Origin: Proteromonas lacertae
Lineage: Eukaryota
Assembly (NCBI GenBank): GCA_002245135.1
Contig: NGBS01001165.1
Coordinates: 186,001 to 250,000 of the forward strand
Length of the DNA: 64,000 nucleotides
Direction of reading: 5' to 3'
Positions 1 to 64,000 of the stretch are shown here, piece by piece. The notes under the pieces are model-generated. The model saw only the letters and a program-made list of their open reading frames with translations, did no database searches and was not told where the DNA came from. Both the position numbers and the translations under genes were made by a program. Within the stretch, counting starts at the first letter, position 1; the number at the start of each line of letters is the position of its first letter.

Positions 1-1187
1 CCATGACCATCAGCACCAAATCTTGCCTTGTGAGCACCAGTATATTGTGAACTATCAGTTAATTTGTCGAAAATGCTTCCCTTTGTCTTAGCATTTGTAC
101 CACTAGACATTGGACCAGCACTCTTTAAGATTTTAGCTTTAACTAATTCAAATCCTTCATCTGGTGATTTATCTGGGTGTAACTTCTCAGCAGCCATATA
201 AATAGCTTTTTCGAATTGTTCATAGGTAATTTTACGTTGTCCTTGTAATTTCACCTTTGAGAAGATCAAATCAACACCAGTTGCACTTAAAGCGCTGTTA
301 ATCAATTTACAATCTCTGAATAATTTAGCGAATTTAGCATTATCCATCTCTGGAGCAGCACCTCTAGCACCAAATGCACAGAAATTATTGAATGCATCTT
401 TCAATGAGTTAGCGCTTTCACCTACTGGCTTAGCTTTAGTAGCACTTGTTCTGGATGTTCTCTTTGGAGCTGGAGCAGCGGATGGACTTACAACTGTAGC
501 ATCAGCACCTGCAGCAACAGCTTGTGCTCCTGTAGCTGGTTCATAAGCAGTAGCAGCAGCAGCAGCACCTCCTTGTGGTGGTGGAGCAATACCTGGAGCA
601 GATTGGCAAACAGCAACTGATGAAGATGCAGCTGTGGCTGTTGGAATACCTTGAGCTTTTGGACCTAAGTTATTACGGGTAATTTGTGATAAATCAGAAA
701 TACCACCTGTATTATCAACACGACCAGCAGCACCCATACCATGACCACTTTCATCGAATCTTGATTTGTGAGCACCGGTATATAATGATGTATCTGTTAA
801 TTTATCTAAAATGCCACCTTGATCAGCTTTCACTGAGTTGGTTACTGGACCATGACCAGCACAAATAGCATTGATCAATTGGTTTTGAGCTTGTTCTGGA
901 TCAACTCCTGGATATTTCTTTGCAGCCATTTGTGGAATAGACTTGTTTAAGAATTCATTAAAACCGATTTTTCTCATTCCTGGAGCTTTTGATTTAGTAA
1001 AGATAAGATCAATATCAGTTTTTGTCAATTTCTTATCTAATATCTTTGTATCTCTTGCAAGCTATGGATTATAATCTAGATGTTGATATACCTTTGCGAA
1101 TTTTGCATTATCTAATTGATTATCACCACCGCCTCCTGCACCAAAACTAGCGAAGCCAATGAAGATTTGTTGAAGCTGTTGTTCCAT
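1..1187 (-). CDS. TPPP/p25-alpha family protein with at least two tandem p25-alpha domains (3' end runs off the window)
   Basis: ATG at 1187, 30-nt intron 1062-1091. Manual translation: MEQQLQQIFIGFASFG...LDNAKFAK|LARDTKILDKKLTKTDIDLIFTKSK...LTDTSLYTGAHKSRFDESGHGMGAAGR. An Ala/Pro linker follows, then a second copy: MDNAKFAKLFRDCKLI...VDLIFSKVK...LTDSSQYTGAHKARFGADGHG. These are the p25-alpha signature motifs. Missing from the ORF track. Confidence 0.9.
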
Positions 1188-1649
1188 TTTTTAGATACGA
1201 TTAATTAGCCAATCAAATAATTTCTAGAAAGTAACGACTTTTAACCGAAAGATGTCAAATACGATTGTAATGATTGTAAAGCACATGTCACGATTGTTTA
1301 TCGATTGTTAATTCTATGCATCAGTTATACATTATAAACAAATCATTCGATGAAAATGTTAAGAATAAATGATGTAATGTGATTACTTTCTTGTTATACA
1401 AGGACATTTGATTTTGTTATGTATAGTTTTTCTGATTAATCTGAATGAAGTTATTGTTTTATATTATTTTTGATGTAGGAAGTATTTAATCCTATTGCAG
1501 CATTTCAAATTGATTTTGCATTTCGAGAAGAATGAGTTAATAGAAATAATTGTGATAAAAGTATCTAGATAATAACATTTCTGTTTTTAGATCCATAAAA
1601 AAAAGCATTCAATCTTATATTTAGAGAAATAAATAACATAGATTATCAA

Positions 1650-4600
1650 TTAATGATTACTAGGAGAGTTTTCTGGATATACTCTACTACGATTCATAAA
1701 TAATATGCTTCTACTAATACTCTTCTTTGATAAATCTGTATTGATAATTAATTTTGAAGTTTTTGATACATATATCCCATAGAATTTGGGTAAAACACTA
1801 AGTTAAAGTTACTACACAATAACAATAATATAATAAAAAAGATATGCATAGACATTATAGTTTGAAGAATTCCTAAAACAGTTAATCCAATTGAACAAAC
1901 GTAACTCTTCACTATCACATCATCAGTTATTTGACCAATGAAAAAAATAGTTATTATAACAACCAGTACAAAATAGGAATTAAGAAAAACATCTTTCAAT
2001 TGAACAATAACTGCAAAAAAAAAGATATAAGTTGCAGTTCCAACATAACAAATTTGTTTTGATTCAAAGTATTTTGTGTCAGTGTTCTTTACACTATATA
2101 AAACTATAAACAGAAGAATGGATGTAATTATTATCAATATCCATGTGATATAACTATATTATAAAAATAAATATATGAATCTTACTAATATATTTGATTA
2201 ACTTGACAATAAGAGAATAATGTCAATTCTAAAAAGGATGAATTATTTTCATATGTTTTCTCTACACTTCTATTCACACAATATAAATACAGCAAATATA
2301 TATACAGAGGAGGTTTAACCACTAACCATATTATCATATATATTCCTCCAATTGTCATAGTAATACAAAAACCTCTTATAACACTTTTCATTAAAAATGG
2401 TAACTATTTATAATAAAATATAGTTAAATATATACAGATTTTAATCCAGTTCCATTTATAGTTAAAAACCAGTTTATTTTTGATTCAAATATTGCAAATA
2501 TTAAACTGAATGTAATTAAAAGAAGAACTTCTCTTATATAACAAACTGGAGAGAATGTATGTGGAGTAATTATATTTGTAAATCCTGTTGTTATTGCGAT
2601 TTCTGAAGCTATAATTGTTAAAATACAATAAGAAATATTTGCTTTTCTTATAATTGATTGCCTTCGGTTTATTCTCAATAAAACAATGATTATGATATTG
2701 ATAAGTGTAACAATAGCAATTAATGCATAATAAATGACTTTATATTCCAAAGCCAAATCATAATAAACTGTTTTCCTACCAAAATATTCTTCAATATTAT
2801 TTGGTATAATCTCCATAGTTGTTAATGAAAATAGTTTCTTAAAATCTGTCATTATACCAACTGCTAAAGGTATTTTTATTAAATTATTATCCAGTATCTC
2901 ATAATTACCAAGTGTGGATGAAAATGAATGGTTATAAACGGCTAAACGAAGAATATCACCTCCACATTTATCACCTGCTTCAATATGTAATTCTGAATAG
3001 CATTTTTCATACATTCTCATTATTACATCTACTAATAAATAAGCATGATAAGCTTTCTCATCTCCAGTTAAAATATTATTTGAAAATTGAGTAATTAATG
3101 CTGAAAATGGATTTGACATTATTTCACTCATGTAAATCAAACACAAATAACATTTGACTTAATTCTGCAGTATATGGTTGTATTTCATTATATGTTTGTC
3201 TGTAGAATATGATTCTTGAACTATCATGTTGACAACCAGCATCTTTATATGAAGATAAGATATATGGAATTGATTCACTTCTCATTGTATTAATAACTAT
3301 TAATAACATATAAAAGAGGTTAAAACATACTCATAAATCTTTCGCCTTTACTTGTCAAATCTCTTAATGTTGAAACTATAGTTGGTGTTATTTCATCATA
3401 ATATTTAAACACAAATCTCTTAATTATACTAATTCCATCTTTATTTAGTTTCTGAATCATATAATCTAAAAATGGTTCAGCATTGAAATGATGAATTAAA
3501 GATTCAAAATTACATATACAAAAAAAAAGATATAAATATTTATCGTCTTTCATTTCTAAAGTTACATAAATATTAAAACTGAACTTGTAAAACAAATACT
3601 TTGTAATCTGATACAAATGATCTTCATTATATGAAAAAGAAATAAAATTACTCTGAATTATTTTGTTTGAAGAAAAATCATCAATATGAATAAATAAAAC
3701 ATTTGTATCTGAATAGTCTTTAAAATTATACAAATCTCTTGTTGGACAGAACAATAAACATAACGAAACTCTATTCAAAGATCTAAGAAATTTCAATCCA
3801 TCATTAATCTCATTTCCATCTGTATAAGAATATACAATTGTTTTAAATGTAACATTGGATAAAATATCAGGTATAATATACTGATTCTTTGTTACAAATC
3901 TTCTCATAAATGCATGATATACTCCTGTATAATTGTTTTGAGAATCAATAAGTATTTTGTATATAATAAATATTGGTATTGTTGGAACTTCAATTCTATC
4001 TAATGGATTTGAAGGATTACTAAAATCACAAGTGATTATTGGATTATCATCATTATCAATTGTTGCAGAATCCATTAAAGTGTCTATCAAGTATTCTATT
4101 CTATTTTTATTATTAATAAACTTGCTAATTATTATAGGTCTTGTTACATGATGATCATATTCTAACATTACTGACGAATAAGGAGTTAATATCATTGTTT
4201 GAACTTCTTTTAATATTTCATCAGTCTCAAACACTGTTGCTTTTGTCACACAAGTTTTCCATAAGTTTATAGTAACATACGAATTATACATTACATCTGT
4301 TATATGTCTTTTTCCATAACAATTATTATACTCTGTTTGAAATTGTTTCAATTGTGTTAAAGAGTTATTCACAAATGAATATCTCTTTATTGTATCAAGA
4401 GAAGTTAGTTCTTCTACAAATACTGAAGTAAATATAGTATTATTTAATAGGTATCTATCTTTTTCTTCTACACTATATGGATATATATCAGTAATAACTT
4501 TAATATCACTTTCATTAACGAATTTACTAACCTTTTCTAAAACTGATTTTGGATTTGTTAAACATTGTCCCATCATCACAGCGACTGCAATATTTGCATT

Positions 4601-7600
4601 TGTATTATTACCAACTACTTTTAAAGCATTATCCAATGTGAAGTTATTATTTTTTATAGAGAAGAATATACAATTAAAATGTTCAACTATTCTTACTCTT
4701 TTCCCACAATAATCCTTATAACCATTATACGAAGCAAAATCATCAATATTAACATATAGCAACACAGAAGAAATTGAATTCAGTTGATAGAAGTTTTCAA
4801 TAACATCATATGTTTGGAGAGGATATGAACCAGTGTAAATAATATTTCTTTTACATTCATTCCCTTCATAATTTGGTAAATACCACATTAGTTTATTATA
4901 TTTTTCAAACAATGGATATATTGCTTTTCTTTCTATACTATTTATATACACAAAATAACCAATTACATTTTCATCTTTAAAATAGTCTTCAATTTCATCT
5001 ACTTCAATAAATATCGATTTGATAAAAAACCCAATCAATCCACCTTTATCATTTATTCTTTTCAATGCTAAAGTAATTCCTCTAAACACTTCTCTCTCTT
5101 TCTCACTAATATCAATAAATTCATCCTTGAAAACTATTGCTACAGTTTTAGTATCTTGAGTTCTTATCAAACCATTTCTATAATCAACATATATGTATTG
5201 CTTTGAATCATTTGTAAAGCCATAAGGATTAATAACTGTTGTATCAGGGTTTACTACCAACATTTCTTCCTCATTTGTCATATTAACAACAGACACTGGA
5301 TAAAGAAGATAATTTGTTGTTGAAATACTATAAGTAGTGTAAGATGTTTTGATGTTTACTTTATATAGTTCCTTCACTAACTTTGATTTACTATACTCAC
5401 TATTATCTGTTTTTAATGTTATATGATATGCCTGTAAAAACATATTCATCATAATAAACAACGAAAACTGTTTTCTCTGTAATATTCTTGATCCAAATAC
5501 ATCAACGTGTATCTTTTCATAATTATCATATTCCATAATATTAGATAAATCATATTCTTCTACATTCAATATTTCTTTAGTCAAAGATTTAACTCCATGA
5601 TTCTTTGCATAATAAAATACACTTGACTTCAATCTGTTTAGAATTACAGTAATTAAATAGATATTCTGTTTGTGTTATATCCAAATACGAATAATAATGA
5701 ATATTCTTTTCCTTAAACCCATTATTCTTATTACAATTAATTCTCAAATATTCATCCATCTCTTTTCCCATCAGAAAAACTGTAATAATTAATATTTCCT
5801 CAAACGAATCTAAATAATCAGATATTTCTTGAATAGACTTACTTCCATCATAATATACTTCTTCTTTATTAAGACAGTATGAACTAGTATACTCATAGAT
5901 TAACTTTGTAGTTAACCTTTGTGGATATAGTAAATAAACACATCTAGTATTAGATGGATAAGTTGATTTTATATAATTGAAAAAGGGACATAATAACTGT
6001 GTTACCAATCCACCAGAATAAAAGATTGACGTAGAATTTGTAGATGAAGGAGTAGTAATAAATGGGAAAATTAATAGTTTATCAGATTGTTCTATCACAT
6101 CTCTTACCATATTCAACTGGCCTAATGAATTACCACCAACTATTATTATTACTTCAGGATTATTCACTAGTTCCACAACCTTTTTTCTAAATGATTCATC
6201 ATCACTTTCTGAATCTAATACCATATAATCCAAACAAACTTTATCTAAATAATTATAGAATAAATAATATGTAAATAAATATACATGTCTTACAATAAAA
6301 ATCAATTGCAGATATAGCTATTAATATATGACTAATCTCTAAATTGGAATATTTTCCAGATACTGAACCAACTAATCCTATTTTCTTTCTACCACGACAT
6401 TTATAATAATTTCTAATATCTTCATATTCGTAACTGCAATGACATCCATTATGCTCTGGATATATCCACAACAATCTGAATGCTTTAATAGCTATATTAG
6501 AGACAGAATATAATTGCATCTCTCTATTGTATTTATCAATCCTTATTTCATTTACTACTGTTGACATTTGCCTTTCATCATTAAAATATGAATATGAATC
6601 AATCTCTATTTCATTTTCTTTCATATAATTAGATATAACTCCTAAATCAAACGATTTTACTGTATGAACTACTGTAAACCATCTATAATATGTTAAGTAT
6701 CCAGATAAAACAGATCCTTCAAGTGCGATATTATATGTCATCTTATAGTTCATTTCCTCATTAGAATCATATTCAGTTGGAACTTCAGTTGAGTATATAT
6801 ATTCAAATGGATTAAGAATCATTATAACTTAAATACTTATAAAATGGTACATATATTGGATAATTCACTCTATCTAATTCATTCAGTACTTCCAATAAAT
6901 CTATCTGGTATAAACAAAATGATGATTAAAGAATGATCACTAAAAGCTTTGATTCTTTCTAAGTAAAAATAATGATCATCTGTTGAATTATATTGTAATT
7001 CTAATAATGCAGCACCAACATAGTTATAATAATTTCTTATGTATATCATAAAATCTTCATATCTTTTATTGTATATAACAACAGCACTAAAGAAATCATT
7101 AAACATAAAATAGTTGAATGAAGCTTTAAAGTATTGATTCATTGATAATCCTGAATTAATTACATTTAAAGAACAAGTTCCTTCTATTGAATTAGCAGAC
7201 CAAATTAACAAATTATTATCTTCTGCATATGGTATAAATGTGTCTAAACAAACCTTTGAATTACATCCGAATATACCAACAATAGTATAATTCTGTAAAA
7301 GATTATTTAAATCTTTGTAACCTTTATCTTTATCATATTCCTTATTAAACACAATTTCATAATGTAAAATTTTCTTATTCAATACAGGAATTTCGCTTCT
7401 AAATTTGGATAATAATCCTATTGTAAATTCTTCATAATAAAACATATATTCATCTATTACAACAATTGCAATTTTGGTTTTTTCAAGTATCATTTCTTCA
7501 GCATACATACATCTTTGAAATGATGGTTCATACGAGGTTATACTATCAGGAAATATCATTTTTACTGATGAAATATATAATACATCATGATTATATATTT

Positions 7601-10600
7601 CTTTTAGATAATACTTCTTTGTAATCAAATGATTCTTTAGCATCATCATTTCACCAGTTGGTGTATCTATAAGCTTATCAAACGGAAATACACCATCTGG
7701 AATGAAATATTCAAACACAATATAAGCTAATGTCATTGACACTGATAGATGAGAGGAAGTTGTTATTCCTTTTATTCTATTATTCTTTCCATAACCTGGA
7801 ACAAAACCCATTTCATTTTTATTATATGGAGATGATCCTATGTAATAAATGTTGTGATGATAGTTTTCCTCAATTCTGTCAGAGGAATCATTATCAAGAT
7901 TGATAAGTATATATTTATTTAAAGCAGCAGGAGTTCCTGTAATTAACTGATATAATTTCTGTTTTATTGATGAAGAAAATGAAAAATATATTAATACACA
8001 TTTATCACTATTTTTACATTTTTCAGTGATATAACTAGATATAAAAATCCAACCACTTTTTGATTCAAATATATATACACTTCCTTTTATAAAGTATGTA
8101 TCGAAGTTTTTCTTTAATATATCAGCATATACATCATACAAATATATGCTTTTATCCATTAAAGCAATGGTCATTTCATATCTTCTGTAATATATGAAAT
8201 GATACAACAATGTCAGTTCTTGAATATAGACATTACCAATGAAATAGATGTTATTAAAACAATCAATTCCATGTGCATGAAAACTTGATAATAAAAATAC
8301 ATTAGTACCATCTAAGACAGATTGTATTGCTTTTAATCCACCAATTAATGGATGTCCACCTAATATAATCTCCACTTTTTCAGATAATAAGTATTCTATA
8401 TCTTTCTTTATCTCCTCAGCATCATTAGACAATCCTCTAACTATCAATCTATATTCTATAGATGCATTGTTTGTAGCTCTATATATTTCAAAAGTTTTAA
8501 AGATTATTGAAGGTGTGTCGAGGTAGTCTAAGAACAAATAGGGATTAATTATTCCAACTGAAACATATCTATCATATGTTGCATTAAAAACACATTCAGA
8601 ATACGTATATACAGTGTGAATATAAACAGTAGGAATTAGTATTATTGAGTATCTTTGAGGAAGTTGATTTCCTTCATATAAATGAGAATAGAAATAACTC
8701 AATTTACTGTGATGGTGATGATCAATACTGAATTCATTATTACTTACTGTTATATTCTTATTAACCATTTCATACTTATAATTATCAGAATAATCCATAT
8801 GACATTCAACTATTAGTCTTGATATTAAATATGAAAGATATGAAAAAGTTGAAAGAATATATTTTTTACCTTTAGAATCATTATTATTCTGACTATAACC
8901 TGATATTTGATTTATATATTTTACCAAATTCTCATTTCTATCATCTTTTACCAATGAAGTCATATAATCAAAATCACTCAACTCTTTTTCATTGAAATAC
9001 TTGGATAAATAATATAAGCTAGATAATGTGAAATACTGAAATGAATAAGGAAGCCTGCTGTTATAAACCATTATATTATCATAGATATATCTTGTAAACA
9101 AATATCTTTCTTTGTTTTGTATAGAAAAATCCACTATTGATCCACCATTCATCAAAGCATATCGTATATTATTAACAACTTTATAATAATCATCTGATGT
9201 AGAATTATCATATACTATTGAATATTTTATTGAATCTAATCCATATGTTGTAGTGTAACGATTAAAAGCGTTTAACAAATCTATTCCAATATCACTTAAA
9301 TCAAATATAAAATAAGATTCATCTAAATTATTAAAATGTTCTTGATAGGTTGATAATATATCTACGTAACTTGGTCCAATATAAAAAACAAGTGTATGAC
9401 AAACATCTATTTGGGTAAAGCCGATATTGAAGAAAGGAAGTGAATATGACTCTAACAATGGAACGATTTGATTTATCAACATACTATTCAGATTACCAAT
9501 TATTGCAATCATTGATTTATCATTCTTTATCCTTTCTTCAATTCCATTGTACAAATCTTCATCATTTTCTACATGAAGAGAGATAAATCTCTAAAATAAT
9601 ATAAAAAATATATATACATAATATGAATGATCTATTTTAATATTTATTTGATCAAGTGCTGCTAATATTCCTACCATTTCAGATCCATCTGAATCACTCA
9701 TCTCTGATTGAATAAATAGAATTGTAAAATATTTCCTTGATTCCATACACTGAGTATTTGAGAATGACAAATTACATAATTTCACTTCTGTTTGAGTGAA
9801 TGTAGGTAGAGATGTACCATTTAATGAATAGTTACCTTTGTATACCACAATTGTATTATTTCTATCAATATTTGTTCTATTCAATACTGAATATGTATCA
9901 ATATAATGATTTGAATTTAACACTAATCCAAATTCTTCCATTGAATCAATATCCACATGTTGAATTGATTCTAGCAATAAAAATAATGTTGTACTATTAA
10001 CATAATAACAATAACATATTATTATACATAATATAAGGACTGCCATCTTCAATAGGATAATCTATTCTCACTTTACTATCGGCTGAATAAATTGCATTGA
10101 CAAACATGTTTGAAAACTTACCTGATTTTTCTCCAACAATTATATCATTTTTGAAATGATGTAATTTCTTCAGTATTTGGTATTCATTTAAATACATATG
10201 GAACTTTGATATACTGTATAGACTTTCATCATTATATAATTCTTCTGTATCATGAATATTCAATATATTCACTATAAAGTCACACTTGTTCTTAATGCTA
10301 TTTCTTATAGTATCTTTATCTGATTCTTCCTTCTTAAAGTAATATATCTTTATCAGCGAATTAAGAAGTGGATTTGTTTGAAAAAAATTATATGTATATT
10401 CTGTTGAAACATCATTTTCTTTTCCTATTATACAAATATTCTTTGCTCCAATTGAAAATAAATAACTATTAACTCCAAATAGTATTTGGGATAATGTTCT
10501 TTCAAGTTGATAATATTTTCTATCACATATCATTCCAACTGATATTCCTACATTATAGAATGTGATATTTGTTGTTTTGATTATTTCAAACACATCGTTA

Positions 10601-11071
10601 AGAATATTATCATTGAATAATCATTAAGAAAACAAAAAATAAATACTTAAAAAAAAAACACAAAAAACAAAAAAAAAGATATGAAATACTTGCCATAATT
10701 CTAGCAATATTCTTCTTCTTTGAATCTTCAATAACATTTTTATAACAATTATAATCTTCTAAATCACATTCATAAAATATAAACTGGAAATCACTGATTA
10801 GTGTAGGGAAAAATGTGATATGAAGATAATTTGTTAGATATTGATAGAAGGATTCGAATTCTTTTATTCTTTCTTCTACAACAAATGCGATTCTTTGCAT
10901 ATAAATGTCATTATCTAAGTAATAACAATTATTAAAATATATATTTTATACATTCTTCATTAATTGCAGTACATGTCAAAACATGACCATCACCAATTGT
11001 CACTCTATCATCAGAAGAATAAATTGGTATTAAAGATCTTTCAACCATCTCAGAATTGATAATCTATTCCC

Positions 11072-11103
<32 letters not shown>

Positions 11104-13472
11104 AATAGAAAGAATTCTGTATATTTACTCAAATTGTCAGTAATTGAAGTTTCTTGATAGACAGAAATATCTTGAAAAACAACCTGTCTTAAACATCTAT
11201 TGAATAATTAAAACAATATTAATATATACTTAGTATAAATGGATGGATATCTACTTCCACATCCTTGAATTGCTGTTGTATAAGATAGAAAGCTTTGATA
11301 TGATAATATAAATTCATTGTTGAAATTTGCTGATAATAAAAACTCACTCATTTCGTTCTTTAACTCTTCAGATATCATTTCAGGAGTTATTGTAGTTACT
11401 AAATAGCTTTTTGGATACTATTATATTATATAAATAATAACATAAAATTCTATAATACATATTGATTTGGATCTATCACTATTTTCTTAAAAATTATATG
11501 GTATTGAGATGAAAAGAATATGTATTTAATCTTATGAAAATATGATCCACAATAATTGATGTTTGAAAAAACTTTATCAACACACTCTTGAGCTATAAAT
11601 ACAAGGTTATAAATATCAAAATTGGGTAAAGCACAAATATCATCTATTACTTTATTTCCATCACATAAATCTAATAGTTTTATTTCATTAAACACATCAC
11701 TATTATCTTTAATTAATATCTTCATTTCTTCAGTATAATAAAACGGATGAACATAAACTATTGTTCTTTGTTCATAAGCTCTTACTCTTCTCATAAAAAA
11801 AGTGATTGTTTTTGCCATAGATATAATTCCATAATTAAAAAATGTAATTGAATCTTCACAATTGAATCTAATTTGTACTTTATAATTAAAGAAGTGAATG
11901 CTATTTCCTTTCAAAACTATTAATAAATAAAGAGTAAAATATTAAAAAGAATAATACATGGAAATAACAGAGTATTAACTGTATCATTAAACTCCCCAAA
12001 GATTGTATGAATGTCATATTTTGCAGTTATATCATATAGCTAATTATATTATAATAACAGAAATAAAGAATACTTTATGAAAAAAATTATCATCAGTTTC
12101 TTCACAAAATATATGTAATACAAAATATGTATTTTCAATTTTCTATAATGAAAAGATAAATACAAATATATATCTTATACTTCTGTATTATAACTATCAA
12201 TTACAGCATCCATACCATTAACTATCTGTTGTCTACTTAACGAACAGTATGGTCCATAATCAACAAACAGTATATGCTCAAATACATATGGATAAGGTAA
12301 AGAATAACTCATTAATTCTTTAAAACTTACAGCATTTGGATGATAGAACCTTGGATCAATATTCATAGCATATCTACCATCATAATCTATAATAATATAT
12401 AAACTACTGTCATAAGTTAATAAAAACATTCTTCCTATTGCATTACCTGCTTCTGTCAGCATATATTCATATTCTGGTGTTTTATATACATCAAGTCTAA
12501 ATCTTTGAAGAATTTTTGGTTTTGTGAATTTAGCTTTTTTAACTATCTTTAACCAATACTTTGATGTATAATATACAAAATACATTTCATCTGTAATAAT
12601 AATATCATTGTATCCTTCTTTCTTATATAGTTTACTGAAACTTGATTCAACCTCATTACTCTCTTCATAATAATAGGTAACTACACTATGCCTTTGTAAT
12701 TCATTTGGATGAGTGTAGAATGTATAATAAGTTGAACTGAGTAATGATAGGAATTGATAATCATTATTTAGATTAGATATAACTGTAAGTACTTCTGGTG
12801 TAAAATCTATTGGTTCTAAAACTGAAAAAATCTTGTGAATTGAAGATGAAGAAGATGATCCAAAATTGAAATTTGTATTATTTGAATAAAGGAAAGTATA
12901 TTCTCTTCTTTTTACTAAATCATATTCATCTATTCTTGATAAAAATTCAAGTACTTTGTCAGTGTAAGGCGAAGATTTTGATGGAAACAAAAATGCAATA
13001 TCTTCTTCATCATTCACTTGAAACAACACTATAATAGATTATATATACTAAATTATATACAAAATATCAATTTCGATAAAAATAAACCATTTGATATAAA
13101 TGGACTGTTTGGATATAAATTTAAATCAAACGGATTTATAATCACAGATATATTTTGGTTAGTATAATTGTAATATGACTCATAACATTTAACTGATATA
13201 CCTGTAAATATCAATGAATATTCTTTATCCAATAATTTGTTCATCTCTTCTCCACATGTATTTGGATTTTGATATACAACATCATCTACTATAAAATTAA
13301 AATAATCTTCGTATGATTCATCTTTAAATGCTAAATGAACTGATCTAGAGATTAAAATGTCTTCAGGATTGGACGGAGAGTATAATATTCCTATATGTAT
13401 ATCTTTAATAGCGCTACAAACAGTAAATGTGATTAAAATAATAAATAAATGAATATTGGATGATATATTCAT
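1650..13472 (-). CDS. Giant class C GPCR-like receptor: signal peptide + ~9 tandem type-1 periplasmic-binding (AmiC/UrtA-like Venus flytrap) domains + 7TM_3 domain
   Basis: The minus-strand ORFs from 13472 to 1748 join through short GT-AG introns (e.g. 13029-13060); a few junctions need a 1-nt correction. UrtA/AmiC-like motif: GITLALKRINDKGGLIG...SIERKAIYPLFEKYNKLMWYLPNYEGNECKRNIIYTGSYP. Class C 7TM motifs: RRQSIIRKANISYC, CYIREVLLLITFSLIFAIFESKI, YFESKQI and spliced VLPKFY. Stop at 1650-1652. Confidence 0.8.
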
Positions 13473-13646
13473 ACTTATTAAAAACTATTTTGAAACATAA
13501 TCCGTTACACAAATTATTTTTTATTTTATCAAAAAACACAAGAATTAATTGACTAAATAAATAAATATCAGCATGTACAAATAATATGCTATTGAATGTT
13601 CTGACTAGTATAAGATCTAACTATTCTCTAAAAATATGTAAACTAT

Positions 13647-15088
13647 CTAAACATTTAAAGGATGTAACTGTGATTCTAAATCTAAAGCACCATCTGTTCC
13701 ACTTCTGCCTCTAGTTTGAGTAACTGTAACAATTGACGATCTTGTGGATTCTTTACCACTCTTACTACTATTCCCTTTCTCTTCTAATACTACCATTCCA
13801 CCTTGAGTAATAACATCGTTTCTAATCAAATCACTCAATCCTTCTCCTCTTTCACTTATAATGATATTCTGACTCATTCTATCACTTTTAACTGTAGATG
13901 CAATAATTGTAGTATCTTCACAGGATGGTTTAATGATCTTAGTACTACACGATGAAGATGATTGTCTTCGATTGGTATTATGAGAGATGGATAATGGTTT
14001 AATATTCATATTATTCATATAATTATTGCTCTCATCTATTCTTAACTTACAATAAGGTGGATTTGCTATTCTACAGTATGTTTTAACTAGCATTTCTATC
14101 CTTGAAGTATTCATGTTGCTGTTGTTGTTGTTGCTGCTAATGCAATTATTATAACAATAATAATCATCACTAATAAAACCACTACCACTATTTCTCGTCA
14201 TTCTTTTACTACTGTTTTGATTGTTATTGTTCTTATCGATTGATGATGATAATGAACATTTATGATTGGTGATTTCATCTGCTGTTAATATATAATCATA
14301 CTTATAAGGATTACCAAATTCACTAAATAATGAATGAATATATTTCACACACGATAGAGTAGGGTAAGAATGATGAATTTCATAGTAATTACGAATTTCA
14401 TTTATATTGGTGTGTCTATACATTATATTGTAATATTGCCTGATTGTAAAGACGGAACTACGGTATTGATTTCGGATAGATTCTAATGGAGCAAATAAAT
14501 CTGGGATTATTTGATCTAATGCTAGAAATTGTTCGAATGTGATGAATGAACTTCGTTTTCCACTTACTACATCAATAGCATTTAGTATAATATTATCATC
14601 TATTGAACATTCTATTATTGACTTAAAATAGAGTATCTGCACCTTCGTAATTGGAGTAAATGGTGAAATGTGACAAGTGGATAGTAATACTAAAAACAAA
14701 TATAGTTATAATGATACATTGATAGTAAAAAGGTCTTGGCATGAGAGTTAAAAAGCAAATATACACAAAAAACTCATCATATGATAATTCTTTCTCTATA
14801 GATATAACTATAATGTGATATACTGAATGCAGAAGATAAAAGCAGTGGGATTTTCTTTTTGGGTGACACGTAACTGAGAAAAGTTTCAATATCAATTGTA
14901 TCACTAGGGATTTAATAAAACGGAAACAATACTTATGTGTTAGAAAAAAATTGAATATTGAATCTATCTTGTCCACCTCTGCATTGTTTACTAGAGAAAA
15001 ATAAAAACAACCATTAGATAATACATGAAAAAAACTTCGCCAGATATAAAGCATCACCTCGCAGAGCGTGTACTATGTTTATAGGCAT
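13647..15088 (-). CDS. Hypothetical protein with degenerate EF-hand-like N-terminal region and Ser/Asn-rich tail
   Basis: ATG at 15088 (MPINIVHALRG), four short introns. EF-hand-like segments: DTIDIETFL, KELSYDEFF, IDVVSGKRSSFITFEQFL. Confidence 0.45.
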
Positions 15089-15235
15089 GTATATTCACTA
15101 CGTTGTTTAAATGATTATTATAACGATTATTAAAATACAGAACTTTCTAGACTTTTCTTAATTCAAAATTTAAAATTTTCGCTTTTAGATCTTTTCGTTG
15201 TTCATCAAAGGGTGTTGTTAAAACATTTACGGTTT

Positions 15236-15645
<410 letters not shown>

Positions 15646-15875
15646 TGTAAGTTAATAATGTAATAATATAATAGTTAATAATATAATAAATGATATTTAC
15701 TTTTAATAGGTTTTGTTTTTCATTACATAATTATTTGAATAGTTTGATTAAAAGTTTGAATTTTTGTGTAACTTATTATGTATATATAATCTGTTTATGT
15801 AAATATACTATGTAAAAACAAATAAGTTTGAATTAAGGCTTGATCAATAATTATTATTTCATTCTTTTCTGCTTT

Positions 15876-18800
15876 ATGGGCATTGGTGGATCAAAACCAA
15901 GTAAAGAAGATATAATAAAAGTGTATGGTAATTGTAATGGAAATATTTTGGATTTCGTAAAATATGTGGTTGATGATAAAGAATCAGACTTGATATCAAT
16001 AGATAGTTTTGTTATACTTTATGATTTTCTTTTGGAAATACATGAGTTTTTAAAGATTAAAGAGCTTTATAAATTAGTTACTGAATTAATTGACAAAAAC
16101 TTTAAGTATAAATTATATAATTATTAATTCATAGTAATGTAACTATTGGCAGTTTAGTGGAAATTATATACAAAGTTTTACACATCTCCTGTTTTATCTC
16201 CTTCTGAATTAACTCAATCGTTTGATTTGCTGTTTAAAATCAAGGAAAAAGATGAAAGTATGTTTAAAGAATTGATGAAGCTGGTAGCTTATCACTTTCC
16301 ATCACTCTCTAATCCAGTTATCAATGAAGATGGATAATCCAGTTACTTTAAATGGAAGATTTAAATATGAAGTAATAGAATCTCTAAATCCAAATGGTAT
16401 TTATATTAATACAAACGATAATAAACAATACAGTGTTACTAATGAGATTAAACCTATAGAAAGATATCATAGTGTTATTGATGGTGGAATGAGTATATTT
16501 TATAAGAATCTATATTATTTTGAATGTGAAAATAACAATAGTGTATAATTTATATAATATTCTTCATTCTACATAGTCGTTGAGATATGTTTTGGTTAAT
16601 GATGATTATCTGTTTATAACAGAGAAGAAAAACGATTATAAGTTAGCTGAAAGAGTGAATAAAAGTTATAATAGATTGAGATACAATGAAAATGAAATAA
16701 TGTCAAGAGACATGTTGACTTTGAGCTGCATGAAAATGCAAAGAGATAAAATACCTCTAAACAATGATATATATATTACATTTTTATTAGTATTGGAAGA
16801 ATGTGAAGAGGAAATAGAAGATGATAATGGTTTATTGATATTGAAAATAGGAAACAATGAATTGTATTACAAAAATCATGAAGTTGAAGTGAATAATAAT
16901 AATGTAGGAAGAGAAATAGAATTGGTTAATGTTGATAAACCACTTTATAGAATAAATATCTTAACAGATTTGTATGAATCAATTGAAATAAGTGGTGAAT
17001 GTAATGTTGGAAAGAATTGTAAATGCTGTGTAGGTGAATTAAGAATATTTGAAAAAGATACAATGATAAATGATTATATATTCAGTTTACCAATAATTGG
17101 AAAAGATTTAATCGATGAAAATGATATGAAGTTAAAAATAATTAATGATGTAAAAATGATGAATAGTGAAATTCACAGAAATATGTTATTGAAAGAAAGT
17201 GAGAGTATTTATAATTATGAAGATAGATATTATATAAATAAAAGAGAAATAGAAATGAGTTCTGATAAAAAATGCAGTGTAAAAATGAAGATTATAATAG
17301 AAAAAGAATGGAAAGAATTAAAGATAGTTATTGGTGTATATTAATGATTATTTCTTGTTATATAATAGAAAAATCACATTGATAAAAGATTAAATGTCAT
17401 AAGTAAAGAATCACAGAAGAAAGAATGTGTTATAATATTCAACCAACAGAAAAACCATTTTCAAATATGGAAAAATAATAAAATGTTATGTCAGGTAAGT
17501 GCGATATTAAATGAGATAGTATAAATATGAATTATTGTGAATAGTTAAACCTCGAAATTAATCCTGAATCTATAAGAATTAATTGTATGAAAGATAATGA
17601 ATCAAAGTTTGATAAATTTCAATATAATTTAGAGATAGAAAAAGCAAAGAATATAATATTGTTTACTGAGAGAAAGAATGTATTGAAAGATTATGAATTG
17701 GAAATAGAAGGGATGAACGATTGTAAGATGGAAGAAAACATATTCATTTACAATACAGAATCTGGTCCACACTCAATAATACTAACAAATATATCTTTTT
17801 ATCATTATAATAATATTATTATTTTCTTTAATGAAATATAAAAGTCAGAAACAGTTAATCATCAAGTCATAAATATAATAGATGAAAATAATAATGTCTC
17901 ATCTTTTAGAGATAAAAATGGGAAGGAATACAGAATTTATAAAGGAATAGATATAGAAGATGTTAGTTTAAATGTAGAAGTTGGAATGATTATTGAAAAG
18001 ATAGATAAATTTGGTAATAGACACAAATATGAAAGAGTTAATTTTAATGTTAATCAGAGAAGTGAGAATTTATATTTCAAGAGTAATTGGACAGTTGAAC
18101 AACTTGTTTTATTCTCATATATATCAATGAAAGATATTCTTCCTATACCTAATGATGAATATAGTAAAAGATATAAAGAATTCTATAACTCACTTGAATA
18201 TGACAATATCTATTTATCAAATAAATACAATTCTAACGTTAATCCATATGATATTTTTCACAAAATTCTTGTAGATAATGATATTTCTCACCAACCATTT
18301 GTATATAAATTGACAAATGATTCTAAATGCTTGAAATGTAACAAAGTCAATACTACTAAAGTTGAAATGGATCATATCACATTATCACATACTTATTATA
18401 AACCTATTTATGCTTTTAGAAAAATTGATAAGAATGATCATAAAAATGAAGATGAAGAAATAGTTTTTTGTGAAATGAATGGCAATGAAATTCAATCATA
18501 CTATGTTATTAATAGAAAAAAAGGATATAAACCAATTACTGGTTTATATATTATTAGAAATGATGATGGAAATTGTGAATGTTTTGAAATAGATGGTGTA
18601 TAGATTATTATTTATTTAATATAATAGACTAAAGTTGGTATAATTAGAAATGGGAAATCAGTTGTTACTAACATCTTGATAGTTCCAAATCTAGAATGTT
18701 ATAAAATACCGCCAAATTATAAACCTCTTCATCTAAAGAATTATAAAATATTAGTTCAAAAAGTAGCTATTGATTGTAATGGAAATAAATATGCTTTTGA

Positions 18801-20417
18801 TGATAAGAATAGTATCATTACTACTACTGATAAATATAAAGACTATTCTCCAACATTAATTGATGTTAAGTTTGATAAAGTATGATATTAAGAATATATA
18901 ATTTTTAATAATAATAGAAAAAAGAAGAATTGGAAGGTTTAGAAAAATACTTTTCTAGATATAGTGATATTTTAGATATAGATATTTCAAAGACTTACAA
19001 AGTTGGTGAATATATTGTAAAGTGTTATAAGTGCAAAGTTATGAAATTGGAATGTGTGATAGATGTATATGGTGAAAAGATTTTAAACTATTTCAATGTA
19101 AAAGATAAACAAATCAAAACAATTGTATATTATTTATAATATAATGAATAGAGTTATTATATTAAAATAGAAGATGATGAATATACAGGATCTCAATATG
19201 TTGTTATGATACATATAGATAATAAATGGATGTATGGATGTTTAATAGAAGAAGCTATATATTTTGATAATGATGTTAGTAAATTGTGTTTAAAAATCAG
19301 TGAAACAGTATAATTATATATTATTGTGTTGATAATATTTAAAATAGAAAAAAAATGAATCAGTTATTCCAACTATTCCAACTATTTTAGCTGTAAATAA
19401 ACCTTATATATTAGATGGTGATTGTCAAATGATATTTGAATTTGAATCAGACGAATATGAATCATATTTATTAAAATTCACTGAAAAAGGGAAAGTTGAA
19501 TCTGATGCAATTGCTTTATACAATATCATTTTTTTATTATGATCATTATATATCTTAATACATGAAATGAAAGAAGATGAAAATAATCTTTCAATAGTAG
19601 GATCATTGAAATTCAAAACTATTGATATGAAATTTAATGAAGATAAACTAAAGGGAACATTTATGGATGAAAAAGAAGTAGAAGTATATATATGTTATTA
19701 TTATAACATTGGCTAGTTTGATCAAAACATTCTAACTCCATTATACAATAATTATACTAAAAATGAAGATAATTTCATATTTAATTCAATTGAAAAAGTA
19801 TAATGAATATATCTTTTATTAATAATATTAATAGTATGTTGAATGTAATTCATTTTCAGTAGAAGAAATAGCAAAAGCTTCACTTCATGTAAGATTTGAG
19901 AATAAAAGATGTGAATGTCATTCATATATAATGAAAACAAGTATAAAAATAACCTTCTATTGATTTAGCTGAAGTAGAAGAACCAACAATTACAGTAGTA
20001 GATTTATCAAATAGTGAAATTGATATGAAATATGCAGTATCTATTCTATGTTTATTATCTTAGCCATTTACTTATGAAACATCAAAATTAGTTTCAATAA
20101 TACTACACAAAGAATATGATAATACAAATATTGGATTATTTTTTGGATATACAAATAATGAATTTATTATTTTCAGAGATAAAGAAATATTGAGTGAAAA
20201 GAATGAGAATTTGACATATTATCTATCTTCGTTAAGAACTAAAGAATATTATCCTGTATTTGTAATATATCGAAAAGAGGCAAAGCAATATGATGATGGT
20301 GATAATGAGATAGGATTTAAAGAAGAAGGATTTGAAGAATTATATAGAGATTTGTGCAAGTATTATACTGTTGATAATATATTGATTAATGACTATAAAA
20401 ATGAAAATTACAAATGA
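15876..20417 (+). CDS. Large multi-exon hypothetical protein (possible N-myristoylation; CxxC motifs; weak USP-like segments)
   Basis: Chain of + strand ORFs separated by 28-50 nt GT-AG introns. Starts MGIGGSK. Two 1-nt frameshifts near 16185 and 16332 are needed for continuity. Function unclear. Confidence 0.5.
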
Positions 20418-20537
20418 TTATAAAATTATTACTCATTGAATGTATTTGGTTATGTCTAAAATAGCAAAAATACAAAAATAAGAAACGAATATATTTCTAT
20501 TTCTACGTTTCTACTAAAATCTTAAAATTCATTTTAA

Positions 20538-22414
20538 ATGATTCCCAGTTTAAGTCGTTATTCTGTTGCATTTTCTGTATTTATGTGTTGATCTAAATAC
20601 CTAGAAATCGTTATTACGTCAGAAGAGTGAATTATTTCGATGTTTTGCTACAATACCATTCAATTTGACAGATATTGGTGAAGGAATTACAGAAGTAGAA
20701 ATCATGAAATGGTTAGTAAAACCTGGTCAAAAGATAGCTCAATTTGATCCAATAGCTGAAGTTCAAAGTGATAAAGCTACTGTGACAATATCCTCACGAT
20801 TTGATGGAACTGTGACAAAACTAGAATATAAACAAGGAGATGTAGCTCAAGTTGGCAAACCACTTATTTATATGGATGTATATATATATTGATATTAATA
20901 TAATAGACTGAAGGTGGAGCAGAAGGTGCAACACCAAAACAAGAAGAAAAACCATCTCAATCAACTCCAGCACCACATCCTCCATCTCCCGCTGTAGCTG
21001 CTCCATCAGGAGGTAGTGGAGTTAAGAATATTCCATTTATATTAGCAGATATTGGTGAAGGAATTACAGAAGTTGAAGTAATGAAATGGTTAGTAAAACC
21101 TGGTCAAAAGATAGCTCAATTTGATCCAATAGCTGAAGTTCAAAGTGATAAAGCTACTGTGACAATATCCTCACGATTTGATGGAACTGTGACAAAACTA
21201 GAATATAAACAAGGAGATGTAGCTCAAGTTGGCAAACCACTTATTTATATGGATGTATATATATATATTGATATTATTTTCTATTTATTTAGACTGCTAG
21301 TGGTGATGCATCTGCAGCTCCAGCAGCAGAAAAACCAACAGAAGCTGCTGTTCCAAATCCATCATCCTCTCCCTCATGTCGTACTAGTGGTAATAAAGCC
21401 TCAACAGCCAGTGAAAATAAGACAGGTAAAGTCCTAACAACACCAGCAGTAAGAGCCATTGCTCGTCATAACAATATTGATTTAACTAAAGTTACACCAA
21501 CTGGTAAAGGAGGAAGAATAATGAAAGAGGATATAATGAATTATATGAATAATAAACAACCAGCAGCTTCAACTTCATCATCATCAACTGAAACTCCAGT
21601 TACATCATCTTCTGTTGGTAGTTCAACTCCAAATATCGTTAGTGGTAAAGACAGAGTTGAAAAGATCTCAGGAATAAGAAAAATGATGACTAAATCGATG
21701 ACAGAATCACTTTCAATTCCACATTTAGGATACAATGAAGAAGTAGAAATGAATGAATTAACTAAAATCAGAAAAGGATTAAAAGAATGGTCTAAACAAC
21801 ACAATGTTAAAATATCATATATGCCATTCATAGTAAAAGCAGCAAGTATGGCATTAAACGAATTCCCAATCGTTAATTCATCAGTGAATAAAGAATGTAC
21901 AGAAATAATATATCATCCTTATCATAATATTGGAATTGCAATGGATACTCCAAGAGGTTTAATCGTTCCTTGTGTTAAGAATTGTGAGCAAAAATCAATT
22001 GTTGAAATTGCTAAAGATATTAATAATTTACAAGCTTTAGGCTCGCAGAATAAGTTAGGACCAAATGAGTTATCGAATGTTACATTTACGTATTTTATAT
22101 ATTATTTATTGTATAGATTATCGAATATTGGTACAATTGGTGGAACTTATGCATTTCCATTAATTACTCCTCCACAAGTGGCAATTATTGCTTTAGGAAA
22201 GATACAAAAGTTACCAAGATTTGATAAAGAAGGAAAAGTTATCAGTACAGAAATAATGGATGTATATAATATTAATATTTATTATATATTATATAAATAG
22301 ATAAGTTTATCAGCTGATCATAGAATCATTGATGGAGCAACAATTGCTAGATTCTTCCAAAGTATGAAAGGTTTTATGGAAAATCCAATGAGTTTATTGA
22401 CTATGTTAAGATAA
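20538..22414 (+). CDS. DBT: Dihydrolipoamide branched-chain acyltransferase (BCKDH E2) with two lipoyl domains and a mitochondrial/MRO-type presequence
   Basis: Presequence [20 protein letters not shown]. Two lipoyl domains (DIGEGITE...[17 protein letters not shown]). E3-binding domain [10 protein letters not shown]...[12 protein letters not shown]. Catalytic LSNIGTIGG and [10 protein letters not shown]. Stop at 22412-22414. Confidence 0.92.
20704..21255 (+). repeat. Intragenic direct repeat: lipoyl-domain exon duplicated (20704-~20888 and 21081-~21265)
   Basis: The two copies read identically from atgaaatggttagtaaaacc through atggatgtatatatat, including synonymous sites and the start of the following intron. 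Confidence 0.95.
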
Positions 22415-22541
22415 ATTTTGATGTTAATTTGACTTTACTTTTCTATGAATATTCTTTTCTTTTTAATTTCATTTCTAACTCTAAAAAACATACAATTTCA
22501 AAAATAAAATCTAAAAACAAAATTTATTTATATATTTTCAT

Positions 22542-23899
22542 TTAATTCTTTCTAAAACTTGGACTAGGAGATGGAACAACTTCTAAACCTAACAATTTAT
22601 TCAATTGCATAACCAATTCAAGCAATTCTTCTCTACTTTTCAATCCATTAATCGATCCAGGAGTTGATGAGTGTAAAGAAGGAAGAGATTTATTCATTAA
22701 TTCTTCAGATTCATCAACAAAAGACTATCCAAAATAATAAAACAAATATATATATAGATATATAAAATACACTTAAATTCTTTGGAGCACTTGAACTAGG
22801 TTCCATTTTACTGGAAATTGGTTTCATTTTCTTTGTATTATTATTTCTCGCTGAAAACTTATTTGCTGATTCTAATAAAGAAGCTCTATCAATCATATTC
22901 CTCTCACTATTTGCATCTTTCTCTAATTCATTGAATATTTCATTTTTATAACGTGGATAAGCATCTAATGATTCATCTAAATGATCTCTATCTATTGTTC
23001 TAATGTTACTATAAGTTTGACTTGTTATTATTATAGGACATTCTTGTGGATTTAACATAAATAAAGCACCAAAATAAGAGTTACTGTTATATTCCTTGAT
23101 TAATCTTCCATTTTTAGTATACAATGACATAATTCCTTTTGAAACGATAAAGATTTGATCTACCCAAGCCTGATAAGGTGTAATAATTTCATTTGGAGCA
23201 TAATAATATTCTTCAATATTCTGTAATATACTCATTATAAAATATTGATCCGTCAACTGCAAAAACTTCACCGAACTAACAACTTGTTTATTTACTTGTA
23301 AAATAATTTCCATTCTTAGTGGAGGAGGTAATTCATTTAATATTTGCCTTTCATTTTCAAAATCTGATTTCCAATTTCTATTACTGTATTTCTCTCGATA
23401 GAACGTTCTAACTTCAGCTTTGATATGTGAGGGGAATGTTTCTGAATTTTAAATATTTGTTTATTTTATCATATTGACTTTGTCTTATTCTCTATAAATA
23501 AATAACAATAAGTATAAGAAAAAAATAGAAAAAAAATAATAGTTATATATATACATACCATAGTTTTTTGTCTTCTTTTCACAATACTAATCAAAGATGA
23601 CAAAATATACGCATATAACATTGTTCCTAAAGACATACAAAATAAACTATAAAACCTTTCAGGTGTAGATTGACCTGTTAAATCACCATAACCAATTGTA
23701 GTTATCGTTTCCATCGCCCAATAAACCACAGTTACATAATTATCAAATGGTGGTGCTTCTGCTACTCCTGCTTCTTCTAAGATAGTGGGTAAACCTAAAT
23801 TGCGTGAGTAACCTGAAACCATAAATAATACACAACCACAGATGTGTAATATCCATAATACTTGGATAAATAATACACAAAACTATATATACATAATAA

Positions 23900-23937
<38 letters not shown>

Positions 23938-24848
23938 TTGCAATGAATGTCTAGTATCATATAATGATGGAAATTTCGTTAATAAATGTGAAATCTGATT
24001 GGTTACTTTCAATTTAATTATTTTAACCTAAATTTATATATCTTAATAACAATATAAAATCAGGTTCTCTCCATGCTTGAGTATCACTTGGATAATATTT
24101 ATGAATATGCAAAAACATATTCATTGGTATAACTGATAATATGTCAATAAATAACCATGATTTTACATAGTGTTTTCGTACTTTATTCTTATCCATTTCT
24201 ATACTTCCACCATGATGGTGAATACCTGTGTTAAACCAGAGGAATATATCGAATAAATATGTTCAATGTTACAACTAATTCCCATAAAAATTCAACTGTT
24301 GAATAATGATTATCGGTAAATGAAACGACATAAGGGACTGTATAGGAATAAATGATTATTACGAAGGAGAGATATATGTTGAAAAATACAAATAGTTTTG
24401 AATGAGGATGAAATATCACTTTTTTACCTTCTGCAACCTATTATTGTTATGATATATATATATACTCTTGGAGCTGATGATAAATCATCTTTTGGCTTAT
24501 ATTCATCGGAAGAACCTGGAATGAAAAAATTGACATTTGAATTTTCAAACATTTTAGCATCTAGTTTGTATTGCTCTTTTCTGTTGAATTCTTTATCAAT
24601 GGTCCCACCTATGCAGCTAAGTAAAAAACATTCATACTTCTAAAAAATGCAGGAGTAGAAGGTTCTAATTAATAAAAGTAAGTAAATATACCATCACTAT
24701 CATGTCTTTTCATAAAAGAAAGATCATTGACACTATATGACCTTTCATGAGTCTTTTTACCTTTGATCCCCTTTTCTAAATCTGAAGCTGATAGCACAGA
24801 ATTCTTTTCACTATACGAATTAAGCAATGGTATCTTAGTTTCATCCAT
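22542..24848 (-). CDS. 6TM voltage-gated K+ channel with cyclic-nucleotide-binding domain (KCNH/HCN/CNG-like)
   Basis: Contains IFHPHSK, WLFIDILSVIP, pore YWAMETITTIGYGD, and a C-linker plus CNBD (YYAPNEII...IFIVSKG...SYFGAL). Needs two 1-nt corrections (24027-24028 and 23431-23434). Confidence 0.88.
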
Positions 24849-24947
24849 TTCTTTTGTGTTGGATTGAAAATGCTTGATTTTGCAGTTTGAAGATTTTCAG
24901 TCCACACATAGTAATAAAAAAATTAGATTAAAATTATAACAGCAACA

Positions 24948-26628
24948 TTAATTAGTTTTAAGCTTCATCACATGAGTAGTCTTTACAGAAGGTATTTTAT
25001 CTGGATTTGGCAAAACTATTGTAGATGACAAATCAGTGTCATCCGTTGGATCTATTCATAAAATAATATATTAATAACAATACGATCATTAATATATTTA
25101 TTGAGGTAATTCAATTGAATAGAGAAAAAGGGCTGAAAAGCAATAAAAACGGATGAAAAAAAATGAATTTCAATAATTGCTAAAAACATTTTTGTAATCC
25201 ACGAATCATTCCAACCAAAGGTTAACATCTATTAAAATATACATTATATATATACAGTAATAATTTGAAAAATAATAGGCATAACAATATATATCATAAA
25301 ACTCACTCTCAACATATCAACAAATGCTATATACTTATATAAAACAGCAATTTCAGTACACCACCTTTCATGATAGGCTTCAATTGATAATGACTATAAA
25401 TATAAATATAAATAATAATATATATATATAGTTTATACTGGTGGACCATAACAAAATATTGATAATAATTTAACAGCAACAAACAAATACAACGCAAATT
25501 CAACATGATATAAGATTGTTTGAGTATCATCTGTTAATTCATTACTTATACCAATTCTTATTATTTGAAATACAGAATATAAACATTCTATAAGTGTAAA
25601 AAATATTCCTGGCTTTTTGAACAGTATTTTTCTTACACTCTATTATATAATAATTATATGTTATACTTTATCTGAATAAGTCCTCCATCCATATGCAAAT
25701 AATCCAATGACAAAATAACTATATCCTCTGAATAATATATCAAACACATGATAACAATAAAACCAAAACGAAATTATCTTTGAATTAAGAAAGAAATAAA
25801 AATATAAATTTGTGTTAAAAATGATATATTTATCACCTTTATGTGAATAATCATAAAAATAAATAATATGAAAGAAAATTGATAAAAGGTTTATTATCAT
25901 TACAGTAACCCATATAATTGCTGGATATACTAATGGATTAGTCCTGTAACGATAAATTTAAACAATAAATTAAAGAAATACAAACATAATAAAGTGATAA
26001 ACAATAAAAACAAAAAGATATAATTTCCAACGAAAATAAGATTAATCCAAACATTATTACACAGTTCATTATATATACATATATATCATATTTATATTGA
26101 CCTGAATAATGACTTAATTCACCTGTAATGTCTGGGGACATGATTGTTACTGATCCACCTACATTAACTATATGACTATGACAATTTGTGGCAGTTATTA
26201 TGTACAAATCAGACATATTTACATTTATAAGATAATACAATTCTCTATCTACTTGAAATCTCTAATTATTCAAAAACGATAACAAGAATGAAATATACAT
26301 ATAGCGTTGGTAAGTAACAGTAATTTTCTATATTCTCAACATTAGTAAAGGATGATTGAAAGTCCCATTGGTCAATATTAAATATTTGTATCAAAGGGAG
26401 TTTTTCTTCCTAGGTACGAATTAAATATTAATCAATACTTCTGTTTTTAAACTTACTGTCAAAGAAATACTTCCTCCTTTATAGATTCCTGCTTTTACTA
26501 TCTGTTTTGTTTCATACCGTCTCAGTGCTATTAGGAATGATTAATGGATGTTTTATACCAAAATTGAAATGAACCACTTCTGCATTAAGTGGGAAAAGTA
26601 ACGACAGAAAAAAGAACAAAATATACAT
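24948..26628 (-). CDS. GOST family seven-TM protein (GPR107/GPR108/TMEM87-like)
   Basis: Signal peptide MYILFFFLSLLFPLNAE. Luminal domain ending YIITATNC...VGGSVTIMSP..GELS. TM segments include FFHIIYFYDYSHKG and IGLFAYGWRTYSDK. Many short introns. Confidence 0.6.
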
Positions 26629-26742
26629 ATTCGTTTCAAGTATGCTTCTAACACACATTATCAATTACTAATTTTACTTCTAAAATAATACACCCTTAAA
26701 CTAAAAAAAAAAGAATCTTCAAAAATCAATGTGTTAATTAAT

Positions 26743-29063
26743 TTACTTTCTTTTCTTATCATGATCTCTACCATGTCTATTACTAGTTGAACTACGTCTA
26801 GAATCTCTCGAATGACTATGACGACTTCTTTCCTTAGATCTATTTCTAGAATGAGATCTATGTCTCTTTTCTGACTTTCCATCATCTCTATGTTTACTAC
26901 GACTTCTCTCTTTTCTTCTTTTGGGCGATTTACTAGCAGATCTTGACACACTTCTCTTTCTTTTACTTTTAGCAATAATAGCTGATTGTGGAATAATTAC
27001 ATTCTCTAGTCTTTGTAGTTTTTCACCTTTCTTTACTAAATTATTCATATATATAGATCTAGCTTCTTCACAAACACCTATACAATATACCAATATATAA
27101 TGTAAAATATCAATAGTTGGTGCTCGAATAAGTAACTTTGTTTTCCAGCCATATTCTTTCAATGATATTTTTGAATTGAATGAATTAAATTGATGATTCA
27201 AATCTTTAAGCTTCCTTTTAATATTATCTTCTTGATCATCAATACTAGGATCTATACCAAATTGAATATATTGCTCGAAATGATCATCTTTTTCTACTGG
27301 TTGTAAATAAGCTGGCTATATATAAATACAAATTAATATATAAATACATAATCTGATATTTTATTATTATTCACAAATGCAGATAAAGTCAATAATTGCT
27401 TCACTTCAGGTATACTTAATTTCCTAGCGATTAAAGCGTTGTATAATATTGGAATAACTTCTTCTTTCTTCATATGTACAGCCATTGCTTTATTACAATA
27501 CAATTGGCCAACTCTGATTTGTATTGGATATGGTGACTCTTTAGTATTTCTATTAATAAAACAATCTATTCAAATAAATAAATCAATAATACATGGTTCA
27601 ACATTTCTAATTGGATATGTCAAAGCTTCATAAGCTCCATAAACAATATGATCCGTTGAATCATATAAGAATATGATCGTACCAGGAGTTATAAATTCAA
27701 TATTACTCGCATATCTTTCACTTACACCAAATATTTGTTTTTCTAAACATTCATAAATTGTCTGTTTTGTTACTACAAACATATATCCTTCTCGATCAAT
27801 CAAAGGAATATTACTAATTGGAGTGTATTCAATATCATTTGAAGTTTCAACTCTTCCATCAAAACTCCAACCACCTTCTGGTTCATCTGATATATTTAAC
27901 TATTTAAATTATTCATTATATATATATATATATATACACTATCATGTCGATATAATATCTCCATTAATCCCATTGCAGGAGTATATGATATTTCTTCCAT
28001 ATCATCTTTCTTTATTAGTAGTTTAAAATAATCACCAATATAATTGCATATTTCAAATTGAACATATGTATATCTAATCCATTCAACTTTAAATTCAAAA
28101 ACATCTCCTTCAACTAATTCAGGACAAGATTTCAAAGTACAAACACCAAAATATGAATTGGTAAACATTATACTACAAAAGAAATATATATTTTTATTAT
28201 CTTTATAATTATTTATAATATTTAAAATATTTCCATTTACATTTGGAACTCGCCATATATTATCTCTTATTGATAATATAAAGTTGTTTTTATTATATGA
28301 TTTCATCATGTAAAATCTAGTTGTATCTGGATGAGTGACGGGTAAACCGAGTAAATCTAAGGTTCTTCTATCTGGTAAGGTTGGGATTAACGGTTGTAAA
28401 TTGGAATCTAGCAATTGTGAATCATCTAGTTGATTGTTAGGGTTATTTCGTTCAGGTATGATTAATTCACTTTCACCATGGGCATATATACATTTGTCAC
28501 CATATATACATACGCCATGGAGAAGAAAATTGTTGCACAGTGATGTTTTATACTTATCACTTCTTGTAGGCTATTCTTATATACATAAAAATAAAAATAA
28601 ATACAACTGCAGGTTTTGCTGTAGATTGCTGTTGTTGTTGTTGAGATTTGTCAAGAGTTGGTTTTACTTTCTTTAATACTTCTTCTATTGGTGGCAACTG
28701 ATCTTTAGTTTTTTTGACATGAACTCTTAAACAGTTTGGACCAAATGGACAAAATCCTTGATTATATAAAATACATTCAGCTTTACTACCATGACTGAAT
28801 GGACAATCTGGGTTAACACAAAATACACCATTTGGACAATCTGGTACTCTTTCATGAACATATTTGTGTAAATACTCGCATTCTTCACCTTTTTGACATA
28901 AGCCTCTTAGCCAATGATGACACACCTCCAAACCAGCTCTATTATCATATTTTAGATGAAGTCTAATAGCTTCCTTTACTCTTTCAGGTCCTTCCAGATG
29001 CGAAATACCCTCCACTTGCTTCATATTATCTTCAAAGTCGAATTTAATACAATCTAAACTCAT
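26743..29063 (-). CDS. CPSF4: CPSF30/CPSF4-like CCCH zinc-finger protein fused to YTH and DCD domains with an RS-rich tail
   Basis: FDFE motif; three CCCH fingers (CHHWLRGLCQKGEECEYLH...CILYNQGFCPFGPNCLRVH) and a fourth (YKTSLCNNFLLHGVCIYGDKCIYAHG). YTH: RFYMMKSYN...IW...FKVEWI...DMEEI. DCD: GYMFVVTKQTIYECLEKQIFG...ITPGTIIFLYD...YGAYEA...PYPIQIRV. RS-rich C-terminus. Confidence 0.8.
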
Positions 29064-29136
29064 TTTCAAGATAAAAATAAAAATCACTTCAAGCTAAATT
29101 CAAGCTTGTCATTTTTAAAAATTGACTGAAGTGAAT

Positions 29137-29721
29137 ATGCCACAGAATCCAACGAAGTATATTATAATCATTAACGTTTAATACTATATATAATATAATT
29201 TATTTTTATCTAAATATAGAATAATCACTCAATTGATTGGTGCTCAAGTAAATATAACAACACTTGATGGAAATACAATTAATGGAGAAGTGTGGTGTGT
29301 TCATCAACCAACCGAAACAATACTAATAAGACATCAATCTACAGATCACACTAATAAAGCTGAATGTTATTTGGTGAAATACAGTTTTATTAAAACAATG
29401 GAAAAATTAACTGAAGGAACAGGAATAAAGAAAAATACACTACCTAGATTAAATTATGATAATATTATGAAACGAGAGAATAATGCTATAGCTTTAAGAA
29501 AAATGACAATTTATCTTCAGCAGAACAATATAGATATGAGAGCATTGCAAATCCTACAAAGTTTGTGTGTAGGATTGAAATGTAACTTTATTGATGGATC
29601 TATAAATGTTTGCAATGAGATATTTATAGATTCTCCATATACGGCTGATAAAATAAGAGGAAATTTAGATAAATATTCTCATATAAAGACAATAGTAGAA
29701 AATGTATGGTCAAATCAGTAA
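29137..29721 (+). CDS. LSM12: LSM12-like protein (Sm-like fold + anticodon-binding domain)
   Basis: MPQNPTK, intron 29157-29219, then IITQLIGAQVNITTLDGNTINGEVWCV...LPRLNYDNIMKRE...AQ-type LQILQSL...IFIDSPY. Matches the LSM12 layout. Confidence 0.75.
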
Positions 29722-29804
29722 TTTTGATAGTTTTTATTTATATAATATGTTTTTCAATGATTTTAGTGTGAATATTCAAACATAAGCAACAACATTTAAT
29801 AAAG

Positions 29805-29915
29805 GATCATCTTTCTTTGGGTTTATATATAATTACTGGTTGTGTTCTCTTTCTTGGTCTTGGTAGTAAAGGTACAGATCTTCTTGGATCAACATATATA
29901 TAATTATTAGTAATT
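29805..29915 (+). repeat. Direct repeat copy 1 (111 bp identical to 36714-36824): orphan duplicate of the 3' end of the 36716-38440 gene
   Basis: gatcatctttctttgggttt...ataattattagtaatt is identical at both sites. Imperfect similarity extends on both flanks. Confidence 0.95.
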
Positions 29916-32900
29916 CTTTGTGATAAATATTTTAAAATGTAAATGATTTAAGTACAAAGTCTCCTTTAAGATCAAAACATACTCTATATATATTCTTTTC
30001 AAATTCACAATTATAGTAATATATGTTAACACTACCAGTCTGTTTTTTACCATTTACTAAATATTCCTTTTCGTTATTCTCTTTTTTTATTACTTTTATT
30101 TCTTCTATTCCTTTAAAATGTGCTGCAAAAATTGAATCATTTGATTGATGTAGAATAGTGCTTCCTTTAGATGAAACAAAAATATAATGAAAATCTGGCC
30201 AGCCAAATAAAATGTTCAAATGTATCATACATTCTTTTACTATATCATCACATTCACTTGAATGTGATTCATTATTAACTATGTGAATAAAACAATTATT
30301 CAACATATATATCATTTCTCTGTTCTTACCACTAGCAAAATGAAGTAAATATATTCCTTCATTGTTTTCAGTCATATTATTCTTTTTAGTGGAATATATA
30401 TCTTCATCGAATAATTTCTTAAATTCTTCAAATCTATTTTGTTCTATTTCTTTTAATATAATACCACTGTAGCTTTGTAATTTATCACCATTATATAAAA
30501 TATTGTACCATACTAATTCTCCAAATAATAATTCAAACAATTGAAGATTGTTTCCTTTTCATAAATGTCTTTATATATTTGTTGAATTGCTTCTATATCA
30601 TCTTTTCCAGCTTTATGTTTCACACAATCATAAATAAAATCAAATATATCATCAGAAATAAATTCCATCTCATATTCATTTATTCTATCAAAATATTTCT
30701 GCTTATTCTCTTCATCTTTATATGGAATTGAATATTTCACTATATAATGACATAATGTACTATCAAATGTATTTATTAATTTTGATATTCTATCATTTTC
30801 AGTTTTATTTGGATATAAATAGGTCATTAGAAATTCCATATAACCAAGATTACCAACTATTCTCTTTATACCATTGGTATATAATTCTTTCCAGTAATCT
30901 TTACCATAACATTCTTTATATATTGATACATAATAAATATGTCTTGGAACATTTCCATATCTACTATTAAACCCCTTTGCTGTATTTATTAAATCAGGAT
31001 GTAAACAGTTGTCTTCCCATTCTTCAATTTCATTTTTACTAAATACATCCATATAATAGAAGATTTTCACACAGTTTTCATTAAAAAATGCTTCATAGTT
31101 TTTGTAATCTGGCGATGCAATATATAATATTATATGAGATTCTGCCATATTTTTATCAACGTTATATGAATCAGATATTGATATATCATATTTCTTTCCT
31201 CCCTTACCTTCAACCACTTTCGAACCAGCTAAATGATATGCATTATAGCAGGGATATTCAGTTTTACTTTTAAATATATTTGTTCTGATTGGATCATCAA
31301 TACTAACTCCTAATTCAATTATTTTCATCAATAAGAATATAATGAAGGATGTTTTACCACATCCTGGATTTCCTCTTAATAAAAAACTGATCAAATTATT
31401 CACTCCAAATTCGTCTTTCTTTCTTTGTAATGCTGTTTGTAGTTTATGTATGTTATAATTCAATCCTTTTTCTACATTGCCTATTATTCTATTTAATTTC
31501 ATTCCATTATGTTTATTTAATTCATCGATTATTTTGTTGCTAACCTCTTTAATATGTCCTAATTCTTCATTGGTAGGTGATTTATGTTCCATAATATACT
31601 TTTTTAATGAATCTTTTTGATCTCTTAATTTAACTAATAGAATATATTTCTTCAATTCATTCCATATTTCTCTATAAACAGTTCTGATATATACTTTTTG
31701 TATAGGATACTGAAATATATTACAATCAATTTTTATAGTTTTATCATCAAAATAGTATGGACTTACATCTCCAAAAACTTTACACAGAGCATTACTAGCT
31801 ATAATAATATTACAATATAAACATATATATATGTATATACTTGTACGGCTTTTACAATATTCTGGTAAATCATTCAAAATTAATTGTAATGTCTTGAATC
31901 CTTTTTTATACTCATATTTATATTTATCTAGTTCCTTATTATCGATTTGTTTTTCAATTAATTCTTTAATTTGCTTTACTTCATTATTTTTCATATCTAG
32001 TGTTACTATTTTATCAATTCGTTCATACTCCTTCTTAATTATTTCTTTTATTGTTAGCACATCTTTATCATTAACATCATTTTCTATTATATCAACGACA
32101 TTTGGATCATCGATTATTTTGTCAAATATTTCATAATTATATATTATATCATCATTCTTATTATCATTTGATTGAAATAGCATAATCGAATCTTCTGAAT
32201 AATAACAATGCAATAAACTTTGAATCCCTTCAGATGTTAAATAATTATGCAAATTGCCTCTATTGATAGGATAATTAAAATATCTAAGTCTTTTAGATTT
32301 AATTGATATTATATTCTCTCTTGGATCATCTATTTTGCTTTTCTTTTCAGTTGGTTTTTCATTTTTATCAGGCTGTGCAGATGATGCTTTTCTTTTAGAT
32401 CTTACAGGCTGACTTGATTTGCTTATTGATACAAGAGGTTTATCCCAACAATAATAATGTTCAATCTCTTCTTTCATTTTTATACTTAATTTTTCTCCAT
32501 AATGGCCAAATTCTGTTTCACCAATTTCATAAGACAGCTCAACATCTTCTTGATCATATAATATAAAAACTATGTTAAATATTGGGTTACATTTGTTTAA
32601 TTCATTAATTATATCATTTTTATTTATATCTTTCATATTTAATTCTTTAGATATTTCCTATAATTAATATTGATATATTAATATACACTAATAATTTCAT
32701 TTTTTATTTTTTCTCTTTCTCTTTTTCTTTCTTTTTCTTTATCTTTATCTTTATTCAAGCCGTTGTATTTTACATCGATCAAATAGTCTTCTAGATCATG
32801 CAATACATCATTATTTAAGTTTTCTTTTACTGTTTCATTTGCTTGTTTAATATTATATAAACTCACTATTTGTAGTTGGTATTGAAGTAATACTAATTGG

Positions 32901-35900
32901 TAATTCAATAAATGCAATTCTGATTCTGATTTTGTAGTTTCTAAGTCGGATGAGAAGCCTTCATAATAAGAATTCAAATCACTTTTTTTATCATCAGTTA
33001 ATAATGGTGTGTGTATCAGATTTTCTAATGCTATTAACCTACATGGTTGGTTATGTAATGTTTCTACTAAGTTTACTAATAATTGTAACGGTTGTCTTTG
33101 TAATTCTATTAATGACTCTTGTAAAAATTGTAGTTCGTTAGGTTTATTTTTAAATTCCTGAAACATATTCACTAATGATGTTAATTGTGAAGGTTGGATT
33201 TGCAATATCTCCATTAAATTTAATATATTATCAAACTGTGATGATGATTCTTGAAATGCTGCTATTAAGCTCTGTAAATAATGTAGTGGTGCTTGGTTTT
33301 GTAATGCTTCTATTAAATCATTTAATTCACTTAGTTGTTTCTGGTTTTGTGATGCATTTAATAGCCTACAAAAAGCTGTTAATTGATGTGGTTCATTATG
33401 AAATTTTTCTACAAAATTATGAAATGTTGTCAAAAGATTTGGTTGATTTTGAAATGCTTGAATTAATTCTTCTAATGATTTCAAATCTAGATTCTTTTGT
33501 AATGTTTCTATTAATTTCTGATTTGATAATGATTCTTTCTGAGCTTTTAATTTATTTATTAAATCTTGTGTTTCATTAAGATATTGTTCTGCTTCAAATA
33601 TATTTAACTCTTTTTCTGAACCTGGTGGTAGTTTCAATAGTAATTCTTTCTCACTTTCTAATTTATTTACTAACTCCTGTAAGTTATCTATTAATTCCTG
33701 CAATTCATTTACAAATGATTGGTTTCTGCAATTTTTCTATTAAGTATTGTAATTGATTTAGATCTTCACGATTTTCAAATATTTTCATTGAATTTTGTAA
33801 TAATTGCAGTTGTGATTGATTCTGTAATGTTTGAATTAAATTTTGCAATTCAATTACATATGATTGATTATATAATTTTCCTATTAACTCCTGTAATGCT
33901 TTTAATTGCGATTGTGATTCTTTCTGATCTTGTAATTTTTGTAATACATTCAATAATCTTATCAATTGCGGTTGGTTTTGTAAAAATTGTGATAGGTCCA
34001 ATATTTCTACTTGTGTTTCCTTTAATTCAACTTCTTGTTGGGGCTTTAATGAATTCATAAATATTTCTAATTCCGTTGATAGTTCTTCAGGTAGAGTAAA
34101 CTTTGATGCTATTACTATACTCTTTAACATTTCTAAGTGTGATTTTGGCTATACTTTGTAAATTTTGTATTGATTGATGAAATAGTTTTAATTCTTTATG
34201 TGGTTGTTTTTCTAATAATTTCATAAATTTTAGTAATTCAATAAATACTGGTTGATGTATATGATTTTGCATCGTTTGTATATCTATTAAAAATGATTCA
34301 AACTGTGATGATGTTAAACTATGTAGTAATTGTAATATTTGTAATTGATTATTTGATTGTTTCATTTGCTCCAATAATTCTACTTGTAATTTCTTTATAC
34401 TCTCTACGATTGTCATTATTCTAGTGATTATTATATTTACTAAACTTTTTGATGCCTTTGATAGACTATGATATATTATTAGTAATCATGGTAACTCTTC
34501 TACAATAATTTTATCTACTATATTTTCTAATGTAAGTAATTCTACTATTATTCTATAATCTTCACACTTTATCTTGGGATTTTCTGCAATTATTGATTCT
34601 AATCTGTTTTCTATATCATTCAATTGTCTATCTAATACGTTAAACATTTCATCATCTTTTTTATTATTACCTGCTATACAATTCAATTGTGTTTTCAATT
34701 TATTATATTCAATCATATCCCTATCTAGCTTATGAAATTGTATCATTCTCTTTTCACCATATAAATTAATCAAATCATCTTTAATAGAAATATCGACATC
34801 TCTTCTATACTTAACCACATTAATTAAAAACTATAAAAAGAATAAATAATACAAATATATACATATGTCTCACATAATGTTCTTATTCTTCCATCCATCT
34901 GTAATATGTAGTTTCTTTTTAATTTATTTGGTATATAACCATTTTGGTAAAGTGATGAGATTAATATCTTTTTATCTTCTTCTTCATTATCAATAGTAAG
35001 ACTTTTTAAATAGTCCAATTATAGCTGTTTTATGATAGTTATAAAGCATCTATATAATAATAAAATAAATATTTATACCTCTAACAAAGCTATTACATTA
35101 TGCTTAACAGAGTGTGTTTTATCTTTTGTCATTTGAACAGCAGTTATGTTGAATTTGTTAATAATACATCCATCAATACAGGGGAAATTAGATCTTTCAC
35201 TAAAATCTAAATATAATCCATCTACTTCTTCAGTAATTAATGTAAGATCTTCTCTTTTCTTTCTTATATACCTTTCATTTGAATCTAAATATTTTAATAT
35301 ATTATCCATTTTCTCTAAATAGCACTTATTTGTTGGAAGATATAGAAAATCATAACTATTGAAGTTCAAATCTTTATAATTACAACTACTATTTGACAAT
35401 ATTATATGAATCAACCTCTCAAATATCTTTCCATCATTATCTTTCATAAACATATCATGTAATTCTTTATAATTCTCTTGAGTTATGAAGTAATTACCTA
35501 TTATGCAATTCTTTATTTCATCAGATTTAAATACTAATCGATCTGGTATATCATTTATTCTTTTTGCATCATAAATATAACAATTTTCATTATATTCTGG
35601 TGGTATGTATGACGGCAATCTACCTTTCTTTAGCATCAAACTTTAAATATTTATCTAATTCCTCTATATCACCTGCATGTTGTAAATTATATCCATAATT
35701 GACACACTTTGTTAGTAATTTTTTAAATTCTTCTTTTGTTCTATGAACTAAATTTTCTTTATCCACATTATAAACAATCTTTACTAACTCAGCATAACTA
35801 AAAAGAGGTATGTAAAACTGAATTGGAGCTCTTTTGTTACTCATTACTTTGTATTTATCTGCTTTGGGAGAACTTATCATAATTACTACATTATCATCAC

Positions 35901-36713
35901 TATAATCATCTTCTTTAATCTCACAATTATCACTTATAATAATACTTTTTCCTTTTGTCTCTGGTAATTTTTCAGAAGCGTAATATTCTTTACCATTACC
36001 TTCTCGAAAATAATACTTTACTTCATTATATACTTCACCAACAATGATTACATTGTAGTCTTTAAAATCTTTATCTTTATTAAAGCAATAGGCTAAAACC
36101 ATGCATAAACTTGTTTTACCTGTGCCTTCATTTCCATAAATTAAAAAACACTTCTGAGGTTGAAATTTAATAGTTGCAGAGGTTGTACTACCACTTTTGA
36201 CAGAGGATTTGTTTTTAAGTGAATGACATATTTGCGATAGCGGGGAAGATAATGTATGTATCGGTAATACAGGAACTGCAATGATTCTTTTAATCTCACT
36301 ATAAATACCAACATAACAATCTCTCACAAGAATGTAAGGGTTCTTTATATAATATTTATTCCGTTTTTCTTTTATCATCTGCATCTCATTTATATCATCA
36401 TAATCGACATATCTATGATAAAGACTCATTATTAAAAACAAAAATGATTCTTTGATAATCAAACAATGAAGATGTTCAGTAATCAGAATCAATAAACACA
36501 AACTATATCAAGCTAATCAAAGAGTATTTTTTTCTTTTATATAATATCTAATTGAAGATATATATCTTCTTCATAACTCAAAAATAGAATTCAAATCAGG
36601 AAAGATTGATTTAAACTATTATCAAACTACATTCACTGGATATGAAGAAGATTTTAAGATTCTCAATATTTGTAAGCAAACTATAAATATTTAAGAAACA
36701 AAACTTAATAAAT
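29916..36713. mobile_element. Candidate inserted element carrying a Crinkler/RHS-type NTPase-REase gene, bounded by a direct repeat
   Basis: Bracketed by the 111-bp direct repeat. Its only cargo is a CR/RHS NTPase+REase gene. No TIRs, DDE transposase, integrase or RT recognised. Confidence 0.45.
29932..36429 (-). CDS. Crinkler/RHS-type protein: NTPase1-REase1-Q/L-rich helical repeats-NTPase2-degenerate REase2 (five 1-nt frameshifts; intact gene with assembly errors, or a young pseudogene)
   Basis: NTPase1: LVRDCY...LIYGNEGTGKTS...ISD...SSP..DKY...FYIPLFSYAEL. REase1: GKIFERLIH...NFPCIDG...QMTKDKTH. NTPase2: YIRTVY...LRGNPGCGKTS...ISDS...ASPDYKNY...YMDVFSKNEI...YGNVPRHI...FISDDI, then G..LFE. 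Exons are joined by 29-42 nt introns. Confidence 0.75.
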
Positions 36714-36824
36714 GATCATCTTTCTTTGGGTTTATATATAATTACTGGTTGTGTTCTCTTTCTTGGTCTTGGTAGTAAAGGTACAGATCTTCTTGGATCA
36801 ACATATATATAATTATTAGTAATT
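36714..36824 (+). repeat. Direct repeat copy 2 (coding 3' end and stop of the 36716-38440 gene)
   Basis: Identical to 29805-29915. On the minus strand it encodes ITNNYIYVDPRRSVPLLPRPRKRTQPVIIYKPKER*. Confidence 0.95.
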
Positions 36825-38440
36825 ACTTTCTTTGTCTGTGTTGAGGGAGTATTATTGGGTCTTTTAGTTGAACTAACAAGTGAGGATGGATTTCTACCAA
36901 TAATATGTGGTTTTCTTTGACTTTGAGAAATTCGAATTATATCTTGATAAGGGACTAATGGTGGATTATTATCCTGTAGTTCATTCTGCAGTTGTTGTGG
37001 TTGTTGTTTCATACTTTGTCTTTGTTTCAAATTCTGTAATTTCGATGTTGAAACTGATCTTCTTTGAGAATTTTTGATACTTCTTCTATTATTATTGTTG
37101 TTTACTTCATTCATACTTACTCTTGGCCTCATCTCTCTCTTTAATAATCCCAATAAATGTTTTGCTCCTTGTAGTTCATTTTCAGCTTCATATTCTGATT
37201 TTATCATTCTATTATCATATAATTCATTATTGCCTAATGGATATTGTTCAGGTTGAATTGCCTTTGGATTTGGTATATTATTTGCTTTTTGTGTTACTTT
37301 ATTATATTCAGCAATATATTCATCTTCAGGAGGAGGTGGAGGTTGTGGAATTTGCTGTGAATTGAAAGTATATGGAATGAATGAATGATTCTTTGTGTTT
37401 CTTATATAATTGAATAATCTATCTTGTTTCACATCAAACTATACTTATTACATATAATATTAATTATAAATTTTTATACTTTTTTCATATCATTTAATCC
37501 AGTTTCTATTGTTGTTTGAATATCTTCAATTTCTTGAGTGATTTGATCCATTTCTCGTTTTAATGTGTGAAAATCAGCTGGTTCATTTGTCCAAGGATAA
37601 GACATTGGATAAATTATATCATTTTTACTTCTTCCATTTTTATTATTATTAGATATATCTAAATCTAATTCTGAGGGTGGATTATATTCTTCTATTTCAC
37701 CATCTAATTCATTTATATCTTTCACACTTAAATAAGATTTACCACATCGAGAATCAATTAGAAAATTAAATGGCAACTATTAGACATATAGAATATATAT
37801 TAATATATACCGTTATTTTGGATGATGAAAATGGAATATCAGATGGAGGAGGTAAAGGAGAAATTGGTTCATTAACATCTGGTTCAGGTTTAATTATTGA
37901 TTGAAATACAGAAATTGGTTGTAATTGAGATGTTAATTCCGGTTTTAAGGGAGGTGATGATGACTCTGGTGGTGGTAAAGGAGGAGGTTGTGGTTGAGAA
38001 TAGGATATATTAATTGTATTTAATGGAATTAATTGTTTGGATAAATCTGCTTTTAATAACAATTCATCCTGCATTACAAACACAGATGGTACATGTGATG
38101 GTGGTGGTTCTGGTTCTGGAATTGGATTAGGGGATAAGGGAGATTCACCTAAATCTATGGAATCGGAATCAGATAAATCTATAGAAGTATCAGGACTAGG
38201 ATAATTGAATAGTAAACTATTCGTTGGACTTACTATATCTTCAAAATTATCTTTATATTTCTTCAGTAAACTAGCTGCTACTTTTGCATCAAAATTTTCT
38301 TCACTTTCTAAATCAACACTACTTAATACATTTTTTAATTCTGATAATTTTTCATCTAGTCTTTCGTGAGTGTAATAATCTTCAGTATCAGAATAATCGG
38401 ATAATTCTTTGTCACTTTTGCTTATACTATAATCATTCAT
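36716..38440 (-). CDS. Hypothetical low-complexity Pro/Ser/Gln-rich protein (3 exons)
   Basis: ORFs 37766-38440, 37474-37776 and 36716-37432 join in frame through two GT-AG introns. No family recognised. Confidence 0.65.
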
Positions 38441-38635
38441 TACTTTTAAACTAATTATGTAATAAAACTCTTTCTATTTAATTCATAAAATAAAAAAGAA
38501 ATAGGTTTGGCTTGATTATCTAAAATGAAAAACAAAACATATCTCATTAAATACTAAACAATATCTTCTGAAAACACAGAAATATCAAATAAACATTAGA
38601 AAAATAACATTTAGGAAGATATATTACTTTTACAG

Positions 38636-39840
38636 CTATCTATTCTTCAAAACTGGCATACTCTTCGTCTGACCAGGAACTTTAGGAAATTTCGTTGCAC
38701 TTTTCGTTGTTCCTAACAAAGAAGATTTTCTAGCTTCTTTAGTAGGAGATACAACAGGTGAAATAGATCTTTGATCTGCACCTATCTCATTACTATCACC
38801 AAACGCTTTCTGTAATAAGTCTTCTATTACTGGATCACCTATTGGAATGTGTTTCTTTGGCTTTCGAGGTATATAATCGATTTTCATTTGATCTATTTGT
38901 TTTCTTAAAGCAACATTCTCTCTTCTCAAATTATTCAATTCACTTAATAAAACCACATTTTGATTCAAACTCGATGTTGTGAAATTCTTGAATTTGATTT
39001 TGTTGATTTCTGCTTTATTTCTTGTCACTTTCAATTCTTTTTCTATGTGTTTTCTCTGTAATGCATATTCATCTAATAATTCATTTGTATCAGGTTTCGC
39101 TACATTCTTCTCTTTCAAATGACTCTTATAATCATCATACAACTTTATTAAACCATTCTTCCATTTCCCAGGATCTATTGTTGTTACTAATCTTTCTATA
39201 TCACTGATTAAGTAACATAAAGTATTTGTTAATTCATTTCTTTTATTTATACTTTCACTCAAACTTTCACTCAAATTTCGTATCTTAATTTCATAATCAG
39301 TTATTGTCTTTTCTCGATCACTAGCTACTTTTATATTTCGATTGAATTCTCGATCTAATTCACTCATTTGATCTTCTAATAAATCGATTCTTTCTTGTTT
39401 ATTATTCAATTCTTCTTTCGTTTCTTGTAGTTGATGTTGTAATACTTTTCTAGTTCGTTCTAATTCACTGATTCCATGTTGAGCTGTTGATAATTCTTCG
39501 ATCTTTTCATCTCTTAATCTTTTATCACTTTCAATTTCATCTTTTGCACTTTGTAATAATCGTTCTAATCGCTTTTTATTATTGATTTCTTGTAGTAATT
39601 GTTCGTTCAGTTGTTCACATTTATGTTCACTTCCTAATAATTGTTTTTGTGTATCTTGTACTGTTTTTCTCATTATTGCTAATTCACCTTTCGCTTTTAC
39701 TAGAGTATCTCTACTTTTGATTTGTTCATTGGCAATCTTGGCATTTAATTCTGTAACTACTTTGTCTTGATGACTTTCTAAATCTGCTAATATACCTTCA
39801 TATTCACTTTGTAAATTACTTGTAAATTCCTATTTAAAAA

Positions 39841-39891
<51 letters not shown>

Positions 39892-42800
39892 TTCCATTTC
39901 TTTCTTTGTTCCTTTATGTGCTTTTGCTCTTTCTGCAAATGCATTTAATAACGATTGTTTCTCTAAGTCATGATCTTTTTGTAACTTTGCTATTCTTTCT
40001 TCATTCTCAGCTGTTACTGCTATATAAGTTTCATGTAATTGATCATATCTTGTTTTTTCTTTTGCTATCTTTTCTTCATATAATCCTTCTAACTCACCAG
40101 TTAAATTGTTATATTCTTCGTCTCTTCGATCCATTTCTCTTTGTAATGTAATTAATTGATTTGCAGAGGTTTGACGAAGCTCGTCTAATTCATTTTGCAA
40201 CTGACCAATAGCTGCATTTGAAGTTGCTTTTAAATCATTCAACTGTTCATAATGATTGGATTCTATTAATTTCAATTTCATTTGATGTTCTTCTTCAATA
40301 TCATCCATCTGAGTCTTTAACTCATTTAACTGTAATAATTTCGCATTCAAATCAATTGAATCTATCAATGTTAAGGCTGTTAATGGTTCTAATTCATGCA
40401 TTGTAACTTTAGCAGTAACATGATGTTGTAATAAATCATTCTTTCCTAAAGATACAATTTCTGTACTTACTTCATTATTCATAAAGTTCATTTTGGGGGT
40501 ATAACCTGGTTTTGTATCTTTCGGTTTATTCATATATCCTTCACATATTTCAATCATTAAATTACCATCTTGACTTCCACTGAATAGGAATTGAGAATCA
40601 GCTGATTTTGTAAAAGCAGTAATTGGTGTATGATGAAATCTAAAACATTTTATATTCAACATTGGAATATCTTTAACATTCCTATCATCATCATCATCTT
40701 CTTCTTCAGTATTGTCTTTATTCTTATCTTTATTTACTATTGGCCAATTCACATAACCAATATAACCATTTTCCATTGTCATAACCAAACAATAATCATC
40801 AAAATCTTTACATTTAAAAATACATAAGAATCTACTTCTGGTTGGTAAAAGATAAGTCTGTTCTGGAGCATCTAAATTTGGATTCCATACTCGTAAATAG
40901 GAGTTTTTCATAGCAGCTTGATATTCGGATGATAATTGTTCATCATCTTTCATTAGATGAGGTTCTAAAGGAAGTGAACTTCCAATAACAGTTGTGTGAT
41001 CTGGACCATATAAGATTTTTTCATAACAATTTTTCTATTTTCATTATAATGATATATATATATACTTTTATTACTGATTCTTTTACTTTATAATCTTCTT
41101 TGGTAAAATCTCCCAAACATAATTCATAAACAGCACCATCTAATGAAGTACTAAGCATATACAAATCATTATAATTAAAACATAAACTATTTACTCTTAA
41201 ACTATGTCCTTTATAAGTAGCAATTTGTTCCATTCCATTTATACCAAATGTTTTATAGAAATAAATTATCTTACCAGCAATAATGGTAAACATTTGACCT
41301 CCTTCACTGAAATAAGCTTTTGTTGCACCCTATTCAATATAAATAAATAAATAAATAAATAATAATAACATACTCTTGGAGTTAATTCACCCATCAATCT
41401 CAATTCATTCATTAATATTGCATATAATCTCACTTTACCATACAATGTCAATAACATATAACTTCCTGTAGGATGAACACTCACACAATTCAATTCACAA
41501 GTAGAGGGAAATGACATATAAAATGTCTGTTCTCTTGTTTTATAATTCCACATTCTTAAGGATTTATCTACATTACTTATTGTGACAAGCAAAGGTTTGA
41601 CTAATGATAATGACATGTCTGTTATTGCTCCACTATGACAACCACTATTAATAATATTATTAAAAAAATACTGTGGTGGATAATGTTGTAATGTAATATT
41701 ATCTTGATCTTTCCATGTAGCAATTTCTTCAATTGGAAACTGAGCAAAACTGTCATTAAACAACAATGCAAATGTTTTATTATTTGGAGATGAACTAATA
41801 CCATAAATGTTATTATTGAATTCGGGTGGACGGTTTATCGTGGCTTGATGGTAGACTTGAAATAATGATTCAAATCGAAGTTTCTCTTCAGCATTGGCTG
41901 GTGTATAAATTGTTATTTTTCCTTTTGTTCCAACGGTGATGAAGGAGTTATTATCATAACTACAAATACTCTATATAAAATAATAAATAATATTATATTA
42001 TATACTTTTATTTTTTCTTTTCCATGTGATTTATCTATTTTTTGCTTCAATTCATTCTCTTGAATTATCAATAAATCACCTTCTTCACTTATTATTACAA
42101 TTATTTCATTATCTAACCAACAAATATCAATAAAATGAGCTTTATATTCTCTTGGCAAACCAACAAATGGAGGTAAACTCTTTAATATACATCCACTCAT
42201 AACTTTCCATAAGCGGAGGTAATTTTCACCACATGTACAAAATATATTGTTATCTTTTGGATTATATCGAATCATTTCTATTTTACTGGATAAGCTGTAT
42301 TTACATAGTAATAAATTCCTTTCCCAATTCCATACTTGAGCTGTTGTATTTGATAAGGTAATTTCATTCTTTTCTACTTCAACTCCTGTGTTTTTTTTTA
42401 ATTCACCATTTTCACTACCTGAGGTTGATTCTTTTGTAGTGCTTTGACTTTTTAAGTTTACACTATCTCCACTTATTATATCAACAAATTGACTTCCATC
42501 ACTGCTGAAATTAATAAATTCGATCTTTTGATTCTTTGATGTATTTTCACCACTATTTAGTATGTTAAATATATTTATATTTATACATTTCAAACACTCT
42601 TATACGAGTTGGAACAGACGACTTAGAAGCATCATATTTCCATAAACTAATTCGAATTGAACTATTCTCACATTCTGTTTTCTCACCTAAAGCATATAAA
42701 TTGGCTGCAGCACAAACACTAAAACAAGTAATCTTTAAAGGAACATTTTCAACATTAAAATTACTAAAAGCAACTTGATCACCACTAAATATATCTTGAC

Positions 42801-42915
42801 TTATTAAATGACGACCACTAGCATAAATTACACTTTTGTTTGAATTAAATTGAAGATGTTCACGTATATCTCTTCGGAACCCAAAACTGTGGAATAAATC
42901 AAAACTGTAATTCAT
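38636..42915 (-). CDS. CFAP57: Cilia- and flagella-associated protein 57 (WD40 repeats + long coiled coil)
   Basis: N-terminus HSFGFRRDIREHLQF...VIYASGRH. WD40 motifs HSGAITDMSLSLVKPLLVT...DKSLRMWNY, SVHPTG, GHSLRVNSL...SLDGAVYE, HHTPITAFTKSADSQFLFSGSQDG. Coiled coil ending NQNVVLLSELNNLRRE. Confidence 0.82.
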
Positions 42916-43265
42916 TTATATATGTTATATAAATAGAAAAATTCAATCAAAAATTTAAAATAACGATATTTTTATAAACCCAATTTATTTTTTTGAATAA
43001 CCAAATTGATAAAATAGAAACGAACATATTTTTTAAACAAAATTTTTTAATAATTGATATTATAAACTCAATATCACCATCTGAATTGAAATGTTTATTA
43101 TACTTTATGAAAGTAAATATTTATAGAATTTAAATGGTGAAAAGAAGACTTTGAATGTAATTCAATAGTAAAAGATGTGAATGATTGATGGAATGATGAA
43201 ATAATAACAATGTGAAAAAGAATGTTAAAAATGAATTGAGTTATAATAATAATAATAACGGTTAT

Positions 43266-44330
43266 TTAAATCTCAACATTCAATTCTTTGTTTGGATGAT
43301 TTTCTTTGATTATTCTTTCAATTTCTTCTTCATTTGTTATTTTGTTATTCCATAAATATAATTCATTTAATTTTAAACATTTTGGTAAATATTGAGATAA
43401 TAATCTTCCTCCTTCATCTGATATTTCATTACAACTTAAATACAATTTCTCTAATTTTGTAATATACTGAATATTATCACATAATACTTTTACACTTTCA
43501 TCTGTTAAATTATTCCCTATTATAATATAGAATAGAATAAAATACCACTAACATCTAAATATTCTAAATTTGGAATATCTTTCAAATAAGAAATGAAGAT
43601 TTTAAAACCATCATCACCAATTTCACAATCTATTCATTGTAATATTAAAGTAATAATACAATCAAAACTCTACACAACATAAATTACCATCAAAATATTT
43701 ATCGAAAATTAGCATTATTAATCAACCTTTTCTATCTCCATCTTCAATCTCAATCTTATCTAATAATTCCATTAAATTTACATCTTTATACCAATCACAT
43801 ACTCAGCGATTAAATCCATCGATTATATTATCATATTTCAATGAAATCTTTATTCACTATTACATCATATCCATCTTATTGATATTCTAACATTATATAT
43901 CCAATTCCAAGAGTTTTATCTAAAATCACATGTTCTCTAGTTTTCACCATCTTTATCACATCATCATACTTCAAATTCACATTTAACACTACATATTATC
44001 ATCACTAATACATCAGCTTTTACTCTTTTACTTTTTTACCACTTTCTTTCCTTTTTCAATTCTTTCTTTATCAACTTCACATGTCAAATATAACATATTT
44101 ACACTCTATCTATTTTTATCAGCAAAAACATCACACACAAATACTAACTATTCTTCTTTTACACTTATTTCACCTTCTTACATAGCATCTTTATTTATAT
44201 CAGCTTAACTTTCGATTACTTCTATTACTACTTCTTTATCTTCATTTTTCACTCATGGAAAATTAATCTCGGTAGATAATGGTATATCTTCAAAACAATC
44301 GCGTTTCTTTATCTTCATTCATCTCCTTTC
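43266..44330 (-). pseudogene. Relic of an RNI-type LRR gene (paralogue of the 51109-53612 gene)
   Basis: 3' exons still read CEIGDDGFKIFISYLKDIPNLEYLDVSG|NNLTDESVKVLCDNIQYITKLEKLYLSCNEISDEG...IKENHPNKELNVEI*, with an 84-nt exon at 43546-43629. The upstream ~700 nt look coding but are full of stops. Confidence 0.6.
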
Positions 44331-44591
44331 GTTCGATTTGAACAGAATTTTCAAAAAATAATCAAAATTTATCAAACCTCATTCAAATCAAGCAGTTATC
44401 AAGCCTAATGAATATTAAAAATGCTTTTACTTCATAATAAGAAAGTAATTATGTAGTTGAATGATGAAACTGTAGTGAATTATCAATAAGCATAAAAGAA
44501 AATATGGATAAACCAGAATTTGTATTGATAATCAGAAAAAAAGAATGAATATAATAATATAATTACATATAAATATCATAATTCAAATGAA

Positions 44592-46681
44592 TTAATCATA
44601 TTTCTTCATCTTTTTACCATTCTCTATCAAATATAAATACAACCAACTATTAATTATAAATTAACAACAATATATATATATATATATATACATTAATAAA
44701 CTACTAATTGTAACACAAAACAATAAAATCATGGCCACACTGCTTTTATTAGAATAACCACCACCATTATTATTACATTTATATTCACTTTTGATTTTCT
44801 GACCATAATCATGTAAAAATATATGTATTCCATATTCCAATATTCTTATTCTATGAATTAATACATTTCCAGTTTCATAATCATGAAGAGTAATAGAAGA
44901 AGTTATAGTCTCAATTTTACTGATAAATGATTTCCATAATTTCAAAAATGTTTTATAATCATCTAATGTTAGAATTGAATATAAATCATTTTTATTATAT
45001 CTTCGAAAATGATCTAATCCTTCAATTAAATCACTTATTATATAATTCAATTCATTTATTATATTATTGCTCTCTATTATATCTTGTATCATTTCTATTG
45101 GATGATTATTGTTTAAGCAGAGTGAATTGTATGGATTTTCACAATAAGATAATAAGAACAAATTCTCTAATTCATTTGTGTTTTTATTATAATACTTATA
45201 AAATGGTGGAATCGACCAAATTGTTGAAAAAAGATTCGTTACAACTAAATCATAACAATTCTTCATGTCATAATATACTCTTTCTTCAATTGTTCTGTTA
45301 TTCTCATTAAAATCAGTAGAATTGTTAAAGAAATTGATTGGATATTTCTTTGTATAATTCGTTTCTATTCCTATAACCATATCATCATAACTTACACTTT
45401 GATATTGTTTATCAAATAATATTGGATTTGTTGAATTCAATTTAAATATAAATATTGGAATTGATCTTTCTTCTTCTCCTTCTTCTGTTGCACTTGTTAT
45501 ATGCCAATATGTATCTTCAAACAAAGTTAACCAACGATGTAATTCTTTAGAATCAATATATTCATTATAATTATCGCTATTATTATTATTATTATTATTA
45601 TTATATTTTATTGATTGATCAAATGCAATTGAACATAATTCACATTCAATAAAATTAGTTTCATGTGCAAATACTCGAATATGTTGATTGGATGGAATTA
45701 TATTCTTGATTGTGTTATATATTTCCATCCATTTACTTTCTTCTTTTCCTGTTGATTCAATATCTTCAGTTATTATTAAAACTTGGAGTGTAATTAGTTT
45801 GGAAAATCTTTGTTGTTTGAAATATAATGATGGGCAAAAATAAACTGATGTGAATTTATCTATTAATGATATAATCTTAGGAATAAAATAGTATCTTATA
45901 TTCTTCATATTGATTCTTGGAATTGAAGTATTTTGAACTGAACCATATATTCTGATATTGTCATTATTTGGACCATATACTGAAGGACCAGCTGATAAAT
46001 CTATCCCTATATATCGATATTTATTTGATAAAAAATAATCTCTTTTATTATAAGTATAATATTTCTTTTGATTATTGAAATATGGCAAATTACAATTGAT
46101 TATAAATATTGAATAGGAAATTGCACTTTTGTTATATATTGAATCAAATAATGGAGATAATATATCGGAAGGTAATATATTGTTTTGATATTTTGACATA
46201 TATTGCTCTATTGTACTTTTCACTGAATTACATAAATTATTTCCTGTATGGGATACTTTGTATAAATATTTTCTACTTATCAGCAAATTTTCACTAGATT
46301 TTGTTTCTTTCGATGTATCTACTGGAATAAGTATTTCATTTGAATTCTTTGAAAGATATTTTTCTACTGTGTTTTCATCTAGCTTGATTTTACCATACCC
46401 ACTACCATCAAATCCAACCAAGTTTATATTTATATGAATTGGAACAATGAAACTCTCTAATTCTTCGATTTTTTCAGTTAAGTTATAGTTTGACTTTTGA
46501 TAATTCACTTCTTTATTGAATAGCACATTCGCATTTTTCTATATAAATTATATTTCATTTGTTATACATTAGAACCATCTATCTCTTTCAATGCAGCATC
46601 GATCTCTATTTTGTAATCTTTATTACTGTGGCATGATACTTCTACTAGTAATAATATCAAAAGCAGGAACATATATTCCAT
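44592..46681 (-). CDS. Conserved uncharacterised type I membrane protein (plant/protist IDLSAGP family)
   Basis: Signal peptide MEYMFLLLILLVES. Motifs VPIHININLVGFDGSG and RYIGIDLSAGPSVYGP; SIPIFIF...ILFDKQYQSVSYDDMVIG. C-terminal TM with a basic tail. Confidence 0.7.
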
Positions 46682-47228
46682 AATTGAGAAATTTATAAAA
46701 TTGTAATTGTGTAATTTTGCGTCATAATTACATTAGTAAATAAAAAGCATTATAAAATCAATATTTAAGTCAAGATGATTATAGGGATATAATCATCTTT
46801 CATTCAGATATTTTTATTCCCAGAAATCTTATATCAGAGTTAAATTAATTATCAAAATGTTTAAAAGCTCAAGTAATAATACAATAGTAAATGAGATTTT
46901 AGTAATTTGAAGTTATTAAGCATTTTTATTGCTAGGAGTTAACTTATTAAAGATATCTAATCAAGAATTCTCATAAACATTGGTTAAAGCTTAGTCAAAT
47001 GGAGTTCTCTATGGTTTAATTTGATTGAAAGATGTTGTTTATGATGAATTGATTGGAGAGATTTGTAGAAAAGTATGAATAAATTGAAGAAGTATATGTG
47101 TTTGAAGATAATGAGTTAATTTATATCTATAGATGTAAAGATATTTGGTATTAGTGGATATTGTTGAAATTGTGTAAAAATTCTAAAATAGTGAATGAAA
47201 CGAATCAATATTTTTAAACTCTCAAAAA

Positions 47229-49014
47229 ATGTCTTTCTTAGAATTACTGTTTGAAGCAATTTTATCCTTACTATTATCATGTTTCACACAGGTATATATT
47301 TATATATTGTTATTTAATTTCTGTTTAGAAAAATAAGAGGATTGAGAAGAAGAATAGTGATATGGATATGATAGAACAAAGAATAAAAGGTAATAAAATA
47401 GTGAAAATCCTAAATATTGAAGGGATGAAAGAAAAGAAAGTATTAAAATTCCTAGAGAATAACTCAATATTGTCAGAATATTGTTCATCCTTCATTTATC
47501 CTTTTTTAAATCATCAGTTGAATAAATGCAATAAACAAATGATATTGGAGAGATATTATTATTTGCAAGATTTAGAAGAAGTTATTCAAAATATCTCGTT
47601 ATCAAGAAGTGGTATATATGGTATTATATGTGGTACATGTGATGTTCTAATGATGTTAAATGAAAATGATATAACATTAAAGAATTTAAAGAGTAGTAAC
47701 ATAATATATGGAAAGGATGGTGAAATAAAGTTATGTGATTTATTGTTGAATGAGTTGAGAAGAGAAGATGAAATGAGATTGTATGACATCTGCTTCAAAA
47801 GCCCAGAAGAATTAAGTGGATTAGAATGTAAAGAGAAAAGTGTGATTTGGTCAATTGGATGTATATTATATGAAATGATTTGTAAGAAATTGCCATTCAA
47901 TGAAGATAATGATATTATGAAAACCAAAGAGAATATTCTGAAATGTAAATACAGTCTAGATAGGAAATGTGATGATATAATGAAAGAAATGATATTCCGA
48001 ATGTTAAAAGTAAGAAGTGATGATAGAATGACTTTAAGAGAGTTGAAAAAAGAGATGATCAAAATGAGTGAAATATTGAAAGATAAAGATAATAATGTAA
48101 TGATGTATAAAGAAAGAAAAGAGATATTGTATAAAAATGATTATTCAATAGAAATATCACCATTTGATGTTTTACATGAATTAGAATATTATAAGGAAGA
48201 TGATTTAATAGAAATGTACAATAAAAAAGCAGATGATAGAGTATTAGCATTTTTGTTGAATAAATATCTTTTCATTAGATTTAATTTATCATATCTATTA
48301 AGAGACAAGTTGAAATTTCAAATTTATCATCAATGTGAATATGATGAAAGTAATGTGTGTTATTTAGATTGGATGTTGTTTAACATGAATAGTTTTAAAA
48401 ATACTCTATATATTAGTATAAAGAAACAATGTATACATGAAAAACAATGGCGTGGAGATTGTTTTTGTTGTTGTAAGGAAGGAATAAGATATTTCTTCAA
48501 AATAATTAAGCTAATGTTAAACACAAAAAGTATTAGTAGTATATTATAATTTAATTCTGTCTTAATAGTGTATAATATTAAGAATATACCTATTGAAAAT
48601 CAATCATTATTTGGATCATGTTTCTCACAATTATCTAACTTAGAAGAATTAGAATTATTTAGCTGTTGTCATTTAACTTCTGAATTTATAAAATCATTTG
48701 TTAAATCAATTCCAAAAATGAAATTGAAATATCTTGATCTTCATGGTATTATATTATCTATACTGATTTATTTTTGTATAGGCAATCCAATTGGTTTAAA
48801 TGGATTTAAAATGCTACTTCCATATTTGCATCTATTAATCAACAAGTATGGTATATTGAATCTTTCAGGCATGAATTTAGATGATGAAGCAATGATATTA
48901 TTATCAAAAGAGTTATATAAATATCCAAATCTTAAGAAAATAAATATTAGAGAAAATGATGATATTCATTCAAAAGGATTAAAAGCCTTACCTTACAAAT
49001 TTACATTCACATAA
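47229..49014 (+). CDS. Pseudokinase (NEK-like C-lobe) + C-terminal RNI-type LRRs
   Basis: Short first exon MSFLELLFEAIL.... Kinase remnants TLKNLKSSNI (no HRD), IKLCDLL (no DFG), KSPEE, IWSIGCILYEM, LPF. LRRs: LKYLDLHG|NPIGLNG, LNLSGMNLDDE. Confidence 0.8.
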
Positions 49015-49240
49015 TATGTTTATTTTCTTTCTATTATGGTATTTTAAAATGAAAATAACATAAAATTCTTTCAATACTATATAATAATTCAAAAGAATTT
49101 ATTTCTCTTTTTAGGATTAAGTTTTATTATTAAAATAGTTACTTAGAAATTATAAATTCCAAATATGAAGTTAAAAAGAACAAAAACTGAAATAATACAT
49201 AATTAGTATATATATCAACACAATTCTAGAATTAAGAATA

Positions 49241-50869
49241 CTATTCATCTCTTTCATAGATAATATTACCTTCTTTTATTGTCATTAACACTTTTATATT
49301 CTTCAAATCTTCAATATCTATTTCCAACGGATTCTTATCCAACACTATTAAATCTGCTAATTTATCAACTTCAATACTTCCTTTTACATTCTCTTCGAAA
49401 TTTTGATATGCACAATTGATAGTAACAGCTCTAATTGCATCCATTACACTTACTCTTTGATTTTTACCTAATAACAAACCATTTCTTGTTTTACGATTAA
49501 CAGCATTATGAACTGCAAATATTCCATTCACTAATTTAACTGGAGAATCTTGATGTAATGTAAATTTCATATTCTTTTCTAACATCCATCCAATTGGACT
49601 GATATTTTCACTTCTTTCACTACCAAATACTGAATTATAATGATAATCTCCCCAATAATAAACATGATCATTAAATACAGTTGCTATAACATTTAACAAT
49701 TTCAATTCATCAATTTGATCTTTTCTTAATAATTGGCAATGAACTAACACTGGTCTTGTGTTATTATAATTATTTGTTAATTTTATAGCTTCTTTATAAC
49801 ATCTTATAAATTGATCAGCTGAAGCATCACCATTACAATGGCTGTGAATCTGCCAATTATTCTCTAAACACATTTTGTAATATTCTATTAAATCTTCATC
49901 ACTATGTCTTCCATATCCTTTATAATTATTATCCTTTATATCTCGAGGGATTTTATAATAAGGTTGACTTAACCAAGCTGTTTTTGCTTGAGGTGAACCA
50001 TCTAGCCAAGTCTTTGCTCCTCCTAATTTATAATGATTTTTATATTCTTTACTTCCATCTTTTAACATCATTTCCTTTGTAAATGGTTCTACTGCTAATG
50101 CATAGATATCGATTCTAAGTTTATTTAATTCACTACATTTTTTCAATAACTCGTGATATTCAGGTAATATACTAGCATCAAAAGCTGTTGTAAATCCTTG
50201 ACTGAAATAATACTCTTCTACTTCTAATATATCCTTTATACTATCTTCTTCACTCTTTTTTACTTGATTTGTCATACTTCCATCTATATTCATAAAAGCA
50301 TTTTCTTCCAATAAACCATTTGCTTCACCACTATCTGCAAATCGACAGATTTTACCACCATATGGATCTTTAACATCTTTTTTATCATATCCTAATAGCT
50401 TCAAACCTAATGAGTTCGTAACTCCAACATGACCTGATATATGACTAATCATAATTGGAATTGTTGTACTGACTTTATCTAAATCGTATCTATTTGGTGG
50501 AACTTCATCTTCATAAAGAGTATTATCATAGCCAAAGCCTATAAACCATTCACCGTCTTTAAAACTCTTTTTCTGGATTTCTATTTTCATTCCTTCTATT
50601 AATTCATTAACTGAACAATATAAATCTAAACGAGCTAATGAATGTGTTTGAGCAACTGCAGTTATATGACTGTGAGGATCAATGAATCCAGGTAACAATG
50701 TTTTACCTTTTAAATCGTATAATATAGTATTGTCATTTTTAAACTCAAATATTTCCTTTGTACTTCCTCTATATCTTATAATTCCATCACTGATGAATAT
50801 TGCTTCACATATTGTATTATACTCATCAACAGTAATGATTGTACCATTATAGAATATGATATCTTTCAT
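49241..50869 (-). CDS. Amidohydrolase_3 family metal-dependent hydrolase (YtcJ-like), intronless
   Basis: NGTIITVD, DLKGKTLLPGFIDPHSH, SGHVGVTNSLGL, GLLEE, KTWLDGS, HSHCNGD, LVHCQ, HQDSPV, AVTINCAYQ...KGSIEVDKLADLIVLDKNP. No introns in 1.6 kb. Confidence 0.92.
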   Translation of the reverse strand: MKDIIFYNGTIITVDEYNTICEAIFISDGIIRYRGSTKEIFEFKNDNTILYDLKGKTLLPGFIDPHSHITAVAQTHSLARLDLYCSVNELIEGMKIEIQKKSFKDGEWFIGFGYDNTLYEDEVPPNRYDLDKVSTTIPIMISHISGHVGVTNSLGLKLLGYDKKDVKDPYGGKICRFADSGEANGLLEENAFMNIDGSMTNQVKKSEEDSIKDILEVEEYYFSQGFTTAFDASILPEYHELLKKCSELNKLRIDIYALAVEPFTKEMMLKDGSKEYKNHYKLGGAKTWLDGSPQAKTAWLSQPYYKIPRDIKDNNYKGYGRHSDEDLIEYYKMCLENNWQIHSHCNGDASADQFIRCYKEAIKLTNNYNNTRPVLVHCQLLRKDQIDELKLLNVIATVFNDHVYYWGDYHYNSVFGSERSENISPIGWMLEKNMKFTLHQDSPVKLVNGIFAVHNAVNRKTRNGLLLGKNQRVSVMDAIRAVTINCAYQNFEENVKGSIEVDKLADLIVLDKNPLEIDIEDLKNIKVLMTIKEGNIIYERDE

Positions 50870-51108
50870 ATAGAACAAAATATAGAAGAAACAATCTAAT
50901 AAAGTTTGATTTTGGTTTGCTAAATTATTTTAAAAAATATGAATTTTCATTGTGCTGTGAAAGTGAAAATGCCAATATAATTATCAATACACAGTTTATA
51001 TAGTTTTAAAAGTATAAATAGTATTATATTTGCAGTATATAAGCAACATATGAAGATCTTCACATATACAGGTATTAATATAACACATGAACCGTTTAAT
51101 CAAATATT

Positions 51109-52010
51109 TTAACTGAATTTATCAACAATAAACACTTTTATCTGAGGATTTGGATGATTATCTTTAATTCTCTTCTTTATATCTTGATAATCATGTATTA
51201 AATTCTGTGCAACATACAGTTCCTTCAATTTTGTACAAACATATATATTTTCTATCAACACATTCATTCCAATGTCACTAATCTTGTTATTCCTCATTGA
51301 TAGTCTTGCTAGATTAGTAATATAACTTAGATTATAACATAAATTAATAATTCCATCATCTGTAGTATCAATACATGGAAATAAAAGATCTTGAAGCTTA
51401 GGTATATATCTCAATTGTTGACTTAATTTAATTATACTTTCATCTCCAATTGGATTTTCACCAAATGATAATTCGAGAAGAGAAGTTAATACACTAATGT
51501 GATCAAACAATTTCATCATTCCTCTATCATCAATATTGTTTGAAAATAAATCAAGACGACTTAAATGCTTTAAATATGTAATTGAATATATAAAAGTATC
51601 AACACTTGCATTTGTTAGTGTATTATCTATAACAATTATAGTAAAATTTAATAATAAATAATACTGCATAGGAATAGAGAATCTAGTTGTAATAAACTGC
51701 TACAATAAGAACAAAATGATAAAAAATTATCATCATTTATATTATTCCTAGTAAAATTCACCTAATATAATATTCGGAATAAAATGCAAATTTCTATTAA
51801 ATGATTCACATCCTAACATTCCCAACATTATTACCAGAGAAATCGAGAAATCTTAAATGAGTAGTAAAACTCAAATTATTACATAGTTCCATTATTCCCA
51901 TTTCTTTTACTTTGTTGTTAGAAATGTTTAATCGTCTTAATTGATTAACATAAGAAAGATTTTGACTTAATGCTTTTATACCTTCATCTTCTATCTCATT
52001 ATCTAACATT

Positions 52011-52041
<31 letters not shown>

Positions 52042-53612
52042 TATACCACTTATTGAGAAATCTGTTAAATCAATCATATAACTCAAATTATTACATAACA
52101 TTACCATTCCTTCATCAGTTATTTTATTCTCTATTAAAAAATAAAAATGTAGAAATTGAATATATATAAATTATACTATTCAAATAAAGTGATTGTATTG
52201 ATGTAATATAATGAATATTATCACAAAAACCAATAATACCTCTGTCATCAATACAATTTGCTATTTAAAATATAAAAATAATAAAAAATGTATATATATA
52301 TATACTACTAAGTATAAGTTCATTTAATAATTGTATTTTACTCAAACTGTTACTTAACGATATTAAACCTTCACTACTTATATTATTGGCTATTTAAATA
52401 TAATACAAATAGTATATATATATCATACAGTCAAAATGAAGAGATAACATATTTGTAACAGAACTGAAATGATTAGTTAAAGATATAATTCCATAATCTC
52501 CAATATCATTATGTGTTAAGTCTAAATACTTTAACTTTGATACATAACATAGATTTCTACTAAGTTCAGTAATGCTCTTGTCTGTTAATTTATTATCTAA
52601 ATGTACATAATAATAATAATAACAGATATTGGAGTGAATATATAATAATAATATACAACTAAGTGAAAGTATCAGTAATTCTTTTAAATTAGTGATATTT
52701 TTCGTAAAGTATTTCATTCCAAAATCATCAATATTATTTCCATTCATTAGGAATATCTTTTTATCTGATACACTTAAATTCACATCAAATATATATTCTA
52801 ATCCATAATTCCCCATATTCACTATTAAAATAATAATAATAATAATTATTATTATTATTGTTATACAATTACTATAAATACTCACGTATTTGTTATTATC
52901 ACATCTTTGTATTTCATCACATACATTTACTATATAGCAAATATGAATATTAAATCATACTTATATTTCTATCAACCGGATGATATAATGAATAATAATA
53001 TTCTTTCATATTTACTGTGAATAACTCTCTTAATAGTTCATTTTTATCCAATTCATCATTTACCATAATATCTTCACTATTCAATATTAATCTTAATTCC
53101 TCAAATAATAAAGTTTCTACATCGATATTATCTAATTTATTAATCATTTCAGTAGTAGTAGTATGTGGATTGTTTTCTTTGTTATAGATTGACTTTAAAA
53201 GTGTCATAAAATAGTGCATTTCATATTCCTTCTTTTCAGAATATTGATTTATATTTATAAACATTTCATCGACATAAATATTACTATGCTTGTCTATATA
53301 CATATCATTCACTTCAATATTGAAATATGATAATCCTATACATTTAATTTCAAGAATTAGATTTAGTAACTGTTCAACTATATTCATAACATCGTGTTCA
53401 CCACATTTTATCTTTGAATGAATGGAAACAACATCCAACTTTTCTTTTTCTAACATTAACATTCCATTTGTTACAAAATATACAAAATGCTTCCATATTC
53501 TCTGAATGCATAGTAAATTTATAATTTCCAAATTTTCTATCATATACATCAAATATTTCGGTTTAATTGTCGATAAGTCATAATCTATTGTTTTATTGTA
53601 TTTATTTTCCAT
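51109..53612 (-). CDS. Highly degenerate kinase-like N-terminus + long RNI-type 28-residue LRR array
   Basis: Repeats such as NNIDDFGMKYFTKNITNLKELLILSL and NEIEDEGIKALSQNLSYVNQLRRLNIS. 84-nt exons with phase-1 introns. The N-terminal EQLLNLILEIK...FNIEVNDMYID resembles kinase subdomains VI-VII. The 5' end is uncertain. Confidence 0.75.
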
Positions 53613-53765
53613 TTCCTAATGCAATCAATAAATATTAATATATTTATATTGATCTATTTCGAAAATTATATCTAGAAGATAAAATAGAGAAAAAAAAATT
53701 CTTTTGGTTAATAAAAAATAATTTTCTTAAACCAAAAAAAATAAAAAGTAATAAAAATAATCATT

Positions 53766-56700
53766 TTAATCCTCATCTGATACTTCAACATCATCATTAA
53801 TTACTTTTCCATTCAAATCCTTATTTTTCAAATTTCCAACCCAGAATACATCAGGACAATCATTTTCTTGTGTAATTGCTTTGATTTTATAGATAAATAA
53901 TTCCAAATTCTTCTTTATCTTAGGAGCTATTGAAATCATTGAAGTATTTCTTGTAGATTTACCGTGACTGCATAATGCCTGAATTTGTCTAGTTCCTTTC
54001 TGAAAAGTCTTTAATATATCAGTAATCTCATTAATATAACTCTTAAAAATCTTTGAAATAAATGAAATAATCTTTGATAAGAAAATATCTATAAATTTCG
54101 ATCCATACTTCAATGCTGAAGTTAATATTGGTCTAGTCTGTACATAAGAAGTAAAATGAATCAAAGTAGTAAATGTAACAACATGTTGACCTATAACCCT
54201 TAAGGTATTTATCACATCTTCAGTATCCAATTCAACCAATGAAAATGATTGTTGAGTAACTTCAATTAAAGTAGAATAATACAACGGTAATGTTGTTTTA
54301 TTGAGTGTGGGAAAATTTTCGGAGAAATTAATAGCTTTATTTTCTTCATCCATCAATTCTCGAAATGTTGTTCCAACGAAATGCATTGTTAAATCAAATT
54401 GAATTGGAGTTTGTAGAAAATAGTACTTCAATAACATTCCTATATTTTTAGCTTTATAATTTGCTATATTCCAGTTTTTTTGTAAGAATGAAGAGAGTAG
54501 CAAATTGTATGATTTTCTTTTCAATTTGTAAAGTTCATCATCTGTTGATTCTATTATTTCAACTATCTTCTTTAATAAATCAATATATGTATTGATTATA
54601 TTGAAATTAGTTATATGTTCTAAGATTGATTGTATATATTCAAATGCCAATTTCAATATTTCTGTTTTAGTTTTTTTATTATTCTCGTCATTTTCTACTT
54701 CACATTTTGCTAATATTCTCAATACTACTTTATAATAATCGTTATAACTCTCAACGAATTCAGAATGTAATAAAACTATAAATATCTTTCCAATATAATC
54801 GATGATTTCATCATCATAATCACTATTATCATCTTCACTTAAACTTGGAGTAACATTTTTATCAATAATTCTCAAACTAATTTGATTTCTTAACGATCTT
54901 AATACTTCCTTTTGTAGATAACTGAACATTTCTTGAGGTGTATAGTTATTGTTGTTATTTGTTGATACTTCATGCATTTGTCTCATCTTTGTAAAGAATC
55001 CTCTTGGTGGATCTAAAACTGCTTTTATAGTTGGATAATTCTCAGATAATAGTAATAATATTGATTGTGAGTTTAATTGGTATAATTGAATGGTATTATT
55101 TTCTAGTGATTGTGATTTGATTGTTTTACATTTTAATAATATCAATGAATGAGGATGAAATGTTACTACTTCTGTTTCATATAAAGATGATAATGTATTG
55201 GATGATGATAATGATGATGATATATTGATGGATTTTGATTTATTTTGGCTTTTTCCTTTGCCTTTCTCTCCACTTTCTATTCAATAATATAATAATTATA
55301 TACTTTCTATTGTTTTGAATTTCTTTCTAATTGTTTCTTCTACTTCACTGATATTCTCACATCTTAAATAACACATTCTTATTATCTCATTTCCATCAAT
55401 ATTACTAAATATCGATATTAATAATCTTAACCATTGTAAACTATACAAATAACACAACTTTAATATATCAACAGTTTCAGATTTATAGATTGTAATGTCA
55501 TTCAATGTGTCAACTGACACTAGTAACAAAGGATAACTTAAATAAGGAATTAAATTGATTATATTGTTATGTATAATTTCATTACATAAAACCAGTAATT
55601 TAAACTCTGGTATAAATAGATTGATGATATATTTATTTTGGTTTAATAGTAATAATAACACATTTATAACTTTATTATTGTTGTTATTTGCTAGGTTATA
55701 AATAGGTTTTGGTATAATATTATCATAGTCTTTTAATTCTTCATATACACCTCCTTCAGGTATATCACTCACAAACAAGTTATCAAATTCTTGAGATACT
55801 AAATTGTAGATTATTTCAATGAATTTAATATCATATTTTCCATTTTCAATATAACTACTCAGTTCATTATAAAAGAAAGACTTCAATTTCGTATCTCTTT
55901 TACAAATAGAATAACATAAGTTGAATATTTCATTACAATTATCAAATGAAGATTTTCCATTATAAGTTGGTATTTCTGATAATATGTCAATAACTGACAG
56001 TGAAAAAATCACTCCAATTTGTTGATATTGTTCCGACGTGTTTGATAAATGTTTTTGAATATAAATTAACAATTCATCGAATGAAAATCCAGGATTATCG
56101 TTTGATAAACAACATAACTTTGTCAATATTTTTGATATAATTTTATGATCTTCTTTATTCAATGTATAGATTATATCTAATAATGAACGAATATATAATC
56201 CATAATACTGAAAATTATTAATCAACTCAGGTTCTGTATATTTATATAATAACAATAAACATTTGTTTGTCGTATTTGGAGTAAAACCATTAACATGAGA
56301 AATGATAGTCAAAATTACTTTCTGTTTATCACTTGGATTATCAAAATATTTAAATAATATATAATACAATGTAATACCTCTATCAATGAATATTGGTTCA
56401 TTTTTATTCACTAAATGAGATGCTAATTGTAAAAGTACTGTAAAATATGGTTGAAATAATAATTGATAATTATTCAAAGAATCTTCTATTAATTGTGATG
56501 ATATTATTTCATTTTCACATAATTTTCTGAATATTGATTCAGCTTTGGATGATATTGAAGTGATTGATAAACATATATAAATCAACCATATATCAAATAT
56601 ACTTATACTATCAACTGTTACTTTTTTGATTATTTTAAATATCTTAGTTGTAATATCAATTTTACATTTTAATAAACTTGAAATGGTATTAAAGAATATA

Positions 56701-57602
56701 TGAAAACTATCGAAATCCTGTTGTATAATATCAGCAGTGATATAATTCCTATATTTATTAAATATACCATTCAATTGTTCTATATCTAAATATTGTAATG
56801 AAAACTTCAATATAATAGCATTTTGTGTTATTTTCACTTTATCTATTAATTGTAATAGTGTAGATCGAATAATTACTATTTGATCAGCGGTTAAATCTAA
56901 ATCACTAAGTAAATCTATCACATACACTGTCAAATTCGGTTCACCCGTTATTAAATCCATCAATGATTGGATAGATTGTGACATTGTTTCTTCATTAATG
57001 AATTCACTTAAAATTGATAATAATTGTCTTTGTATTATTAATGGTAATATCCCCAAATATTGGAATATTAAATTTATTATATTGGAGATGTTGTTGTGAA
57101 AATCTGTCCATCTTAACTGGGAAATTATTAGATTAACTGTGCAATTATCAGGAAAATTGTCATTATCATTCTCATCACTGTATACTGGTATTTGCTCAAA
57201 TAAATACTCCACTAATTTCATCTGTAATAGTTCCACATCGAGTGAAACTTTGCATATAGAATCACCAAAATGTCCATTCTCTTGATCAGATGGCTTGTCT
57301 GAAATCCAAATTGGTGATAAAAACGTTCTAAAATTTTCTCTATCCTCAGACAGTAATTTTACACAATTTAAATAAGATGAGCATTTTTCTGGAGTACTTA
57401 AACTCTCTTTTATTTTACTTTGAAATATGGATAGATCTTTGGTTTGAACTTTCGATAGTTTAGATGCTTCCCACTCATAATTTATCTCACAATCGTTTAA
57501 TAAAGGAAAAAAGAAACCATCCAATTCACTTGATTGGTCTTCTACCTCTGGACGTTTTGCTGGAGGTACTTCTGTTGGATTTGACTTTCTTTTTAATCTC
57601 AT
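53766..57602 (-). CDS. FANCD2: Fanconi anemia group D2 protein
   Basis: LIISQLRW; IYIQKHLS (the monoubiquitination-site Lys context); C-terminal QKGTRQIQALCSHGK...APKIKKNLE...FWVGNLKNKDLNG. One intron near 55270-55300. Confidence 0.9.
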
Positions 57603-57977
57603 ATTCAAAAAACGCGATTTCGCGCCAATTCGATTTATTCTTAAATAGAAAAACATTTGGTATTAATTTTCTTTTTATTATGTTGATGGTTATAAATTAC
57701 ATATATTCTGAAAACTTCTTACAAATTGTAATATTGATGTGTGATTCAGTTATTTAGCTTGCAAGTTGGTATGATTTCTTGTGTTATATATTATTTAAAT
57801 AAATTATAGTATATATTTAATGAGTAACTAAAGAAAAGAGTTTTTCTGTATTTGTTGAATTACAGTGAGTATATTGATCGAGATGTATTTAGTATTATAA
57901 ATACCATTAAAATAATATAAAGAAAATCAAAATACTTTTAAAAAAAGTTAAATCACAATTTATAATGTTTAATTTAA

Positions 57978-58947
57978 TTATATATATGCATAATAACCAA
58001 GATATGATATAGATTCATCGTCTTCAATATTCTTTATAGTATTCGATTGATGATATAAAGTAGTTTCACATTTTAGCTTATTATTGAAAGAAGACTGACA
58101 AAGGATTCTTAAAATAACATTTATAGATTCCTTTCCACAGATAGTATTACCTGTTATATTCAAATATTCGTCAAATTCACCATAATTCAATTTTGATAAT
58201 ACTTTCACACCCTCTTCGTCTAATACTCTTATAAAATCATTGATAGTTGGATACAATGGATCAAACTTAGTAAATTCCCACTTATCTCCCCAATGACAGA
58301 AATTACTACTTATACACCATAAAGTACTTGGATCATTGAAATATGGTAATAAACAACTCGCTGCTTTCATACGCATAGCTTCATCCAGATCACCTACCAA
58401 TAATGGAATTAATTTGAAAGGTCGATTCTTCATTAAAGCTAATATATTCAAACAAAGTATCTCTACACAGTGTTCTGTTTCATCACTGTGGTGTTTTAAT
58501 AGCCTAAATGTTTCATTTGATCTTAATAAATCTCTCACTACCTCCTGGTCTATCTCTACATTGCCTAATGGTGTTTCATATATTGAAGCCTCGCTTAAAC
58601 CACAAAATCTATTCATATAAATCGACAATTAATAAATACGGTTGATATTCATAGTGATTTGGACCTAATACGAAAATTCGTTTTATATTTGTAGGATCGA
58701 CTTTTGCAAACACTGAAGATATCACATCACCACAATCATTATAACCATCGTGTGGAGCTATCAAAAATTTGGTTTGTTTACGATCATCTGTATGGAACTG
58801 TGTTAAGTTATCTATTGAATATATAAATGTTCATACTTCTTATCTGTTTGAGGAGATTTTGAGGATCACTGTCATACCTATACAATATACTCAATAAAAT
58901 GTATACATATGACCTGCATTATGGGCTGGTCTTATGTAGTTGTTCAT
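57978..58947 (-). CDS. MEMO1: MEMO1/AmmeMemoRadiSam protein B family
   Basis: IRPAHNAG, LIAPHDGY, IFVLGPNH, YETPLG, DETEHCVE, SSNFCHWG, NTICG, SISY. Confidence 0.88.
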
Positions 58948-59109
58948 TTGACTTGAAATAGAATAGAATTATGAAGATGAAATGAGAGTTCTTAATAATT
59001 CTTCAAAATTCTTTTTAAACATGTGTATTGAATTTTGATTAGAATCTCAAAAATAATACAAATAAAAACACAAAATATTGAATAGTATTTATTCTTTTGT
59101 AATCTAAAT

Positions 59110-61050
59110 CTATTCTGTATAGACTATGTGATGATTTTTAATTCTCTTATTACAATTTGGACAAACCTATGGAAAATAGAATTTATAGAATATAATATCA
59201 TAGCAATTACTGTGTATTTCATATACATATATATATATATATATATACCTTTTGAGACATGATTTTTTCACTACATTCTTTACAGTAAAGAAAACACTTA
59301 CATGGCATAAACAACACATTTTTATGCTGCTTCTTACACATCTATTGATTATAATATAATACTTATACATTACATAAATTATTATCTATTACATTATCAA
59401 CTTCTTCTTTTAATTTATTGATTTTATTCTCCAATTCATTATTCTTAATATCAACTAATTTCATTTTTTCTTCTAAAACAGAAGTTTCATTAGGATCTTT
59501 CGTTTTATCCTTCATACCCTTCTCATATGTATCAATAGACAATATTTTATCACTTGTAACGATTTTCTTTGCAATATTAATGGGTTTATCAAAATCAACA
59601 GAAGAATCAGTGAAATTGAGATTATCTATGATATGTTCTAGAATAATATTATAGTTAGGTAGCAATAATGGGTTACTTTCATAACACATAAGGACTTTCG
59701 AATTCAATCTTAATTTATTAATCTCATCTACATTTATATTCATATTTATATAATCTCTATCTAATAAATAAGGTAATGAAGCTAATGAAACTCTATTTTG
59801 TCTTAATGTAATATAAGTACTTTCAGATATTCCATATCTATTACAATATTGTTTCAGTTCATTTTGTTTTTCATCTTCTATTCCAAGATTAATCAATTTA
59901 AATGAATTATAAAAATATTTACCGTCATAACCACCAAAAACATAAATACTATTTCCGACTAGCGCAGTGCAATGTTTACGAGTAGGTGGAGGTAATGGAA
60001 CAACTAATTTCAAATAATAAAAATAAAATAATAATCAATATACATCCAATATCAAAAGGAATTGATATTTGTAATACAAAACTAGTAGAAGTTGGAATTC
60101 TGCCAGGATAATCAATTAATTCAATACATAATAAAGTATTACAATCTTTCGCTTCCTCTACATTATCATTATAATTAATCATTCCACTGTATATAAATAA
60201 TTTATTGTTTATCATATCAGCACTATGTCCCCATCTACCTTTGATATTATGAAAGTCATAACCAGTTAATTGTGGCAAAACCCACGTGCCATTGCATATT
60301 AGATTAGTTATTCTATAATAGATATAGATCATATTGTTATTTTGATATTCTTGACTTGTTCCTCCGAATAGAATAGCTACACCAGTTAAACTATAATATA
60401 TTAAAAATTATAATATTTCGATATATATACGGATGATATGTTAAAGTAGCAAATTTCAATGGTGGTACAATGACGGAGTCTTTATGTAATATACTCTTTT
60501 CCCATGTGACTATATTTGTATAAAATTGACTGATATCTAAAATATAAACTCTATTATCAACTCCTTGTTTAGTTTCACCTCCAAAGAAGATTATTCTACT
60601 ACAATCGTGAATATAACTGCATGCATGATATCTACGAGGTTCTGGCATATTTTCTGGTTTATATTCCATTATATTTAAGAATGTGTATGTAAAAGTATCA
60701 AACCAATAAGTATTATTATAAAATTCTTTATTTTTACTTCCACCATTTATCATTAAAATTCTACTAATCTTAGTACCAGTTTTATCAAATACAGAAACTG
60801 GAAGTGCTACATGGTTTGATCTTTCGATTGATTGAAATTTTAATCTAGTCCATTCCATTTCTGAAGGATTAATATAACAAATTTCATCATAAAACCCTGA
60901 CTTACCCATAGACCTATTTATGTAAAAAGAACAAGCATACCCTCCAAATAATATAACTTTATCCCCAACAGCAGTTAAAGTTGCACCCCATCTTTTCTCT
61001 GGTGGTATTCCTTTAGTCATAACATTACGACATTCGTAGGTATAATTCAT
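59110..61050 (-). CDS. Kelch-repeat protein with SAM-like domain, coiled coil and C-terminal RING finger (putative E3 ligase)
   Basis: Kelch motifs PEKRWGATL...LFGG, PEPRRYHAC...FFGG, GRWGHSA, PPTRKHCT...VFGGYDG. Spliced RING: CNMCKKQHKNVLFMPCKCFLYCKEC...CPNC. Confidence 0.8.
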
Positions 61051-61257
61051 TCTTGTTATGAAAAATCAAGCCAAAGGTTTGAAAAATAAAAATATGTTTT
61101 TTACATTCTTTTGATTATTCTTTAATACTTTTATATGTATTATATATGTAGGATCATCAAACAACAACAGGCCATAACATCAATTAAACTACTCAATAAC
61201 AAAATTGATGTTTCAAAAATAGATCCGTTTACACAGTTGTTTTTTTAAATCAGTTGA

Positions 61258-64000
61258 ATGGAGTCTTCAATAATTCACAAAAATCCACCTCAAGAAGGGT
61301 ATAAAATGTATTTCATCTGTAGACTGTTTTTAGGAATTAACAGTGTAAATCTTGCTGATCTAAAAGTTCAGTGTGATGGTGTGATAATAGAATTACCTCA
61401 GAATTTATTAGAGACTCGTAGTGAAAAATTCAGACAGCTTATTAATGGACTTAATGGTAAAGATGTTTTAGAATTGTCTCAGAATACTCTTTTCGATGGT
61501 TTTGAGAATATGTTGAAATATTATGGTTATGCTACCCTAAAACTATCATCTGAAAATGCTATTCCTATTTACTTGGATAGTTTATATTTAGAAGATGTTG
61601 AGTTATCTATGAAATGTAAAGCGTATTATTAATTTATCTTATGTATATAGTTATATAAAATCCAATGTTGATGTAGAAATAATCAGTGATTTCATCGATT
61701 ATAGAGATAATTTCCCCAAAATAGTAATAGACGAAATTGAGCCAATTATAGCTGAATTTGTACAAAACAATACCATGTACATACTCAGTGACAGTATAAT
61801 TTAACTATTTATGTTGATTATTAGAAAATCTTCAAAAATTAACGCCAGGAGCAGTAAAATTCATTCTTTCCTTCTCATCATTAAGTGTACCAAGAGAATT
61901 ATTCTTAGCCAATCAATTGCTCAAGTTTTATAACTTTACTGAGAATGAGATTTTACAAATGCAAAATAAGAAAGAAAGATGTGAATTATTGGAAGCTTTT
62001 AAAGACTGGTTTTTGGGTGTGAAAGACTCTATTAATTGGTATGAAGCTAAAAAAAGTATATTAATAAAGAGTAATGCAGTAAAATTCTTAAAGAAGGATG
62101 ATTTTTGGAATAACAAAGATAATATAAGAAGAAATAATAATATTTCAGTTCAACCCAAATCATGTATATTAATATTATATTATTATTATTATTAGATTCT
62201 ACTTACATTAAGTTAACTCCACCGCATGGAGGAATAATCAATGACTTAGTGAGTAAAGGATATGGAGATATAACATTCAAAGTAGGTCAAACTGAGATAA
62301 AAAGTGTGAAGAATATATTATTATACCAACAAAATAACTATATAAATACCTTAATAGACAATGCATTTGATAAGAAATCAACTATTTATTTATCAGATGG
62401 AATTACAGTGAATGGATTTAAGATGTTAATGGTTTATTATGGATATGGTGATGTAGAAGTAGATAGTAGTAATATTGGTGATTTGTTGATAACAAGTTAT
62501 TTAATTAAAGATTATTCATTATTCAAACAATGTAAAGAGTATATATATATATATATATATATTAATAATATGAAAATAGATTTTTTGTGAATAATTTAGA
62601 TTATAAATCCATTGATGTTTATTTCAATAATAATGACTATCTTGAACAAAAGAGTAAAAAAGTTTTGGATTTAGAAGTGCAATCTTATATATCATCCAAC
62701 AATAATTATTTATTTAAAGATGATATCATATTAAATTATTCAATAGACTCACTTACAAAGATGGTTAAAACACCTGTTTTATATTTAACAAGTGAAAATA
62801 CATTTGCTAATCAAATGTTGTTCTATTATAATGAATCAGAAAAGAATGGAAAAGTGAATATTTACTTTAAGAAACAATTCAGAGAGATTTGTGAATATAT
62901 AGATTGGAGTAAAGTGGATAAGAAGATGTTGTTAAAATGTGAAGCGTTAAATGAAATTGATATAAATAAAAAGACATTAAAAGAAGGAATTGTTCACCAT
63001 TATATTGAAGAAAAAATACCATATCAATTGATGAGATTGTCATTCTTGAGAGAAGTAGAAGAAATGAAAAGTATAATTTATTTATTTATCCAATTTCAAT
63101 AGAAGAATATAATGAAGAATTAGTCAAAATAGATTTGAGAGAATATTTTGAAATTGAATCGTTACAAGATGATATTACAGAATATTGTATATATATATAT
63201 TATAACATTTATCGCATGTATAGTAATTGATAAAGTGTATGTTTTATTGGATAAGAAAATGAAAATCAGTAAAGATATCTTAGAGCCAATTCCTGATAAT
63301 GAGAAGTTATTCAAACATATATATGACGAATTCCCACAAAAGAATGTTGCTTCTACTTATTTACAGAATGAAAGTTATTTCTTATTGATAAGAGGTTATT
63401 TATTAAAACCACAATTGAAAGATAAATATCCATTAAATGAGTTAGTGTCTGAAATAAAGAGAAAGTTTTATGATGGAATTATTCATAAAAATATAATGGA
63501 TTTTAGACGTATAATTTTTAATTACTCTTTCTTTTTAAAATAGAATGTCCACTTACTGGTGATAATATCTTAATATTATCTAAACATTTCTATATGTTAG
63601 ACACTTTAAGAAACTTAGATCTGCCCAAACCGCAATTAAGAAAGTTATTCTCCAAACCATCCAGTGATAATGCTGAGTATTTAGTTAACCTTAAATCATT
63701 AACATGTGATGGAAAAAGAATAAAAGATAATGATTGGACATTCATATTCTTTAACATGACAATTAATTCAGCTGTTAAAGTAAGTAAATATAGTGAATTT
63801 TTCTATAATATAATTCATGATCATTATGTAGCGAAGAGTTATAAAGAAAAGAAAATATTTGAAGAAGAAGTGAAACAGAATAATTTATATGCACATAAAG
63901 AAGAAGAGGAAGAAAAGCAGAAGAATTCACATAAGAAAGGAAAGAAGAGTAAATCAAACTCTGATAATAATAATAATAATAATGAAGAAGTAAAACAAAA
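61258..64000 (+). CDS. Protein with two BTB/POZ(-BACK-like) domains; runs off the window
   Basis: BTB1: ADLKVQCDG...LLETRSEKFRQLI...GFENMLKYYGY. BTB2: GDITFKVG...YINTLI...GFKMLMVYYGYGDV. Exons are joined by short introns and the last frame stays open to 64000. Confidence 0.7.

Follow-up and report, generated by a model that had tools for sequence, protein, structure and literature searches.

A giant class C receptor gene with nine UrtA-type Venus-flytrap units in Proteromonas lacertae

The gene and its 7TM domain

The window analyzed here, a 64,000-nucleotide stretch of a P. lacertae contig, carries a minus-strand gene that runs from 13472 to 1650 and encodes, once spliced, a model of 3,687 aa. 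Its plan is a predicted signal peptide, nine UrtA-type Venus-flytrap (VFT) units and a GABA-B-like class C seven-transmembrane (7TM) domain, with an ectodomain of approximately 3,370 aa. A sequence-only reading of the same DNA had proposed a single giant class C receptor gene of about 3,700 aa with a signal peptide at 13472, and the model agrees with both proposals: it has no in-frame stop over its 3,687 codons (X was placed at four breaks), an ATG at 13472 is followed by a hydrophobic leader, and the stop codon lies at 1652-1650. All nine of the unit-start strands it had listed were found within ~5 nt of the positions given. The parts of the gene are as follows.

1650..13472, minus: entire gene for a giant class C GPCR, modeled at 3,687 aa with 19 introns; single-base frame breaks remain at 4 places
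13410..13472, minus: predicted signal peptide (hydropathy and visual inspection)
12282..13409, minus: VFT unit 1, without Cys pair; 20.4 bits against a shuffle maximum of 4.2
10903..12279, minus: VFT unit 2, the weakest, with six internal GT-AG introns and one at its end; 9.0 bits against 2.3
9740..10900, minus: VFT unit 3; 21.7 bits against 6.3
8573..9737, minus: VFT unit 4; 28.3 bits, Pfam Peripla_BP_6 E 3e-4
7484..8570, minus: VFT unit 5; 38.6 bits, hhalign 295 columns, E 3e-4
6393..7481, minus: VFT unit 6, two frame breaks within; 41.0 bits, Pfam Peripla_BP_5
5158..6390, minus: VFT unit 7, one frame break within, without Cys pair; 67.0 bits, ortholog P0001 72% identical
3985..5155, minus: VFT unit 8, the most UrtA-like; 4/8 urea residues, lobe-1 cleft segment 39/41 identical to the ortholog
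2786..3982, minus: VFT unit 9, next to the membrane, with nothing left of the urea site; a short stalk without a cysteine-rich domain leads to TM1
1770..2785, minus: stalk plus class C 7TM domain, which once spliced has seven hydrophobic helices, a Cys pair, Lys in TM3, Glu in TM6 and PK in TM7
1650..1769, minus: short cytoplasmic tail (~40 aa) and stop, from the spliced model

The spliced model had seven hydropathy peaks at residues 3393-3617, and the spliced window 7TM scored 45 bits against a profile built from four relatives, in agreement with the class C 7TM named by the sequence-only reading. Class C hallmark residues, as listed in the part of PMC3727952 available to us, aligned with those of the relatives: Cys in extracellular loops 1 and 2, a TM3 Lys, an acidic residue at the start of TM6, and a TM7 PK that was visible only after removal of the 1845 intron by either splice. 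At the cytoplasmic end of TM3 the window has Trp whereas the four profile relatives have Arg, and the conserved Arg is thus absent. One exon, covering TM1-3 only, matched Pfam 7tm_3 (E 9.8e-6, 25.8 bits, below the curated cut-off of 33.5); the relatives P0002 (130 bits) and P0083 (106 bits) were both above the cut-off. The window 7TM exon alone had no PDB match at E <0.1, and the closest PDB match of the P0002 7TM was GABA-B2. Pfam gave no match to NCD3G, and the plan of mGluR/CaSR/T1R, one ANF-type VFT with a nine-cysteine domain, is not the plan of this gene.

Introns and frame breaks

The same-strand open reading frames do splice into one gene, as had been claimed, but not cleanly by GT-AG introns alone. 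The uncertain junction at ~10620 resolved as a U12-like AT-AA intron, and those at ~6860 and ~3137 were left as single-base frame breaks. U12-like introns at 3533, 2028 and 1845 and a frame break at ~5627 had been overlooked.

2154..13060, minus: fifteen canonical GT-AG introns, 27-41 nt; donors 14 GTAT and 1 GTAA, acceptors all TAG
10613..10682, minus: U12-like AT-AA intron, 70 nt; required for frame, GT-AG alternatives at least 121 nt
3483..3533, minus: U12-like AT-AA intron, 51 nt, in frame; ortholog similarity stops at the donor, and the ortholog ORF ends in T-rich sequence just beyond
1966..2028, minus: U12-like AT-AC intron, 63 nt; restores the class C length of TM6
1790..1845, minus: U12-like AT-AC intron, 56 nt; opens the TM7 PK motif, as does the GT-AG alternative 1853-1798
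6810..6910, minus: two single-base frame breaks ~90 nt apart (~6903, ~6817); an atypical 62-nt GT-AG intron is the alternative, at the cost of a helix and a strand
5620..5635, minus: single-base frame break (~5627); ortholog P0001 reads through in one frame
3120..3140, minus: single-base frame break (~3126); alternative, an atypical 25-nt GT-AG intron

The U12-type 5' splice site has the consensus RTATCCTT, and the donor consensus is ATATCCTT. The four minor-spliceosome-like introns of the gene begin ATATCTTTT and have AT-AC or AT-AA ends, AT-AA outnumbering AT-AC in the window; their donor ATATCTTTTT, present at 4/4 sites, has one mismatch to RTATCCTT. A branch box (TTCTTAAT, TCTTTAAT or CTTTAAC) sits 10-13 nt before the AC or AA end. 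Four such introns in the gene compare with 0.32 expected (500 shuffles, maximum 2), and the strict motif occurred 7 times in the window compared to 0.115 in shuffles, with 3 of the 7 outside the gene that supplied the motif. Splice alternatives were separated by only 1-5 bits in profile scores, and at TM7 the GT-AG alternative scored 2 bits above the AT-AC one. An Rfam scan of the window gave no match. Two further candidates were rejected: a U12-like reading at 5664, because the ortholog aligned better with a single-base break (528 compared to 503-510 bits), and an AT-AC candidate at 60439 in a kelch gene, which on visual inspection was overlapped by an ordinary GT-AG intron. The transcript, as modeled, would require both spliceosomes.

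The four frame breaks are likely assembly errors rather than decay, since single-base breaks of the same sign also occur in an unrelated nearby HCN-like channel gene at 24.3-23.4 kb and in others. The gene would then be a likely intact, expressed cell-surface receptor. That the window copy instead belongs to a real family of nine-VFT receptors but is itself a pseudogene, or null allele, of recent inactivation is unlikely in our judgment. Four breaks in 11.8 kb, one of them proven against the ortholog, would suit such a copy, as would the many neighboring genes free of breaks (10 of 15 other gene regions, ~22 kb of the window). However, the receptor gene has no nonsense codon, a short base run can accommodate each of its breaks, and conservation relative to the ortholog is uniform, at 62-90% in each 50 aa. 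By our reading 11 of the 12 breaks in the window share one sign, a conserved HCN-like gene was struck three times, and every break falls within the first 36 kb.

The near-uniform sign across several genes could also point to programmed +1 ribosomal frameshifts or RNA editing sites. We find this barely credible: the breaks share no motif, homology puts several shifts 25-36 nt ahead of a stop, the corresponding site of the ortholog, which is 72% identical, carries no shift, and no breaks occurred among the genes examined at 38-64 kb. A split of the region into two or more genes, namely secreted multi-VFT proteins and a shorter receptor, would account for the breaks and odd junctions, and Blastocystis does create stops by polyadenylation, according to the part of PMC5608401 available to us. 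Such a split is nevertheless very improbable: none of the junctions, all of which lie inside units, shows a spacer, a start or a further signal peptide; TGTTTGTT is found twice in 64 kb compared to about once per 3 kb in Blastocystis; and there are single-ORF relatives of equal length and plan.

Flytrap units, relatives and the urea site

With a profile of the relatives' units, all nine window units beat the best of 100 shuffles (9.0-182.8 bits compared to at most 6.6); with a profile from 40 single-domain hits alone, seven of nine did so, and units 2 and 4 failed. Pfam, run on 15 single exons, detected Peripla_BP_5 in three (E 5.5e-22, 2.1e-8 and 2.2e-5). Scores from hhalign on exon pieces were weak for units 1-4, and unit 2 went undetected on one exon piece; a strong score for unit 9 was discarded as an artefact of an ortholog tail within the alignment. 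The fold model of unit 8 (pLDDT 73.9) had UrtA-type structures as its top six Foldseek matches (TM 0.66-0.68), followed by AmiC; the model was built from an UrtA alignment, so this result is partly circular. A fold model of units 4-6 from 11 sequences failed, at a pLDDT of 37. Assignment to the type I periplasmic-binding fold is by model for unit 8 and by profile for the remaining units. Mutual identity among the nine units is 9-17%. The best PDB sequence and fold matches were UrtA and then AmiC, as the earlier reading had anticipated in preferring these to the ANF type, and nine UrtA-type units in one gene bear out its tandem expansion of a prokaryote-like sensor domain. The Cys-containing motif it saw in most units is one half of a Cys pair, and the pair is present in 6/9 window units, compared to 35/39 of the relatives' units and 7/40 single-domain hits.

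Three relatives (P0002, P0167/P0170 and P0168) are single unbroken ORFs of 3,745-4,080 aa with the identical plan of nine units and a 7TM; P0113 and P0075 are partial relatives of the AT-rich type. Because nine units recur in three distant relatives, the family is old and not a private expansion of the window lineage. The ortholog P0001 is 72% identical over 907 residues, evenly spread. The relatives' units are 40-53% identical to Synechococcus UrtA; a P0002 unit aligned to residues 9-399 of 400 of Synechococcus UrtA (7s6e), tail included, and the linker between the relatives' units is UrtA's own C-terminal tail.

The literature searched gave no description of a class C receptor family with nine UrtA-type VFTs. 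Word-index homologue searches were negative both for a window exon, against longer proteins, and for the P0002 segment of last unit plus 7TM, against shorter ones; each of these negatives is weak. A JGI metagenome scan returned 66 pattern matches, none a relative, and a prokaryote genome scan with P0167 gave no match. The same scan with P0049 returned 80 loci, nearly all Synechococcus/Prochlorococcus UrtA, a result biased by the query. Identity alone does not single out cyanobacteria, as other bacteria were 46-48% identical to P0049. In a quick tree of 74 rows, which left out 18/40 single-domain hits and units <280 aa, window units sat on branches of 2.3-5.1 and were not placeable, with unit 8 and the ortholog on a 2.24 stem. 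A second tree of 47 rows, from which degenerate and window units were left out, placed P0021 and four cyanobacterial rows together with the eukaryotic units. With support of just 77% SH-aLRT in an unrooted tree, a cyanobacterial donor of the UrtA domain is suggested, not more.

The urea site of UrtA comprises W120, S122, Y141, Q144, E146, Y190, N246 and S274 (PMC10392092), and these residues map exactly on P0049. All eight were complete in 20/25 aligned units of P0002/P0167/P0168 and in 0/8 units of P0113/P0075, and the last, membrane-proximal unit was degenerate in all five relatives viewed. In the window no unit had a complete site: each retained 0-4 of the eight residues and at most one of the four hydrogen-bonding residues. 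Amide or urea sensing is thus not supported for the window copy, and the amide-sensor reading proposed earlier fits the relatives better. On these residues the unbroken eukaryotic relatives likely sense urea, and the window receptor likely senses something else. The conservation of the unit-8 cleft segment, far above the 72% overall, is as expected of a binding site; if any cleft of the window receptor still binds, that of unit 8 would be the likeliest.

We propose that each unit corresponds to an entire mature UrtA, with the C-terminal tail retained. The 'QEC' and 'CDW' cysteines are predicted to form a disulfide; this bond would hold the tail in place, so that the tail would lead directly into the next unit's first strand and yield a stiff chain. 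In the ancestral form, outer units may bind urea, and having so many sites would provide avidity or make the response steeper. The membrane-proximal unit, its site lost in every relative examined, could itself bind nothing and act as an adaptor that relays closure to the 7TM. The receptor is probably a dimer, as in GABA-B. In the AT-rich window lineage the units would have diverged, each still under selection, and the receptor was likely retuned to other small solutes. Alternatively, the array in this lineage could bind no small ligand and serve as a long structural rod, for tethering, for adhesion or as a mechanical antenna, borne by a class C 7TM that is either constitutive or gated mechanically. 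The missing urea site in all nine units, the retained fold-holding Cys pair, 31 N-glycosylation sequons in the spliced model and badly eroded lobe-2 motifs are consistent with a rod, which we regard as doubtful, though a serious contender, given the conserved unit-8 cleft segment and the intact urea sites of the relatives.

Taken together, these data favor a nine-unit UrtA-derived VFT array on a GABA-B-like 7TM, likely intact and expressed, with breaks that are likely assembly errors and the mechanism proposed above; we give this reading a probability of roughly 60%. A bolder version, possible rather than probable, is an old, undescribed ~400-kDa class C GPCR family across distant eukaryotes, in which nine captured cyanobacterial-type UrtA domains strung by their own tails would form a urea receptor with a non-binding membrane-proximal unit; the window lineage would have re-diversified to a multi-ligand sensor, with minor-type AT-AA/AT-AC introns making up about one tenth of its genome's introns.

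Class C receptors are understood as having one flytrap per protomer, and a nine-flytrap chain asks how distant closure reaches the membrane. Sites that are intact, partly lost or fully lost provide a natural series for testing this transmission, and the relatives provide a testable ligand, urea, for a protist GPCR. Capture of a recent bacterial binding protein, still 40-53% identical, provides a second clear example of the kind of fusion from which class C has been proposed to originate. Gene finders would split the gene at its AT-AA/AT-AC introns, and the U12-like intron density would be a finding in itself if true genome-wide.

Comparison with known systems

Nine-UrtA-VFT receptors would extend the known class C GPCRs in a new form. 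GABA-B (GABBR1/2) and the GABA-B-like receptors of diatoms and Dictyostelium (Grl) share with the window gene the 7tm_3 domain with Cys pair, TM3 Lys, TM6 Glu and TM7 PK, as far as the available part of PMC3727952 describes them, and likewise the short VFT-TM1 stalk without a cysteine-rich domain. They have one VFT of the ANF type, whereas the window gene has nine of the UrtA type, a short tail and no TM3 Arg. UrtA of cyanobacterial ABC transporters (PDB 7s6e, 7s6f, 8hic) and AmiC (1pea) share the type I periplasmic-binding fold; the eight urea residues, Cys pair and C-terminal tail of UrtA are kept in the relatives' units, and the urea residues are lost in the window copy. UrtA is a free or lipid-anchored ABC transporter subunit, in contrast to nine copies fused to a GPCR in an intron-bearing eukaryotic gene, and none of the 35 window ORFs scanned was a transporter gene.

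Class C GPCRs of anaerobic gut fungi are likewise non-animal receptors with a captured bacterial binding domain. In the part of PMC5168858 available, their domains are of the type II sugar-binding or pectin-lyase kind, a nine-fold type I array is not described, and ectodomains reach up to 1,600 aa, compared to ~3,370 aa for the window gene. Entamoeba EhVFT is also a protist surface VFT of the bacterial PBP1 type but, unlike the window receptor, is a single GPI-anchored domain without a 7TM, according to the accessible part of PMC12965686. Blastocystis ST1, likewise a compact protist genome, has short AT-started U12-type introns, 346 of 35,412 in the sections of PMC5608401 and PMC10639083 at hand, compared to four in the window gene and about one tenth of window introns; the same sections give AT-AA as the commonest non-canonical end in animals and plants.

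Gene model and introns of the receptor

We modeled the receptor as one minus-strand gene with its ATG at 13472 and its stop codon at 1652-1650, comprising 3,687 codons with 0 in-frame stops and encoding a leader that resembles a signal peptide, nine units derived from UrtA, and a GABA-B-like 7TM. The giant class C GPCR with multiple Venus-flytrap domains (VFTs) proposed in the sequence-only reading is real, and the nine unit starts given there matched those of the modeled units. The gene has 15 ordinary introns of 27-41 nt (GTAT/GTAA...TAG). Four further segments start with ATATCTTTTT and have, 10-13 nt upstream of AC or AA, a sequence resembling a branch box (TTCTTAAT, TCTTTAAT, or CTTTAAC); by comparison with the U12 consensus, these are predicted to be U12-like introns. 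Four more candidates (ATATC[AT]TTTT, branch box, mostly AT-AA) were observed in two other genes, where three are required for frame.

Predicted U12-like introns
10682-10613, minus strand, receptor gene, ATATCTTTTT donor and branch box
3533-3483, minus strand, receptor gene, ATATCTTTTT donor and branch box
2028-1966, minus strand, receptor gene, ATATCTTTTT donor and branch box
1845-1790, minus strand, receptor gene, ATATCTTTTT donor and branch box
17791-17841, plus strand, outside the receptor gene
19523-~19567, plus strand, outside the receptor gene
26021-25958, minus strand, outside the receptor gene
25827-25774, minus strand, outside the receptor gene

Sense-strand donor-branch pairs numbered 4 in the receptor gene compared to 0.32 in 500 shuffles (maximum 2), with a motif derived from these four sites themselves. 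The strict motif occurred 3 more times outside the gene, always on the coding strand and yielding an open frame, compared to 0.115 in the whole shuffled window. At the 10682 junction, single GT-AG alternatives were all at least 121 nt, and, of eleven ends that keep the frame, the AT-AA one scored best on the unit profile, though not on the single-domain profile. At 3533, similarity to the ortholog fragment P0001 ran to the donor, after which P0001 stops in T-rich sequence. With the 2028 and 1845 segments excised, the spacing matched that of class C receptors and the PK motif appeared; the 1845 segment has a rival, a GT-AG intron of 56 nt whose donor is atypical, which had the same effect and scored 2 bits better. 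The 8 candidates, a small sample from a single window and confined to 3 genes, compare to ~60-65 GT-AG introns by rough tally, or about a tenth. Their bodies are unrelated, so they are not copies of one element. AT-AA is the commonest non-canonical intron end according to PMC10639083.

Neighboring genes and frame breaks

The window DNA is eukaryotic, gene-dense, and AT-rich (~25% GC), with short introns. The Blastocystis polyadenylation motif TGTTTGTT occurs twice in the 64 kb, whereas it is found about every 3 kb across three genomes of that genus (PMC5608401), so polyadenylation here is not Blastocystis-like in its motif. Neighboring genes include p25-alpha, 2-oxoacid acyltransferase, cNMP-gated channel, CCCH-YTH, LSM12, WD40, FANCD2, Memo, kelch, and BTB.

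Neighboring genes with coordinates
3-1190, minus strand, multi-domain p25-alpha (TPPP) gene
38636-42915, minus strand, WD40/coiled-coil gene

We take the WD40/coiled-coil gene to be CFAP57-like, an identity that would suggest a flagellate. At 26400-24950 (minus strand) lies a second seven-helix-type gene, presumably GPR180/TMEM145-like; a Pfam scan of one of its exons gave no match. An intronless amidohydrolase-3 gene (Pfam E 2e-84) at 49241-50929 (minus strand) is bacterial in appearance, and lateral transfer is possible. Two adjoining broken genes at 29930-36510 (minus strand) have P-loop NTPase-like parts, several frame breaks, and one in-frame stop; one weakly matched Pfam AAA_23/nSTAND3, and we assume both to be Crinkler/RHS-like.

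One base must be skipped to keep the receptor reading frame at ~6903, ~6817, ~5627, and ~3126. Atypical GT-AG introns able to bridge these breaks scored no better and would remove conserved elements, and P0001 (72% identical, 907 residues) crosses the 5627 site in a single frame. Other gene regions of the window were free of breaks in 10 of 15 cases (~22 kb), which initially favored decay of the receptor gene into a young pseudogene. However, an HCN/KCNH-like cyclic-nucleotide-gated channel gene at 24850-22714 (minus strand) has three single-base breaks of the same sign, near 24262, 24027, and 23437, with HCN homology beginning exactly at two of them, and more breaks lie around 16.3 kb and among the genes at 30-36.5 kb. 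By our reading, the sign is the same at 11 of the 12 breaks, which all fall within the first 36 kb of the window. Because same-sign breaks recur in other genes of this stretch, a run of insertion-type consensus errors explains them best (probability roughly three in four); a young pseudogene is improbable, and the receptor copy is probably intact.

Flytrap units and their relatives

The nine units span 353-399 aa each, with 9-17% identity to one another and no shared DNA repeat. Scored with a profile built from the units of relatives, all nine exceeded 100 shuffles, and 7 of 9 did so with a profile of 40 single-domain hits. A sequence search with unit 8 ranked UrtA structures first (E 3e-13) and AmiC next. 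Its predicted structure (pLDDT 73.9), modeled on a UrtA alignment, likewise placed UrtA ahead of AmiC and natriuretic-receptor ANF domains far behind both, which bears out the earlier assignment of the units to the UrtA/AmiC rather than ANF type. Structure prediction of units 4-6 was unsuccessful.

Unit 8, searched against 1.84 billion representatives, gave 439 matches at E <= 0.001; these were led by P0001 and P0002, the latter a 3,745-aa protein that matches Peripla_BP_5 nine times and has a complete 7tm_3. A second search added P0167 (4,080 aa), P0168 (3,909 aa), and a dinoflagellate protein, P0169. P0002, P0167/P0170, and P0168 each have nine units and a 7TM, with the first unit truncated in P0002 and one interrupted by an insert in P0167; P0083, P0113, and P0075 are fragments. 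Judged from these sequences, the nine-unit receptor is a family and not a one-off. In both trees, some P0002 and P0168 units paired (94-97% SH-aLRT) and P0167 units grouped partly among themselves, which argues for an old array that was reshuffled later.

A P0002 unit aligned with Synechococcus UrtA (7s6e) as far as the final residues; the linker between units is therefore the native tail of UrtA. Of the relatives' units, 35 of 39 carry a Cys pair, as do 6 of the 9 in the window and 7 of the 40 single-domain hits. Together with a weak tree grouping (77%), the linker and Cys pair suggest a cyanobacterial donor.

UrtA-type domains also occurred in other architectures. P0169 combines UrtA units with GCC2/3 repeats rich in Cys and a membrane region of another kind, and P0028, also from a dinoflagellate, has a single domain and a Thr-rich hydrophobic tail. 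P0021 (543 aa), which groups with eukaryotic units, has N-terminal membrane helices and one Cys-pair domain. The bacterial P0003, P0004, and P0006 carry two intact domains, one on either side of HEAT repeats and a NACHT/STAND-like NTPase.

Urea site and comparison with class C receptors

Urea-site residues were numbered from Prochlorococcus UrtA (PMC10392092) and map exactly onto Synechococcus UrtA (P0049). By this numbering, P0002 retains all eight in 5 of its 9 units, P0167 in each of the 8 units aligned, and P0168 in 7 of 8; P0167 and P0168 each have a ninth unit that was excluded from the alignment and lacked the motif on inspection. Units of P0113 and P0075 keep 0-3. Each window unit retains 0-4 of the 8, including at most one of the four that form hydrogen bonds, alignment of such divergent units being uncertain; the well-aligned unit 8 no longer has W120, Q144, Y190, and N246. 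Despite this loss, its lobe-1 cleft segment is identical to the ortholog at 39 of 41 positions. That the array is a non-binding rod seems doubtful; we favor retuning of the clefts in the window lineage. Tails pinned by disulfides would make a stiff chain, whose outer units may capture ligand with avidity, the ligand in relatives being putatively urea. The last unit, degenerate in every case, would pass the signal to the 7TM, probably in a dimer.

A GPCR with multiple UrtA domains or tandem VFTs appears new to the non-subscription full-text literature searched: none was among the matches listed, though a similar architecture might be present in the domain tables that accompany PMC12716839 (Supplementary file 12) and PMC5168858. 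The relatives are predicted to offer a testable ligand, urea, for a class C GPCR. The receptor 7TM carries a Cys pair in its extracellular loops, TM3 Lys, TM6 Glu, and PK, and lacks the TM3 Arg. The last unit is connected to TM1 by a short stalk that lacks a cysteine-rich domain; in P0167 a Cys-rich insert occurs instead. In the PDB, the 7TM of P0002 best matched GABA-B2 (E 1e-17), ahead of mGluRs.
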